Shown here: one piece after another, positions 1 through 64,000 of the stretch
How the letters are laid out: every line of letters starts with the position of its first letter
Numbering within the stretch: the stretch's first letter is position 1
Assembly (NCBI GenBank): GCA_964573405.1
Contig: CAZNJK010000004.1
Span: 22-64,021, forward strand
Direction of reading: 5' to 3'
DNA length: 64,000 nucleotides
Origin: an uncultured Christensenella sp.
GTDB lineage: Bacteria > Bacillota > Clostridia > Christensenellales > UBA1242
The notes under the pieces: generated by a model
Seen by the model: the letters and a program-made list of their open reading frames with translations, nothing else
The model's database searches: none
What the model was told of the DNA's origin: nothing
Made by a program: the position numbers and the translations under genes

Positions 1-2864
1 GGCAACATTCTCCCTACAATACCTTTGTTTCCGTGACGACCAGCCATCTTATCACCGACGCTAATCTTACGCTTTTGAGCAATTGTAACTTTAACCATCT
101 GGTTTACACCAGTTTCTAATTCGTCCTTATTCTTTCTTGAGAATATTTGAACATCTACTACAACACCACTTATTCCGTGAGGAACTCTTAAAGATGTGTC
201 TTTTACATCTCTTGCTTTCTCACCGAAAATGGCTCTAAGAAGTCTTTCTTCTGGGGTTGGCTCGGTCTCGCCCTTAGGGGTAACCTTACCTACTAGGATG
301 TCGCCCGGTTTTACTTCAGCACCTATACGAATAATTCCGTGTTCGTCTAGGTCTTTAAGTACATCTTCGCCCAAGTTAGGAATGTCACGAGTAAACTCTT
401 CATCACCTAATTTTGTGCTACGACACTTAACTTCTTCTTCTTTTAGGGAGATAGAAGTATATACGTCTTCTTTAACAAGTCTTTCCGATAGCAAAATAGC
501 GTCTTCGTAGTTGTAACCTTCCCAGTTCATAAATGCAATAAGCATATTCTTACCTAGCGACAACTCGCCACCGCAAGTGCTATACCCGTCGGCAAGAGTT
601 TCGCCCTTCTTAACCTTTTGACCGTGTTTAACTATGGTCTTTTGGTTAATGGTACTATCTTGGTTGGTTTTCTTAAACTTAGTAAGTTCGTAAGAATCAA
701 CTTGCCCATCATCGGTTGTAACTTCAATTCTATTGCCGTCAGCATAAGTTACTACACCGCTATTCTTAGCACATATAATCGCACCGTTATCCTTAGCAAT
801 CTTGTGCTCAATTCCAGTAGCGACTACTGGGGCTTCGGTTGTGATAAGTGGAACTGCTTGACGTTGCATGTTGTCACCCATCAAGGCACGCGCTGTATCG
901 TCATTTTCTACAAATGGAATAAGCGACGCTGGGATAGATATAAGTTGACCCGGAGTAACGTCCATATAATCAACTTGGTCTTTATTAACTTCTACGATTG
1001 TGTCGTAATAACGACATACAACACGGTCGTTTTTGAAACTTCCGTCTTCGTTAAGTGGCTCTGTTGCTTGTGCGATGTAGCAATACTCGTCTTCGTCAGC
1101 CATCAAATATACAACATCGTTAGTAACAACGCCCTTTTCTTTATTTATAACCCTATAAGCGGTTTCGATAAATCCATAATCATTAACTCTCGCTGCCGAT
1201 GCCAATGCATTGATAAGACCGATGTTTCCGCCTTCTGGGGTCTCGATAATACATATACGGCCGTAGTGACTGTGGTGAATATCACGCACTTCGTCGGTTG
1301 CACGGTCTTTCTTAATTCCGCCCGGACCTACTGCACTTATACGACGCTTTTGAGCAAGCGAAGAAAGTGGGTTCATTTCGTCCATCAATTGGCTCAATTG
1401 GTGACTTGCCAAGAAGTCCTTGAAAGCCCTATTTATAGGCCTTGCATTTACAACTTGTGCTGGAGTAATATCCACCAAGTCGTGACTTTGCAATGTTTCT
1501 TTTACAGCGTTGGAAAGTTTGTTCATTCCGCCACGCAATGCGTCTTGTAAAAGTTCGCCAGTACCCTTAATTCTACGATTGGCAAGGTGGTCAACGTTGT
1601 CAACATCGCCAATGCCCGCATTAAGGTCAAGGAAATAACTAACTGTAGCCAAAATATCATCAATAGTAAGTGTGCTACCTATTAATGCTTCATAGTTGTT
1701 TTTAATCGCTTCTTGACGCTCTTCTTTGGTCTTATATTCCTTCAAAAGTTCTTGAAGTGCAGGATAATATACTAATTGGTCTATACCAAGTTCTTTTTCG
1801 TTGCATTTAAATACTTCGCTAAGTTTTACACGATTGTTGCCGTATAATTTGTGCTTTTTGCCATTAATTGACACCCAAACTTCGTTAATTCCACAATGTT
1901 GGATTTTGTAAGCAAGTTCACGAGTAATAACTTCGCCTTCCTTCACCAAAAGCTTCTTGCCATCCATAATGTCTTCGCCAGCGGTCAAGTTAACAAGTCT
2001 ATTAGCAAGCGCCAACTTCTTATCTACCTTATATCGACCTACTTCACCAAGATTGTAATACTGAGTGCTGAAGAATTGTGAGAAAATGTATTGCTTTGTT
2101 GCTTCAGCATTAGGAATTTCACTAGGACGAGTCTTACGGCTAAGTTCCATAAGCGCATCGTTTTGGGTCTCAAAGCCGTCCTTTTCAAGTGTGGCTTTCA
2201 TTATCTCGTTGTTGCCAAGTTTTTCTAGAATTTGAGCACTTGTAAGTCCAAAACACTTTAGGAATATTCCAAGCGACAACTTTCCGCCCTTATCTAGCGC
2301 TACACGAAGCGAATTAGGGTCCTTTTCACGTTGCTCTATCTCAAGCCAACTACCACGCTTTGGATTAAGCGTACTAGCAAAAATCTCTCTACCGGTCTTG
2401 TCGATGGTCTTAGAGAAATACACGCTAGGACTCTTAACAATTTGGCTTACTACAACCCTTTCAATTCCGTTGAAAATAAAGGTGGCTTCTTCGGTCATAT
2501 AAGGAACATCGCCCAAGAATACTTCGCTCTCGATTACTTCGCCGGTCTCCTTAATTACAAGCCTTACTCTGCCTTTTAGTGCTACGGTGTAATTAAGACC
2601 CTTTCTTTTTGCTTCTGCCTTGGTAATCTTTGGCTTGTCCTCTAGCCAACAATCAAGAAAGTACACTTCTGCCTTACCGCTATAGTCGGTAATAGGCGAA
2701 AACTCATCCAAAACTTCCTTGATTCCACCATTTAAGAATTTGTAATATGAGTCCTTTTGAATCTCTAGCAAATATGGAAGTTCCATAACTTCCTTAGTCT
2801 TGCCAAAGGTGTAACGTAGGTTGTTACCATACTTTACTTTTCTAATGTTCTTCGTATCAAGCAT
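1..2864 (-). CDS. rpoB: DNA-directed RNA polymerase beta subunit, N-terminal ~954 codons (3' end runs off the window)
   Basis: Absent from the ORF track because it has no in-window stop. My minus-strand translation from ATG at 2864 reads MLDTKNIRKVKYGNNLRYTFGKTKEVMELPYLLEIQKDSY... It continues through RRISAVGPGGIKKDRATDEVRDIHHSHYGRICIIETPEGGNIGLI and ends at base 1 in GDKMAGRHGNKGIVGR, all hallmark RpoB blocks. A GGGGAGTGAG Shine-Dalgarno lies at 2872-2881, 7 nt from the ATG. Confidence 0.95.
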   Translation of the reverse strand, partial: MLDTKNIRKVKYGNNLRYTFGKTKEVMELPYLLEIQKDSYYKFLNGGIKEVLDEFSPITDYSGKAEVYFLDCWLEDKPKITKAEAKRKGLNYTVALKGRVRLVIKETGEVIESEVFLGDVPYMTEEATFIFNGIERVVVSQIVKSPSVYFSKTIDKTGREIFASTLNPKRGSWLEIEQREKDPNSLRVALDKGGKLSLGIFLKCFGLTSAQILEKLGNNEIMKATLEKDGFETQNDALMELSRKTRPSEIPNAEATKQYIFSQFFSTQYYNLGEVGRYKVDKKLALANRLVNLTAGEDIMDGKKLLVKEGEVITRELAYKIQHCGINEVWVSINGKKHKLYGNNRVKLSEVFKCNEKELGIDQLVYYPALQELLKEYKTKEERQEAIKNNYEALIGSTLTIDDILATVSYFLDLNAGIGDVDNVDHLANRRIKGTGELLQDALRGGMNKLSNAVKETLQSHDLVDITPAQVVNARPINRAFKDFLASHQLSQLMDEMNPLSSLAQKRRISAVGPGGIKKDRATDEVRDIHHSHYGRICIIETPEGGNIGLINALASAARVNDYGFIETAYRVINKEKGVVTNDVVYLMADEDEYCYIAQATEPLNEDGSFKNDRVVCRYYDTIVEVNKDQVDYMDVTPGQLISIPASLIPFVENDDTARALMGDNMQRQAVPLITTEAPVVATGIEHKIAKDNGAIICAKNSGVVTYADGNRIEVTTDDGQVDSYELTKFKKTNQDSTINQKTIVKHGQKVKKGETLADGYSTCGGELSLGKNMLIAFMNWEGYNYEDAILLSERLVKEDVYTSISLKEEEVKCRSTKLGDEEFTRDIPNLGEDVLKDLDEHGIIRIGAEVKPGDILVGKVTPKGETEPTPEERLLRAIFGEKARDVKDTSLRVPHGISGVVVDVQIFSRKNKDELETGVNQMVKVTIAQKRKISVGDKMAGRHGNKGIVGRML

Positions 2865-2923
2865 TTTCTAACTCACTCCCCTAAAAAGTTATTTATGTAC
2901 AATAATAGCAGTGCGCCACCGAG

Positions 2924-2977
2924 AAAAAAGCAAAAACCCACCTAGCATAGCCAAAACTGGCTACACTCACAAGTGGG
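2924..2977 (-). terminator. Terminator-like hairpin plus T-tract inside the rpoB leader (possible attenuator)
   Basis: Minus strand reads CCCAC-TTGTGAGTG-TAGCC-AGTTTT-GGCTA-TGCTAG-GTGGG followed by TTTTTGCTTTTTT. The outer 5 bp and inner 5 bp (extendable by G-C, A-T and G-U pairs) flank an internal loop. It lies between the predicted promoter (3043-3071) and the rpoB ATG (2864). Confidence 0.4.
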
Positions 2978-3042
2978 TATTAAAATAAATCAACTTAAAT
3001 CACAATCACAAAAAGCACACTTCTAATTATAATAGTGTAAGC

Positions 3043-3071
3043 ATTATATCATATGAAAATATTTAAGTCAA
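3043..3071 (-). promoter_or_regulatory. Sigma-A-type promoter for rpoB: TTGACT-N17-TATAAT with extended -10 TG
   Basis: Minus strand reads gttaTTGACTtaaatattttcataTGaTATAATgc. The -35 is at 3066-3071 and the -10 at 3043-3048, with a spacer of exactly 17 nt. It sits ~180 nt upstream of the rpoB ATG. Confidence 0.55.
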
Positions 3072-3338
3072 TAACTTTTTATAAAAAATTTATGAATTTA
3101 CATTATATACAATTTGCGTCATCAATGCAAATATTTTTAACTAAAAAAATAATTTTTAGCACTTTTTTACATCTTCACCCCAAAAATAAAAGTTCCATTA
3201 TTATTGATATATATTTATATAATATATTTTTATATTATATTATTCCAAGACTCGATTATTTCAAGACTCGTGCAACACGCAATAACTCAATCTACGCAAA
3301 AAACTCAACCACAATCGCATAAAAATCACTCACACCAC

Positions 3339-3377
3339 AAAAAAAAGGCTTACGGAAATTACTTCCGTAAGCCTTTT
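3339..3377 (-). terminator. Rho-independent terminator of giant ORF 1
   Basis: Perfect 13-bp stem AAGGCTTACGGAA (3345-3357) / TTCCGTAAGCCTT (3363-3375) with a 5-nt loop. On the minus strand it is followed by a T-run (the A-run at 3339-3346 on plus). It lies 45 nt after the TAA stop at 3422-3424. Confidence 0.85.
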
Positions 3378-3421
3378 ACATCAAGTGTTGATGTGAGAAA
3401 ATTGACTTATTAAGTTCAATA

Positions 3422-6400
3422 TTATTTGTCAGCACTTCCCGAAGAAGTTGTATATATTGGGATGTCTTTATATTTCATAGTTATAGAAATACTTCCGCCA
3501 CCAGTTATGTCGATAGTCATACCGCTTGGAATGGTGCCAGTACTAGAACTATATTCATTTCTACTGAACACATAAGATTTCCTTGTTCCAGTTGTTTTGA
3601 TGTTATATATCGCTTTTTGCGTTATTGAACATATAGTGATTGTAACTGCTTCATTTGATCCCGATGCATCCGTCTTGTATATCGTGTATTGTAATTTGAA
3701 TGTCCTTGATACCACTCTCTCGGTAGCGGATATTTCTTCATCTGAATACAAATCATAATCTTCTACCCACTCCCAATGTATACACATATAGTACTTACCA
3801 TCACTACCTTTCCACGCTATGCAACATTCATCTTGCGGGTCATACTGTATATACAAGCCATTTTTACTCTCATCATAGAAATGACCCCATTCTTCACCAC
3901 GATACAAGTTATTAAATTCAGCTTCTGAGATTTCAATAACTGCATAGCCATCTTCACCATTAGGAATTCTATTATAATCTTGTTCCCAGTCCACAGCTGT
4001 CAAGTTAAACACATCACCCCATTCATTAAGTTCTTGAATGCTATATATGAATGTTTTAGTAGAATATTTATAGTTAATAGACGAAATTTCATAATATCGC
4101 CCATTGATTGGACCAAAGGATTTGAACCTAAAACTTACGCTACCAGTCGGATCGCTCTTAATTGTATCAAGACTAATAGTACCTAAGGATTTTTTTATAT
4201 CATCCCCATTGTCAGTTTGAGTTTTCCCAGCAATTTCCGTTATATATGCCGTTGCAAAGCCCCCCATTGAAGATGACCACTTAACTTTAAATTCTACTTC
4301 AACACCGCCAACATTTCCAGTATAAGTACCAGAGATTGCTTTTGCATTATATACATTGCTGAAGCCATATACTTTAGAATCAACTGTAGAGCCAACTATC
4401 TTATTACCTGCAATAGAGCCAACATATTGCTGTCCAAATACATAGCCGTTGTTGGTGTTAGTACCGCTTACAGAACTCACCCATCCAGCAATCCCGCCTA
4501 TATAATATTGTTTTCCAAAGATTGTTCCACTATTTGTATTATTTCCTTGCAAATGGGAAACAGAACCTATAATACCGCCCACATAGGACAAATCTCCCGT
4601 TGCTGTAACTTCGCCAGTGTTGGTATTTTTACCATACACATAACTATTTACCAGTCCAGCAATTCCGCCCACATGTTGCGGACCACTAACTGAACCATTA
4701 TTTGTATTTGTACCATATATCGATTGATGAACATAGCCCACAATTCCGCCTACATAGGTATATGAAGAATCAGACCCTTCAATTGTACCATAGTTGGTAT
4801 TTATTGGCGAACTTGTACTACTGCCAATATTGACACTATCTCCAACAATTCCGCCTACATAACTAGTACCCGTAATTTCTGGAGTATAAGTAGTGCCATT
4901 GTATGTGCCACCATTAGTGTTTGCACCCTGTATCGAATCCTTCACATAACCAGCAATTCCACCTACACTGTTAGCACCTGTCACATTGCCATAGTTTTTG
5001 TTAGTACCACTACTTACCGAGCCTTTTACATAACCAGCAATTCCACCTATATGGTTGCCAGTACCGGTAATTGTACCACTATTTGTATTAGTACCACTTA
5101 CCGAACTTGCCCAACCTACGATTCCGCCAGCATCGGAGTCGCCATTTGAGTCAGCACCTGCTGTGATTGTGCCACTATTTGTATTAGTACCACTTACATC
5201 ACCACCTACTTGTCCGGCAATACCACCGACACAATCAACACCTTTTACATCGCCGTAGTTTTTGTTAGTGCCATTTACATTATACTTCACATAACCTGCA
5301 ATTCCACCTACATTACTTGCAATAGAAAGAGTGTTAATAGTCCCATAATTTTCATTAGTACCATATACTGAACCATAAACATATCCAGCAATACCGCCTA
5401 TAAAGGTATCGCTAGAATTAGTCCCTTTAATCGTGCCGTAGTTAGTATTTGTTGGAAAGAGACTTGAATTTCCAATCGAAGAACATCTACCCACAATTCC
5501 ACCTACATAACTAGTACCTTTAATTACAGGGGTATAAGTAGTGCCACCATTAGTATTGGTTCCAAATACTGTGGTGCCGTTCACATAACCCGCGATTCCG
5601 CCTACATAGTTGCCGGTTCCGGTAATATTTCCAGTATTTGTGTTAGTTCCATATACTAAACTGTCCACAAAACCCGCGATTCCGCCTACGCACACTTGTC
5701 CACTTACTGAACCATTATTTTCGTTTGTACCATTTAGACTTTGTAGGAATCCGGCAATACCGCCCACTCCAGACATTATGCCACCCACTGCATCATCCCA
5801 AGTGCCCGATGAAGTAGCTGTTATTGTCCCAGAGTTAGTATTTTTAGTTGTTGAATCGAAACTAGATGCACTACCTACGATTCCGCCAACATCGTCACGG
5901 CCTGTTACATTGCCGGTATTAGTGTTAGTGCCATATACAACACTATAACACAAACCTACAATACCACCTACACCGTCACCGGTGCCGGTAACATTACCAG
6001 AGTTTGCATTTGTAGTAGAACTATTGCCAAACAAACCTTTTACATAACCCGCGATTCCGCCGGCATAGGAGTAATCATCTGAGTCTTTAGCTGTTGTGAC
6101 AGTGCCATTATTTGTATTTGACCCGATTAGGTCTGTATCTATATAGCCTACAATTCCGCCAGCATAGTTAATGTTTGCTGTTACTGTTGAATTATTTGTA
6201 TTGCCAGTAATAGATATTGTAGTAGCAGTGCCTTTCTCAACATATCCTACAATTCCGCCAGCATACCAGCCCACAGCATAAATTGTTGGAGTATATGTAG
6301 TACCATTGTATGTACCGCCATTAGTATTGTTTTTAATTGTTACATTATTACCAGGATCAATTACCCCACCTACAATTCCACCTACATAATAACAATAAGT

Positions 6401-9400
6401 AAAATAGCCATCGCTTGTTACATTGCCATAGTTTTTATTTTCTTCAATGATCGAAGCACTTGATTTTCCTACGATGCCACCTATATGGTTTTTACCATTA
6501 ATTTGTGCTAGGTTAACGCATTCACTAATTTTTATATTGTTTCCACCAAGGCCTACAATTCCACCGGCACTTGAATAACCAGATGTGATTATCCCTTTAT
6601 TTATACAGCCACTGATTTGTGCGCTACTTCCGAATGAATAACCCGCAATTCCACCAGCCGAGCCATAACCATTAGTTGAAGAAGATGTGCTTATTGCACC
6701 AGTATTTGTACAATTTTGAATAACACAACCGCTTCCACCCATCCAACCTACAACTCCGCCGGCATCACTGCCTTTATCTGTTGCACTATTTACTATCTCA
6801 CCACTGTTTGTTGTGGTTCCGCTAGTGCCACATATCTTACAACTCTCGGCTCTTCCTACTATTCCGCCTACACCGGACCAGCTTTCAGAGCTTACGGTTA
6901 TAGTATATGTATTTGCGGTGACATTACCGCTATTTGTATTGTCTTTCATATTTAGGCATTTTCCATAGCCTAGGATTCCACCTACTATTGTGCTAGTAGC
7001 GGTAATTGAACCACTATTGGTGTTTCCTGATACATTCGCATCGGCAGGAATACTACTTCCAGTAGCATAACTTCCGGCAATTCCGCCTACAAATGAGTGG
7101 CCATATACATTGCCTTTATTTGTGTTACCACTTACAGTAGGTTGACTAGCGATATGTCCTACAATACCGCCGACGTAGGTACCTTCTCTACTTGTAACAG
7201 TAGTGAGAATATTTATTTGTTTACCCGAAACTTCGCCACTGTTAGTATTGTTACTTACTGTATCACCATATATAAAACCTACAAGTCCGCCGACATATGT
7301 TCCTGCAAATTTATTATACGACTTATATACATATAAAGTGCCACTATTTTCGCAATTTGTAAGACTGCCATGCAATTCTCCTACAAGACCACCAGCATAG
7401 TTGACTACTCCATCATTCCAAGTTCCTTCTTCACGGATGTTTTTGTAATTATAACACTTATCGACATTTCCGTAGAACTTATATGTAATTGCCGAACTAT
7501 ACATTGCCGGAATACCCTCAGCAGTGTCATCCGCGTTCACAGCAAGTTCGGAATTGTTACTATTACTAATTGTTACATTAGATATTGATGAATATGTCCC
7601 TAACCTAGTTCCTTTTATTGTTTGTGTAAACCCATCACTAGTTGTACTAGGGCTTGTATCGTACGCATCAGCAGAATATCCTAAAATTCCGCTTACATAT
7701 CTAAATTCATTAGCGGTATATAATTTCCCTTTATATTTTCTCTCCATCTCAAATACACCACTAAAGGTAACGCCATCAGCAATAAAGTACCCTTCTTTGC
7801 CATTAGCCAGCGTTGTGCTAGCATCGGAATATTTTGCGATATTTACACTAGCGTGATATCCTACTGCTCCACCATATGCGGTAGAAGGGTTTCCGCTAAC
7901 GGAACCTATCTTACCATATGCATCTGCACTAACACTTGTTACATTACTCGTGCCATAGATTGTTGAACTTACTTTTGTTCCGTTATATATCTGGGTATTG
8001 AATCGGGCAAGACCAATTACGCCACCCACTGCGGATACATTTGAACCATTGTTGTTGAAATTCAACTTGTAGTAGTAATTATTGTCGTTATTGATGCCTA
8101 TATATGTCCTTTTGGCAGATGAATCAAAGCCATAGTCGGTCATCTTGGTTTTGTAATAGTTATCAATGTCATTTACATCACTACTGCTACTCATCTTTAC
8201 ACTGCCACTTACAGTAGCACCACTAACCGTAATGAAGTAACCTTCACCTGTTAGCCCACCTACTGCGAATTTGCCATCCACACTCACGGATGACTTAATA
8301 CTAGAGTAAGTAAGTTGTTGAGTTATTCCGCTGATAGTACCGCTGGTAGCAATAGAGAAGTTGTCGGCATAGCCGGTCAATGCTCCTACACGATAACCAC
8401 CCTTTACGTTACCACTTAAGTTAATGTTAAAGAAACTTAAGTTTTTGGAATAACCGAATAGTCCCACGTCGTTTGAACCACTTAAATTAATGTCGATTGT
8501 TCTCCTTGTATCACCTATAATCTTCGTAATTCTATTCCACGTACCGAATGGGAATTCTTTAGTACTTACGTTTCTATCTATAGTTCCACTAAAATTCAAC
8601 TTCATATTGAATGCTATTTCTTTGCCGTCGTTTCGGAAACGAAGCAAGTCGTATAGCCACTCGTTGAATTGCGTTTCGTTATCCAATACAGAGTAATTTC
8701 CATCATATTTTACACTACTAAGTAACACATCGCCTGGGCTTGACCAGTTGAATAAGAAGCCGGTGGTGATGTCTGATGTTCCACTCCTTACAGTCCTACT
8801 AGTCGTAGTAGTCACTGTAATTGCTTGGGTGTAATAGTCAGTATTTAAGGCAAATACACGAGCGGTGCCACCACTTGTAGTACTTACTTTATAATCATCA
8901 TTTACCTTGTACATATATGTGTAGAATCTGATTGAGACTCCCGAAGTTGTATCACCAAGATAAACACACCTTCTAGAATTAACCCAATTATTAGTTGATG
9001 TGTCATAACCACCTAAATACGCCGTTTCGTTAGTTAGCGAATCACTTGTAAAGTCTTGGCTAACCGTGCTAATATTCCCGTCTGATCCATCAGAGAATGT
9101 TATATTATAACTAGATGTTAACTTAGAATCTACATAAATTGCACCTGCACTAGTTGGAGTAAACTCCGCTTCTTTAATATATAAGGTCTTAGAATCATAG
9201 GTAAATGTTTTTTCTGAACCAGCCGTCCAACCAGACTCTAGCCTTCCGGTTGATAAGTTATAGCGGTCAACATTCTTATCTACATATGCTCCTCCACCTA
9301 TTCCATATGTAACCATAATGTTGCCAAGTCGATTTTGGTTAGTATATACACAGCCAATTATATTTTTGTTATAGTTATTGGCGTTACTTGACAAGCCATA

Positions 9401-12400
9401 CATTGCCACATATAAGTTGTTGACATCGGAGTTAGATAAGAATCCTACGGCGGTACCTATGTTGCCCGCTTTTTTATCGCGAGTCACATTGTAGTTTTCA
9501 TTAGGAACAAGCACTACGCACTCCTTAATTTCGCCATTGTACATATCGCCTACGATTCCGCCCATTGTTTGACTACCGGCATTGTCATCGTCCGTTGTTC
9601 TATACGAACTAAGGAAAGTCCTTACAATACAACTTGCGATATTGTTGTCGTTATCGGCCTTTGTGCCATCAGCGTGACCTACAATTCCACCCATAACGGC
9701 ATCGTTGCCGTTATTGACAATATCTACATCAAATACTTCGCATGATGCAATTGTGCTACCACTTGTTTCGCCTACAATTCCGCCCATGCGGGTCTTTGTC
9801 CAGCCTGGGATTCTTGAAGAGATGACAAAACTGCTCTTATTTGTAGTGCTAGAGTCGTTGGTTAGGTTATAACCTTCGACTTTAATATTTGCGATTATTG
9901 TGCCATGCTTTGTATTACCGGATTTTCCGGTTTCGCCAATGCCGGCATAACCTACAATTCCGCCAATACGGACTACTTGTTGACCAGAGCCTTTTTCAGT
10001 GCTTTTGCTATTGTTTAGTTTTACATAATGATATATTGGCGAGCCATCACTAGCCTTACTTATGACTTCGATGTCTTGGATAGTGCAGTTGCCTACACAA
10101 CCCGCAAGTAATCCAGCGTAGCCTTCATCTCCGTTTTTAGGCTCTATAGACACTCTATTGCCTATATATGTGTTACCTTTCTTAGTGCCACCAAACTTGA
10201 TGTTTTTGATAGTAGCACCACGGTCAGTAGATTTTTCACCACATACTGCACCGAATAGTCCGGAGTAGTAGTTCCCGTTATTGGATTGCACTCCCGCACA
10301 CGACATACCGGTGATTGTATGTCCTTGACCGTCGAATGTACCCATAAATGGATGATTCGAAGTCCCGATAGGGGTCCAAAGCATACCTTTATCGTCGTCT
10401 TGTTCCATAAACGACCTTGCACTTGATGGCATTGTGCTTAGATCAATATCGGAAGTTAGTTTGTATGTTTTACCACTAGTACTTCCGCCATTATTGACAT
10501 AGTACATAAAGTCAGCAAGGTCATAGGCACTTGTGATTTTATAATACCCCCCAGTACTGTCGTATTTTGGACCACTCCTGACCTCATAGTAAGGATTACC
10601 GCTCGCCTGTGACAATGCCACATCGTACCAGTTGGTATAGTTTGCGGTGTGAAGGGTTGGGAACCCGAAGTTGCGGGTGATTCCGTCAGTGTCGGTATTT
10701 GTTGTGCCGTCGGCATTATAGCCGTTGCCGTACTTCCCCGCGCCCCAGTTGTTAATGAAGTCAAATTCATTAAGGGTTGTTTCGGCGTTGTAGCCACGGT
10801 AGTTTTTCAATTCAACATTATTATAAGTTTCAGTATTAGTTCCAGGACCGCTGTTGACAACAGTAATGTTTGTGACATATCCGCTTTCTTGAACAATAAA
10901 TACATTGCCTTTAGTCGACATAAACTTAGTATACGGACTAGAAACATTAACATTAAGGTATCCGCCATTTTTGTTGTACTTACCATATACAATTTTACCG
11001 CTCGGATTGGTGATAGTCCCATCATCATTTGCGACTGTATCGTTATATGAATATGCATATGAGTAGTAATTTGTAACAGTTATACTACCTATAGAACTTG
11101 AGTTGCTTAAAGCATACATCTTATATCTACTTTCGGATGGATCTACAAAACTCTCTACTGCGACATAGCAGTCGTATATATTAAGGGTGCCACTTACAAC
11201 ACCTACTAATGCACTTACATGATTGCTAGTTTTCCCGTTGTATGCGCTATATCCTTCTACACCTACACGAGATAGTCTTGCAGAATATCCGCTATATACA
11301 TTACCAATTATGGAGCCCATATTAACAGCATTGTTATCAGCGTTTGTTCGTGCCTTATTTGAAAATACCGTAGTGACATTTCGGAAAGTCACATCTGCAA
11401 TTGTTGAGTTCGCAGTGCGGAAGAATCCTATATTGTGCATATTGTCTAGGATCATTACATTGCTAATTGTCCAGCCCCCAAACTCGATATATGCATATAA
11501 GTCCACTGGCGTCCAGATTTTGCCACCTAGGTCGATTGCAGAGTCTCCGGTGTATTTAATTATGACATCCGCCTTATTATAAACTAGTTCACCAGTATTA
11601 TCGCGATAATAAAGTGCATATGCCAACTCTTCAGCACTATTAATTTCGACATAGTTGCTAATAATGGTACCTTTTATGGTCAATGGATCTGATGTTGGGC
11701 TCTCGCCTACCCACTTCCAACTATTAGAGTAAAGTTGTTTGTCATTGAAGTGGTCTTTTTCCATTGCCATTAGTGTAACTGGCACTGCACTGCCATCGTC
11801 GTTGGTTGTGCGGTTCCATGTAAATACATTAACAAGGTCAATTTTTTCACTGTTGTATAGCGAGTCGATATTGAATTTGTAATATGGCACACCCGCTTCG
11901 GTATATGCAATATATTTTGGTAATTCATTTGTAAAGTTGTCGTATGAATAATATATTTTACTCTTGGATAGATCAGATCTTGATGAAATATCTACCCACA
12001 CTACTGTATCAAGATAAGCCATACAATCTATCATATTTGCATTTCTTAATGCAGTAAGTCTACCATCTGTGTTACTGCGCCATAAGTGAGTGACTTTTGA
12101 CTGAATAATCCCCGCCTTGTCGCCGGTTGAGGAGAACATTGTTCCATTTGCATTGTTAAAGTTGAAGTAGCAGTACATAAATATGCCGTTATTTGTTCCT
12201 ACGAATGAATTACTGGTATGCTCAAATATTCCTACTAATGTACTACCAATAACCACACCATTATTTGTTCCAATAGATGGATGTGTTATTGAATAATCCG
12301 CATTAGCCTTAAGTCCTACAACATATCCGTTGTTTTCTGATATCACTTTGACAACATCTTCAGTCTTATGCATGCCTGTTGTCTCATAGTAACCATTATA

Positions 12401-15400
12401 AGTACGTAACCCATGTACAATTGACCATTGGTCGATTGTGCCTATATGCCCGGTGTGTTCAAAGTAATATATGGTTGAATTAGTCAAGTTAGCTCTACTA
12501 ATGCTGGCCGTATTCTCGTTGTCTGTTATGATGTACGCTTTGTCTGTAACATTTCCGCTAATTGTGGCGATTGTTTCTGGATTTATTTTAGTACCTTCCG
12601 CTTGGGTGTTTGTGACCGTAGCCTGAGCACAACGATCAACATCAGAACCCACCTTGAAAGTAGTGTTGTAGTTTTCTATCCAATCTAGTAGTGGATATGA
12701 GTTGCCTTTAACAGTCCAGTTGACATTTCCAGTGAATGCTTTTTGACCAACTCCGCCACTCTTCAACAACTCTTCACTAGTGTACCCTGTGCCATAGTCG
12801 TTGGTGATTTGTAGCATATCCTTGTTGTATATGCAGTTTGTAATTTCGGTACCAATACTACTACTTTTATAATAAGCACCCACAATTCCACCGATGTAGT
12901 TAGGCTTATATTTATCTTCTTGATCCACCGTGTCGTATTCAGCGCCATAGGACATTGTAATCAACTTATTTAATGCGTTGATATCGCTAGCATTGATGAC
13001 AATGCTTCCGGTATATAGTAGGTTTACGCCTTTTAAACATGCGGTTCCTACAATTCCGCCTACTCTTAGGTCAGCGTTATAACTTGTAGTGTTCCCGACT
13101 GTAAGGCCGGTGTAATTAATACGGATGTTGCTAGAAGCATAGCTATCTTCCACTGTTAGAAGCGATTCAATACTTCTACTCGAACTAACTCCTGCCCAGC
13201 CTACAATTCCGCCTATTGAACAATATCTGCGATAATTAGACCCCCCATCATCTTTTACGGATGACGCATCATTATTAGGCTTGTAATCCGCTTCGATATT
13301 TACATTAGTAGCACACTTCTTAAATGTCGGCAAGGAATTGGCATTTTCATATACTTTTGCTTCGCCGACCAATCCGCCGATAGTGTATGCGGTGTTGTTG
13401 GCACTTATGTTGCCACCTACATAGCACTGCGATATTTCGTTGGCGGTATCGACAACTGCACTAAGACCACCTATTACAGATGCTGTAAGTTTATATGAAG
13501 AATTACTACTATCCTCATTTAATTGGACATTATTTAAGACTACATTTGTAGTTTTTTCTGCTCTCAAATATCCTGACAATCCGCCGACGATGGAGTTGGT
13601 ATTTGATTTTACCTTAATTTCGCCCGAAGCGATGATTGTGTTTATTGTTGTAGCACCTTCATTAGAGCCAAACAATCCGCCTAGGCTAGTCTGATGGTTA
13701 CCTGTTCCGTTGATTGCTTTATATGTTACTTTAGTGTCGCTTGCGACATAAACATTTTTAATGCAACTACAACTTTCGTACTTACCTATAAGGCCACCGG
13801 CTGAGATTTGCGTGACATAGGACGAGTTTACATTTACATTGATTTCGCCATTGATGTACCATTGCCCCGAAGTATTATCTTTATCACTAGTTTCTCCTTC
13901 GCCAATTGAAACACCTTCCGATTTTCCTATAATGCCACCGATATTGGCTGTCATTTTGTTATTATTTATTCTACCATCAGTTATTCCTGAAGATAAGTTA
14001 ATAGTACTATCAATTGTCACTTCGTCATTAACAAGGAATTTGTTAAGTTTCAAAGAGCCATTTATGTAGCCGAAGTATCCGCCTACACACACTCTTCCGG
14101 TTTCTTTATTTGCTAATGCAACATCAAAATCACTAGTAGATAACGTCTCTTTAATTTCATCGTTAGTTGTAAATTCAGTAGTAATTGTGACTTTTGATAC
14201 TTCACCTGCAAATGAGTGAGGATCAAAGTTTGTAGTGGATTTGCCCGTAGATGTTTTTGAACCCGCCAATTTAATATATCCAAACAATCCGCCTACATAC
14301 TGCTCGTTAGTAGCCCCTTCACCATCGCCGGTAACATTAAATTTAAGGTTGTACGCTCTAAATGCACTTGGTGCGGTGTATAATTCATACTCTGTCGTAG
14401 CACCACTCTTTTTCAAGTAATATGCTTCACCACCATCTGAACTTGGGTTAAGAAGCCCATCTGTTGTTGCTGTACTTATCTTACCATATTCCAATATTGT
14501 AGTATCGGAGTATCCCGCAATGCCACCTACATATTGTGCACTTGAAGTGATTGTGCCCGAATTCGTAGAATTAAGTGTGGCTGTAAATGTCTCATAAGAT
14601 GTATGAAATTTTGGATGAATATTTACATTATGACTCCCTTCTACTATCACTCCAATTTCATTTACACTGTCCGACCACTTATCTCTAGTGCATTCGTCGT
14701 TAGTGCTATAGTCTTTACTACTTCCATATATGGAGATATTCTCAAATGTTGTCTGAGTAGCATAGCCGACTAATGCTCCTACATATTGCATATTGTGGCT
14801 ACCGCTAGTCTCAACTCCGGAATCTATATTCTTAACAACGATGTTAATATTCTTAAATTTAGCATTCTTCGTATAACCAAATATGCCTAGATACTGATCG
14901 TTATAACTTTTACTAATCGTGCCATCTTCATCATCTGTTTGGCGCTTACCAACATCTAATTCTAGTCCATATATTGTATATGTCCTATTTTCAGTAATTA
15001 CATTACCACTATCGATTATCGAACCAGAACTTCCAGTTGTAGAACTAGAACTTCCAGTTGTAGAACTAGAACTTCCGGTCGTAGAACCAGTTCCTGACCC
15101 CGTTGTTGTGCTAGACTCTTCCGACCCGTTATCAGTTATTCGAGCACTTCTTAGTGTGCCCATAAATGGATTTGATGCTGTTCCTACCGGGGTCCAGTTG
15201 CATTTATTGTCCCATACAATATCTGCCATCAAAACAATCTCATACGATGAGTTATTGAGTGCATTAATACTTGCATCTCCTTGCAATGCTTCCTTTAAGT
15301 CATCAAAATTATATACTAGAGTTGCAACCTTTGCTATGCTAATATGCTTAAATTCTGGGAATAGGTACTCGGTCTCTTCTCTTTGACCTTCACTATTGAT

Positions 15401-18400
15401 TGTTATACCATGCCAATATTTAACTGCCCAAGCAGAATATATAGATATTGCTTGATATGATAATGCTGTATCATATGAAGTAGTAACAGAGCCGTCAGTA
15501 TCTGTTGTTTCAAGTTCTCCGTTTTCAATAGAATCAACATTCTCGGTATAGGTAGACCCTATACGCTTATAAAACTCATTTGCTTCTTCGTAATCATACT
15601 TTCTTTGATACAATTCGTTAAGACTACGCATAGAACCATAGAATGTCATACGAGATACAATGTAATAGGAAGTACTTTGCACACTACTTCTATATTTTAG
15701 TGACATTAATCTTACACCACTAGATGTTGTTGTGAAATAGTTTGAATTATTATAACTTTTACTGTTTTGACTTGCCAAGTTGTAAGTACCGTCAGCATCT
15801 AGATCCTCGTTTTTTCCATATATAAGCCAATTAAACGATTCTTTCATATCGCCACTATATACTTCATTTTTCGTGCTATAATTTTGAATTTGAGCACCTT
15901 GGTTACCAAATTCCTTGGCAATATTTTGGGTCGCTTTCTTTAACGAAATATAAGTGTATGTTTGCTTGTAATAAATTCCATCAGACGAGATTCTACCACT
16001 AAGTGCTCTTGTTTCTCCTAAGATTTTTCTTAATTCTTCTTCTGCTGAAAATGTATTTGTTGTTGTTTCAGTTGATGGAAGTCCACACACATACCCTACG
16101 AGCATTCCCATTGTTGCGTCAGCCAAGTTAGGGTTGGACTGCGTGCCACGATTTAAGTTAAGATGTGAGTATTTCCAAATATTTGCACATACAACTTCTC
16201 TAAACATTACTTTGTTTTTAACACTACCATACTCTGGGGATGTGTAGATAAAGTATTTAGATATGAAATTATCATTTGCAAAATAATTAATTTCGGACTC
16301 GACTTCCCATGTGGAGCCGACTTCTTGTCCTTGAATGTTAAATGTTATTTTAGAGCCACTAACACCTCCAGTAGTGTTATGTCCACCCGAAGCGATACCT
16401 ATAAGTCCGCCAAATGCTTTGTAGCCTTGGACTGAGCCAGTGACATACACTTCGATATAAGAACTTCTAATATTTAAGCCCGCAATACCGCCCACATATA
16501 ATGACTCGATATTCGCGACATTTACTCGGTTGTAACATTTTTGGATTTCTCCGCCGATGTTCATCCCGACTAATCCGCCTGTGAAGATTGCGTTACCGCT
16601 GAATAGGTTTTGGACGCCTATATTGTAGTCGACTGTTGCGTTGTCGTACTTTTTGGTGTTTTTGCTTATATCTTCGTCAATATCTTCTTGGTCGTAATTG
16701 CCAACGACACATCTTAGAAGTGAGCCTTCGTTGTGACCTACAAAGCCACCTACGACTCTGGAGCCTTTTAGCATCATTCCGTCTTTTGCTTTCAATTCGC
16801 AATCGGATACATTAGAATTGCTCGATAGGAATCCAATCAATCCGCCCACAACTTCGCCTTCTACTGAAATTTCGCCGGATGTTGTAAGTCTACGAAGTCT
16901 GTACATTTCGTTTCGGATATTGTCGATGTCCGCAAATCCTAGGCTCGAGAACTTGTTATTTATACATATTCCCACGATTCCGCCAGCATAACTTACTTTC
17001 TTTAGGTTGTCGGCGTCGTATGTATAACTTACTGGGATTGCCGAACTAGAACCCGATGTAGAAGTCGTGGTCGCACTTCCAGTTGTCGTGGTTGACTTGT
17101 TGCTATCGTAGTTGTCGTAGCCACCACCCAACCCCGATTTTGGTGTAAAGGCGTTGAATGTCTGAATCTTCTTAATGTCGCCCACAGCGCTTGAGAACGC
17201 GTTGTATTGATAATAGAAGTTGGATTTAACCGACACATTACTCTCAATATTTACTAAGTCTGTTTCGCCCGAAATAATACCAGCCACAGCACCTACAGCG
17301 TTAAGTCCTTGCACGACATATTGTTCGCCCGTAATTTTGATGTTGAAGATTTTGCCGTCTGTAATTTCTCCGGCAAGAACTCCAACCATATTTATATTTC
17401 TTCCGTTAATTTGATTAACTTCGATGTTTAGGTTTTTAACAACCGCATATTTTGATGGAACTCCCGCACTACTTACGGCTTCACCCTTAATTGCTTTGAA
17501 TAGTCCTAGTCTTGTAAGGTTGTCACCATCAGCCTTAACTTCGTCACCGCTAATTCGCAAGTTTTTGATGGTCATTCCGTTTCCGTCAAGTTTTCCTTCA
17601 AATGTAGAACGATATGTGGTTGAAACTTCATCATCATTTGTAAAGGTGATTCCATTAACAAGACGGAAGTTTCTGTTGTCCTTTGTTCCACTTATGACGG
17701 AGTTGTTAAATGACTCAGCCGATGTGATTAGCAATGGATTGATTACCGAGCCTTGCAAAGAATCAACTTCTTCGTAGCCAGTACTACTTGATTTTGGAAT
17801 GTATATATGTTCAACATATCCAAAAGTGTATGCTCTTACTTCATCGTCATCGCCCGCCGAACTGTAACTTGTTGCTCCGACCATATATCGGATAGACATT
17901 GTGCGTTGGTTAGCGCTCACAAGTTGTGGATAACGGCCACTATAATCCGATTCTTTGAAGTATTTTAAATAGAATTCGTGTGCGTTCCCACTAGATATAA
18001 ACCATACGCCGTCCAAGATTTCGTAGTTTTGAGCATAGTCGTTGTTGAACGCGTAGCTTGCGAATGTAGGATATGACTCGAATGAAGCCTTTTCCAACGA
18101 ATCCGCAACATCTTCTGACATATTTGATATTTTAGAGTCATATTGATAGAAGCACTCTACAATTCTATTTTTGTCATCAACATTAATCTTTTTAATGAAA
18201 GGTGTATTTGTTGCGACATTTATTTGGACACTGCTTATTGCGTAGCAGTATTCGATAAGTGCGTCGGCGCCTGTGCTACTATAAGCAAATCCGCTTGCAT
18301 AGATACCCGAAACTAGAATCTGTGCATAGCTGTTGCTGATTGTTCCTGTATTTTCATATACAAAGCCACCTGCATAACTATTTGTCACAATTCCAGAATT

Positions 18401-21400
18401 CTTATAATTTGCTGTGGAAAATTTGGTGCTAAGGTCACTGTCAGAGATTCCAGTAATGTTACTGGTACTGCGACCTTCAACATAGCTATAGTAAATCTCA
18501 CCACTATTTCTTGAAACTAAGCCACCACAACCGCTGTTGATTTTTGTGGTTGAGTCGCCTACTATATTGCCACCCTTGAAATAACTACTGCTTATGATTC
18601 CAGTGTTGTATCCTACAAGGCCTGCAACATAGTCTTCGCCGTTGATACTTACATTCTCAACGCTACTATTTGTAATATTTCCTATATTTTGACCAACAAG
18701 AAGTGCGATGTTGTTGCCACGGCTGGTGGTTTCGTCTTTACTATTGAACATATAACTTACACGAACCGTGTCGACGCTACTTATATTTTCGAATTTTTCA
18801 ATTGCGTAAGAGAAATTATCTCCTGAGCCCTCAAGGTTAATCTTGCCCCTACTTGCGCTAACGTTATTCAATGATTCATTTCTAATTGTGCGAAGTTCTG
18901 TAGCACAATTGACAATGCTAATATTTGTAAGGATTCCGTAGTTTGCACCAGCCAACAATCCGAAGTTTGTGGATGTTTTTAATGTGCTTATATCTACATC
19001 TAAGCTTGTAGAATACACTGTGCTACTACTTATCTTGTAGTCATTTTTAATCGTACTATTTACAACATCATCATAGTCTTTGTCAGAACCCACGAAATCA
19101 AACGGCATTGTACTTGGATTGACTTCGATTGTTAAGTTTTTGATGATAGTGTTTTCACTTATAGTGCTAAATATTCCAATGTTGTAGCCTAGGTCGTCTT
19201 CTTTTAAGTTCATACCCGACACACTTGCGAATGACACAATTGTCAAGGCGTATCCGTTGCCGTCTAGTGATTTGAATTCAGCCTTTATAGGTTCCCAAAG
19301 TACTAAGTACAAGTCTTTCATAAGAATGTAGCACTCACCCTTTTCCATTGTCTTAAATTCGTCAACCGTCATTATTGGCTTTGGATTGGTTTCGTCGCTA
19401 TATGCATATACCGTAATCAAAACATAGTTGTTAAATATGAATTTTGAATACGATTCGCTAGAAACTTCTATGCCATTTGTGGTGTAATTAATTCCCACAT
19501 CTGCCCATAGGAAGCCGGTCATATATGTGCTCAACATTCTTAATACAACCGAATTATTGGCACTATCGTACTTCAAGTACATTTCTCCACTAAATTCATT
19601 TCTTCCAGGAACAAGAAGTTTTGTTCTGTCTATGCTTGTTCCTTGGCTCAAAATAGAGAAGTTTTGAACATTTGCGTGGATTTGAGCATTTATATTTTTT
19701 ATTTGATAAGAAATATCGCTATCTCTATAATTTTTAGTTAGCCACTCGGAGTAGCCTGCGCTATATTCTGCAGTTGCCGTAATATTTAAATCATACATTT
19801 GATAATAATCGGCAATGATTTGATAACCCGACCTATCTACTCCGTCTAGGTCTATATTTATGCCAGTAACTCTAAGTGGAACTAGCAAGAATTTAATAGA
19901 AGCCGAATCTCTAACTCTCATTCCATTGATTTCTTTATATCCAGCAATCTCAAGAGTAAATTCTCTATACATAAATTGATGGAATATGTTGTACACATAA
20001 TTTGAGTCGCCTACTCTGAATTTAAGGCCATTAGAATTTACAATGCTCCCCAAAACATCCATATAATCATAATTACTTCCTACTGTTTTTAAGGTTGCAA
20101 CATAATCTCCGTCAAGATTGGATGTAGAAATAGATATATTAACAAGGTCGCCGAAAGTAATTTCTCGAGTATCTGTCGATATGCTTACGCTTGGACGAGC
20201 CTCAATATCTAGAATTGCACTCTCTTCAAATAAAGGTGTGCTTACGCCATTTAAATAACCTTTGACCGTAATCTTTGTGGATGCTCCCGAAAGATTGGAA
20301 TTTGCGGTAAGTGCAAAGTATAGTGTTCCGTTGTAGCCTTTTTGTCTACTTGGGTCACTTAATTGATCTTTGTAAGAAAATCTTGCAATTGTCTTTATAC
20401 TATTGATGCCGTTAACATAGGTTTGTCCGTCATAATAGTATTCAAACCACGAATATTGGTTGCTGTTGCCGGAATTGTATACTTCAAGAACTTGGTTAAC
20501 TGCTATTCCGCCTTGGCTGGACTCAACTGTAACATAATCAAAGCGTCCAAAACTTGGGAACAGGTCAACTTGTAGTAGGCTTGTAAGTCCTGGGATAACA
20601 ACCTTTGATGGGTATTTGTAACTATCATAGTTAACTGTTCCAGATATCGCACTGTTGTTGTCGGTAACAAAGAATACATTTGTATAATGGTTTAGATATA
20701 TTCTTTCCACATCTTGTGGCAAAATATTAATGTTCATTTTGTGGAAAAATTCTTCTTTGTCCACTATTTTAAATACTAATTCGTACTCATACTCCATTTG
20801 AATTAGATTTTGCTCGGACTCGTCAATATCTGCACTGAAAATGTATGTTTTTAATTTCGTAATGGAATTAAACGATACATCTTCAACGGTCAATGTCAAA
20901 TATCCCATATCTCTATAAGACATTATTATAGTTTGACCTTTAACAAGTTCGTCAATACTACAAACATTTGTGGTGTCACCATTAACGATTGCTGAAAGGC
21001 TAACTACTGGTGAGTCTGTATCGGAACTAACAACCACGCTGAATTGATTTCTATCAAGTGCGTAAATGCTAAATCCGTCGCTACCAGTAATTCCATACAC
21101 TCCTGGAGTGAATGTAAATGTAAGGCCTTTTTCTCCACCATATTGTTTGCATTCGCGTCCATTGTAAGTGTATTTGAAGTATTTTGATACTGTTACATTG
21201 ATTTTGCCTAATATAGCGCAAGATACAGCCTGAGAAAGTCCATCAACTTCTATTATTATCTCATCTCCGTCTATATACGAATATGCGCTACGACCAGCAA
21301 TATTTAGCGATGTTAAAAATTCATTAACGGTTTTTCCATATTCCAAGTCAGAAATGCTATTCTTATCAAATACATATCTAACCCCAAATTGATAAATGCC

Positions 21401-24400
21401 TTTATAACTATTAATGTTGGTTGTTAGCAATTCACCATCTTCAACAGGAATATTTAAATTATTGCCGTCAATTGTGCTATTTATTCCGCCTATGTTGATT
21501 GTTTCGTCTACATCGTGACCAATCACAATAATATCAAATTTGACTTCCAATCCGTTCAACTTCGTGCGGATTGTTAGTGTTGATTGACCTTCCCCAGCCA
21601 AAACAATTTGCTCTCCATCAATGGTGAACACTCTGGAATTGCTTGATAGGTACCTTAGTTCCTTATCTGCAAGTTCTGGAATAACATTTACATTAATAAG
21701 GTTGCTAATTGTTATTTTTTCTCCAACACTTCCCGTTATATACAATGCTCCGTTAATGTCAGTTGGACAAGAAACGCTAAGTTCATGTTCTTTTATATCT
21801 GCAATAATTTCATTTGGTGGAATTTCCGCTACTAATTCTGGGATTGATGAAGTCACATCAACATTAATATAATTAGCAAAAGGAATAGGATATCCATTAA
21901 GAATATTGTCTTGGTCATCAGCGGATGTATTAAAGTACCACTTGTATCCGCCAGTTTTAATTGTGCCGTTATTGTCGTCATCATTAAGTGCTGTGCCACT
22001 TGATACTATATATGCCACTTGGCTATTAGAAGCCCTACTCACATCACTTGTGCATTCATACTTCTTGTTTAATAGGAACTCATCCCCAACAGAAACCCCA
22101 TAAGTATGAAATCCTAGTGTTGTATCTGATGAATCTGTAGTTTTCCAATTGCTAGCATAAGTACCTAAAAGTGCGCTTAAATTCTTTCCTGTGCCATCAA
22201 TATATCCTTCTACATATTCTAGACCCGCAACACCCACATCAGGAGTAATATTTATGTCAACATTACTACCCCATACAACTTTCGAAATCAAGTTGTCGTA
22301 AATTGTATAATACTTCGATATATCAGTTTCATCACCCGATTTGCTTACTTGAGAATAGTAGTCAAAGTTATAATCTACGCTCGATACTGTTATAGCGGTT
22401 ATTTTCTTTGCATTGCTTTCTATAAATGTATGTGCTACTTTGCCAACTTCAGCAAGGCTTGGTGTTGTCCCTGTTGAAGTATCGTCCTTAACCACATTTA
22501 CTTGAGTTGTAAATCCCATATAGAACGAATTGCGAGCAGTTACATTTGGATTGATGTAAGTCCTTTTAACACTATCGGAAAGACCATATATCTCTCGATC
22601 ACCTACACCAGCAGAAGAGCCTAAAGCTACTTTGATTTTATCATTATCTGTCCATTCACATGTCAAATCTGAAGAAGAAGTGTAGTTTTTTGTTGTTCCG
22701 TTGTCCAAACCGTCAAAAGTAATTGTGTAAGTTGTTAAAACTGACATTTTAATATATGTCGTTGTTGTTTTATCAATTGCTTTAAATGTGATTTTTAATG
22801 CATGCGTACCATTATGCTCATAATGTCCCAAATAGATATTAAGAATTGATTGATTGCTATTTGTAACATCTTTACTAACGGTTTCGTTCTCGCCGGCAAA
22901 GTTTTGAATAAACTCTGCGGTTTCGCCAAATTTAGCGTGTTTGAATATAGTGTAAGAATTTTCGATGTTGTAGTTTGTAATAGCGCTAGTTAATTCAACC
23001 GTTTTATCGATTTCACTGGTTCCCGGATAAACACTATCTTCGTAAGTTATCAATCCTTTAGGGGCTCTGCCTACAAATCCACCAATTGTAATTTCATCAT
23101 CATAATTAACTAGCCCGTCAACTCCCGAATACTTAATTGAAAGGGTTGCGCCGTCTTTCACATTCCCAGCAATTCCGCCATAATAAATGACTTCACTGCC
23201 TGTGCCTAATGATGGCTTATATACTGCGACTTTAGCATTGAAATAACTGCTTTCAACATTTAGTGCTGTTCCTACATATCCTACTAAGCCACCCACATTA
23301 GCACTTGCATTAGTTTGCACTAGGATGTTGCCATTAAAGTAGGCGTCAGAGTCTTCACCAACTTTCTTCATTTCGTACTCAGTATAATCAACTACACTAG
23401 AGTATGTGATTGATATATTGGCTTCAGCACGACCTACAAGACCACCCACATCGTTAGTTCCAACAATTGAAGAGCGATAGGCTCTATCGAAATCGGATTT
23501 TATAAATTGCACTTTGCAAGAATCTAAAGAAATGTTTCTTGGAGATTGTCCTACAACTCCACCTACTCCACTATTACCCTTTACATAGCCAATTACGGTA
23601 GCATTAGATAGTTTTGAACCGCTACCTTCATTATTTCCGACAACTCCGCCTACTTTATTGCCACCAATTATGTACGAATAAGCGGTAATATCACTTATAT
23701 CAGTAGAGCCATCGGTAATCATACCAATTATACCGCCAACTCCATCATATGACGAACTGGCAAGACTGCTTTTTGGAACTGTATTGATTACCGAATATGC
23801 GGTTAATTTGCTAACGGTTGCATTATTTACCCCAGCAAAACCACCAACTGCGGTACTGTTACTGTCACTTGAATATATGCTAACTCTAATCGATATATCT
23901 TTTGCAGTGCCGTTAAAATAACCAAACATTCCACCAATTATGCCATTAGTGGCGTTATTTGTATACAATATCCCGTAGCCTTTTATCGTTGTGCCAAAAT
24001 TACTAATATTTGAATCTGAAGGGTTGAAATTAATGTACTCAGCATTCGAGCTATCTATAATCATACAAGAATTTATTGTTGTTGCCATAGCATAACCAGC
24101 CAAAGCGCCCACATAGATTGTATCGCCTGTCGCCGAAACATTAATTTCAAAATCTTTCAAGCAAATATTCTCAAATTTCGCACCACTAACATATCCAAAC
24201 AATCCGCAATACGCGTTCCCCGTATTGTCTCCCGATTTCTCGATTTTCAAATTGTAGATGTTGTACATTTCGTCGTCTTTCGACTTCAATCCGCCCGTGA
24301 ATGGCTTGTCGTAAGTGCCTATAGGCGTCCACGATCTCTTATCCATATCGATATCGGCGATTAATCTGTAGTATGATGTTAGGTCGCTATGCATTAGGTC

Positions 24401-27400
24401 TAGAGTGTTCCAATCATACACATCATAAGGATTTTCTTCCGTTCCCGTATGAAGATCTAGCACCAAATCTCTACGTTTCATATTTGACAATTCATCAATC
24501 GATTTGTCACCACAATCATAAGAATCCGCACTTATAAAGCACAATCTCATTTTGTTGGATATTCCAGCAAAATACGATATGAACTTTTCTTTATTTGTAA
24601 TTGTAAATGTGATTTTTCTTAAGGTGTAGTCAATTTCAATATTCAATCCACTATTTGCTTCAAAACCACTTGTGCATGTTGCACCTACGACTTTGAAGCG
24701 TAAGGTCTTGAATGTATCTTCACCCAAATCAGTCTTTAGTTTTATTAACTCTTCAGAAGTGTAATACTTTTGCTGAACGATTGCCGAACCCACAAAACAT
24801 TCCCCTTCCGCATAGTTTAGATTTTCATATTTTAATTGCGAATAATCTACAAATTCCTCAGTTGCTCCTACGCCAGTGATTGTAGCTACCTTAAATAACA
24901 ACCCATCAATTTCAGTCTTGTTAGGTGTCAAAGTATAAGGGATTGTAAATACATATTCACCATCGTCATACAAGTCCACTTCATTTTTGTTGATGGTCTT
25001 AGTCGAGTACTCTTTTGATGTTCCAATCGCAATATTGCTTGTCATAGTAGGGTCAGAATTAGTAAACCCTATATTACTCACCTTATTAGGAAGCACAATA
25101 TTGTAATTCACATTTGCGGTGATAGTCACATTATAACTATCATAATCAAAATACACAAGGTCACCGCTTGCTTGAAGAAGATAAGTCAATCCTCCAAATT
25201 TAACACACCATTTGGAATTTGTCCCATCAAAGCCGAAAGAAGTCGTTGAAATTTCGTAGCCGGACACATAATCAACTCTTGAGTCGACTGGATTGTCCTT
25301 ATTTGTATATAAATACACATTGCCTATTGCTATACTGCTGTTGCTAATATCATCATTATCGACTCCCGATACATAATATCTTTTTTGAATGGTCAAATTA
25401 TGAGTTTGATTGTATATTAGACGAATACGGAATGTAGAATCGTCAACAGAACCATTAGAATCCTTAATTTTCAAAATTGACAATCTAAGTTTCATATAAT
25501 TGGTTCCGCTTAGAATTTCTGGCGTGGATAATTCAAATTCCTTAAATCCAATCACCATTTCATTCTCGCCACTACCCATAGTGATTTCCGATGTCACTAA
25601 AGACCTGCTCACAAACCCGCCTGATAAGGTTGTGGTTCCCATCGATATATCGTACCACTTGCCATCCATAGGGTTATACATTTGAAGTGTAACATTATTC
25701 AAATCCACGCTAGCATTTGACGGATTTACATAGTAGTAAGTTTCGCTTATGCTATTTTTCACAACATCCGCATACTGAATCAACTCGCCGTTTTTGTCAT
25801 AATACTTTGGACTAATTGTTTCGCCAATATCGTTAGTACTTACTTTATTTAGCAATACATTGGCATTACTTACAGTGATGTTGTTTACAGGTCTTGAGAC
25901 CTTAATTGTCACCGTATATGTTTTGTTAGGCACTCCAGGATAGGTCACTGCAAATGTATGTTTTTCTTCAGTTGTAGGGTTGTTGCCCGATACAAGCCTA
26001 TAATTAACATTATCAAATCCAACGACACTTCCGGTGGAATTGTGTACCAATTCATATCCGCTAGGCAACTCGCCCACATACGACACACTATTGAACACTA
26101 CCACCACACTCATTGCCGACTGAACAGTCATATTGATAAATGTTGACTCATTGTCTTTAACAACCGCATTGCCCACAATCAACTGAACATCTGCCGAAGA
26201 AGGGTCGATTGTAACATTGATGTTTATGGTATCGACAGACCCATTAGGTGCTATTACCTTCAAAGTTGCAATGCCTACACTATCGTCAATAAGTTTTACC
26301 CTAGCAGTGTCAACATTCAACTCAACAAGGCCGTTGTCATTAAGAACAAATCTTAATTCATCATAACTTGGCAATCTCGTGCCACTAACTGCGGTAAGTT
26401 CGTTTCCGCTCGCATTATAAAACTTAACAGTTTCTTCCGAATTAACATCGTTAGTATAGAAAGTGATGTCTTTAAGATTAACTTGATAATCAGGGGTGAT
26501 GTAAGAAAGGGTGTTGCGATATACATAATTCCCTATTCCGCCACCTACTGGAGAATAAGTATTATCCACACTATTGTAGTCGTAAGCCACCTTAAACGAT
26601 GTAATAGACTCCGACAACACACTTCTTGCATATAACACAAAGTTGCCATTATCTCTATCATATGGTTTCATTCCGCCATAATCTTCGTTGTTGTACTTAA
26701 TGTATAGCACTGACCCGCTCTTTACTCGGGTATAAGGCGTAACTATACTGCCCTTGCTGTCATATATGGTGAAGTACTCACTAGGCGCCGATGCTGACCC
26801 CGAATACCCGCGTTGCATTTGTTCGTATTCCCCAGTGTCGTTATATCCGCTATTCTCGTATGCTTCATTTTGAACATTGTCATCAGATATTCTTACATAA
26901 TTGCCATCATACTTAAATCCTAGCACCCCAACATACGCATATTGATTAGCAAGAATTTCGCCAGCATTGTTAAGCACTTTCACATAGAAAGGTGTGCCAA
27001 GTTGATTGAAATACTCGTTGTACAAGGCAATGTCATATTGCTGGTCATATCGGCTATCGGTCAAGTTCGAGTTGTTGCTAATAACAACATCGGCTGGAAA
27101 TGTGTCGATAATGACCTTTACGGAAATATCTATGCCGTCGAAGAATTTCTCGTAGCCACTGTAGTTAAGGTTGAAATACAACACATCGGAAAAGCCTTCG
27201 CCGGTACCGTTAGAAACACGATACCCCGGGAAAGTGCTTCCGCTATATGTGTATGGGCTTGCGTACACTGCGATGTGCTCGCTTGTGGACTTGTCCATCT
27301 TAGTGAAAGATACCACATCTTTGTTGTTAACTACAATTCCGCCACCAGCATTTGAGCCGGTCTTCTTAAACAAAATGTCGCCACTAGTAGCCGTCTTCTT

Positions 27401-28291
27401 CGCAAGGAAGATATTCTTAGAATCATTCACATCACCCGCTTGGCAATCAGCCAAATACAAGTCGTAGTCTTCGTCGCCTTGGCTCTCGTCCAATCTGTAC
27501 AATGATGGTTGATAAGTAGAAGAAGTGGAAGTATTAACCAAATCCCCCGAAATGCTATATGCTAGCACATAATCACTAACGTTAATTTGGTCAAGAAGTT
27601 TCAATTCCTTTACAGCAGTCTTTAATGTAGGATTTGATTTATAAACCGCTTGGATATATACAGTTGAGTCATAACTCTCCGATATTGTAATGCTATTGCC
27701 ATCTATCGCGTAGTTGGAAGCATTCAATTCTATACTTCCGCTAGCATTGGTATAAAGCCTATACTCCACATCACGGTCGGTCGCATAATTTGGCTCAAAC
27801 TCCACAAGCGAATTGCCCACTCCCGACACATACTTGGTAAGGTCAGTCTTCACGCCCTTGATTACGGGAATCACACTCTCGCTTATGCTTATGCCCGTAG
27901 CCTTTGCAATTACCCTTATCTCTACATTCACCGAAAGATTGCCTTCCAAGGTCGCCACATTTATGTATGTTGTACCCGTGCCAACTATCTTAAAGCCTTG
28001 AGTAGTACTGCTCCCGCTTATGTTAGAGTCACCGCTCTTCACAATTATACTGGAGTCTTGCGAAGAAAATACCACATCGGTACTTACACTCTTCTTCGCT
28101 CCGCCCACCGTAGCCGTAATATCGAAGGTATCTACGCTTCCGTACTCATATGTACGCACAAGCGCATTCTCAAACCCGCCACTCGCTATTGTAAGCGTCA
28201 TATTCTTGTATGGCTCGCCACATGCCACTAGCCCCACTACTGACACCATTGCCATAACCAATACAATCAATACTTTCTTCAATCTTTCCAT
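3422..28291 (-). CDS. Giant (8,289 aa) predicted surface lipoprotein: lipobox, Ig-like (Big_2-type) segments alternating with multiple GLUG-motif parallel beta-helix modules, unique C-terminal domain
   Basis: The frame is uninterrupted for 24,870 nt in AT-rich DNA. The N-terminus MERLKKVLIVLVMAMVSVVGLVAC carries a lipobox Cys. Big_2-like stretches are present, e.g. ISISESVIPVIKGVKTDLTKYV...VEFEPNYATDRDVEYRL. At least six module 'cap' motifs of the type WTPIG..PF.G.FDG.G..I.nL occur near 24290-24338, 19230-19303, 17545-17603, 15150-15202, 11463-11523 and 10296-10386. Each is followed by dozens of GG[IVL][AV]G coils. It ends in TAA and has its own terminator. Coding status is near-certain; function is inferred. 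Confidence 0.9.
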   Translation of the reverse strand: MERLKKVLIVLVMAMVSVVGLVACGEPYKNMTLTIASGGFENALVRTYEYGSVDTFDITATVGGAKKSVSTDVVFSSQDSSIIVKSGDSNISGSSTTQGFKIVGTGTTYINVATLEGNLSVNVEIRVIAKATGISISESVIPVIKGVKTDLTKYVSGVGNSLVEFEPNYATDRDVEYRLYTNASGSIELNASNYAIDGNSITISESYDSTVYIQAVYKSNPTLKTAVKELKLLDQINVSDYVLAYSISGDLVNTSTSSTYQPSLYRLDESQGDEDYDLYLADCQAGDVNDSKNIFLAKKTATSGDILFKKTGSNAGGGIVVNNKDVVSFTKMDKSTSEHIAVYASPYTYSGSTFPGYRVSNGTGEGFSDVLYFNLNYSGYEKFFDGIDISVKVIIDTFPADVVISNNSNLTDSRYDQQYDIALYNEYFNQLGTPFYVKVLNNAGEILANQYAYVGVLGFKYDGNYVRISDDNVQNEAYENSGYNDTGEYEQMQRGYSGSASAPSEYFTIYDSKGSIVTPYTRVKSGSVLYIKYNNEDYGGMKPYDRDNGNFVLYARSVLSESITSFKVAYDYNSVDNTYSPVGGGIGNYVYRNTLSYITPDYQVNLKDITFYTNDVNSEETVKFYNASGNELTAVSGTRLPSYDELRFVLNDNGLVELNVDTARVKLIDDSVGIATLKVIAPNGSVDTININVTIDPSSADVQLIVGNAVVKDNESTFINMTVQSAMSVVVVFNSVSYVGELPSGYELVHNSTGSVVGFDNVNYRLVSGNNPTTEEKHTFAVTYPGVPNKTYTVTIKVSRPVNNITVSNANVLLNKVSTNDIGETISPKYYDKNGELIQYADVVKNSISETYYYVNPSNASVDLNNVTLQMYNPMDGKWYDISMGTTTLSGGFVSRSLVTSEITMGSGENEMVIGFKEFELSTPEILSGTNYMKLRLSILKIKDSNGSVDDSTFRIRLIYNQTHNLTIQKRYYVSGVDNDDISNSSIAIGNVYLYTNKDNPVDSRVDYVSGYEISTTSFGFDGTNSKWCVKFGGLTYLLQASGDLVYFDYDSYNVTITANVNYNIVLPNKVSNIGFTNSDPTMTSNIAIGTSKEYSTKTINKNEVDLYDDGEYVFTIPYTLTPNKTEIDGLLFKVATITGVGATEEFVDYSQLKYENLNYAEGECFVGSAIVQQKYYTSEELIKLKTDLGEDTFKTLRFKVVGATCTSGFEANSGLNIEIDYTLRKITFTITNKEKFISYFAGISNKMRLCFISADSYDCGDKSIDELSNMKRRDLVLDLHTGTEENPYDVYDWNTLDLMHSDLTSYYRLIADIDMDKRSWTPIGTYDKPFTGGLKSKDDEMYNIYNLKIEKSGDNTGNAYCGLFGYVSGAKFENICLKDFEINVSATGDTIYVGALAGYAMATTINSCMIIDSSNAEYINFNPSDSNISNFGTTIKGYGILYTNNATNGIIGGMFGYFNGTAKDISIRVSIYSSDSNSTAVGGFAGVNNATVSKLTAYSVINTVPKSSLASSSYDGVGGIIGMITDGSTDISDITAYSYIIGGNKVGGVVGNNEGSGSKLSNATVIGYVKGNSGVGGVVGQSPRNISLDSCKVQFIKSDFDRAYRSSIVGTNDVGGLVGRAEANISITYSSVVDYTEYEMKKVGEDSDAYFNGNILVQTNASANVGGLVGYVGTALNVESSYFNAKVAVYKPSLGTGSEVIYYGGIAGNVKDGATLSIKYSGVDGLVNYDDEITIGGFVGRAPKGLITYEDSVYPGTSEIDKTVELTSAITNYNIENSYTIFKHAKFGETAEFIQNFAGENETVSKDVTNSNQSILNIYLGHYEHNGTHALKITFKAIDKTTTTYIKMSVLTTYTITFDGLDNGTTKNYTSSSDLTCEWTDNDKIKVALGSSAGVGDREIYGLSDSVKRTYINPNVTARNSFYMGFTTQVNVVKDDTSTGTTPSLAEVGKVAHTFIESNAKKITAITVSSVDYNFDYYSQVSKSGDETDISKYYTIYDNLISKVVWGSNVDINITPDVGVAGLEYVEGYIDGTGKNLSALLGTYASNWKTTDSSDTTLGFHTYGVSVGDEFLLNKKYECTSDVSRASNSQVAYIVSSGTALNDDDNNGTIKTGGYKWYFNTSADDQDNILNGYPIPFANYINVDVTSSIPELVAEIPPNEIIADIKEHELSVSCPTDINGALYITGSVGEKITISNLINVNVIPELADKELRYLSSNSRVFTIDGEQIVLAGEGQSTLTIRTKLNGLEVKFDIIVIGHDVDETINIGGINSTIDGNNLNIPVEDGELLTTNINSYKGIYQFGVRYVFDKNSISDLEYGKTVNEFLTSLNIAGRSAYSYIDGDEIIIEVDGLSQAVSCAILGKINVTVSKYFKYTYNGRECKQYGGEKGLTFTFTPGVYGITGSDGFSIYALDRNQFSVVVSSDTDSPVVSLSAIVNGDTTNVCSIDELVKGQTIIMSYRDMGYLTLTVEDVSFNSITKLKTYIFSADIDESEQNLIQMEYEYELVFKIVDKEEFFHKMNINILPQDVERIYLNHYTNVFFVTDNNSAISGTVNYDSYKYPSKVVIPGLTSLLQVDLFPSFGRFDYVTVESSQGGIAVNQVLEVYNSGNSNQYSWFEYYYDGQTYVNGINSIKTIARFSYKDQLSDPSRQKGYNGTLYFALTANSNLSGASTKITVKGYLNGVSTPLFEESAILDIEARPSVSISTDTREITFGDLVNISISTSNLDGDYVATLKTVGSNYDYMDVLGSIVNSNGLKFRVGDSNYVYNIFHQFMYREFTLEIAGYKEINGMRVRDSASIKFLLVPLRVTGINIDLDGVDRSGYQIIADYYQMYDLNITATAEYSAGYSEWLTKNYRDSDISYQIKNINAQIHANVQNFSILSQGTSIDRTKLLVPGRNEFSGEMYLKYDSANNSVVLRMLSTYMTGFLWADVGINYTTNGIEVSSESYSKFIFNNYVLITVYAYSDETNPKPIMTVDEFKTMEKGECYILMKDLYLVLWEPIKAEFKSLDGNGYALTIVSFASVSGMNLKEDDLGYNIGIFSTISENTIIKNLTIEVNPSTMPFDFVGSDKDYDDVVNSTIKNDYKISSSTVYSTSLDVDISTLKTSTNFGLLAGANYGILTNISIVNCATELRTIRNESLNNVSASRGKINLEGSGDNFSYAIEKFENISSVDTVRVSYMFNSKDETTSRGNNIALLVGQNIGNITNSSVENVSINGEDYVAGLVGYNTGIISSSYFKGGNIVGDSTTKINSGCGGLVSRNSGEIYYSYVEGRSTSNITGISDSDLSTKFSTANYKNSGIVTNSYAGGFVYENTGTISNSYAQILVSGIYASGFAYSSTGADALIEYCYAISSVQINVATNTPFIKKINVDDKNRIVECFYQYDSKISNMSEDVADSLEKASFESYPTFASYAFNNDYAQNYEILDGVWFISSGNAHEFYLKYFKESDYSGRYPQLVSANQRTMSIRYMVGATSYSSAGDDDEVRAYTFGYVEHIYIPKSSSTGYEEVDSLQGSVINPLLITSAESFNNSVISGTKDNRNFRLVNGITFTNDDEVSTTYRSTFEGKLDGNGMTIKNLRISGDEVKADGDNLTRLGLFKAIKGEAVSSAGVPSKYAVVKNLNIEVNQINGRNINMVGVLAGEITDGKIFNIKITGEQYVVQGLNAVGAVAGIISGETDLVNIESNVSVKSNFYYQYNAFSSAVGDIKKIQTFNAFTPKSGLGGGYDNYDSNKSTTTTGSATTTSTSGSSSAIPVSYTYDADNLKKVSYAGGIVGICINNKFSSLGFADIDNIRNEMYRLRRLTTSGEISVEGEVVGGLIGFLSSNSNVSDCELKAKDGMMLKGSRVVGGFVGHNEGSLLRCVVGNYDQEDIDEDISKNTKKYDNATVDYNIGVQNLFSGNAIFTGGLVGMNIGGEIQKCYNRVNVANIESLYVGGIAGLNIRSSYIEVYVTGSVQGYKAFGGLIGIASGGHNTTGGVSGSKITFNIQGQEVGSTWEVESEINYFANDNFISKYFIYTSPEYGSVKNKVMFREVVCANIWKYSHLNLNRGTQSNPNLADATMGMLVGYVCGLPSTETTTNTFSAEEELRKILGETRALSGRISSDGIYYKQTYTYISLKKATQNIAKEFGNQGAQIQNYSTKNEVYSGDMKESFNWLIYGKNEDLDADGTYNLASQNSKSYNNSNYFTTTSSGVRLMSLKYRSSVQSTSYYIVSRMTFYGSMRSLNELYQRKYDYEEANEFYKRIGSTYTENVDSIENGELETTDTDGSVTTSYDTALSYQAISIYSAWAVKYWHGITINSEGQREETEYLFPEFKHISIAKVATLVYNFDDLKEALQGDASINALNNSSYEIVLMADIVWDNKCNWTPVGTASNPFMGTLRSARITDNGSEESSTTTGSGTGSTTGSSSSTTGSSSSTTGSSGSIIDSGNVITENRTYTIYGLELDVGKRQTDDEDGTISKSYNDQYLGIFGYTKNAKFKNINIVVKNIDSGVETSGSHNMQYVGALVGYATQTTFENISIYGSSKDYSTNDECTRDKWSDSVNEIGVIVEGSHNVNIHPKFHTSYETFTATLNSTNSGTITSSAQYVGGIAGYSDTTILEYGKISTATTDGLLNPSSDGGEAYYLKKSGATTEYELYTAPSAFRAYNLKFNVTGDGEGATNEQYVGGLFGYIKLAGSKTSTGKSTTNFDPHSFAGEVSKVTITTEFTTNDEIKETLSTSDFDVALANKETGRVCVGGYFGYINGSLKLNKFLVNDEVTIDSTINLSSGITDGRINNNKMTANIGGIIGKSEGVSIGEGETSDKDNTSGQWYINGEINVNVNSSYVTQISAGGLIGKYESCSCIKNVYVASDTKVTYKAINGTGNHQTSLGGLFGSNEGATTINTIIASGEIKVKSNTNSIVGGLSGYLRAEKTTNVVLNNVQLNEDSSNSSYKLTASVIGGLSAVVDTANEISQCYVGGNISANNTAYTIGGLVGEAKVYENANSLPTFKKCATNVNIEADYKPNNDASSVKDDGGSNYRRYCSIGGIVGWAGVSSSRSIESLLTVEDSYASSNIRINYTGLTVGNTTSYNADLRVGGIVGTACLKGVNLLYTGSIVINASDINALNKLITMSYGAEYDTVDQEDKYKPNYIGGIVGAYYKSSSIGTEITNCIYNKDMLQITNDYGTGYTSEELLKSGGVGQKAFTGNVNWTVKGNSYPLLDWIENYNTTFKVGSDVDRCAQATVTNTQAEGTKINPETIATISGNVTDKAYIITDNENTASISRANLTNSTIYYFEHTGHIGTIDQWSIVHGLRTYNGYYETTGMHKTEDVVKVISENNGYVVGLKANADYSITHPSIGTNNGVVIGSTLVGIFEHTSNSFVGTNNGIFMYCYFNFNNANGTMFSSTGDKAGIIQSKVTHLWRSNTDGRLTALRNANMIDCMAYLDTVVWVDISSRSDLSKSKIYYSYDNFTNELPKYIAYTEAGVPYYKFNIDSLYNSEKIDLVNVFTWNRTTNDDGSAVPVTLMAMEKDHFNDKQLYSNSWKWVGESPTSDPLTIKGTIISNYVEINSAEELAYALYYRDNTGELVYNKADVIIKYTGDSAIDLGGKIWTPVDLYAYIEFGGWTISNVMILDNMHNIGFFRTANSTIADVTFRNVTTVFSNKARTNADNNAVNMGSIIGNVYSGYSARLSRVGVEGYSAYNGKTSNHVSALVGVVSGTLNIYDCYVAVESFVDPSESRYKMYALSNSSSIGSITVTNYYSYAYSYNDTVANDDGTITNPSGKIVYGKYNKNGGYLNVNVSSPYTKFMSTKGNVFIVQESGYVTNITVVNSGPGTNTETYNNVELKNYRGYNAETTLNEFDFINNWGAGKYGNGYNADGTTNTDTDGITRNFGFPTLHTANYTNWYDVALSQASGNPYYEVRSGPKYDSTGGYYKITSAYDLADFMYYVNNGGSTSGKTYKLTSDIDLSTMPSSARSFMEQDDDKGMLWTPIGTSNHPFMGTFDGQGHTITGMSCAGVQSNNGNYYSGLFGAVCGEKSTDRGATIKNIKFGGTKKGNTYIGNRVSIEPKNGDEGYAGLLAGCVGNCTIQDIEVISKASDGSPIYHYVKLNNSKSTEKGSGQQVVRIGGIVGYAGIGETGKSGNTKHGTIIANIKVEGYNLTNDSSTTNKSSFVISSRIPGWTKTRMGGIVGETSGSTIASCEVFDVDIVNNGNDAVMGGIVGHADGTKADNDNNIASCIVRTFLSSYRTTDDDNAGSQTMGGIVGDMYNGEIKECVVLVPNENYNVTRDKKAGNIGTAVGFLSNSDVNNLYVAMYGLSSNANNYNKNIIGCVYTNQNRLGNIMVTYGIGGGAYVDKNVDRYNLSTGRLESGWTAGSEKTFTYDSKTLYIKEAEFTPTSAGAIYVDSKLTSSYNITFSDGSDGNISTVSQDFTSDSLTNETAYLGGYDTSTNNWVNSRRCVYLGDTTSGVSIRFYTYMYKVNDDYKVSTTSGGTARVFALNTDYYTQAITVTTTTSRTVRSGTSDITTGFLFNWSSPGDVLLSSVKYDGNYSVLDNETQFNEWLYDLLRFRNDGKEIAFNMKLNFSGTIDRNVSTKEFPFGTWNRITKIIGDTRRTIDINLSGSNDVGLFGYSKNLSFFNINLSGNVKGGYRVGALTGYADNFSIATSGTISGITQQLTYSSIKSSVSVDGKFAVGGLTGEGYFITVSGATVSGSVKMSSSSDVNDIDNYYKTKMTDYGFDSSAKRTYIGINNDNNYYYKLNFNNNGSNVSAVGGVIGLARFNTQIYNGTKVSSTIYGTSNVTSVSADAYGKIGSVSGNPSTAYGGAVGYHASVNIAKYSDASTTLANGKEGYFIADGVTFSGVFEMERKYKGKLYTANEFRYVSGILGYSADAYDTSPSTTSDGFTQTIKGTRLGTYSSISNVTISNSNNSELAVNADDTAEGIPAMYSSAITYKFYGNVDKCYNYKNIREEGTWNDGVVNYAGGLVGELHGSLTNCENSGTLYVYKSYNKFAGTYVGGLVGFIYGDTVSNNTNSGEVSGKQINILTTVTSREGTYVGGIVGHIASQPTVSGNTNKGNVYGHSFVGGIAGSYATGSSIPADANVSGNTNSGSITATSTIVGGILGYGKCLNMKDNTNSGNVTANTYTITVSSESWSGVGGIVGRAESCKICGTSGTTTNSGEIVNSATDKGSDAGGVVGWMGGSGCVIQNCTNTGAISTSSSTNGYGSAGGIAGYSFGSSAQISGCINKGIITSGYSSAGGIVGLGGNNIKISECVNLAQINGKNHIGGIVGKSSASIIEENKNYGNVTSDGYFTYCYYVGGIVGGVIDPGNNVTIKNNTNGGTYNGTTYTPTIYAVGWYAGGIVGYVEKGTATTISITGNTNNSTVTANINYAGGIVGYIDTDLIGSNTNNGTVTTAKDSDDYSYAGGIAGYVKGLFGNSSTTNANSGNVTGTGDGVGGIVGLCYSVVYGTNTNTGNVTGRDDVGGIVGSASSFDSTTKNTNSGTITATSSGTWDDAVGGIMSGVGGIAGFLQSLNGTNENNGSVSGQVCVGGIAGFVDSLVYGTNTNTGNITGTGNYVGGIAGYVNGTTVFGTNTNGGTTYTPVIKGTSYVGGIVGRCSSIGNSSLFPTNTNYGTIKGTNSSDTFIGGIAGYVYGSVYGTNENYGTINTLSIASNVGGIAGYVKYNVNGTNKNYGDVKGVDCVGGIAGQVGGDVSGTNTNSGTITAGADSNGDSDAGGIVGWASSVSGTNTNSGTITGTGNHIGGIAGYVKGSVSSGTNKNYGNVTGANSVGGIAGYVKDSIQGANTNGGTYNGTTYTPEITGTSYVGGIVGDSVNIGSSTSSPINTNYGTIEGSDSSYTYVGGIVGYVHQSIYGTNTNNGSVSGPQHVGGIAGLVNSYVYGKNTNTGEVTATGDLSYVGGIIGSVSHLQGNNTNSGTIFGKQYYIGGIAGWVSSVSGTNTNNGYVFGQQYVGSIAGNKIVGSTVDSKVYGFSNVYNAKAISGTYTGNVGGVEVEFKVKWSSSMGGFATAYITEIAGKTQTDNGDDIKKSLGTISLDTIKSDPTGSVSFRFKSFGPINGRYYEISSINYKYSTKTFIYSIQELNEWGDVFNLTAVDWEQDYNRIPNGEDGYAVIEISEAEFNNLYRGEEWGHFYDESKNGLYIQYDPQDECCIAWKGSDGKYYMCIHWEWVEDYDLYSDEEISATERVVSRTFKLQYTIYKTDASGSNEAVTITICSITQKAIYNIKTTGTRKSYVFSRNEYSSSTGTIPSGMTIDITGGGSISITMKYKDIPIYTTSSGSADK
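4380..7400 (-). repeat. In-frame array of ~30 consecutive ~22-29 aa beta-solenoid coils (N-x-G-x-[IV]-x-G-...-[VIA]GG[IV][AV]G-...-G-T-N-T)
   Basis: The protein reads ...GTNTNTGNVTGRDDVGGIVGS...GTNTNTGNITGTGNYVGGIAGYVNGTTVFGTNTNGGTTYTPVIKGTSYVGGIVGR...GTNTNSGTITGTGNHIGGIAGYVKGS... I counted ~31 GG[IV]xG cores. Three higher-order super-repeats each start with TNGGT(YNGT)TYTP, near 6285-6335, 5525-5565 and 4870-4935. Confidence 0.85.
15026..15088 (-). repeat. Coding 21-nt tandem repeat x3 (two identical copies, third 18/21) in a Ser/Thr/Gly linker
   Basis: The plus strand has AGAACTTCCAGTTGTAGAACT at 15026-15046 and 15047-15067, then AGAACTTCCGGTCGTAGAACC at 15068-15088. This encodes ...GSTTGSSSSTTGSSSSTTGSSGS... 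within SSTTTGSGTGSTTGSSSSTTGSSSSTTGSSGS. Confidence 0.9.
28220..28291 (-). other. Lipoprotein signal peptide of giant ORF 1 (lipobox L-V-A-C, Cys24)
   Basis: MERLKK (basic n-region), VLIVLVMAMVSVVG (hydrophobic core), LVAC then GEPY. This is the classical SPase II pattern. Confidence 0.8.
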
Positions 28292-28368
28292 AGTTTTCCA
28301 CTTCTGCCTTAATTTTTATTTATCACATCACAAAATCACACGAATTTTGTCATATTATATCACTTACA

Positions 28369-28397
28369 ATTATACTTACTTACTCCCTTCAAGTCAA
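28369..28397 (-). promoter_or_regulatory. Sigma-A-type promoter for giant ORF 1: TTGACT-N17-TATAAT
   Basis: Minus strand reads tgtTTGACTtgaagggagtaagtaagTATAATtgtaagtg. The -35 is at 28392-28397 and the -10 at 28369-28374, with a 17-nt spacer. A second extended -10 (TGATATAAT, 28354-28362) lies just downstream. It is ~75 nt upstream of the ATG at 28291. Confidence 0.55.
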
Positions 28398-28518
28398 ACA
28401 AAATAATATATTATAATATATTATATGTATTTTTTTCCACCTTACTAAAATTAATTATCCGCCCCTTTCCCCCACTCTCAAAACCACCCGCTCGCCACCA
28501 TTTTTACCACCCCACCAC

Positions 28519-28572
28519 CTTTATATTTAGTTCAACTACAATTATATTTACCACTCAATCACAATTATATTT
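28519..28572. repeat. Direct repeats ACAATTATATTT x2 (23-bp spacing) plus a degenerate third copy, flanked by C-rich tracts
   Basis: Exact 12-mers lie at 28538-28549 and 28561-28572, with a related CCTTTATATTT at 28519-28528. C-runs occur at 28462-28465, 28469-28473, 28487-28489, 28510-28513, 28584-28587, 28590-28593 and 28600-28603, in otherwise AT-rich DNA. Confidence 0.7.
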
Positions 28573-28612
28573 TAATAACCTTTCCCCGTCCCCATCCAAC
28601 CCCTTTACACAC

Positions 28613-28646
28613 AAAAAATCAGCGACTAAATTAGTCGCTGATTTTT
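28613..28646 (-). terminator. Rho-independent (bidirectional-looking) terminator of giant ORF 2
   Basis: Stem ATCAGCGAC (28618-28626) / GTCGCTGAT (28634-28642) with a 7-nt loop. An A-run precedes it and a T-run follows it on the plus strand, which gives a T-run after the hairpin on the minus strand. It lies ~150 nt after the TAA stop at 28794-28796. Confidence 0.8.
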
Positions 28647-28793
28647 CTTTCTACCAATATGGTCATTTTAACCAAATTTGGTTATGTTTTTATAGTGAGT
28701 TTTGGGGTAGGATTTTTCTCTACTCAAGACTTATAAAAACTAGTACATTTTATATGCCCCAATGCCATTTTTAAGCCCTAATGGGATGAGTGA

Positions 28794-31700
28794 TTATGGA
28801 ATTTGGATGTAAAAGCCTGTAAGTTTACCATCACTACGCCCAGTAAGTAACTTGTATGGAGTAGCAAATGAATCGTCACCAATACCAGCCGCATAAACTT
28901 GATTATTAATGCGATTCTTATTATTAGTACTAATAATATTAGCATTTTCTTGATTACATTTAATATTTATGCAGCAGTTTGTAAATGAACCCTGCCATTG
29001 TTGAAGGGTTGTGAAATTATTATAACTTAATTTTGTATAATCCCCAACATTTTTATTTGTAGTATTTCCAATCTTCTGAGATTGCGTCACAACCCCAGGG
29101 CAAGTACCCACAATCACTAACATGGAGTAGGTTCTCGCTGTTAGTCTTACCATCGAGTCTTCGTGTTCACTACCACCTTTATCATAACTTATTCTTTCAT
29201 ATATAATCTCTACTGCTTTAATATTGAATAGACTTGGCCACTCATCCACATTTCCCGAATTAATGTAATTTTTTATTTTCCTGATTGTATCTTCATGTGC
29301 AGATCCTGCAATAGCGCCCATACTATACTTTTGAGAAACTACATAATTCCTTGCTTCAACAAAATTACCGCTACTATTATTTGTTAATCCACCACTTATA
29401 TCAAATGTCTTGTCTGGGAATAATTTTTCCGCACTATAACACGAATCATAGCTATAACTATTATAATAATTACCAATATCGTAAATACCATCTAATTTCT
29501 CTGTTTCTATCACATTTCCAGAACCGTCCTTCCAAGCTGGTTGTACTCCATCTCCAGAGATTGTTGCATCCTGTCCAAGTTCAAACTCAATATCAGAAAA
29601 TTCAGTCACTTTCACATATCCAAATATGCCGCCAGCGCTATTGATAGAACCATTCAGCGTCATTGTTCCATTAAACGCCGTGGAGCCTCTTGGATCTCCA
29701 ATAATGTCGATAGGTGTACAGTACCCCACGATACCACCAATATATTCATATTTACAATTTCGACCAGAATTAGTTGTTATATTTGCATAACTCCCTAATT
29801 TCAAGCCTAATGTTGTACATCGTGCTTGGCCTACAATACCGCCAATCATTTGTCCAGTATCTTTTATGGAGATTGTTGGGGTAAAGGCCCCAGTAATAGT
29901 CACGTCGAGAGAAGAAGCAGCAGAATTAGAAATAACACCAACAACACCACCAACCCCATCAGTTGCGCTATAAGTACTACCTGTCGTAGCATTAATAATT
30001 TGGGGAGCGAATTGTTTAGTAGATTCTTCTTTTATTATTAATGTACCATCTCCATTAATAAAACCAAATGCTCCACCAACTGCCTTAATTGTAGAATTAA
30101 CAGTGATAGAAGAACTATTGTCGATATCAACTGTCAGATTAGAGCCCCCTGAATGTGTATAAATTCCACCAATCATACCAACTACTGAGGTCCCGCTTGA
30201 CACTGTAATCTGACAATTAACAATGCTCACATTTATGCTTCCTAGTTTCCCTGTCGATTCTGCAAACAACAATCCCACATAATTGTTACTGCTAGAAAGT
30301 GAAACACCGCTAAAGGTACAACTTCCGCTTATCGTACCGGTATTTATACCACCAATTGCTGGTTGGCCTAAACTACCGCCAGAGATTGAAATTCCAGTCA
30401 CTGAGCCTGAATTATTTTCGATGATTCCTTGCTCAAATCTACAATAAGTTGTACTTGTAAAGCTTACACTTCCACTATTAGTAGGAACAACCCAATTAGA
30501 CATTGTGCTTATACTACTAAATGTAATTCCTACGCTACCGCCCGCAGAGTTTTCACTTATAACACTACTGCTAATACTTCCCCCTGAAAGATTAATGCTA
30601 CTTATGGTGCCAGCATTCTTTTTAACAACCGGACATGTTATTGAGCCTCCGGTAAATGAGATATTCCCTATAGTATTAGTATTATTTTCTACAATTGAGC
30701 TGGACAAATTACAATTAGATGCAATATTACCTATAGTACCTTCATTATTAGTAACAATCATTGTCCCATTATTGTTAATATTAAGTATCTCCCCAGCACT
30801 TTCTCCTTTAATTGTACCTTGATTGGTTGTTACTGTAAATGTCGAGCTATTTATGGTATTTATCCCTACAGTTGAACCAGAATAAATAGTATCAATTTTT
30901 AATTCTGCAGAACCAACTAGTGATAACCCAGTTAACTCTGCATTGTACGTTAGCGTTTCACCATCAATTTTACCATGATTTACAATCTTTAATTTACCGC
31001 CCGAAATACTTGAATTCGACGTAATCTTTCCGGCATTATTGGTAATGGTTAACTCAGTTGAACTACCAGAGATTCCTGACAATTTTAAATTACCTTTATT
31101 TGTTGACATTTTTGTTGTACTTGACAATGTTAGGTCAATTGTAGAACCTACTTCATTATTTTCTGCAAATCCGCCAGTGCGACCGAATGTAACGCCATTC
31201 AAAGTCATTGTTGCGGTCGAATTGTTTGTATTATTTTTTACAACGAAAGTATCTTCACCAAATATTACATTTCGGCTTGTCGAGAATTCCGATGTCGCAC
31301 CTGTTGAACCAGATGTCCCATTTGAACATACGAATCCGCCAAGGTTTGATGAATTTTCACTATCTACAAAAAAGTTAACATTGCTACTTGATGCAGTGCT
31401 TGTAATTGTGCCCTTATTTTCATATACAAACCAGCCACGAATCATCAAGTTGGACATAAGTCCGATTTCAATTTTACCATTATTAGTTTCTATAAATTTT
31501 TCATTAATTATAACATTGTTATTATTACTAAAATTCTGGATTTGAATTGTTCCATTATTTTCTTTTATATGTCCTTCTACTGCCCTAACATTCTCCGTAG
31601 GATTACTAATATTTATGATTATTGTTTTTCCCGTGCCTACACTTTCGTTTGCATCTATCCAGTCGTTAAGTTCTTCTACGGTGGTGATTTCATAGCCGTC

Positions 31701-34700
31701 ACCGTAGTTTTTGGTAAGCAAAATTCCATTTGTGATGTATGGGAACTTGCTATTTACTCCGCCACGGCTATCAGTCCATAGATTGTTCTTTAGGTAGCCA
31801 TTCTCGCTCACCAATGATGTTATTGCAACACGACTATTTGCAGTGCCTGCTGGAGATTTTGATGAGCTATATGAAGCAACTTTTGAAATTGTGCCGACAT
31901 CTATGGTATTTACATACGCCATATTTGAGTTTGCTGTTTTAAGCTCGTAAGTAGTCGATATTGAAGTAAGTTTTAGCTGACCGGCGAAATAAGACCTACT
32001 TATGGTGCCGTTGTTTTTGTATGCCATAGCACCGAAGTTGACGGCACTTTGACTTGTAGAACCTTGCAAGTCGTTAGTAGAATAGCAGTTGATGATTTCG
32101 CCGTTATTTGTGCCTGTAAGGAAACTAATCGCATTAGTGCCTACAGTTATGCCAGTAGCAGAGATTAGGCTTCCTACCGCATAGATTCCGCCGTTGTTGG
32201 TGCCGATTGGAGCACTTGTTCCACTAAATGTATATGAACTGCCACTCGAACCGCTACCCGATATACCTACATTCATTAGGTAGCCGTTGTTGGTGCTTAA
32301 TACATATGCACCAGTATAACTTTGTGCTGGAACATTAAATATAATGTTTGAGATTGTGCCATTATTTGAGATTGTGTGACCTTGTAAGTTTAGGATTGCG
32401 CCTTGACCTGTTTGATCAGCAGATGTAAGCACTGCACCACTCTTTATGGTTAAATCTCCATCAAGTTTAGCCATATTTTCGGATGAACCGCTTATGATGT
32501 AATACTCTCCACTATCTATTGTTCCTGACAATCCTGAACCTTCACCTAATTTTGTTGGATTGTATTTGCTTCCATATAGCGTACTATATGTCAATCCACC
32601 GACCTTTGGTTGTACTACTCCTGATGTTCCTAAGTCTACAAGGCAATCACCAACATTCTCTAATTTGCCCGTTTTATTTACAAAGTTGTAGTACATCCAA
32701 GCAACACTATCATCGTCGTCGCTTGTTCGCATAAGGGCATTCAATGTTGAGTCGAATGCGGTTTTTGGTGAATGTTCTGCAATGTAGTGGGTATGGGTTA
32801 GCGTCAACTTATTGTAGTTGTTGGCTATGCCATTTACTTGGCTATAGTTGACCCCCGCACTATATGTAAATTTATTTATGAAGTTGCCCAAGGCTAGTGC
32901 GTAGGTCGCTTCAAGAGTTTTGTTGTTTAAGTCACCTACAAATCCGCCAGCACGGAAGTTTTTGGACGAATTTGCATTGACATAGTAGTTCATATCGCCG
33001 TATGTGATGACATTTGTAAGGGTTACTTTGCTCGAACTATTGTAGCCTATTGCACCACCCATAACGATTTTATTGTTGAATTCTGCTTGGCCATTACCAT
33101 CTGTACCTACCGCAGTTACAGTCAAGTCTCGAAGTGTAACTGACTGAACTATGGTCAAGCCTGCCGACATACCTACGAATCCGCCGACATAGGTTGTGGA
33201 CTTACTGCTCGTAGTTTCGGCTGAAGCAGAAATCGCGTTGTATGCCACATCTACTTTTACTGGACAATCGATTACGCATTTCAAAAGCTTTAGTCCTGCA
33301 GTGCTTGTTTTTCTGCCTATAAATCCGCCTACGTTGTGGCTTGTTGTGGTGCCTTTGAAGGTAGCCTTTATTCCGATTGAGTCAATGTTGATATTTGTAA
33401 ACGAAGATTCTAGCCTATCGCCTTCCGCAAGGCCTATAATTCCAACATTCGCATTAGTAACTGTTGTAATTCTGTTATAACTTGATCTGATACTTGTTTC
33501 TTCGTTTTCGTCACCCATTGAAATTCCGTCGGTGTAGCCTATAGTTCCCGCATTGACTAGGCCACTGCCAGCCGATATATTGTAATTATATGTCGATTGA
33601 ATGTCTATAGTGCCCAAATTCGAAGTGCCTTGGATTTTGCCGGCAAATGAGCCTAGGTTGTAGTTGCCCGCACCGATTTTGGTTGCATTTACTGTAAAGT
33701 TGTTATAAATGAAATCATCGCAGTCTTTAACATTATTCAAGGTGCTATTGTGCACGTGTCCGAATACTCTTCCGAAGTTGTGCGTATATAAGTCATTTTG
33801 ATTAACTCCCGTCAATGTTACCTTCCTTACGTTGATGTTAAGGGGGGTTGTAGGCATTACAAATACCGACTGGAACACATAACTTGCGACTGCGCCAAAG
33901 TTGATAAGGTTGCCGTTGTCGTTTACTGTGATGTTGGAACTCGTAGGGTCAGAGCTTCCCACATTGAAAGTACAGCCAACAAAGGTCGAGTTTGACGCAA
34001 GTCCCATTATCAAACCAAAGCTAGTAACACCATCGTCATTACCTGTCATCGTTTGTGGAGTAATTGATGTTGGTGCCGTAACAACAAAGTGACAATTGTT
34101 AAACGACGAACTTTGGATAACGCTTGCAAAACTTCCATAGTAATTGTCCGCATTGCTAGTGCTTAATGTTGCATTAGTAATAGTAATGTTGAATGTGATA
34201 TTTGTAAATGAACAACCCATAATCAAGTTGAATAGATTACTATATCCCGTACTTGAATCAATTGTGAAGTTGATTATTACTGGATGGTCAGAACTAGCGT
34301 AATATGTGTTGTTGGTTAGTGTAATTCTATTTTGACCATTTACAGTGCTAGTAAATTCGTATTCATCAGTACCTGTAGCACCCTTATTCTCCACAAATCT
34401 ATACATCATATCGGATTTTCCCGATAGCAACACTGTATCGAGAGTGTCATTTGAGTCAATCTGGATAAGGGTCGAATTTGAATTGTAGCCGTATTTTGCA
34501 AGATAATACTCTGCTTCAACATACCACACGAACGACGCTTTAACGCCATCTTCAGTCAATCTATTGCCTAGAGATTCCGTTCCTGCCTTTACAACATTCA
34601 AATATATATCTGTAAGATAAATTCCATCGTTAATTGGAACTGGTGAGCCAGCATAGGTAGGATTACTATAACTATCTCCTTTCTCGATTTTATACACATA

Positions 34701-37700
34701 GCCATAGTAGGTTGTAAATTCGTTTCGATAATACTTATTGCCGTAATTTTCACTTGTGTCAATATTGATGAAGAAATCACCTGTAATGTACGACACGTAG
34801 TATTGATTACCAAACATTGGATTAAAGTTTTCGTAACTATGGTTGTCGTATTTTTCGCTATTTTCCGTCGCATCATATACTGTCGTGAAGTGACTCAAAT
34901 ACACCTTATCGTCCTTAATCGTGCTAAGATAATTGCCTTCCGCAATGCTTCCTTCGTGTTTAACATTGCCGTAAGTCGAACTTATGACGTTGAAGTTTTT
35001 GCTATTGTAATATGTGTAGTATTCTTCGGTTGTTGCTCCATCATCAGACGCTACTATATTGGTTCTGCCTACGATATCTTCTAGTTCATCACCACTACTT
35101 ATTGCTCCCATATCGTCATAGAATGTAATCTGACTCATTGTTTCTGTTTTGCCTGCACCATTCTTGGTGTATCTGCCCACTACTGAGCCGATATATGTAA
35201 ATCTCTCGTATGATGCAAAACCGCTGAAATTAGGGTCGATCTTGATAGTAATTCGTTTTTCGGAATAATCCTTTTTATCCGTATCACTACCTTCTTTAAA
35301 TATCGCGCCTAATGTGACTGTTTTTGCAACTTGCTGGTTGCCAAGTTCGGGCATACTGTTAAACTCGCCTATTTGTTCAAATGCGTCAGGGTTAGCACTT
35401 GGGGTAAGTGTTTCAGCAGTACCGCTAGTGCCAGTGTAAGTATACTTGTATGCTTTTTCATTGACTGATAGCAAGTCTTTAATGCTACTCGACCATATAT
35501 TTACGCCAAATACATTGTACAAATTTAGGTTGTAATCGGATGCGGTATTGTAATAATACCCAACCACACCGCCGACAATATTTTTGCCTAGTACATTGCC
35601 GATTGTGTATACAAACGCCAAGTAGTTGGAGCCGGTCACACGACCAGCGATTCCGCCGGCGATAAATGAGTTGCTATTCTCAACATTTGCCTTGCTTGAA
35701 CTATCGACAATCCACGAACTATGCATATTGCCCACTATTCCACCAATTGCAACATTGTGTTTTGCTTCAATTTTGCTATCGGTGTCGCCTGCGCCTTTCC
35801 AGAACAGACGCTCAGAACTTACATCGCTTGATGTGAATTTCTCATTGTTGATTTTCTTGTCTATCTCGTTTTGGACTTCTTCCAAGTGAGCCACATTTAC
35901 TTCTCTAAAGTATGCATTTTGTGACTGACCTACTATTCCGCCCGCATACGCATAGCCGAATATGAATTGGTCAACATCATCGTCAAGAACAAACTTAAGA
36001 TTGGATGCAAACGACCTTGTATTAGATTTCGTAGTCGTTGTAGTAGTTGTTGTTGTAGTCGTAATATCAATTGTTGGTTCTTCGCCACCAGTACCCATAT
36101 ATCCTGCAATACCGCCCGATATATCGGATTGGATATTTACCATCCCGCTGACTTGAAGGTCCGATACATACTCATATTCGACGCTCTTTCTAAGTTCGTT
36201 ATATGAATAGTAGTTATCTATATTACTTAAATATTTATTATATATCATTGCTTCTGAACTAGTTGCTGGGTCACCCCCAGGGGCTGTAACAGTAGTCGTT
36301 CCTGTTTGAGCAATTACTGTATCCATAACAATCGCACCAGCAATTGAACCCGCATACGATAGGTCGTTAAGATTTGTAATATTTGAATATACTATATGGC
36401 GGCCTTCTTTCCATTCCATATTAAGAGTAACCGAATATGTGTCTTCTTGTCCTATGCTCGTTTTACTTGCCTTAAACTTGGTGTATGATTGGTCGGTAGG
36501 CAATTTGTCTTGTTCCAAGTTGTTTAGTTTGTTTGTACTTGAAATAACCGATACATTGTTTACTGTAATTTCACTTATTTTCGTGCTTCCGTTATATCCA
36601 TATATATAGCCCGCTAATGCACCTGTTAAGTTTTTACCTTGAATCTTGTAATTAGTGCTCGAACTGTTTACGCCCGATATATCTACTTTATTAACAACCG
36701 CGTTACTGATTGTCCCTGCTAGTAGACCTACTTTATTTGCGTCGCTATTACTCAATTCTTTGTAGTTAAGTTCGATGTTAAACACTTGTGCTGTTGCCAT
36801 ATCTGACAAGTTGATGCCAGACTTACTTAGAAGTAGACGATTGTAATCGTTAACACCGACTTCGTTAAATATTCCGTAGTTTTCGCGAGTTTCGGTTGAG
36901 TTAAGAACAATGTTGTCAATTGCCATAGAGTTACCTATAAGCACACCATTGAATATAACATCATTAATTGTAATCTTCGCCGTGCTGTTATTTACTTCAT
37001 ATTTTGAAGCAATATTGATGTCTGCCGTATTGTTATCATCCGTGCCATCATTTTGGAATGATATGTTATTTGCAACATGGATATATCTTGCATATGCCCC
37101 GTCGCCGTCATTCTCAGTCAAGCCAAATACATACAATCTCTTAGTTGTTCCATTGTCATCAACCAAATACTCATTAGTATTATTTACTATGTTTTTGGCA
37201 AATTCTAATGGGTTTGTGACAATAATTGGGTTGTATTTGGTTCCCAAGTTGTTTTTCACATATGTGTAAGTATATGTTGAATTTCCACCATAAGAGAATG
37301 TCTTTTTGCTTGTTCCAGGCTCTTCAGACAATGTAACTATACTAAATCCGTCATTAGTAACCATTGAGTATTTCTCTGAATATGTCGTTGAACCTGTTGC
37401 AACTTGATACTTATCAACAATAGTAATAAACTCAAAGCCTAAGTAATTGAAGCTAAGGTTTTTGATATGGTGTATTGTTGAATCAATGTCTACTTTAAAG
37501 CCACTTCCAGTATCATTATAATACCACTTGTATGTTTTGCTCTTATACTCAAACTCAATATAAGAATCATTCTCTGTCGTTCCAATATGTAGGGTTGTTT
37601 CCATTTTGGTAGAAGAATTAACTTCGGTAATTATATTTCCAACGACTTCAAATAAGTAATTGCCGTCGCCGAAGTACCACACATTAGTCTTCTCTTCCAA

Positions 37701-40700
37701 TGAATTTTTCGAGTCCAACTCTTTTCTACGCCCGCCATCATTTTGATAAACTACCACTCCAAGGTCTGTTGAAGTCGTATCTAATTCGAAGTATGTTTTT
37801 GATATATTGACTAGACTACGAGCGGAATAGTAATCCACATTTTCCGCGTACGCTAGTTCTGGGAATGTTTCGCCAGTGCCAAAGTACCATACTCCATCAA
37901 AATCATTTTTTCTACTTGCAAAGTTAAATCCATCGAATAGGCTCTTTTCCGCCGTGCCACTAGCACCTAAGATTATGGCATTTGCTGGGTCTAGACTCTT
38001 TAGAATTTCGACATCATCAGACTTGATGTTGTCACCAAGTTCGTCGCCATATATTAGATAATAGCAGTTTTCGATTGTGCCATATGATGTTTTGTCATAT
38101 ACAAACATCTTATGGGAGTCGGTGTTGCCTAGTCCCGCTTCAATTTTTGTGTTTTTGCTTGTTGTGTAGGAATTCTTAATATTCCCGTTTGCATTTGAAT
38201 ATACAAAGCCCGCTGTTTCAACATTTTGGTTGTTGATTTGGATATTTGTATAAGCATCTTCAATTGTGCCCGAATTTGAATATGCAAATCCGCCAGTAAT
38301 AGACGAACTAGTAATTACGGTGTCTTCCGACCTAAACTCCTTGATGCTGTTAGTAGTAACTGCCGAAGAATATATTCTGCCGGAGTTATTTATAACAAAG
38401 CCTGCGGTAGAACTATTGTCGCTAACCCTTGCGTCATTGACAATGCTTATGCCTTTAATATAGCTATTTGTTATTACTCCACTGTTGCTCCATACAAATC
38501 CGCCAACATTGTTGCAAGATTCAATTTTGAAAGGATTAACTGTAGAATATATATTTGTACAGTCGTTACTGCCATCGTTCTTTCGTTCGGTCCTTTCGAC
38601 TTTACTATTTGAATTTACGCCTATATAACTATTGGTGATGGTACCCGAGTTGATTGCAACTAGGCCACCAATGTTGCCTTGGCTCATAATTTTGTCTTCG
38701 TCATAACTGAAGTAATTTCTAGTAACCGCAACATATAGTGTGTTGCCCGAATTTCTAGAATTTAGATTGACAACTTTTGCATTTATAATTGTGCCTAAGT
38801 TTTCTCCTGCGACTATTCCGAAATACACTGTTGGTGTTTCTCTTAGGTCGATGTTAGGAGTTGTTTTGTCGTTTTTAACCGACGATAATGTTGTGTCGTT
38901 GTAAAGAAGATTCGACACATCAATAGTAAGATTTTTAAGTATGCTTCCTTCCGCTACGGTCTTAAATATTCCGGCATATGCTTCTTCCTTGCCTTTTAAA
39001 TCGGACATATCGAAAGATTTTAATATGATTGTATATCCATTTCCGTCAAGATATGTTGAATTGAAGTCCATAGGCTTCCACGCGTTAAGCGTGATGTCCG
39101 ATTGCAAAATGTAATTGGCATCTTTTTCCATTGCCCTCAAATCTTCAGCAGTATATATAGGAATTGGATGGTCTTCGTTGGAATTGTCCTTAATTTCAAT
39201 TTTGAACTCATAATCATATGCAAATATTTTTATGTTGTCCGAGCCAAGCAAAGATTTAAGTTCGGCTTCAGATGAGCCAATCACAATGCACCCATCAGAA
39301 TTGTAAGTGTAATAGAAGCCTAATTTAAATTGTACTGTGCTTATTTGAATAGCGCTAATTCTATAATAAGGTTCATCCGCACCATCATATCGCGAGAATG
39401 TGAATATGTTGTATGACATTTCTCTCAAAAGCGTATATCCTGAGCCCAAATTATAATACCAGTGGATTGTGTCGTTGCCACTTCCACGACCCGCAATCTG
39501 ATTTTGAATAGATTGTAGATATTCGCTTAAGGTCAACCCGTTTATGTCTTCACGGTTAGTAGCCATATTTGCTACTATTTCTTCGATTTCTGCGGTCGAC
39601 TTATTTGTGGACATACTTGTGTGTAGACCTTTATACATACCTGTTTTTAATGTAATTGTGCCCGATATTACATCCGGCTCAACCACACTTTCAAGCAATA
39701 GCCATACTACTTGAACTGTCACTTTGGATGTAGCACTAATTTTTTGACCATTAATCGTATTTGTAGCAGTTAATTTTAGAGTAATTTCGCCTATATAATT
39801 CTTATAAAGAGAGCCATCAGAGTATGTATGAATATAGTACTGGGTATTGTTATTGTAAGATGTATTGATGTTAGTAACTTCTGTATATGTCCCATTACTA
39901 TCACGAGTATATATTTCACTTCCTGTTAAGGTTAAAGTTCCATAATTCTTTGCACTGATTTCTAGTGGAACATATTCATCCACGCCTTTTATTACACTAG
40001 ACGAGCCGTCTATGGTAATAGATGCGTGTGGAATTGCTTCGGTCTTTAAATTGATTGTATAACTTAAGATTTTGTTTCTATTGGCATCAAAAGCAGAAAT
40101 TGTAATAGGAATAATAACATTTTCTGGGCAATTGCTACTTAAGTGTAGAGCCACATAATATTCGTTGAAGTACCATTCTTTATATGGATCTCCTCCTGAT
40201 GCACCTGAATATTCTTCATAATAAGGTGTTTCCCACAATACAAATGTGTTGTTTACATTAATATTGTCGCCTAGACTAGTATTTTTTAGGGTCTTAAAGA
40301 ACCCATATGTATTAAGCACATCCTTGCTTGCTTTTGAAGGAATAATTTGTCTAAAGTTAACCATTCCCGTGTATTTGCTATCAAATTGGACTTGAAGAAT
40401 AAGTGTGTTGTTGTACTTTGGATTTGTTTCAATCTTAAGCAATCCATACTCTCCAACCGGTAACGAATTGATATCATATATTTGATTAAGCGAATATCCC
40501 ACAATGTCGTTAACATTGCTTGATACATTTTCCCATCTATCATATGTTGAAAGATATGGGTAGAACTTTGCACCAAGTCTAGTTGCTTTTACTGGATTGA
40601 TTGTTAGGCTGTATGTGGAATTGATTGCGTCGCTAGACGGTGTTCCTAAGCTGTTGCAATGCGACTGCGGATATGCCACAATTCGATAACTTACGCTATT

Positions 40701-43700
40701 TGCTATTGCATTATAGCCTGTGCTTTCCGTTCTTTCTTGATATATTTTGCTATTCATATAGAATGCCAAGGTAAACGAGTGCTTATACAAACTTACGCCA
40801 TTTATATTCTCAAGTTTGTGCTCAATACCCTTAACTCTATATCGAAGTAATGATGTACTAACATCTACAATATCGCCAACTTGATAGTTTGTAACACCTA
40901 TATTGTGCGATACTTCTGCGCTTAAATCTGTGCCCGTAATTTTAATCCATAGCGTTTCATCTGCGTCATTACTATAGAAAGTAACAGTCACCGCTTTTTC
41001 TTCTTCTGGAAGTTGTTCGCTGGATGTTTCCATAAAGGCAATATTTTCCGCTTTGGTGTTGATATTTATCTCCAATGTCTTATTAAGGGACTCAATATAT
41101 ACTTTTTCGCCACCTATAATTACATATGGCATAACTTTAAATGTCATTGTCCCAACACTGCCCCTATTTACTGCGACAAAGTTAAGGACCGAACCATCAA
41201 AATTAAATTCCTTACTATCATTCTTGAACAATTCAGTATTGATTGTTTGTCTATTAATTATGATTGAAGAATAATTCCCGCCCCAAAAACCATTGTCCTT
41301 TTCGTCAATCTTGGTTACGGTTAATTTAAATCCGCCTTTATTTGCTTCATAATTACGACCATCTATTTCGTTTATGAATGAGAATACCGCATCGGTTGAT
41401 TCTTCAGCACCAACAAGCAAATCAATGTTTTGTGTACTATTTGTTTCAGAATTTATAGTGAAGTTGGTGAAACCTTTAATAACATATATTGTTAATGTGG
41501 CTTTAATGCTATCATCCTTCATATTGTAGAAGTTAATTTCTGCCACGCCTTCGCCTTGGGTTGTTAATTTAAACTTATTGTCACCATCGCGCTCAATTGT
41601 TACAACGCCGGTGTCAGAACTTGTAATATATAAACTAAGGTCCGAACTAACTTCAACATAATCTAATGTTATTTGTTCGCCGTCTAATTGTGCTACATAT
41701 ACCCCACCTTCTTCGCCGTAGGTTATGTAATAATCGTTAGCTTTATTGACATTGTTATTATCCAATGGCTTGCTATACATCAATGCAATTGTTGTATCGT
41801 TAACTTTTATGTGTCCATGTGGATTAAGTGTATCTTCACTTATGTAGTCATTACTGGTTGTGTTTTGCTTAAAATCAAGTGCTTTTACTGAAAGGTTGAT
41901 TAGTTCATCGTAATATAGTTTATAATTTGTCTCAAAATTATTAGGACTCAATGCTGGCGTATTAGTTGTATCACCATAACAGCCATTTGAATTAGCAAAC
42001 ACGTTGGTTGGCAAACCACTATTTACATTTCCGTCAATCACCCATTTAGCCAATGAATCATCTGTAAATGATATGGTGGCTCTGCCAATTACATTGTAAG
42101 TGTAAAGTTTCTCTACTTGAACAATTGTTGTTGCCTGTATAGGGTTGCCATCGGAGTCAAGTTTGTTACTGCCATCGGCTTCCTTTTCATATACGGGGTT
42201 TCCGTCAGAGTCAACAACTTTTTCATATACAAAGTTCCCGTCAGCATCAACATAATTTTCTTTATATTTAAGTGTAATTTTATCAATTGTGTAATCGCTA
42301 TAGTCTTTACTTAGCACATAAAGTTGATTATTTTTAATGTAAAGATAAGCGTCGACTAAAGCATTGCCGGTTTCAGTGCTATATGCCTCATTTATCTTAG
42401 TTTTTAGGGCTTCAATATATCCTGTAGCAGTAGAAGTGGAAACATCAAAAGATTCTATAGTAATGGTTGTCCCCAAAATAGTTATTGTGAATGTATCATT
42501 CGTTAATACATCTTTTGACTCACTATTTACAAAATTAAAGCCATCAAATACATCTTTACTATTTGTTTTTGAATATAGATTCTTGAAATTGTCGGTGTTT
42601 AATTCAACATCCCTACTTGCAACTTCAAGTTGTTGATTTATAAAGCACTTGCCACTGGCTTCAGTACCATCTTGATTATACACCTTACCATTTTCGACAT
42701 CCACTTTATATTTCTCGTCAGCTGTAATATATTCTTTCGTCTCATCATCATAAGTAAATGTATTATTATAATCTTCAACAATTATACTAACAGGACCCAA
42801 CAGATAAATAGTGCCATTAATATTATAATCAGTATAGCCATCAGTCTCACTAGATTCTGACGCATCGATTTTTTTAACTGCAGATGGAACATTAAGAATA
42901 TAATTCTTCGCACTATAATTAGCCACTTCGGTTGTTGTGTTAAAACTACCTGAAACAGCACCAGTCTTAACAGTAAGGCCATCTAGACCATCAAAAGTTG
43001 TAACAAATACGACATCAAAATCACCACTATCAGCCTTGTATGCTACTGTTGTACCTGCATACTCTTTGACTAAAGTAAGGTTATTGTTATTTGTTTTTCC
43101 CAGTTGCTCAGTTGAACATTGTTGAGAAATCCGAGCAATAATATCACCACTACTTGAACTCATACTTGAACTGAAGTTTGTAAGGTAATTCTTTATATCA
43201 TCAAGAGTCGATTCTGATGATAATGTTGTATGTGAAGATGTTGTGATATCTATAGATTCCAAATATTTAGCCGAATACTCAAGTTTATATGTTTTATCAT
43301 TAATACTATTACCAATCGTCGCAAAATTGCTAGCGCCTGAACTGTAATTAACTGATGACAAGCCCAAGCCCAACAATTGTTCTTTTACATCGTCAGATAG
43401 AGTCGTAATGTCATTTTCTAAATCCTTATCACTACTCATCAAATATTCTTTATATTCTTGACCATTAGATGTATTCTCAAGTACTTCTTTTTTGCCCAAC
43501 ATTCTAAGCTTGTTGTCACTGGTCCTATAAATTACAAGGGTAATTTTTTCAAGTTTGTCGGAATATGTTTTGTATGAGTAAGTTGTGGATGGTATAGCAG
43601 TTTCTTTGTTAGTATCTATACCAAACATATTGTTATTTGTAAACGAATAGAATCTAGTAAGATTTAGAGAAGTATAGTGTGCTGTATAAGTAACCACAGC

Positions 43701-46700
43701 ATTTTCCCATTTTCGGGTGATGACCATAGTCACATAATCATCGGCATTAGCAAGATAATACTTCTTATTATCACTTGTTGAGATTGTTTCAATTCCACTA
43801 ATAGCAATAGACTCATCTGTAGGATTGCCAAATTTTTGCTCAATGTTCGTAGGTGCTGTGATTATGTTGTTGGATTTTAAATATCCAGTTTTGTCGTTTT
43901 TGACAATCAAGATTTTTGCATTCACATAAGAGTCCGCCAATGTTGTTGCTGTAGTCGAGCCTACTATTCCGCCAATATTTAACCTAGAAGAATCTGATTC
44001 AAATGACACCAAATGCGAATTAAAGTTGGAATTGGTAGCATTAATTACGCCATTTCCTAGAAGCCCACCAATGTTACTACTTCCACTTAGAGCAATAATT
44101 CCGCCATAATATTGATTTTTATATGATGTATAGAATGCTAAATTATTGCCACTCCAAATATTTATAGTCTTGGAAATATATGATCTTACATATACATAAT
44201 CTAGGGTAACATCGTCCGCATTCCCCACTATTCCGCCAATGCTCCCCACACCAGCGATTACATTTTTCATATTTATATTGTAAAGTAGTTGTGTTTGTGA
44301 ATAAGCAATCTTAGAAGAACCACTTACATTTCCCACTATTCCACCGATGTTGCCATAGCCTACTAGGATAGGATAAGAGATAACATTTATTATTACTGTA
44401 GAGCCTTCAGCATTGCCCACAACTCCACCAATATTTGCTTTAGCATAATCGGTCTCTTTCGTTGTTTCGGAATCTATCTTTTTAGCGACGATTGTTGCCA
44501 CTGCACGCAAGTTGTCCAATGTAACCCCGCTAGCATATCCTACAATTCCACCCAAGTTTGATGATGTTTCATTTTCTGTTGAATAATTAATATTTACAGT
44601 CGAACTAATATCGCTATTGTTTATCGACACTTCACTTGGGATTTCCGATATTGACCCACCAGTATACGAACCAACAATTCCGCCTATGTTGTATGATTTA
44701 TTGCCTTTGTTTGTGAAATTGATAATTCCATATACTCTACATCCATACACTTGACCAGTGGCTAGACTGCCCACTAGGATAGCGACATTATTAAGGCTTG
44801 CAGAGTTTGTTTCTATTGTTATTTCAGCATTTTCCACCGACACATTGCTCAACACAACTCCCTCATTAAGGTTAGAGAACAATGCGACATCTTTTGAAAC
44901 ATCCCCGCTTAAAGAAATCTTTAGGTTGTATATGGAGTGTCTATTGCCATTGTATAACCCGCTAAGGTTGTGAAGTAATGTATTGCCTATTATACTAAAA
45001 TTCGAATAAACTTTATTTAGATAAATGTCTTTAGAAATTACATAATATTCCTTTTCAAAAGTAGGTTCAGAAGGGTCATCGGTTGCATTTTTAAGCATAA
45101 ACTCTTCAAAATCTAGAACACCCATCAATTGATATGGATTTGCACTTGTTCCATCTGCGATGTTGAAGTCAAATGTAGAACCTGTCAATCCCACACCAAC
45201 TGATGCAACCGATGCAATAGTAACTTTATACGAACCCGCATCACATTTCTCGCTGGCGGTGATGGTCATATATCCATTTTTCGATATGTTTACTACAAAG
45301 TATCCACCACTCAAACGCCATTCATTTTCCGATTTTACATCGTCGCCTAGGAATGTATCCACATTAAATCCATTAGCATAATACTTATATAATGCCCCTT
45401 CGCTATCAGCCCCAGCATATACTAGCAGTGGCATTGTTTTTTCAAGAGTCGTTCCGTTGTATTTTTCAACAATAACATATACATCATTCAACTGTGCGTT
45501 TGATGGATAGTAGTTGTATTTTAGTTGATATTTTTTATCAGCAGAATCCAATTTAAAATATATTCCCGGGTCAAAAACATTGGTTGTGATTGATTTAATT
45601 TTAGTAGGTCTAGAGATTGAGAAGTCAAATTCTACTGGGAATTGTTGTGTGAATTGTTCAAGTATTCCGCTATATGAAACTTTTTGAACTTTCCCGGATG
45701 AATATGCATTAGCAATTAAGTCTTCTATTCCAGAGCCTGAGCATTGTGCTATAAACTTATATGGATCATAATCGCTTGATGTTTCATCTTCATAAGTAGT
45801 TATTAAATTGCTCTTTGCTAATGCTCCATAAACTATGCTATCGCCATATAGCATTTGTGCAGAGAAGTACAAGTTGCCATATTGACCGCATAAGCCATCT
45901 GAAATTATATCTGTAATTTTGTAGCCGGTAGTAGATATCTGAACTCTACCGTCTTTTTCAATAATCGGATATATTGTTAACTCTATCTCGGCTGTTGCTT
46001 TGCTACTATATACTTCATTCAAATAGCCATCAGTAGCATCGTACAAGTCAAAGTGCTTTTGAGTTATGGTTATTTTACCTATTCTATGGCAGACATATAT
46101 ATTAATTCCAAAAATCTCTGAGCCATCTACATTGTCGTAAATTTTAAGTTTGAAAGGCTCGTGTTTTTCTGTGATTTCATTCCAAGAAGTATTTTCGCCA
46201 ACCCTTAATATCCCGTCAGCCCAAGTGATGTTCGCGGTTTGATTACCTTCATTATCATAACACTTAGCGGTCAATTTATTTACATTTACTTTACCTATTT
46301 GTCCCCTACCCTTATCGTCTTTATATACAAACAATTTGTACAATTCAAGGCTTAGTTCGGAGTAGGTAGATAAAATTAAACTACTGCCATTAGGATAACT
46401 AACATTGCCGAAGCCGGTGTCATATTCTTTTATTGAGTTGGTTGATGACGCTCTATAATAATTACTTCCATCTACAAACTCGTCGGTATATGTCGCACCT
46501 TCTTTTATACTACCCCACGAGAAGAATCCGTCGCTCTCGGTATCGATATTTGTAACAACAACTGGTTTTCCATTATAAGAAACTTCTTTATTTTCAGCAT
46601 AACTTGCCTTTATTGTAATTCTTGTTACTCCGTCGCTAGAGGTCTTTGAAATAACACCATTATTAAGCCTTATGGTAATTGATGTCATTCCTTCGTTTAT

Positions 46701-48482
46701 GGTGGTATCGCCCACGGTATATGGGTGTGGATAAATCACAATATTGTTGTCAATAAGTTCGTATGTAAATAGGCTAGAATTTCCTATGCTTATGCTTTCC
46801 ACAACACTGCTTGCAAGTACACCTTCAGGCAATGTATAGGTCTCATAAGTATCGCCGATTTTCTTCGCTAGTACTACACCCGCTTTATCATTTTCAACAT
46901 CTACTTCCATATCGTCTATGATAAGTTCGTTAAGCCCAGTGATTAGGTTGATTTTAATTGTAATGTCCATACTATATTGTTGGACTTCTGAATAGTGTTC
47001 GTTGTATATATTTACGGTCAATGTAACTCTCAAGTCAACCAATGCTTTGTCTTTTGTACAGTTTTTAAAATACAAAACATCTCCACTAGTAAGAGTAGCG
47101 TCCTTTTCGATTAACTCATTGCCTTTCTTAACTTCTATGTAAGAAGCACCCGCAATATCTGAGTTAATATCAAACGAACCGGCACTTTCAGCCAATTTAA
47201 ATGTCATTTCTTTATTGTTGGAACTTTCTATAATCATTTCACTAGAAATGCCATCATACACCGCAAATGTTTTTGCTTGCGAATAAGGGGTACCATTAAT
47301 TAAAACTGTTTGGCTTGTAGGAAGTGCAACAATCTTAACTCTCACCTTTATGAATTTTGTTTGCAATCCATCATAGTCGCCTTTCCCTTTGTATATGACT
47401 TTAAATTGAACAACATCTTCTTTTTCGTCACTTTCCTTTGCCATAAAGTTAAAAGACTTTGTGTATGTTTTGCTTATAATTTCACTTCCTAAATCATTAA
47501 CATCTACAACAGTCGATTGTCCGCCGTCTAATACGATTTCATAATCGGTACGACGAGATAGGCCGAATTTTAAATTACCGCCAAATACATCTCTACTTGC
47601 ACTATGTTCGCCTTCGGGACTTGCAAATACTAGGTCATAATAAGCGACATTTGTGCCCGACATACTGCTAGTTTGTGTTATTGTTATGCTTTTTGATTCT
47701 GCCAAACCTTCTGGAATAAGTGTCGCATCAATGACATTAGACGACATATCTAGTAATTTCACAATAGTTACTTTAAGGGTGTTGCTGGTTTTTAATTCTG
47801 TATTCTCTAGGCTGGCTACAGATTGGGCTTTAATCTTGACTGTTCCCGTTCCAGAATAACCGCTTCCTACTTTCAAAATATTATCTTCAATAATGCAATA
47901 ATTATTTTTTGTAGCATCAACCTTTTCTACTTCGCCTTCAACGATTGTATATTTTACCGCTCTTTGACTAGTGTAAGATGGCTTGAAGTCAATAAGCGAA
48001 TCACGATAGGTATTTAGGTTGTACTCCGTACCAGCCTCAACAACAATTCCGGTATTTGAAGCCTCGCTAGTGAAATCTAGAGATTCAATCTTAACTTCTA
48101 TATTTACACGAATCGTCTGCGATACATAGCCCTCTTTTGATTTGATTTGAATCTCGGAATTGCCAACTTGCAATGCGGTAAATTTCAAGGAGTAATTTCC
48201 GTCACCATCGGTAGATGCAATTTCCACATCAACACACTCATTGCCGTACCTTGAGCCGTACTTTGGAAGCACAATGCCTTTATCGATGTTTTTAGGAGCA
48301 TCGACAGACACATTGACCAGTGTACTGCTACCCACAATCTCATTGTCGGCGTCAGTAAGCGTAAGGACAATATCGTTAGTATTGACCGTCATTTTCATCT
48401 TGGAATATGGGTCTTTATTACAAGCGGTAAAACCTAAAACTGCAAATATTAACACAAAAATTATACCGATTCGTTTTTTCAT
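28794..48482 (-). CDS. Giant (6,562 aa) predicted surface lipoprotein, paralogous in architecture to ORF 1: lipobox, Ig-like segments, several GLUG-type and a second 'NxGxI' type beta-helix region, unique C-terminal domain
   Basis: The frame is uninterrupted for 19,689 nt. The N-terminus MKKRIGIIFVLIFAVLGFTAC carries a lipobox Cys. A Big_2-like stretch is present: ESLDFTSEASNTGIVVEAGTEYNLNTYRDSLIDFKPSYTSQRAVKYTI. Cap motifs occur near 45121-45145/44905-44962 (NPYQLMGV...GLYNGNRHSIYNLKISL), 39013-39085 (AWKPMDFNSTYLDGNGYTIILKSF), ~37190-37245 and ~31620-31700. Many IGGIVG/LGGIVG coils follow. It has its own promoter and terminator. Confidence 0.9.
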   Translation of the reverse strand: MKKRIGIIFVLIFAVLGFTACNKDPYSKMKMTVNTNDIVLTLTDADNEIVGSSTLVNVSVDAPKNIDKGIVLPKYGSRYGNECVDVEIASTDGDGNYSLKFTALQVGNSEIQIKSKEGYVSQTIRVNIEVKIESLDFTSEASNTGIVVEAGTEYNLNTYRDSLIDFKPSYTSQRAVKYTIVEGEVEKVDATKNNYCIIEDNILKVGSGYSGTGTVKIKAQSVASLENTELKTSNTLKVTIVKLLDMSSNVIDATLIPEGLAESKSITITQTSSMSGTNVAYYDLVFASPEGEHSASRDVFGGNLKFGLSRRTDYEIVLDGGQSTVVDVNDLGSEIISKTYTKSFNFMAKESDEKEDVVQFKVIYKGKGDYDGLQTKFIKVRVKIVALPTSQTVLINGTPYSQAKTFAVYDGISSEMIIESSNNKEMTFKLAESAGSFDINSDIAGASYIEVKKGNELIEKDATLTSGDVLYFKNCTKDKALVDLRVTLTVNIYNEHYSEVQQYSMDITIKINLITGLNELIIDDMEVDVENDKAGVVLAKKIGDTYETYTLPEGVLASSVVESISIGNSSLFTYELIDNNIVIYPHPYTVGDTTINEGMTSITIRLNNGVISKTSSDGVTRITIKASYAENKEVSYNGKPVVVTNIDTESDGFFSWGSIKEGATYTDEFVDGSNYYRASSTNSIKEYDTGFGNVSYPNGSSLILSTYSELSLELYKLFVYKDDKGRGQIGKVNVNKLTAKCYDNEGNQTANITWADGILRVGENTSWNEITEKHEPFKLKIYDNVDGSEIFGINIYVCHRIGKITITQKHFDLYDATDGYLNEVYSSKATAEIELTIYPIIEKDGRVQISTTGYKITDIISDGLCGQYGNLYFSAQMLYGDSIVYGALAKSNLITTYEDETSSDYDPYKFIAQCSGSGIEDLIANAYSSGKVQKVSYSGILEQFTQQFPVEFDFSISRPTKIKSITTNVFDPGIYFKLDSADKKYQLKYNYYPSNAQLNDVYVIVEKYNGTTLEKTMPLLVYAGADSEGALYKYYANGFNVDTFLGDDVKSENEWRLSGGYFVVNISKNGYMTITASEKCDAGSYKVTIASVASVGVGLTGSTFDFNIADGTSANPYQLMGVLDFEEFMLKNATDDPSEPTFEKEYYVISKDIYLNKVYSNFSIIGNTLLHNLSGLYNGNRHSIYNLKISLSGDVSKDVALFSNLNEGVVLSNVSVENAEITIETNSASLNNVAILVGSLATGQVYGCRVYGIINFTNKGNKSYNIGGIVGSYTGGSISEIPSEVSINNSDISSTVNINYSTENETSSNLGGIVGYASGVTLDNLRAVATIVAKKIDSETTKETDYAKANIGGVVGNAEGSTVIINVISYPILVGYGNIGGIVGNVSGSSKIAYSQTQLLYNINMKNVIAGVGSIGGIVGNADDVTLDYVYVRSYISKTINIWSGNNLAFYTSYKNQYYGGIIALSGSSNIGGLLGNGVINATNSNFNSHLVSFESDSSRLNIGGIVGSTTATTLADSYVNAKILIVKNDKTGYLKSNNIITAPTNIEQKFGNPTDESIAISGIETISTSDNKKYYLANADDYVTMVITRKWENAVVTYTAHYTSLNLTRFYSFTNNNMFGIDTNKETAIPSTTYSYKTYSDKLEKITLVIYRTSDNKLRMLGKKEVLENTSNGQEYKEYLMSSDKDLENDITTLSDDVKEQLLGLGLSSVNYSSGASNFATIGNSINDKTYKLEYSAKYLESIDITTSSHTTLSSESTLDDIKNYLTNFSSSMSSSSGDIIARISQQCSTEQLGKTNNNNLTLVKEYAGTTVAYKADSGDFDVVFVTTFDGLDGLTVKTGAVSGSFNTTTEVANYSAKNYILNVPSAVKKIDASESSETDGYTDYNINGTIYLLGPVSIIVEDYNNTFTYDDETKEYITADEKYKVDVENGKVYNQDGTEASGKCFINQQLEVASRDVELNTDNFKNLYSKTNSKDVFDGFNFVNSESKDVLTNDTFTITILGTTITIESFDVSTSTATGYIEALKTKINEAYSTETGNALVDAYLYIKNNQLYVLSKDYSDYTIDKITLKYKENYVDADGNFVYEKVVDSDGNPVYEKEADGSNKLDSDGNPIQATTIVQVEKLYTYNVIGRATISFTDDSLAKWVIDGNVNSGLPTNVFANSNGCYGDTTNTPALSPNNFETNYKLYYDELINLSVKALDFKQNTTSNDYISEDTLNPHGHIKVNDTTIALMYSKPLDNNNVNKANDYYITYGEEGGVYVAQLDGEQITLDYVEVSSDLSLYITSSDTGVVTIERDGDNKFKLTTQGEGVAEINFYNMKDDSIKATLTIYVIKGFTNFTINSETNSTQNIDLLVGAEESTDAVFSFINEIDGRNYEANKGGFKLTVTKIDEKDNGFWGGNYSSIIINRQTINTELFKNDSKEFNFDGSVLNFVAVNRGSVGTMTFKVMPYVIIGGEKVYIESLNKTLEININTKAENIAFMETSSEQLPEEEKAVTVTFYSNDADETLWIKITGTDLSAEVSHNIGVTNYQVGDIVDVSTSLLRYRVKGIEHKLENINGVSLYKHSFTLAFYMNSKIYQERTESTGYNAIANSVSYRIVAYPQSHCNSLGTPSSDAINSTYSLTINPVKATRLGAKFYPYLSTYDRWENVSSNVNDIVGYSLNQIYDINSLPVGEYGLLKIETNPKYNNTLILQVQFDSKYTGMVNFRQIIPSKASKDVLNTYGFFKTLKNTSLGDNINVNNTFVLWETPYYEEYSGASGGDPYKEWYFNEYYVALHLSSNCPENVIIPITISAFDANRNKILSYTINLKTEAIPHASITIDGSSSVIKGVDEYVPLEISAKNYGTLTLTGSEIYTRDSNGTYTEVTNINTSYNNNTQYYIHTYSDGSLYKNYIGEITLKLTATNTINGQKISATSKVTVQVVWLLLESVVEPDVISGTITLKTGMYKGLHTSMSTNKSTAEIEEIVANMATNREDINGLTLSEYLQSIQNQIAGRGSGNDTIHWYYNLGSGYTLLREMSYNIFTFSRYDGADEPYYRISAIQISTVQFKLGFYYTYNSDGCIVIGSSEAELKSLLGSDNIKIFAYDYEFKIEIKDNSNEDHPIPIYTAEDLRAMEKDANYILQSDITLNAWKPMDFNSTYLDGNGYTIILKSFDMSDLKGKEEAYAGIFKTVAEGSILKNLTIDVSNLLYNDTTLSSVKNDKTTPNIDLRETPTVYFGIVAGENLGTIINAKVVNLNSRNSGNTLYVAVTRNYFSYDEDKIMSQGNIGGLVAINSGTITNSYIGVNSNSKVERTERKNDGSNDCTNIYSTVNPFKIESCNNVGGFVWSNSGVITNSYIKGISIVNDARVSDNSSTAGFVINNSGRIYSSAVTTNSIKEFRSEDTVITSSSITGGFAYSNSGTIEDAYTNIQINNQNVETAGFVYSNANGNIKNSYTTSKNTKIEAGLGNTDSHKMFVYDKTSYGTIENCYYLIYGDELGDNIKSDDVEILKSLDPANAIILGASGTAEKSLFDGFNFASRKNDFDGVWYFGTGETFPELAYAENVDYYSARSLVNISKTYFELDTTSTDLGVVVYQNDGGRRKELDSKNSLEEKTNVWYFGDGNYLFEVVGNIITEVNSSTKMETTLHIGTTENDSYIEFEYKSKTYKWYYNDTGSGFKVDIDSTIHHIKNLSFNYLGFEFITIVDKYQVATGSTTYSEKYSMVTNDGFSIVTLSEEPGTSKKTFSYGGNSTYTYTYVKNNLGTKYNPIIVTNPLEFAKNIVNNTNEYLVDDNGTTKRLYVFGLTENDGDGAYARYIHVANNISFQNDGTDDNNTADINIASKYEVNNSTAKITINDVIFNGVLIGNSMAIDNIVLNSTETRENYGIFNEVGVNDYNRLLLSKSGINLSDMATAQVFNIELNYKELSNSDANKVGLLAGTISNAVVNKVDISGVNSSSTNYKIQGKNLTGALAGYIYGYNGSTKISEITVNNVSVISSTNKLNNLEQDKLPTDQSYTKFKASKTSIGQEDTYSVTLNMEWKEGRHIVYSNITNLNDLSYAGSIAGAIVMDTVIAQTGTTTVTAPGGDPATSSEAMIYNKYLSNIDNYYSYNELRKSVEYEYVSDLQVSGMVNIQSDISGGIAGYMGTGGEEPTIDITTTTTTTTTTTKSNTRSFASNLKFVLDDDVDQFIFGYAYAGGIVGQSQNAYFREVNVAHLEEVQNEIDKKINNEKFTSSDVSSERLFWKGAGDTDSKIEAKHNVAIGGIVGNMHSSWIVDSSSKANVENSNSFIAGGIAGRVTGSNYLAFVYTIGNVLGKNIVGGVVGYYYNTASDYNLNLYNVFGVNIWSSSIKDLLSVNEKAYKYTYTGTSGTAETLTPSANPDAFEQIGEFNSMPELGNQQVAKTVTLGAIFKEGSDTDKKDYSEKRITIKIDPNFSGFASYERFTYIGSVVGRYTKNGAGKTETMSQITFYDDMGAISSGDELEDIVGRTNIVASDDGATTEEYYTYYNSKNFNVISSTYGNVKHEGSIAEGNYLSTIKDDKVYLSHFTTVYDATENSEKYDNHSYENFNPMFGNQYYVSYITGDFFINIDTSENYGNKYYRNEFTTYYGYVYKIEKGDSYSNPTYAGSPVPINDGIYLTDIYLNVVKAGTESLGNRLTEDGVKASFVWYVEAEYYLAKYGYNSNSTLIQIDSNDTLDTVLLSGKSDMMYRFVENKGATGTDEYEFTSTVNGQNRITLTNNTYYASSDHPVIINFTIDSSTGYSNLFNLIMGCSFTNITFNITITNATLSTSNADNYYGSFASVIQSSSFNNCHFVVTAPTSITPQTMTGNDDGVTSFGLIMGLASNSTFVGCTFNVGSSDPTSSNITVNDNGNLINFGAVASYVFQSVFVMPTTPLNINVRKVTLTGVNQNDLYTHNFGRVFGHVHNSTLNNVKDCDDFIYNNFTVNATKIGAGNYNLGSFAGKIQGTSNLGTIDIQSTYNYNISAGSGLVNAGTIGYTDGISMGDENEETSIRSSYNRITTVTNANVGIIGLAEGDRLESSFTNINIDSIGIKATFKGTTTSHNVGGFIGRKTSTAGLKLLKCVIDCPVKVDVAYNAISASAETTSSKSTTYVGGFVGMSAGLTIVQSVTLRDLTVTAVGTDGNGQAEFNNKIVMGGAIGYNSSSKVTLTNVITYGDMNYYVNANSSKNFRAGGFVGDLNNKTLEATYALALGNFINKFTYSAGVNYSQVNGIANNYNKLTLTHTHYIAEHSPKTAFDSTLNALMRTSDDDDSVAWMYYNFVNKTGKLENVGDCLVDLGTSGVVQPKVGGLTYSTLYGSKYNPTKLGEGSGLSGTIDSGEYYIISGSSENMAKLDGDLTIKSGAVLTSADQTGQGAILNLQGHTISNNGTISNIIFNVPAQSYTGAYVLSTNNGYLMNVGISGSGSSGSSYTFSGTSAPIGTNNGGIYAVGSLISATGITVGTNAISFLTGTNNGEIINCYSTNDLQGSTSQSAVNFGAMAYKNNGTISRSYFAGQLKLTSISTTYELKTANSNMAYVNTIDVGTISKVASYSSSKSPAGTANSRVAITSLVSENGYLKNNLWTDSRGGVNSKFPYITNGILLTKNYGDGYEITTVEELNDWIDANESVGTGKTIIINISNPTENVRAVEGHIKENNGTIQIQNFSNNNNVIINEKFIETNNGKIEIGLMSNLMIRGWFVYENKGTITSTASSSNVNFFVDSENSSNLGGFVCSNGTSGSTGATSEFSTSRNVIFGEDTFVVKNNTNNSTATMTLNGVTFGRTGGFAENNEVGSTIDLTLSSTTKMSTNKGNLKLSGISGSSTELTITNNAGKITSNSSISGGKLKIVNHGKIDGETLTYNAELTGLSLVGSAELKIDTIYSGSTVGINTINSSTFTVTTNQGTIKGESAGEILNINNNGTMIVTNNEGTIGNIASNCNLSSSIVENNTNTIGNISFTGGSITCPVVKKNAGTISSINLSGGSISSSVISENSAGGSVGITFSSISTMSNWVVPTNSGSVSFTSTTYCRFEQGIIENNSGSVTGISISGGSLGQPAIGGINTGTISGSCTFSGVSLSSSNNYVGLLFAESTGKLGSINVSIVNCQITVSSGTSVVGMIGGIYTHSGGSNLTVDIDNSSSITVNSTIKAVGGAFGFINGDGTLIIKEESTKQFAPQIINATTGSTYSATDGVGGVVGVISNSAASSLDVTITGAFTPTISIKDTGQMIGGIVGQARCTTLGLKLGSYANITTNSGRNCKYEYIGGIVGYCTPIDIIGDPRGSTAFNGTMTLNGSINSAGGIFGYVKVTEFSDIEFELGQDATISGDGVQPAWKDGSGNVIETEKLDGIYDIGNYYNSYSYDSCYSAEKLFPDKTFDISGGLTNNSSGNFVEARNYVVSQKYSMGAIAGSAHEDTIRKIKNYINSGNVDEWPSLFNIKAVEIIYERISYDKGGSEHEDSMVRLTARTYSMLVIVGTCPGVVTQSQKIGNTTNKNVGDYTKLSYNNFTTLQQWQGSFTNCCINIKCNQENANIISTNNKNRINNQVYAAGIGDDSFATPYKLLTGRSDGKLTGFYIQIP
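36030..36062 (-). repeat. Poly-threonine run (11 consecutive Thr codons, mixed ACN)
   Basis: The minus strand encodes ...GGEEPTIDITTTTTTTTTTTKSNT. The codons are ACG ACT ACA ACA ACA ACT ACT ACA ACG ACT ACG, with phase checked against the start at 48482. Confidence 0.9.
42134..42250 (-). repeat. Short acidic D-x-DGN-x-[VI] repeats (about four copies)
   Basis: Encodes VDADGNFVYEKVVDSDGNPVYEKEADGSNKLDSDGNPIQAT. Confidence 0.7.
48420..48482 (-). other. Lipoprotein signal peptide of giant ORF 2 (lipobox F-T-A-C, Cys21)
   Basis: MKKR (basic), IGIIFVLIFAVLG (hydrophobic), FTAC then NKDPY. Confidence 0.8.
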
Positions 48483-48593
48483 TTTCCTAAATCTACCCCG
48501 TTAATTTATTATTTTTGTTTTCGTGATATTTTATAACCAAAAACCAATTATAATTTATATTTTAAATTATATTTAAGTATTTTCACTAAATAT

Positions 48594-48622
48594 ATTATAT
48601 AAATTAATAACATCTTAGTCAA
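48594..48622 (-). promoter_or_regulatory. Sigma-A-type promoter for giant ORF 2: TTGACT-N17-TATAAT
   Basis: Minus strand reads tatTTGACTaagatgttattaatttaTATAATata. The -35 is at 48617-48622 and the -10 at 48594-48599, with a 17-nt spacer. It is ~110 nt upstream of the ATG at 48482. Confidence 0.55.
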
Positions 48623-48701
48623 ATAAATAAGTGTAAATTTCGACACTTTTTGCAATAAAAATCGAAATCCAAAATTGTTTAAATTAAGTTCAAAAAAGGC
48701 A

Positions 48702-48730
48702 TTGCCGAACAGTAAAAATTATGATACAAT
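48702..48730 (+). promoter_or_regulatory. Divergent promoter for the ttcA-like gene: TTGCCG-N17-TACAAT with extended -10 TG
   Basis: Plus strand reads aTTGCCGaacagtaaaaattaTGaTACAATc, with a 17-nt spacer. It is followed by AGGAG (48742-48746) and the ATG at 48754. Confidence 0.45.
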
Positions 48731-48753
48731 CATTAACAATTAGGAGCAAAAAA

Positions 48754-49503
48754 ATGATAAATAGCAAGCAAAAGATATTGTCGTCACTTAGACGAGCAAT
48801 AGATGGGTACAATTTAATAAATGACGGCGACAGGATTGCCGTAGGAGTTTCGGGCGGAAAGGATAGCCTTGTATTGCTTGAAGCACTCTTCAACTACTCG
48901 AAATTCGCACCATATTCTTTTTCCGTTGTGGGGATCACCATAGACACTTTCCCCAACACCGATTTTAGTAATGTGGAAGAATTTTGCAAGGCCCGTGGCA
49001 TTGAATACAAAATTGTAAAAAGCGACATATATAAGATAGTTTTTGAAGAACGACAAGAGAAAAACCCTTGTAGTCTTTGTAGTAAATTGCGACGGGGAAT
49101 GCTTAACACTACCGCACTGGAATTAGGATGCAATAAGTTGGCACTAGGCCACTCAATGGACGATGTGGTGCACACATATTTGCTAAGTATGTGCTACGAA
49201 GGGCGAATAAGTACGCTAGCACCGATGTCGTATCTTGACCGAACCGGGATGACCGTCATAAGACCGCTATATCTGACCGACGAACGAGATATAATCTCCG
49301 CTAGCCACGACTTGCCAATTGTAAAGAGCAACTGCCCAGCCGATAAACATACAAAACGCGAATATGTAAAGAGCATTGTGAAATTTATTCAGCAAGAAAT
49401 TCCTTGCGTAAAAGACCGAATTTTTGGCGCAATAACCCACCCCGAGAGAGTTAATTTGCCACCGGAATTAATAATTAGAGACATCAAAAAAGACGACAAT
49501 TAA
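48754..49503 (+). CDS. ttcA: PP-loop ATPase, TtcA-family tRNA 2-thiocytidine synthetase-like
   Basis: PP-loop motif VGVSGGKDSLVLLEAL and the TtcA-type block NPCSLCSKLRRGML, with a further Cys in NCPADKH. I moved the start to the ATG at 48754 because AGGAG sits 7 nt upstream; the track start at 48721 has no RBS. Confidence 0.8.
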   Translation: MINSKQKILSSLRRAIDGYNLINDGDRIAVGVSGGKDSLVLLEALFNYSKFAPYSFSVVGITIDTFPNTDFSNVEEFCKARGIEYKIVKSDIYKIVFEERQEKNPCSLCSKLRRGMLNTTALELGCNKLALGHSMDDVVHTYLLSMCYEGRISTLAPMSYLDRTGMTVIRPLYLTDERDIISASHDLPIVKSNCPADKHTKREYVKSIVKFIQQEIPCVKDRIFGAITHPERVNLPPELIIRDIKKDDN

Positions 49504-49515
49504 AGCCGTCTTTTT
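49485..49515. terminator. Putative shared terminator between convergent ttcA-like and spoIIID genes
   Basis: AAAAAAGACGAC / GCCGTCTTTTT imperfect stem (one mismatch) around the loop AATTAAA. T-runs occur on both strands. It overlaps the ends of both coding regions. Confidence 0.4.
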
Positions 49516-49765
49516 ATTTTTTGTACTTATTTTCAAATTTTCTTTTTGTCGCGAGTCCGCCACGAATGTGCTTCTCACTAAAATTCTTATCAAGCACCGC
49601 CTTTACTTGCTTGTAGAGTGCGTAATTTTCATGTTTTAGTCTGTTACTCACATCGTTATGAACCGTACTTTTTGAGATATTGAAGTGTTTTGCTGTTTTT
49701 CTTATGGTTGTTTTTTGGTCAAGAATGTAATGGGCGAATTCTTCCGCCCGCAATAGATTTGACAT
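49514..49765 (-). CDS. spoIIID: Sporulation transcriptional regulator SpoIIID
   Basis: An 83-aa protein. TIRKTAKHFNISKSTVHNDVSNRL and KHIRGGLATKRKF match my recollection of B. subtilis SpoIIID (TVRVIAKEFGVSKSTVHKDL ... RHLRGGEATKLKY). An AAAGGGGA RBS lies upstream. Confidence 0.85.
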   Translation of the reverse strand: MSNLLRAEEFAHYILDQKTTIRKTAKHFNISKSTVHNDVSNRLKHENYALYKQVKAVLDKNFSEKHIRGGLATKRKFENKYKK

Positions 49766-49846
49766 ATTGTTTTATCCCCTTTCGGTGTTTTTAAAATAAT
49801 ATGTCGAATTTTTGCTATTTATGTCTAAAAACCAATAAAAAATCAC

Positions 49847-49873
49847 AAAAAAGCGAACCCGTAATGGATTCGC
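49847..49873 (-). terminator. Rho-independent terminator after acpP
   Basis: Minus strand reads GCGAATCC-ATTAC-GGGTTCGC (8-bp stem including one G-U) followed by TTTTTTG. It begins 17 nt after the acpP stop. Confidence 0.7.
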
Positions 49874-49889
49874 ATCAACAATTGCAAAT

Positions 49890-50120
49890 TTATTTTCTAA
49901 CTTTTCTATCTAGTAAGTCAACAATATCTTTAACTGTTTTTAAAGTTACTGCTTCTTCATCGTTAACAGAAACATTGAATTTATCTTCAACAGACATAAG
50001 CAACTCAACAACGTCAAGAGAGTCAGCGCCTAGGTCTTCAACAATTCTACTTTCTAATTTAATTTTATCAGCCTTAACATTTAGTTGTTCAGCCAAAATA
50101 GATTTAACTTTTTCAAACAT
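49890..50120 (-). CDS. acpP: Acyl carrier protein
   Basis: MFEKVKSILAEQLNVKADKIKLESRIVEDLGADSLDVVELLMSVEDKF..., with the phosphopantetheine-attachment motif DSLD. I chose the ATG at 50120 (GAGGTG RBS 6 nt upstream) rather than the GTG at 50129. Confidence 0.9.
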   Translation of the reverse strand: MFEKVKSILAEQLNVKADKIKLESRIVEDLGADSLDVVELLMSVEDKFNVSVNDEEAVTLKTVKDIVDLLDRKVRK

Positions 50121-50196
50121 TTTTAACACCTCACAAAAATTCTAATACGATTATAGCGGAAAAGTTATTTTTTTGTAAAGCGAATTTTGTTACTTT

Positions 50197-50796
50197 TTAT
50201 TTATTTTCAAGGTCAAGATATCCTGCGGGGTCAATTTTCTTATCATTGTCTAATAATTCAAAGTGCAAGTGTCCACCTTCTTCAAGTTCTGCATAAGCAC
50301 TGCACCCTACCGTACCTATGACATCGCCCTTCTTAATTTTTTCACCCTTAGACACCGCAATATTTTCACCTAGCGACGAGTATGTTGATTTTAGCCCGTT
50401 GTTGTGCTTAATCACTACATAGTTTCCTTTCAAATAATTACTCCCCACTTCCAACACTTGTCCGTCAAGCACCGAATACACATTACTCCCCACTTCTGCT
50501 ACAAAATCCACTCCCATATGAGCCTCAAATTGATTAAGGGTTGCATTGTATTGCAATGCGGTGTTGCTATAAGATTTTGAAACGGTCGCATTTAGTACTG
50601 GCATAGTCATAACACTTGAAGTCATCGCCCCCGAATTGTCAATATTTATATTTGCATTACCACCACTCGTGGGGGTTGTATCTCCCCTTTCCCCCGATAC
50701 TGCTAGTGCAATAATTAGGATAAGAGCCATCACACCTATCAACATTAAGTACCCATACTTTTTCAACACTAAAATTAACTTTTGTTTTTTTGTCAT
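50197..50796 (-). CDS. Membrane-anchored M23 (LytM) peptidase; SpoIIQ-like by context
   Basis: An N-terminal TM helix (YLMLIGVMALILIIALAV) is followed by an M23 domain with intact H-x-x-x-D (HMGVDF) and H-x-H (HLHFE) motifs. The start is set at ATG 50796 behind AAAGGAGG. The SpoIIQ idea rests on proximity to spoIIID, as I recall for the Clostridioides difficile spoIIQ-spoIIID arrangement. Confidence 0.8.
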   Translation of the reverse strand: MTKKQKLILVLKKYGYLMLIGVMALILIIALAVSGERGDTTPTSGGNANINIDNSGAMTSSVMTMPVLNATVSKSYSNTALQYNATLNQFEAHMGVDFVAEVGSNVYSVLDGQVLEVGSNYLKGNYVVIKHNNGLKSTYSSLGENIAVSKGEKIKKGDVIGTVGCSAYAELEEGGHLHFELLDNDKKIDPAGYLDLENK

Positions 50797-50826
50797 TATA
50801 TGACCTCCTTTAAAATTTGTTATGAG

Positions 50827-50857
50827 AATGATTGCCAACAAAAATTGATTTTATACA
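50827..50857 (-). promoter_or_regulatory. Candidate forespore (sigma-F/G-type) promoter upstream of the M23 gene
   Basis: Minus strand reads TGTATA-N15-GGCAATCATT. It resembles the remembered sigma-F consensus (GCATA ... GGnRAYAMTW) with one mismatch in each element. It lies in the 66-nt gap upstream of the RBS. This is recalled consensus only. Confidence 0.3.
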
Positions 50858-50862
50858 TAATT

Positions 50863-51300
50863 TCAAAAACAATTAACACTCGGAATTCCCAATATTACAA
50901 CATCTTCTTCAATTACGATTTGCACACTCTTCCAGCCGTTCACCAAATTATTTTTAAAATGACAATCATACACTATATTGTCAAAAACCATATATTTATT
51001 GTCAATATGTATATTGTTGTTGTCAATAAATTTACATATATCAAGACCACTTAAATTAAGCTTAATCGCAATTCCTTCTAGATTTTCAACATCTAATTTG
51101 TCTAAGTTTTTGACATTTACTATTACGCTATTGCCATTAAACACGCCATCAATGTTAGAAGATTCTTTTTGGGGATATGTAAGTTGAATAGATAGGATAT
51201 TATCAAATTGAGATAAAAACGAATTAACATCGTTATAATAAAAGCATTTTCTTGCAACCAATAATAACATTAAAAACACAACACACAACAACTTTTTCAT
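50863..51300 (-). CDS. Hypothetical small secreted/membrane-anchored protein (145 aa)
   Basis: The ORF has an N-terminal hydrophobic signal or anchor (MKKLLCVVFLMLLLVA). I found no recognisable motif. Confidence 0.5.
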   Translation of the reverse strand: MKKLLCVVFLMLLLVARKCFYYNDVNSFLSQFDNILSIQLTYPQKESSNIDGVFNGNSVIVNVKNLDKLDVENLEGIAIKLNLSGLDICKFIDNNNIHIDNKYMVFDNIVYDCHFKNNLVNGWKSVQIVIEEDVVILGIPSVNCF

Positions 51301-51369
51301 AGCAAAATTATAGACAGAAAAAATGTAAAATATACAACTAAAAACTTAAAAATCACACAAAATAAAAGT

Positions 51370-52713
51370 ATGAAAAAATTTATTATTTGTGTTTACATAA
51401 TGAGCATTCTTATCTCCATATTCTCAATTAAAAATCATTACATTGTTGCAAATTTACAACCAGATTTTCAGCCAGAGATTATTGCCAATAATGAAGCCAT
51501 AAACTACTTTGACATCATAAATAAACTCAAAAACAATGTGTCAGACGATTCGCTTAATTACGCTTTTAATCACGATAAAATCACAGAAGATTTAATTAAT
51601 TTTAAGTCAAAATTAATTGATATAATTAATAATCACATAAAAAATAAGGAGTATTTTCTTGCAAAACAACTCCTTGATGAATATATTTATTTATACTCTT
51701 CCGACACTCAATTTTTGGCTCTCAATAACTTTCTAAATAGCCAAAATCAACAACATCTAGTTGAATATAATGGCGACATTGAACTTTTAAGTTTTGCCCC
51801 AATTGTAGCATACCCCGAGCAAGCCTTTAGTTCCAAGAATTCTTCAGCCAGCAACATTGACAACAACCATATAACCACATCGGAATTTAAAAAAATATTA
51901 CATAGTCTTTACGAAAACAACTATGTAATCATATCTCCAAAAAGCGTATTTTACACATCCAATGGGCACCCATATAAGGGAAAAATACATCTTCCACGCA
52001 ATAAAAAGCCTATCATTTTAATCCTTGAAGACGTGGCTTACAGCAAAAATCTCGGCGGTGTAGACAAACTCATTCTTGACAATGACGACAACATTGCAAC
52101 ATACACACCCAAAAGAGCCATCAATGAGAGAATTGGTCACGACAACGACTTCATAACAATCTTAAACAACTTTATTGCCGAGCACCCCACCTTTAGTTTT
52201 AATGACGCAAAAGCATTAGTTGTTGTGGATGGACACAATGGAATATTTGGCTACGACACCGCCAAAACAAATGCCACAAGCAAGTATCAAATTAAAAAAG
52301 CGACGGAAATAATTAACCGACTTGAAAATATGGGCTACACATTCGCTTCGCGTGGATACAACACTTCAATATCAAGCCCCTACATCAACTTTGCAAGTGG
52401 TATTAATTCGTGGCAAAATGGACCGAGCAAAATAATTAACAGTGATGTAAACATCTTCTTCTTAGGCGGTCAAATTGGCCCACAAATAGCCGATTTGAAC
52501 AGTAAGTTGGACCTACTCAACACCTACCGCTACAACTTAATCATAAGCAACGATTTTAATCCAATATTCGACGAATTGAGCGAATTAGTACACCTAACCG
52601 CAAAACAAGTTAACGGCAATACTTTAAGGGAGAAAAGTGTCGAATTCAAACATCTTTTCGACTGTGAATTTGTATATGACCACTTAAATCGACCCATTGC
52701 ATTTAACACATAA
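51370..52713 (+). CDS. Hypothetical membrane-anchored protein (447 aa), function unknown
   Basis: A long ORF with an N-terminal TM segment (FIICVYIMSILISIFSI) and no motif I can name. It is one of only two convincing plus-strand genes in the window (the other is ttcA). No obvious SD is present. Confidence 0.6.
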   Translation: MKKFIICVYIMSILISIFSIKNHYIVANLQPDFQPEIIANNEAINYFDIINKLKNNVSDDSLNYAFNHDKITEDLINFKSKLIDIINNHIKNKEYFLAKQLLDEYIYLYSSDTQFLALNNFLNSQNQQHLVEYNGDIELLSFAPIVAYPEQAFSSKNSSASNIDNNHITTSEFKKILHSLYENNYVIISPKSVFYTSNGHPYKGKIHLPRNKKPIILILEDVAYSKNLGGVDKLILDNDDNIATYTPKRAINERIGHDNDFITILNNFIAEHPTFSFNDAKALVVVDGHNGIFGYDTAKTNATSKYQIKKATEIINRLENMGYTFASRGYNTSISSPYINFASGINSWQNGPSKIINSDVNIFFLGGQIGPQIADLNSKLDLLNTYRYNLIISNDFNPIFDELSELVHLTAKQVNGNTLREKSVEFKHLFDCEFVYDHLNRPIAFNT

Positions 52714-52746
52714 GATAAGCCATATTAAAGCAAAATATATTGCAAC

Positions 52747-52784
52747 AAAAAAATCAGACTTTATATATCAAGCCTGATTTTATT
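52747..52784. terminator. Bidirectional terminator between convergent genes
   Basis: AAAAAAATCAGACTT (stem) - TATATATC - AAGCCTGATTTT, a 9-bp stem with one mismatch. A-runs and T-runs flank it on both sides. Confidence 0.55.
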
Positions 52785-52785
52785 A

Positions 52786-54474
52786 TTATTTATACATATC
52801 TTTGTAAGCATTTTTAAAGTATTCAATGTCAAGGGCTTTTCTTACTTCTACGATAAAGTTACTTGCTGAAGTATTGTATGCTGAATTACTTATATCATCA
52901 TAAAGCACATCAAATAACGACTTATTGCTACTAAGTTGAGTTTTTGTATTAAATAGGTCCGAAGCGGTAAGTGTGTTGATGTCGTTTACAACACTCTTTA
53001 CATCGCCCGAATAGAATAGAATATGAACACCGTAGTCGGTAATAACCATATCACTCATATCACCTACTGAGCCAGTGTGATACATTTCTCTTGCTTTGTC
53101 TGCAAATGGCTTAACCATTTTGTCTTCAACATTTTCGTCAATATTTACAACATAAGCAAAGTCAGAATTCATAATTCCTTCGTCATCGTTGTAAACATAT
53201 ATCATATCGTTAAATAATTTTGCCTTTTCTGTTGCGTCAGCACCCCTGTTAACATAATTTGCAATTCTGTTGTACACATTTACTGCATTTGATGTGTAGG
53301 TTTCGCCATTCATTTCGTAAGTAACAACTGTACGATTTGCAATGTCTTTAACTAATTCATTGTATCGGGACTCTGAAATAAGCCCTTTCTCTAATTTTTT
53401 ATCAAGTTCTTCAATTTGGGCAGTTTGTGAGTCACTGAATTTAAGTAAAATGTGACTTACATACACATATTCGCCAGAATGATGATAATACATTCCGCTT
53501 ATGTCGTCGCCAGCCATTGCTTCGTGATATGCATCCATATCGTCTTTATATTCTGCTTCTTGAGTTGTGTATTCTTGCTTAAATGTTCTAACCACATCAT
53601 CTAGAATGTCTTCATTTAAAACATATTTACCAATTGAGCTATCAAATGTGAAGTTGTAGTACTTATTGTACCAATCTTCAAATATTTCCATATATTTCGA
53701 GCGAGTATATAGATCTATCAATCTTTTTTCTTCGTTATGAAGAACAGTTGTTTCATCGGTGCTTACACCTTCTGCTTTTGCATTGTCTTGAAGTTGTTTT
53801 ATATATCTTGTATATGCTTCTTTACTAACTTCTTCATCTCTTACTAATTGTACAAAGTGCTCTGGAGCAACACGTTTGTCATGAGTTCTACTAGCGCCAT
53901 CTTTCAAAACTATTTTATCGTATTCTTCAATATATTCTAGTTGGGAAGAATATTCATCATAACTTGCTCTTAGTGACTCAACTTCTTCATCGTCAAGTTC
54001 GTCTTCGCTAAGATACTCCATACCCCACTCTTCAAATATCTCTTCTTCAAGTTCGTAGATGCTATCTTGCATACTATCGAATGCTTCCAATTTTGCGTCA
54101 TTTTTATCAGCATCGGTAAATTCAACATCATAGTTAGGATTATCAAAATAATTGGTCTTAATGTATGTGTACAATATATCGGAGTTAATCATATTGCTCA
54201 TCGCATAATTAACACCAGTTTCTGCATCAATTTGACCTTGGCTAACATAAGAATATGCGTAATTATAATAAGCATTAAGAAGGTCTTTCTTTGTATAGGT
54301 CTTCTTATAAGCGTCATACTCTGCCCCGTAACCGTCTTTTACACCAACTGTGGCAACTTTTTGGCTATAGTACTTATATTTGTTAATCTCGACCAAATTA
54401 CAGCCGGCAAACATAAACACACTCAAAAACATCGCACACACTGTCAACAATATCTTTTTTGTTTTAGTTTTCAC
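52786..54474 (-). CDS. PrsA-like foldase lipoprotein (parvulin-type peptidyl-prolyl isomerase), GTG start
   Basis: Lipobox MKTKTKKILLTVCAMFLSVFMFAGC. The parvulin-like core runs from YVSHILLKFSD... to ...ITDYGVHILFY. The GTG start at 54474 follows an AGGAGA RBS. Its position downstream of pth-mfd is typical of Clostridia. Confidence 0.75.
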   Translation of the reverse strand: MKTKTKKILLTVCAMFLSVFMFAGCNLVEINKYKYYSQKVATVGVKDGYGAEYDAYKKTYTKKDLLNAYYNYAYSYVSQGQIDAETGVNYAMSNMINSDILYTYIKTNYFDNPNYDVEFTDADKNDAKLEAFDSMQDSIYELEEEIFEEWGMEYLSEDELDDEEVESLRASYDEYSSQLEYIEEYDKIVLKDGASRTHDKRVAPEHFVQLVRDEEVSKEAYTRYIKQLQDNAKAEGVSTDETTVLHNEEKRLIDLYTRSKYMEIFEDWYNKYYNFTFDSSIGKYVLNEDILDDVVRTFKQEYTTQEAEYKDDMDAYHEAMAGDDISGMYYHHSGEYVYVSHILLKFSDSQTAQIEELDKKLEKGLISESRYNELVKDIANRTVVTYEMNGETYTSNAVNVYNRIANYVNRGADATEKAKLFNDMIYVYNDDEGIMNSDFAYVVNIDENVEDKMVKPFADKAREMYHTGSVGDMSDMVITDYGVHILFYSGDVKSVVNDINTLTASDLFNTKTQLSSNKSLFDVLYDDISNSAYNTSASNFIVEVRKALDIEYFKNAYKDMYK

Positions 54475-54511
54475 GAATTTTCTCCTAGTAAATAAAATTT
54501 TAGTCTTGCTT

Positions 54512-54540
54512 ATTATACTATGTTAACAAGATTTTGGCAA
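54512..54540 (-). promoter_or_regulatory. Sigma-A-type promoter for the PrsA-like gene: TTGCCA-N17-TATAAT
   Basis: Minus strand reads cTTGCCAaaatcttgttaacatagTATAATaagc. The -35 is at 54535-54540 and the -10 at 54512-54517, with a 17-nt spacer. Confidence 0.5.
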
Positions 54541-54552
54541 GAAATTAATCGA

Positions 54553-57500
54553 CTAATTAGCCACAAATTCTAAAAAGTTTATAATTAAATTGGCCACTTC
54601 ATCCAAATTTAATTCTTTTGTCAAGGTAATTATTGGTTGATTTTTGGTTTCTAATACCAAATAATCGGAAAAATTTTCTAGTCCGTTAACAATTTTCTCA
54701 CCAACTTGACTTAAAAATAATTGAACTTGCTTTGGCTTTAAGACAACTCTAAAAATCCCCGCCCTTTCACTCAAATTTTTAATAAGCGCGATTTTGCAAA
54801 GATTTAGGACTTCTTCCGCCACTTCACCGTAAATTTCCGATATATACGCAATTATTTGCAATAGTTTTAGTGCCGAGTCAATCTTACTTATTTTTAGATA
54901 TGTCGACATTCTTTGATTGTAATCACTTATGTAATCGTTAGGGATATAGGCATTTAATGAAGTTTCAACTTTCACTTCGGTCTTTTGTTTTTCCGCTTCT
55001 CCCTTAATTTCACTTACGCTCTCGCTTAGAAGTTTTAAGTACATTGCATACCCGACTTTTTCGATGTGCCCGCTTTGTTCGGCTCCAAATATGCTCCCTG
55101 CACCGCGGATTTCCAAATCCCTAAGTGCTATTTTAAACCCGCTTCCCATGGCGGAGTATTCCGTAATGGCCTCAAGCCTTTTTAGTGCGGTGTCGGAAAG
55201 GATTTTCCCGCCGTCATATGTAAAATACGCATATGCTTGTTTGTCCGACCGTCCGACTCTCCCCTTTAACTGATATAGTTGAGATAACCCTAGCAAATCC
55301 GCATTTATTACAATCAAAGTATTTGCATTAGGAAGGTCAATTCCATTCTCAATAAGCGTGGTACTTACAAGAATTTGCGTGTCGGAATTGTATAACTTAT
55401 ATATTGCATTTTCTAGTTTTTCTTGCTCCATTTGACCATGAGCAATGTCTATAGCAACATCTGGAAACATATTGCGAACAACATTAGAAAATTCGTATAT
55501 GCTTTCAACTTTATTGTACACTATGAGAACTTGTCCGCCACGACTTAGTTCGTTAGATATAGCACTTTTTAATATGTCGGGCGAATATTCACACACTTGC
55601 ACTGCAGTAGGAATTCTCGATACTGGCGGAGTTTCTATAACACTTATGTCCCTAATCCCCGTTAGGCTCATATTAAGCGTCCGCGGGATTGGTGTGGCAG
55701 AAAGGGTCAAAACATTAATGTTCTTTTTAAGATTTTTTATTTTCTCCTTATCTCCAACTCCAAATTTTTGTTCTTCGTCAAGCACCAATAGTCCCAAATT
55801 TTTGAATTTGATTTTTGAATTCAAAAGTTTGTGAGTACCCACAACCAGATCGACATCTCCACTAGCCAGCCCGTCATAAATCTTATTTAATTCTTTAGTT
55901 GTTGTAAATCTATTAATTACAGCAATGCTTACGCCAAAATTTTTCATTCGCATCAAGGCTGTATTGTAATGTTGTTGTGACAAGATTGTTGTAGGACAAA
56001 GAAATGCGACTTGCCTACCCGCAAGGATTGTCTTAAACGCACATCTTATTGCGACTTCGGTTTTGCCAAACCCGACATCTCCGCACACGAGCCTATCCAT
56101 AACCTTGCCCGACTCCATATCTTTTTTAATATCTTCTATCGCTTGCATTTGGTCGGCAGTTTCTTCGTACCCAAAACTCTCTTCAAACTCAGCCATCACT
56201 TCGTCGTCTTTTGGATATGTATATCCCACCAAAGAATTACGCTCGGCATACAAATTTTTCAAGTCAAAGGCAAGTTGTTTTACGGTGGCTCTAACTTTCT
56301 CTTTCGCCTTTAAGAATTCTGTTCCGCCAAGTTTGTTAAGTGCGGGAGTGTCACCACCAATGTACTTGTCAATCAAATCAATATTTTCTACAGGCAAATA
56401 CAATCGGTCGTTATTTTTATATTCTATAATAACATAATCTCTTTTTGATAACGACAATTTTAAGCACTCAACCCCTAGGCATTTGCCAATACCGTGGGTA
56501 GAATGCACCACAAAGTCACCACTTTCTGGCAGAAACCCATTAAATGATTGCGATTCGCCTTTTTTAAGAATCGGTTTTGTTTTTCCAAAAATATACAGAT
56601 TTGAAAGTACAAAAATCTTCTCAACTTCCAAGTTGATACTCATTCCACTTGCCCTAGTTATAATATTTACGCTATGTGGAATTACGCCAAAGCCATTCCC
56701 CACAATATTAAAATTAATCTTCTCTTGGGTAAACAAGTCGGCAAGTTTTTGCGAATTATTTTTATCTTTTCCATACACCACAATCGTGTAGTTTTTTAAT
56801 TGCAACTGAGCAATCTCTTGCACCAGTAACTTTAAATTTCCAATATAATTAGTCAAAGGAATTGTCTTTACATTAAAGACTTTTGTAGGTGTAAAAAGCC
56901 TATTTTGATTGATTATATATTGATACCCTACAACAGGCAAATCTTTAAAATCGACCGCACTAGACAACAAATAATTATTGGGCTTAATAAAGTTTTCCTT
57001 TATTGAAGAATTGTGATTTTTAACTTCTTCTTCTATATAATTATATATAGTTTTGGTATCTGCAATGCCCACAACAAAGTTGTCAAGATAGTCAATTATG
57101 GACGAATTTATATTGTCAAAAAATTGTGCACACCACAAAATATTGCCCAATTTACTATTGTACATTTCCAATTGTTCTAATATTTGTTCATCTTTAATAT
57201 CCCAATCAAGAACATTTATATCACTAAACCACTCCACTGGATATATGTAATAAGAATCGACGCTATTAATGTTGCTCAAAGTTTCCCTATCGTAAATCTT
57301 AATGCTTTCGATGGTGTCATAATCAAAATACACCCTAACGCCTTCACGATTAAAACATATATCGGCCATATCGCCTTTTACAACAAACTGGTTAGTCGTG
57401 GGGCTATCGCTTCTACTCAAGCCCATTCTTATAAGTTGGCTTTTTAGGTCATCCATAGTGACAACTTGCCCTACTTCAACCGTAAATGTCTTGCCACTTA

Positions 57501-57870
57501 TGTAATCCACACTCGGCAACTTATACAACAAAAACATAGGGTTTACAATTACGGCATCCACTTGTTTTTGCAATATTTTTGCTAAGACTTCAACAACTTT
57601 TGCGTTGTAGTCGCACTGGAATGGACTAAGTTTGAAGTCCAATTTGTCCATAAGCATTTCCACTCTATAGCCACTTTCCAATAGTTTTTCTTTTATTCCC
57701 ACCGCTTCCTTTATGTCGGCAGTAACAAAAAAAAGACTCTTACCGCTCTCTTTTAAAAGGGTAAGTTTTGCGTCTTTTTCACAGCCAAAAACTGTAATTT
57801 TTTCGCCTAGTTTTATTGAGTTGAAAAGAGTAGTAACAATACTACTTTTATCTAAAAATTTGTCAATCAT
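54553..57870 (-). CDS. mfd: Transcription-repair coupling factor
   Basis: A 1,105-aa protein. It has Walker A GDVGFGKTEVAIRCAF, DEAD-like LVLDEEQKFGV, helicase C blocks (TTLIENGIDLPNANT, QLKGRVGRS) and an N-terminal UvrB-like region. Its ATG overlaps the pth stop (ATGA). Confidence 0.95.
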   Translation of the reverse strand: MIDKFLDKSSIVTTLFNSIKLGEKITVFGCEKDAKLTLLKESGKSLFFVTADIKEAVGIKEKLLESGYRVEMLMDKLDFKLSPFQCDYNAKVVEVLAKILQKQVDAVIVNPMFLLYKLPSVDYISGKTFTVEVGQVVTMDDLKSQLIRMGLSRSDSPTTNQFVVKGDMADICFNREGVRVYFDYDTIESIKIYDRETLSNINSVDSYYIYPVEWFSDINVLDWDIKDEQILEQLEMYNSKLGNILWCAQFFDNINSSIIDYLDNFVVGIADTKTIYNYIEEEVKNHNSSIKENFIKPNNYLLSSAVDFKDLPVVGYQYIINQNRLFTPTKVFNVKTIPLTNYIGNLKLLVQEIAQLQLKNYTIVVYGKDKNNSQKLADLFTQEKINFNIVGNGFGVIPHSVNIITRASGMSINLEVEKIFVLSNLYIFGKTKPILKKGESQSFNGFLPESGDFVVHSTHGIGKCLGVECLKLSLSKRDYVIIEYKNNDRLYLPVENIDLIDKYIGGDTPALNKLGGTEFLKAKEKVRATVKQLAFDLKNLYAERNSLVGYTYPKDDEVMAEFEESFGYEETADQMQAIEDIKKDMESGKVMDRLVCGDVGFGKTEVAIRCAFKTILAGRQVAFLCPTTILSQQHYNTALMRMKNFGVSIAVINRFTTTKELNKIYDGLASGDVDLVVGTHKLLNSKIKFKNLGLLVLDEEQKFGVGDKEKIKNLKKNINVLTLSATPIPRTLNMSLTGIRDISVIETPPVSRIPTAVQVCEYSPDILKSAISNELSRGGQVLIVYNKVESIYEFSNVVRNMFPDVAIDIAHGQMEQEKLENAIYKLYNSDTQILVSTTLIENGIDLPNANTLIVINADLLGLSQLYQLKGRVGRSDKQAYAYFTYDGGKILSDTALKRLEAITEYSAMGSGFKIALRDLEIRGAGSIFGAEQSGHIEKVGYAMYLKLLSESVSEIKGEAEKQKTEVKVETSLNAYIPNDYISDYNQRMSTYLKISKIDSALKLLQIIAYISEIYGEVAEEVLNLCKIALIKNLSERAGIFRVVLKPKQVQLFLSQVGEKIVNGLENFSDYLVLETKNQPIITLTKELNLDEVANLIINFLEFVAN

Positions 57871-58433
57871 AGTTTAAATTTGTTAACATCTATACTTTCG
57901 ACTTTCCCGTCGCTTTTAATATATTCTTTCAAAACACCATTTAGTTTTGGCAAAGACTCTTCAATTTTTGATAAATTTTCCTTGTTAATATGGGCTAACA
58001 CATAGTCAATAATCGGAATTCGGTCATCTTTTCCAATCCCTACCCTAAGACGAGCAAATTTCTCACTGCCTAGGCTACTCACAATGCTTCTCATCCCGTT
58101 ATGAGTCCCCGCACTGCCCTGTTTTCTAAATCTCAAGGTCCCGCACGGTAAATCGGCATCATCATATATAATAACCAATTTTTCTAGCGGTAATTTTAAT
58201 TGATTAACCACTTGACTTACACTTATTCCGCTAGCATTCATATATGTGGTGGGCTTCATCAAGATGACTTTTTGCCCTTCTATCATTCCTTCCCCGACCA
58301 ACGCATTGTACTTCTTCTTTGTAAATTCGATGTTGTTCATTTCGGCAAAATAATCTATACTTTTAAAACCAACATTGTGATATGTGTTGTCGTATTTTTT
58401 CTCTGGGTTTCCAAGCCCCACTATTACTATCAT
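57867..58433 (-). CDS. pth: Peptidyl-tRNA hydrolase
   Basis: MIVIVGLGNPEKKYDNTYHNVGF... and ...GSAGTHNGMRSI are canonical Pth blocks. The TGA stop overlaps the mfd start. Confidence 0.95.
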   Translation of the reverse strand: MIVIVGLGNPEKKYDNTYHNVGFKSIDYFAEMNNIEFTKKKYNALVGEGMIEGQKVILMKPTTYMNASGISVSQVVNQLKLPLEKLVIIYDDADLPCGTLRFRKQGSAGTHNGMRSIVSSLGSEKFARLRVGIGKDDRIPIIDYVLAHINKENLSKIEESLPKLNGVLKEYIKSDGKVESIDVNKFKL

Positions 58434-59266
58434 TTGTTCTCCTTTAGCCTTGTGCCCTTTCTTATTGTTTTATTCTCAATTGTTAAATTGCTCGATATAT
58501 AGCAATTTTTTCGGATGGTCGCGTTATTTAGGTAGCAATATGGCAAAATATATACATTGTCTTCAATTTTACTATTTGTAAGGTTGCTATTTGCTATACA
58601 ACAATCACTCCCCACCGCACAATTTTCTATAATGTTATTTTCTTTTAATATTGTATTTTCTCCAATAACGGTGTTGCCTTTTAGGACATTGCCACTAAAA
58701 ATCATCGTTTTAGGTGCAATTTCAACTTGTGCGTCAATACGCACATTGCCCAAAATCTCCACGCCATTTGCCGAGTGTTGATTTATTATCCGATTTTGCA
58801 AAATTCCTTCCGCTTTTTTCAAGTCTTTCTGGCTACTTACCATAAGCATTTCTTCATCATCAAGTGGCAAAAATGCGTCAAACATCACTTTTTTTGCGGT
58901 CCTAACATATTCCGCTTTGAAAGCAAAACCGCCATTAAACTTACACGCGTTAATGTCCTTCACTAGCGAATATTCCATAATTTTAAGTATGGTGGGAGTG
59001 GTGATTAGCGGAGTGAAAGAAAACAAAACGACAACGAATTTAGAATTAACTAGTCGTGGTCTTAAAAACTCTATTAGGTCACTGCCGTCATAGTCGAACT
59101 CCACATACGGAATGCCTTTTAACGAACGCTTCACCCACTCAGTCATTGAAAGCCCGCAAGCCACTGCATCGTGCTTAACCCCCAAATAATCCACGTTAAG
59201 CAAATACACGATTACGCTATCATTTTTTACGGTTTTTAATTTTTCTGTTTCTAGTAGTGTTTGCAT
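58430..59266 (-). CDS. Truncated GlmU-like protein (degenerate nucleotidyltransferase fold plus left-handed beta-helix hexapeptide repeats)
   Basis: A 278-aa protein. The C-terminal half has hexapeptide repeats (NGVEILGNVRIDAQVEIAPKTMIFSGNVLKGNTVIGENTILKENNIIENCAVGSDCCI...) that align with the GlmU linker/LbH region as I recall it. The N-terminal LxxGxGTRM motif is absent, GDTP is replaced by SFTP, and the protein ends before the acetyltransferase active-site region. It sits where glmU lies in the Bacillus glmU-prs-ctc-pth-mfd order. A strong AAGGAGA RBS is present. Confidence 0.6.
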   Translation of the reverse strand: MQTLLETEKLKTVKNDSVIVYLLNVDYLGVKHDAVACGLSMTEWVKRSLKGIPYVEFDYDGSDLIEFLRPRLVNSKFVVVLFSFTPLITTPTILKIMEYSLVKDINACKFNGGFAFKAEYVRTAKKVMFDAFLPLDDEEMLMVSSQKDLKKAEGILQNRIINQHSANGVEILGNVRIDAQVEIAPKTMIFSGNVLKGNTVIGENTILKENNIIENCAVGSDCCIANSNLTNSKIEDNVYILPYCYLNNATIRKNCYISSNLTIENKTIRKGTRLKENK

Positions 59267-59702
59267 TTTTTCTCCTTAATTCGGCAAAGAAATCCGACAA
59301 AATGCTTGAGCATTCTTCTTCCATCACTCCCCCAACAAGTTGGCACGAATGATTGAAATTAAAGTGCTCACTCAATTCCAAAATGCTATATTTTTTGTCA
59401 AACGCCCCAAAATATATGGTTTTGACTCTTGCTGATAAAAGTGCACCATAACACATTATGCAAGGCTCTTTTGTGACATATACTTCCGCTTCTTCTAGCC
59501 TAAAATCCCGCACTTTTTTGCACGCCTTGTGTATGGCAAGCACTTCCGCATGGCAAAGTGGGTCTTTGAGTTTGTTCTTTTTATTGTATGCCTTTGCCAC
59601 GACTTTGCCGTCAAGCACAATCACTGCGCCTACCGGTATATCGCCATTTTTGTATGCTTTTTTGCTTAGGTCAATTGCCATTTGCATAAATTTAGGTTCC
59701 AT
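59220..59702 (-). CDS. tadA: tRNA-specific adenosine deaminase
   Basis: Zinc-binding deaminase motifs CHAEVLAI and EPCIMCYGAL. I set the start at MEPKFMQMAIDLSKKAY (ATG at 59702), which overlaps the upstream TAA by 1 nt (TAATG). Confidence 0.9.
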   Translation of the reverse strand: MEPKFMQMAIDLSKKAYKNGDIPVGAVIVLDGKVVAKAYNKKNKLKDPLCHAEVLAIHKACKKVRDFRLEEAEVYVTKEPCIMCYGALLSARVKTIYFGAFDKKYSILELSEHFNFNHSCQLVGGVMEEECSSILSDFFAELRRKNANTTRNRKIKNRKK

Positions 59703-60832
59703 TAAATAAATCCCCACACAAATGTAAAAATCGTAACCAGCCCGCCCAAAAACAAGGTACAAACTAGAAAAATATTGTCTTTAAAATTAGGTTTGTACAC
59801 TTCCTTTTGCTTGGGCATAACCATTTCGATGGGGCTTTTCATCTCTTCATAATTAAGATTAATCATAGTGTTATTTTCTAACATTTCGTGAATAATTCGG
59901 TTTTTATCTACCGCAACCGGCTTGTCGCTAATATTTACATCCTTATCGTATACTCTTTCAATTGCCCTATTCACTTTCCTTAAAATAGATTGCTTATATA
60001 GGGCAAGCACAAGATAAAATAGCAAAATTGCAATGACGCATAACGCTATGAAGCAAATAATACATATAAGCCATAGGTCAAGTTCGCCAAGTCGTGCCAG
60101 CCAATCGGTATATCCGCCAAGGAACCACCCGTTAGCAACGGCAAACTCCAAATATATTGCAATAAAGTTATTGACAAAGTGCATTATTACAGACACCCAA
60201 ATATTTTTTGCGACCACCGAGCAAAAACCCATAATTAGCCCCAAAACTGTAGCGTACGCCACTTGCCCGATATTTAGGTGAATAAGCCCAAAGCAAATGG
60301 ACGAAATCACGATTGCTCTATAAAATCCCGAGTGCTTTGTGCCTTGCAGTAGCAACCCACGATGCAAAAATTCTTCACAAAGTGCGGGCAAAATTGCGAC
60401 CAAAAGGACATTTAAAAAGAATGAGCCTATGCCATAGTCACTCTCAACCACTTCGCCGAAATAAAAGGGAGTATGATAGCCCGTAAAGTCCACAATCCCG
60501 CCAAAAATTGACGACACAACAAGATTGATAAAGAATAGCACCACGCCAAGTGCAAGGCTTGTAAGCACAACCGAGAATGTAGGTTTGTAAAAATTGCAAG
60601 TTTTGAACACTTGCTTAGGTGTGACTCTTAGAAACAACATATATAGTGTAAATGGAATAAGGAACATTATCCCTATTTGAATAATCGATGTGAAAAGTAT
60701 GTCGTTCCAAGGGGCTTTGACCCCGTCTAGAAGTCCTAGCGATGAAATAATTCTCACGCCACAAAATAGCATTAGGGAGATAAAATAAATTAGATAGGTC
60801 TTAAAAATAGACTTTTTGCTTTGTTCTTGCAT
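59702..60832 (-). CDS. CPBP-family (CAAX/Abi) intramembrane glutamic protease with C-terminal extension and extra TM
   Basis: Motif 1 is CEEFLHRG (EExxxR), motif 2 FGLIH (FxxxH) and motif 3 HFVNN (HxxxN). The protein is multi-TM. AGGAGGGG RBS. Confidence 0.85.
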   Translation of the reverse strand: MQEQSKKSIFKTYLIYFISLMLFCGVRIISSLGLLDGVKAPWNDILFTSIIQIGIMFLIPFTLYMLFLRVTPKQVFKTCNFYKPTFSVVLTSLALGVVLFFINLVVSSIFGGIVDFTGYHTPFYFGEVVESDYGIGSFFLNVLLVAILPALCEEFLHRGLLLQGTKHSGFYRAIVISSICFGLIHLNIGQVAYATVLGLIMGFCSVVAKNIWVSVIMHFVNNFIAIYLEFAVANGWFLGGYTDWLARLGELDLWLICIICFIALCVIAILLFYLVLALYKQSILRKVNRAIERVYDKDVNISDKPVAVDKNRIIHEMLENNTMINLNYEEMKSPIEMVMPKQKEVYKPNFKDNIFLVCTLFLGGLVTIFTFVWGFI

Positions 60833-60840
60833 AGCCCCTC

Positions 60841-61860
60841 CTATATTGAATTAAAAAGCCAGATAATTATAGCAACAACCCAAGCACTATAGCAATAAAA
60901 CTTTTCGTCGATGCTAAACGAATTTAAATACGCTTTGAAGCCCAATTTTTCGTGTTTTTCTTCTATTATTATATTATTGTCAGTCACAACAAATTCAAGA
61001 TTGCCCGAATTCTTTTTTGACAAATATCTCATAAGTACAAATAGCCCGAAGATTGCCCCGGCTCCAGCCACCGCTAGTCCGATGCCTGCCATAAAGCCAC
61101 CGAAAGTTAATGAAAATCCGTTCAAAAATCCGCCGACTCCAAAATACGACATTAGGATTACTGCAAGGTTATTTAGGAAGTGGAAGAGTATGGGATAAAA
61201 CACATTTTTTGTGTAATAGCAAATTAGGCTTAGTACAAAACCCAAGATGATTTGATAGAATGTTTGGGCTATACTTCCGTGCATTATAAAGAATGCTAGT
61301 GCCGATATGGTGATTGCAACAATCGGTTTTGCTCTATCGCTTGTGCCTTTTAAAATCATTCCCCTAAATATAATTTCTTCAGCGACTGCTGGGATTAGGC
61401 AATATATAAATACGCCAATAATTAACTGCCACCAGTTGTTCATTGCAAAACTCACCGAGCCCGACGCGTCAATGCCAATTTTACTAAGTGCAGAGTAAAG
61501 CATATTTATAATTGGGAAAAATCCCACAATAGTCACCGCCAGCATTGTCACAATAAGGCCAAAGTATTTGTAATCAAGTCGCCAACTAAAATTGGTCGCC
61601 GTCTTCAAATCAATATTGTTTTTCTTGTGATAAATGATAATAAACGCAATAAAAAGTGCGGGCATAATCACCGCCATCAATAGGCCATAAATAATCTCAT
61701 AAAGGGATTGTCCAATAAGTTTTTTTAGCAATATCAACGCAATAAAAAACACATAAAAAACAAGTGGTGCTAGTACATTTAGTAGTATCACATAAAAAAA
61801 TGATTTATTGGAATCCATAACATTGTAGTTATATCTTATATTTTCATTATTCTTTCTCAT
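60841..61860 (-). CDS. CPBP-family intramembrane protease (second, tandem paralogue)
   Basis: Motifs AEEIIFRG, FFIMH and HFLNN. It is multi-TM, with a C-terminal soluble stretch plus a terminal TM helix. Confidence 0.85.
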   Translation of the reverse strand: MRKNNENIRYNYNVMDSNKSFFYVILLNVLAPLVFYVFFIALILLKKLIGQSLYEIIYGLLMAVIMPALFIAFIIIYHKKNNIDLKTATNFSWRLDYKYFGLIVTMLAVTIVGFFPIINMLYSALSKIGIDASGSVSFAMNNWWQLIIGVFIYCLIPAVAEEIIFRGMILKGTSDRAKPIVAITISALAFFIMHGSIAQTFYQIILGFVLSLICYYTKNVFYPILFHFLNNLAVILMSYFGVGGFLNGFSLTFGGFMAGIGLAVAGAGAIFGLFVLMRYLSKKNSGNLEFVVTDNNIIIEEKHEKLGFKAYLNSFSIDEKFYCYSAWVVAIIIWLFNSI

Positions 61861-61908
61861 ATGTTTATTATATAATATTTAAAAAATAAAAGCAAGCCTT
61901 GAAAATTT

Positions 61909-61941
61909 AAAAAAACACATATAATGCAAATATGTGTTTTA
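61909..61941 (-). terminator. Rho-independent terminator after the HtrA-like gene
   Basis: Stem ACACATAT (61915-61922) / ATATGTGT (61930-61937) with a 7-nt loop. An A-run (plus strand) precedes it and T-runs follow, so it looks bidirectional. Confidence 0.6.
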
Positions 61942-61976
61942 TTTTTTATTATCTACTATTTTTTGACGCAAAAATG

Positions 61977-63011
61977 TTATCGCAAATCGTTTTTGGACAA
62001 CTTTATTTTCACAAAATGTTCCCCTTCTCCGTCATAATAACTCACAATGCACGAGTCACCGTATTTAAACTTATATAGTTCGTTTTTCAAATCCGCAGTG
62101 TTATTAATCACTTTGTTATTGAATTTTGTAATCACGCACCCAGCCACGAGTGGCGAGTCTTTTAGCGGGCTATTGTCGGCAATATCTAGCACATAAAATC
62201 CCCTATTTATATCCGTTTGCTTCAAATAGTTGGCTATTTCTCCATCAAACCCGTATGTGCCAAGATATGGCGTTTCGTATTTTGTTTTGCTTGCCACAAT
62301 GCTATCTACAAGCGTGGAAAATGTTCTGCTAGGAATGGCAAATCCTATCCCTTCACCGCCCGAAATTTTTAGGGTGTTTATGCCCACAATCTCGCCATTT
62401 AGGTTGAGTAGTGGCCCACCGCTATTGCCCGGATTAAGGCTTGCGTCGTGCTGGATAAGATTTTGCATATAACTCTCGCCATAATCAGTTTCGACCTTTA
62501 AAGTCCTATTGAGAGCACTTACGATTCCTTTGGTGAAGGAGTGTTTTAGGACAAGGCTTAGCGGAGTTCCGACTGCTACAACATCTTCGCCTACATTAAG
62601 GTTCTCGTCACTCGACAAAGGCAAATACGGAATTGATATATCCGCCTTTATAATAGCAAGGTCTTGGATTGTGTCTTCCCAAATCGTGCTAGCATTTCCT
62701 ATGTCACCATTCGACAAATACACATTAATGGATTCCGCACCATTTATGACATGCGAATTGGTGATAATTATTCCGCCTTCCCTTACGCAAGCACCTGCCC
62801 CAACACTAGTGCCCGACGGAGAACTTGCACTTATTCCCACTATTGCGGGAGTGACCGACTCAGCAAGGTCGGATGTGCTTGAATACATTTTACTTGATAT
62901 TAGGACTTCATTTAACCCTTGTCCCGACGGGGTGTATTTTGAAATGTGACTGGTGGAACATCCCGACAACACAAATAGCGACAACACAAAAAAAGACGCA
63001 AACTTCTTCAT
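61977..63011 (-). CDS. HtrA/DegP-family serine protease lipoprotein with C-terminal PDZ-like domain
   Basis: Lipobox MKKFASFFVLSLFVLSGC. Catalytic triad context: TNSHVI (His), DLAIIK (Asp), GNSGGPLLN (Ser). The start is set at ATG 63011 behind an AGGAG RBS. Confidence 0.9.
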   Translation of the reverse strand: MKKFASFFVLSLFVLSGCSTSHISKYTPSGQGLNEVLISSKMYSSTSDLAESVTPAIVGISASSPSGTSVGAGACVREGGIIITNSHVINGAESINVYLSNGDIGNASTIWEDTIQDLAIIKADISIPYLPLSSDENLNVGEDVVAVGTPLSLVLKHSFTKGIVSALNRTLKVETDYGESYMQNLIQHDASLNPGNSGGPLLNLNGEIVGINTLKISGGEGIGFAIPSRTFSTLVDSIVASKTKYETPYLGTYGFDGEIANYLKQTDINRGFYVLDIADNSPLKDSPLVAGCVITKFNNKVINNTADLKNELYKFKYGDSCIVSYYDGEGEHFVKIKLSKNDLR

Positions 63012-63089
63012 AATTACTCCTATGTAATTAGTTTGCATCTTTTAATCAAATTTATGTCTATTATTTTCATCAAGAAGTACAATTTCCGA

Positions 63090-63881
63090 CTATTTTAAAG
63101 AATACACGTGGCTCAAATAATGTGCGGGAGCGACATCGATTTTGATATGAACCCCTTCGATTATGCCATAGTTAAACAGATATTCGCACACCGTGTTGTA
63201 CGCAATTTCGGGTGTGTTGTTTTCTTCGCTTAGGTGGGCAAGGACGATTTGTTTTGTGCCATTGCCGACAAGTTTTTTTATTGCTTCGGCACATAGTTTG
63301 TTGCTAAGGTGCCCGCTTTTGCCCAAAATTCGTTGTTTTAGAAAATACGAATAATTGGGGTTATTTAATAGCATTTTTTCGTCGTGATTGGATTCTAGTA
63401 TGACCACTCTACTGCCTATAAGGTTAGAAATAATCTCGTCGTCTATATGGCCTAGGTCGGTGGCAATACTTATTCGCTTGCCGTCATCGTCAAATGTATA
63501 GCCCACACAACTTATGGCATCGTGCGGAACTTTGAATGCTCTTACGAAGATATTGTCTATTTTGAAAGGCATATCCACAAATGTGTATATGTGGCTCACA
63601 TCAACCTTGCCGAGTTTTGCCACGACCCTATCGTATCCGTCGATGTGACAATACAACGGCACGCCATATTTTCTCATAAATGCACCTATATTTTTGGTGT
63701 GGTCGATGTGCTCGTGAGTATTTAAAATGGCAGTAATCTCGTGCGGAGAAATGCCAAGCATATTAAGTTTTTCTTCTAGTTCGCTTATTGCAATGCCCAC
63801 ATCGACCAATATTTTTGTTTGGTCATTATATACAAGAATGCAGTTGCCTTTTGACGAACTTGCTAGTGTAACTACTTTCAT
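63090..63881 (-). CDS. MBL-fold metallo-hydrolase, YycJ/WalJ-like
   Basis: HxHxDH motif (NTHEHIDH) and downstream His/Asp ligand blocks. It lies immediately upstream of an HtrA-like protease, as in the Bacillus yycJ-yycK(htrC) pair. The start is set at MKVVTLASSS (ATG 63881, AAGGA RBS). Confidence 0.85.
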   Translation of the reverse strand: MKVVTLASSSKGNCILVYNDQTKILVDVGIAISELEEKLNMLGISPHEITAILNTHEHIDHTKNIGAFMRKYGVPLYCHIDGYDRVVAKLGKVDVSHIYTFVDMPFKIDNIFVRAFKVPHDAISCVGYTFDDDGKRISIATDLGHIDDEIISNLIGSRVVILESNHDEKMLLNNPNYSYFLKQRILGKSGHLSNKLCAEAIKKLVGNGTKQIVLAHLSEENNTPEIAYNTVCEYLFNYGIIEGVHIKIDVAPAHYLSHVYSLK

Positions 63882-63934
63882 CTTTTGTCCTTTTGCAATA
63901 TATAATATCACAAAAACAATCATTTTCAAAACAT

Positions 63935-64000
63935 TTAATCCATTCTTTTGATTATAACTTTGCCGTCAATCCAACTACTAAAAAAGCCTTGCATTCCGTA
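63935..64000 (-). CDS. 3' end of an unidentified upstream gene (partial)
   Basis: The minus-strand frame reads ...YGMQGFFSSWIDGKVIIKRMD then TAA (63935-63937). It is too short to identify. Confidence 0.35.
   Translation of the reverse strand, partial: YGMQGFFSSWIDGKVIIKRMD

Follow-up and report, generated by a model that had tools for sequence, protein, structure and literature searches.

The ORF1 locus

The window analysed here, a 64,000-nt stretch of a metagenomic contig from an uncultured Christensenella sp., contains a giant gene, ORF1 (3422..28291, minus strand), that forms a single open frame of 24.9 kb, encodes 8,289 amino acids (aa), and houses an array of short repeated coils at its 3' end. 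The translation begins with a lipoprotein signal peptide (28220..28291, minus strand) that includes the lipobox L-V-A-C (Cys24); the N-terminus reads MERLKKVLIVLVMAMVSVVGLVAC followed by GE, i.e. MERLKKVLIVLVMAMVSVVG-LVAC-GE, in agreement, by eye, with the lipobox rule [LVI][ASTVI][GAS]C. Judging from this pattern, the ORF1 product is predicted to have an N-terminal lipid anchor. The signal of ORF2 also ends, by eye, in a lipobox-like sequence, ...LGFTAC. ORF1 is followed by a terminator-like hairpin (3343..3377, minus strand; a 16-bp stem and then a T run, 45 nt past the stop codon), and rpoB, which starts at 2864, has a promoter of its own, separate from ORF1, with a near-consensus sequence at 3071-3043 (minus strand). 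The genomic context of ORF1 is Firmicutes-like.

The giant surface-protein genes upstream of rpoB differ almost totally among relatives whose RpoB proteins are 93-95% identical. In blastp comparisons with the giant ORFs of two close relatives (L003 and L008), the only patch kept is aa 6444-6696 (41-47% identity), the head of the last beta-helix module (8204..8962, minus strand); against a third (L009), the same residues align only inside a longer 30% match. This variability is the pattern expected for a fast-evolving, host- or phage-facing surface in an uncultured Firmicutes lineage. The head consensus in the homolog alignment ends in a motif that resembles the one in this head, 'GLF....G.V.NL'.

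Beyond the coils lies a C-terminal tail of 307 aa (aa 7983-8289; 3425..4345, minus strand). It has no matches among 1.84 billion representative proteins and no credible Pfam or NCBIfam family, and an AlphaFold2 (AF2) model built without an alignment was uninformative (pLDDT 39.6). Since the lipoprotein signal is at the N-terminus, the array and this orphan tail would together lie farthest from the membrane, as the tip of a cell-surface fibre of 8,289 aa; in our reading, a giant, hypervariable surface protein has the array as its distal stalk and bears an orphan C-terminal domain. A 307-aa tip domain with no detectable relative is a side result of some value.

Coil anatomy and relationship to GLUG repeats

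The array consists of 32 coils (aa 6966-7982) with a core-to-core spacing of 26-41 aa; positions 4380-7400, where the initial annotation placed about 31 uninterrupted GLUG coils, correspond to aa 6964-7971. That description is borne out, since the sole interruption by non-coil sequence is a 7-aa partial duplication of the core in coil 16, VGGIMSG (aa 7502; 5768..5788, minus strand); pLDDT falls below 50 a few residues downstream of it, at model residues 561-566 (aa 7511-7516). A GG core is present in 31 of the 32 coils, the last coil being degenerate (VGSIAG), and the strict core [VIA]GG[IVL][VA]G occurs 29 times in the array, against 0.06 expected and a maximum of 2 in composition shuffles.

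Core positions and coil similarities, together with best matches in other proteins, divide the array into two parts. Coils 1-10 (aa 6966-7302; 6386..7396, minus strand) are heterogeneous and GLUG-like, and few of them have the signature GTNTN. Coils 11-32 (aa 7303-7982; 4346..6385, minus strand) are homogeneous, with the consensus VGGI[AV]GYV..(S)V.GTNTN.G.[VI].G..., and the GTNTN signature clusters in this amplified distal part, being present in 15 of the final 20 coils, at a place where the homolog consensus shows C.N.G. Counted over all 32 coils, GTNT is present in seven, the looser G.N.N in 15, and N.G.[VI].[GAT] in 22. The array had been described as a near-crystalline solenoid; this is apt for the last 20 or so coils but not elsewhere, with GTNT in just seven of the 32.

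Three coils carry a long insert, and these landmarks lie where they had been reported, with TNGGT(YNGT)TYTP at aa 7324, 7582 and 7791 (window positions ~6322, 5548 and 4921). Landmark A is NTNGGTYNGTTYTPTIYAV (aa 7322-7340; 6272..6328, minus strand), landmark B is NTNGGTTYTPVIKGTS (aa 7580-7595; 5507..5554, minus strand), and landmark C is NTNGGTYNGTTYTPEITGTS (aa 7789-7811; 4859..4927, minus strand). Landmark C shares DNA repeats with both of the others, and is 85% identical to landmark A over 48 nt. Landmarks A and B are separated by 258 aa, and landmarks B and C by about 209-216 aa (seven coils).

An AF2 model of the array, built with a 41-sequence alignment, is confident and rod-like (pLDDT 84.2, pTM 0.80) and consists entirely of short strands, about three per coil, in keeping with the solenoid of GLUG-like coils that had been described; its continuity, handedness and hairpin placement are read from the pTM and the DSSP string only. 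Extra strands are present at landmark A (model residues 376-389).

GLUG is the sole Pfam family anywhere in ORF1 when the protein is searched in 1,000-aa slices. The array itself does not reach the Pfam gathering cut-off for GLUG (PF07581; 20.5 bits): aa 6951-7977 score 15.3 bits (E = 0.027) over five stretches, and the 1,000-aa slice search of aa 4292-7291 gave no Pfam family. Five of 31 single coils match GLUG, with a best E of 0.0054. Repeats above the cut-off are found in two other modules of ORF1, one detected at aa 1334-1833 (35.8 bits) and again in the slice aa 1001-2000 (26.8 bits), the other in the slice aa 3001-4000 (33.5 bits), and a profile of 31 coils aligns with the Pfam-positive GLUG repeats of ORF1, over 12 core columns only (hhalign probability 85.6%, E = 5.6e-6). 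The array has 629 homologs, reaching E = 7.5e-53; PF07581 is precomputed for most of them, and the domains that accompany it are those of surface proteins (Flg_new, M26_N, T9SS tail and Big_2). The GLUG label given to the array is thus a loose one, as other modules of ORF1 pass the Pfam threshold but the array does not.

Repetition within the array and across the family

The initial annotation proposed that the array is made up of three super-repeats, ~215-255 aa long, in which 8-9 coils follow one another in a shared order, that these arose by recent segmental duplication, and that recombination between them could alter protein length between strains. The recurrence of the landmarks, 258 and 209 aa apart, is consistent with this proposal, as is a diagonal of DNA repeats spaced 648 nt apart between units B and C (75% identity over 113 nt, 88% over 57 nt), on which the best 150-nt in-frame stretch begins at 4746 and is 71% identical. 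Units B and C are collinear over their first three coils (aa 7563-7660; 5312..5605, minus strand, in B, and aa 7776-7873; 4673..4966, minus strand, in C) at an offset of seven coils, with coil similarities of 0.58, 0.57 and 0.46, and these coils share more codons than expected, although the excess is modest (36 of 58, versus 24 expected). Collinearity between the two units is limited, however, to the first two or three coils and one later pair; unit A has only the landmark in common with the other two; and the coil counts per unit are 8, 7 and 7. Across all 32 coils, period-7 similarity was beaten by one of 5,000 shuffles of coil order, but for the homogeneous last 21 coils the figure was 92 of 10,000 for offset 7 alone and 1,212 of 10,000 with any offset from 2 to 12, and removing the landmark coils abolishes the signal in these 21 coils (0.401, against a background of 0.392). 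Thus, the landmarks recur and a super-repeat diagonal is present, but the diagonal ends after two or three coils and the shared order does not extend through whole units.

Nor do the copies look young. Protein identity between units B and C is 55%, and DNA identity over aligned codons is 61%; 57 of their 109 identical residues use the same codon, where codon usage alone would give 43. Exact direct repeats reach at most 26 nt in the array and 30 nt in the whole of ORF1, only eight 21-mers are repeated in the array, and Tandem Repeats Finder reported nothing for positions 4300-7500. The best coil partners, moreover, lie at mixed offsets of 1, 3, 7, 11 and 14 coils. Given the low identity of the copies and the shortness of the exact repeats, we conclude that the duplication is not recent and that the array is a poor substrate for recombination; on the sequence, the super-repeats are old and partly ordered, and three recent units of the kind first proposed are improbable. 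A contingency-type, recombination-prone tandem repeat was also considered and rejected, as long near-identical DNA copies are absent (71% identity in the best 150 nt). The array should not be presented as a recombination hot spot. The same observations bear on whether the number of coils could be an artefact of repeat collapse or expansion during assembly. The window is from a metagenomic contig, the neighbouring proteins on record are from contigs of 74,775 bp (NCBI) and 58,103 bp (Logan), and the exact ORF1 protein is absent from the protein collection. Nevertheless, exact repeats in the array never exceed 26 nt, which is below the usual assembly k-mers, all of the coils are unique in sequence, and the 24.9-kb frame remains open, such that an artefact is very unlikely. 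The divergence of the DNA copies and the resulting credibility of the assembly, both claimed at the outset, are therefore upheld on sequence grounds.

What is evident is relatedness within the gene. When compared with 1,621 coils from other proteins, 19 of the 21 coils in aa 7303-7931 have their best match inside the array, whereas this is true of none of the first ten. The distal 21 coils therefore look amplified or homogenised within the gene, and growth inside the gene, as had been suggested, or homogenisation there appears to account for the distal two thirds of the array.

The spacing of the landmarks has a parallel outside ORF1. A 7-coil unit of ~200-230 aa with one long-insert coil was found in 43 of the 120 best homologs, indicating that it is a trait of the family; since it is common among homologs from other taxa, the periodicity is likely to be inherited rather than peculiar to ORF1. 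Examples with tandem 7-coil units of 198-237 aa and the same coil type as ORF1 include P0001, P0005, P0009, P0014 and P0018. In each homolog unit, a single long-insert coil follows the pattern 'N.G + 16-18 aa + Y.GG..G', which the landmark coils and the 216-aa spacing of ORF1 fit. In several homologs that we inspected, the units are far better kept, reaching 66% identity when offset by one period, over 3-6 copies; by contrast, only the landmark coil and its follower retain position-specific identity in ORF1, and once the long-insert coil is set aside, the ORF1 units show weak similarity, position by position, to those of the homologs. Anchors and accessory domains also differ between these proteins and ORF1. 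Long GLUG arrays seem to be built of a recurring 7-coil unit, for which we found no description in the literature searched, and this offers a handle for domain definition and structural work. Long GLUG arrays are common in gut-type anaerobes. Tentatively, the 7-coil unit with its hairpin-bearing long-insert coil could be a conserved building block of GLUG beta-helices, placing a protrusion every ~3.4 nm along the rod that could serve in lateral packing or bind a periodic ligand; the ORF1 copy might then be a degenerate one, overprinted by a lineage-specific amplification of coils from which a new ladder surface of T-N-T-N residues and an orphan tip domain arose.

Proposed role and comparison with known beta-helices

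We consider it likely that the array is the distal part of a long GLUG-type beta-helix that serves as a rigid surface stalk or display structure and has an old, two-layer origin. Each coil of 26-41 aa would contribute about three short strands, the invariant G-G...G of VGGI[AV]G would make a tight turn, and the N.G and T-N-T-N residues may stack into ladders; with a rise of ~4.8 Å per coil, the whole set of 32 would stack into a rod ~15 nm long. Ten older, heterogeneous coils would represent one layer of its origin, and ~21 coils, amplified or homogenised in the gene in blocks of 1, 3, 7 and 11 coils, would represent the other. Landmarks 7-8 coils apart would be a remnant of the family-wide 7-coil unit with its long-insert hairpin coil, and the copies are old, their synonymous sites being near saturation. 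The surface location follows from the putative lipid anchor, and from the architecture we infer a stalk or adhesin-like, non-enzymatic role, with the array acting as a rigid stalk or as a display surface for adhesion.

Two other roles can be envisaged for such a helix. Threonine/Asx arrays are seen in ice-binding and carbohydrate-binding beta-solenoids, and in the last ~20 coils, stacked T-N-T-N and N.G ladders could likewise present a flat, regularly spaced hydrogen-bonding face to a periodic ligand, for example a polysaccharide or glycan lattice. The array-specific distribution of GTNTN, where homologs have C.N.G, and the composition of the region (20.8% glycine, 12.2% threonine, 11.0% serine and 10.7% asparagine) are compatible with such a face, but the asparagine ladders of beta-helices are often internal and the homologs have no known ligand, making a binding face an unlikely reading. 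The array could instead be catalytic, as part of a polysaccharide lyase or hydrolase or as a depolymerase of the tailspike type; Foldseek lists inulin, alginate, fucoidan and capsule lyases, a polygalacturonase and phage tailspikes (E = 2-9, probability 0.06 or lower). Against this, no enzyme family from Pfam or NCBIfam is found across ORF1, the coils are short and regular and lack the long loops of active-site grooves, and the better fold matches are to non-catalytic helices of IgA1 proteases and to the Fap2 adhesin; a catalytic role is thus highly improbable, and a stalk or display function remains the reading that we favour.

All of the Foldseek matches are weak (E = 6e-3 or worse). The top-ranking structure, 3n6z (probability 1.00, E = 6e-3), is a putative IgA1 protease from B. 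ovatus, the second is the beta-helix of the Fap2 adhesin (9qe7; 1,259 aligned columns), and the other leading matches are to IgA1 proteases of S. pneumoniae and G. haemolysans. When the PDB was searched by sequence, the same IgA1 protease was matched at residues 190-347 of its chain (E = 0.003), which fall within its N-terminal-domain (NTD) beta-helix (PMC7695701); the N-terminal helices of M26 IgA1 proteases are built of GLUG-related repeats (PMC4021314, PMC7695701). Together with 3n6z, the M26 helices (6xja, 6xjb and 7jgj from S. pneumoniae; 7uvk from G. haemolysans) are the best solved sequence or fold matches (E = 0.003 to 0.2). Unlike the ORF1 array, however, these helices are short (~270-290 aa) and control access to the active site of a protease, whereas ORF1 has no M26 catalytic domain and, apart from GLUG, no other Pfam domain. 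We rejected an M26 IgA1 metalloprotease for ORF1, having found no peptidase family, the catalytic Peptidase_M26_C (HExxH) included, in any of the 1,000-aa slices or in the tail.

The helices of Fap2, pertactin and TpsA/EtpA-type proteins are, like the one predicted for ORF1, long surface rods of many similar coils, with which ORF1 shares no detectable sequence homology. Those of the Fap2/pertactin/TpsA type depend on type V export in diderm bacteria and on anchoring through either a partner protein or a barrel at the C-terminus, whereas ORF1 has an N-terminal lipobox, an orphan tail without a barrel family, and a Firmicutes-like context. A type V autotransporter or TpsA protein, which would have a C-terminal beta-barrel translocator or an N-terminal TPS domain, was also rejected, as neither the first 1,000 aa nor the last 289-325 aa match any Pfam or NCBIfam family.

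For long GLUG arrays, we found no function or structure in the literature; an adhesin role has been proposed for GLUG proteins in gut archaea (PMC9723798). The array and GLUG (PF07581) share a unit of ~28-30 aa, a V-G-G-[LI]-x-G core and an N.G turn, and differ in that the array has GGI[AV]G instead of GGLxG, a GTNTN signature that lies outside the homolog consensus, and an unusually long run of 32 coils. The ORF1 array is an ordinary, if very large, case of the known GLUG repeat type.

The coil array and its place in ORF1

Window positions 4380-7400 are the 3' end of a single minus-strand open reading frame, ORF1 (3422-28291; 8,289 aa). Since window coordinate = 28291 - 3 x (aa - 1), the array described in the initial annotation corresponds to aa 6964-7971. 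The N-terminus read from the translation, MERLKKVLIVLVMAMVSVVGLVAC|GE, is a signal peptide with a lipobox at its end. ORF1 contains at least six beta-helix modules, near aa ~1321, 2999, 4366, 5593, 5972 and ~6600; five of the six have a head of the W.P[IV] type ('W.P[IV]G...F.G..DG.G..I..L....GLFG'), as at the start of the homologs, and the sixth, at aa ~6600, is without the W.P motif. The array forms the end of the final module, which is also the longest. Directly upstream of ORF1, ORF2 (28794-48482, minus strand; 6,562 aa, lipobox ...LGFTAC) encodes another giant lipoprotein, a paralog (24-25% identical) that has GLUG-like cores and no array comparable to that of ORF1 at its C-terminus. Near its C-terminus, ORF2 carries its own Asn/Ser/Thr-rich repeat region, which is different in kind. 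On the other side of ORF1, rpoB (minus strand) begins at 2864 and continues beyond the edge of the window. A strong terminator-like hairpin on the minus strand (3377-3343; 16-bp stem and T run) lies 45 nt past the ORF1 stop, and a near-consensus extended -10 promoter for rpoB (3071-3043, minus strand; TTGACT-17-TG-TATAAT) lies ~180 nt before 2864; ORF1 therefore closes its own transcription unit. The remaining genes nearby are of common chromosomal kinds (Mfd, Pth, HtrA, M23 peptidase and CAAX proteases). The named RpoB relatives are a 'Firmicutes bacterium' (77% identity) and Clostridia or Christensenellaceae (63-64%), which places the source in an uncultured lineage of Firmicutes type; papers in which the source samples are named say nothing of their environment. 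The exact ORF1 protein is absent from a collection of 15 billion proteins that includes its neighbours, from a 74,775-bp NCBI contig and a 58,103-bp Logan contig; possibly the gene was called in another way there, or omitted for its size.

Counting cores that match [VIA]GG[IVL][VA]G or close variants, we placed coils at aa 6966, 7000, 7040, 7068, 7103, 7141, 7177, 7212, 7242, 7270, 7303, 7344, 7377, 7410, 7441, 7468, 7509, 7535, 7563, 7596, 7631, 7661, 7688, 7721, 7748, 7776, 7812, 7847, 7874, 7904 and 7931, followed by a degenerate final core, VGSIAG, at aa 7957. The array is real as claimed: there are 32 coils in all, spaced by 26-41 aa, and there are 29 matches to the strict core where residue shuffles predict 0.06. 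A 7-aa partial duplication, VGGIMSG, is found at aa 7502. The three TNGGT(YNGT)TYTP landmarks, long-insert coils that had been used to divide the array, are exactly where they were first reported (aa 7324, 7582 and 7791). The description of the array as near-crystalline was overstated, as the full motif is limited to its distal part: N.G.[VI].[GAT] is present in 22 of the 32 coils, GTNT in only seven, and the looser G.N.N in 15, every one of them among the last 20.

GLUG is the only Pfam family detected in ORF1, with scores of 35.8 bits for aa 1334-1833, 26.8 for aa 1001-2000 and 33.5 for aa 3001-4000. The array region itself scores 15.3 bits, below the 20.5 cut-off, and five of 31 single coils match the family. 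A profile of 31 coils nonetheless matches a profile of the Pfam-positive repeats of ORF1 (probability 85.6%, E = 5.6e-6, 12 core columns), and a search with aa 6951-8289 recovered 629 proteins (best E 7.5e-53, 27-36% identity), with named sources among Clostridia and Bacteroidales MAGs. Most of these matches are annotated with PF07581, together with Flg_new, M26_N, T9SS tails, Big_2, lectin and other surface-protein domains. Given the sub-threshold score and the homology to PF07581 proteins, we conclude that this is a divergent GLUG array. An NCBIfam search gave nothing credible. Membership of the M26 proteases was rejected, as ORF1 has no M26 catalytic domain, as was membership of the autotransporters, as there is no autotransporter barrel family and the tail has no homologs. 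Searching 4,000-aa halves of ORF1 with hmmscan returned no Pfam family, whereas slices of 500-1,000 aa give GLUG above threshold; the empty result is an effect of length or of the bias filter, which matters when annotating giant repeat proteins.

Super-repeats and growth within the array

Cutting the array at its landmark coils gives unit A (aa 7303-7562; eight coils), unit B (aa 7563-7775; seven coils) and unit C (aa 7776-7982; seven coils, counting the degenerate last one). The initial annotation had described three units of eight to nine coils in the same order, which overstates both their size and their collinearity. In a coil-by-coil matrix, B and C are collinear over their first three coils (similarity 0.58, 0.57 and 0.46) and at one later pair (7721/7931, 0.57), and unit A resembles B and C in its landmark coil only. 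Self-blastp of the segment returned the identity match and no repeat match, and our repeat analysis rests instead on our own diagonal and coil-matrix computations. In an ungapped protein dot-plot the longest diagonal runs at an offset of 216 aa, and single-coil matches just as strong occur at offsets of 185, 339, 94 and 406. The sole extended DNA diagonal is at the equivalent 648-nt spacing (75% over 113 nt, 88% over 57 nt). The best in-frame 150-nt DNA window is 71% identical, and the DNA of landmarks A and C is 85% identical over 48 nt.

Shuffling of coil order gave mixed results. A period-7 run across all 32 coils was matched by one of 5,000 shuffles, a test that gains from how heterogeneous coils 1-10 are. 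For the last 21 coils, the offset-7 mean of 0.397 (against 0.34) was reached by 92 of 10,000 shuffles, and by 1,212 of 10,000 when any offset from 2 to 12 was allowed to win. Once the landmark coil and its follower were removed, the offset-7 mean was equal to background (0.401 and 0.392). Given these tests and the limited collinearity, the super-repeat is real but thin; it is a recurring landmark block of two to three coils.

Recent segmental duplication, and with it a substrate for length variation by recombination, had been suggested for these units; neither is borne out by their divergence and by the shortness of their exact repeats. Between units B and C, identity is 55% at the protein level and 61% over aligned codons. 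At identical residues the two share 57 of 109 codons, with 43 expected from the codon usage of the region, and 36 of 58 (24 expected) over the first three coils, such that synonymous sites are close to saturation and what signal remains lies in the landmark block. Within 4301-7500, exact direct repeats reach at most 26 nt, only eight 21-mers recur, and Tandem Repeats Finder reports nothing in the array region. The same figures make assembly collapse unlikely, and on this point the view that the assembly is believable stands. For slippage or changes in length, a Ser/Thr/Gly linker at 15021-15090 (aa ~4401-4424; a 21-nt unit x 3.3, 91% match) would be a stronger candidate than the coils: it is the sole true DNA tandem repeat of ORF1 and contains the longest exact repeat in the gene (30 nt).

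The proposal that the repeats arose within the gene does hold. We compared each coil with the rest of the array and with an outside pool: 1,621 coils drawn from the upstream ORFs of five relatives and from the top 60 homologs, together with coils found elsewhere in ORF1 and in ORF2. For each of the first ten coils the closest match is outside the array; for 19 of the last 21 it is inside, despite the outside pool being ~fifty times larger. Closest partners are found 1, 3, 7, 11 and 14 coils away. This pattern indicates that the distal two thirds of the array (aa 7303-7957) was amplified or homogenised within the gene, in blocks of mixed size; the amplified coils are those with the GTNTN signature.

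The seven-coil unit in homologs and the rpoB locus

The consensus of the homolog alignment repeats about every seven coils. Autocorrelation detected a clear self-similarity period in 54 of the 120 best homologs of the array region; the period is 185-239 aa in 43 of the 120, with a mode of 222-230. In stacked views the units stand three to six in tandem and are 40-66% identical when offset by one period. Of six parsed proteins (P0001, P0005, P0009, P0014, P0018 and P0036), five have seven coils per unit; P0036 seems to have eight. Each homolog unit has one long-insert coil, 'N.G + 16-18 aa + (S)Y.GG..G', the putative counterpart, by motif, of the ORF1 TNGGT(YNGT)TYTP...SYVGG coil. When the units of four homologs are anchored on the long coil, mean coil similarity peaks at register 0 for five of six pairs, and still does so, weakly, for four of six with the long coil excluded; ORF1 against the same four homologs gives a weak register signal. 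Given that the unit is common in the family, as sampled by homologs chosen for their similarity to the ORF1 array, the 216-aa spacing in ORF1 is best read as a probable eroded copy of a shared unit rather than as a change peculiar to ORF1. We found no description of a seven-coil higher-order GLUG unit in the literature searched, and we consider this recurring unit to be the most useful lead from the analysis.

Giant GLUG ORFs lie directly upstream of rpoB in all seven relatives whose rpoB loci we compared: L003, L004 and L006-L009 (RpoB 93-95% identical) and L005 (89%). DNA similarity to the window stops at ~3115 in L003-L005, for which this was checked. The proteins of L003, L008 and L009 share with ORF1 only the head of its last module (aa 6444-6696), at 41-47% identity in L003 and L008 and as part of a longer 30% alignment in L009; the match to this head is only 27% in L006 and L007, and L005 has none. 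The arrays of L003, L008 and L009 are 28-30% identical to that of ORF1, are shorter, have different tails, and in some cases are split over two ORFs, such that even in the closest relatives available (RpoB 93-95%) the arrays are non-orthologous to that of ORF1. In L003 (ORFs ending at 6009 and 9645), as also in L008, the counterpart of the last module is split, with the head apart from the array and tail. The array-plus-tail ORF is 1,137-1,270 aa long, and the L003 copy holds a run of unknown residues; the split may be genuine, or may reflect a gap in scaffolding, a frameshift or a pseudogene.

The tail of ORF1 (aa 7965-8289; 3425-4399) is an orphan domain at the membrane-distal tip. A search of 1.84 billion representative proteins gave it no match at E <= 0.001, neither Pfam nor NCBIfam offered a credible family for it, and a scan of GTDB genomes with the last 514 aa found no ortholog, only a 31% match in Prevotellaceae. 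An AF2 model of the tail made without an alignment was uninformative (pLDDT 39.6). Given the near-complete divergence among relatives, the site next to rpoB looks like a hypervariable surface-protein locus, as far as these comparisons go.

Predicted structure of the array

An AF2 model of aa 6951-7977 from a 41-sequence alignment (pLDDT 84.2, pTM 0.80) consists of short strands only, about three per coil, with low confidence confined to a few long loops and both ends; the landmark coils contribute extra strands (e.g. model residues 376-389 and 840-858). The model argues for the 1,027-residue array region being one rigid body, of which we infer the continuity and the handedness. The solenoid first read from the sequence is upheld by the prediction, and beta-helices, at E = 6e-3 or worse, rank highest in Foldseek searches of the PDB. 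We propose that the array is most likely the distal stalk of a continuous GLUG-type beta-helix in a giant surface protein that is lipid-anchored at its N-terminus. The structural part of this reading is well supported by the model; we infer the role as a stalk or in adhesion. The beta-helix of the array would present the orphan tip domain away from the lipid-anchored N-terminus.

GLUG is described as being of 'unknown function, may have a role in adhesion' (PMC9723798), and GLUG repeats have been linked with the solenoid of IgA1 proteases (PMC4021314). The lower Foldseek matches, with non-significant E-values, are lyases, tailspikes and pertactin. The top PDB match is a putative IgA1 protease of Bacteroides ovatus (3n6z; probability 1.00, E = 6e-3), and the other best matches are the beta-helix of the Fap2 adhesin (9qe7) and the IgA1 proteases of S. 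pneumoniae and G. haemolysans. Searching the PDB by sequence led to the same IgA1 protease (chain residues 190-347, E = 0.003), and these residues fall within the NTD beta-helix that PMC7695701 describes.
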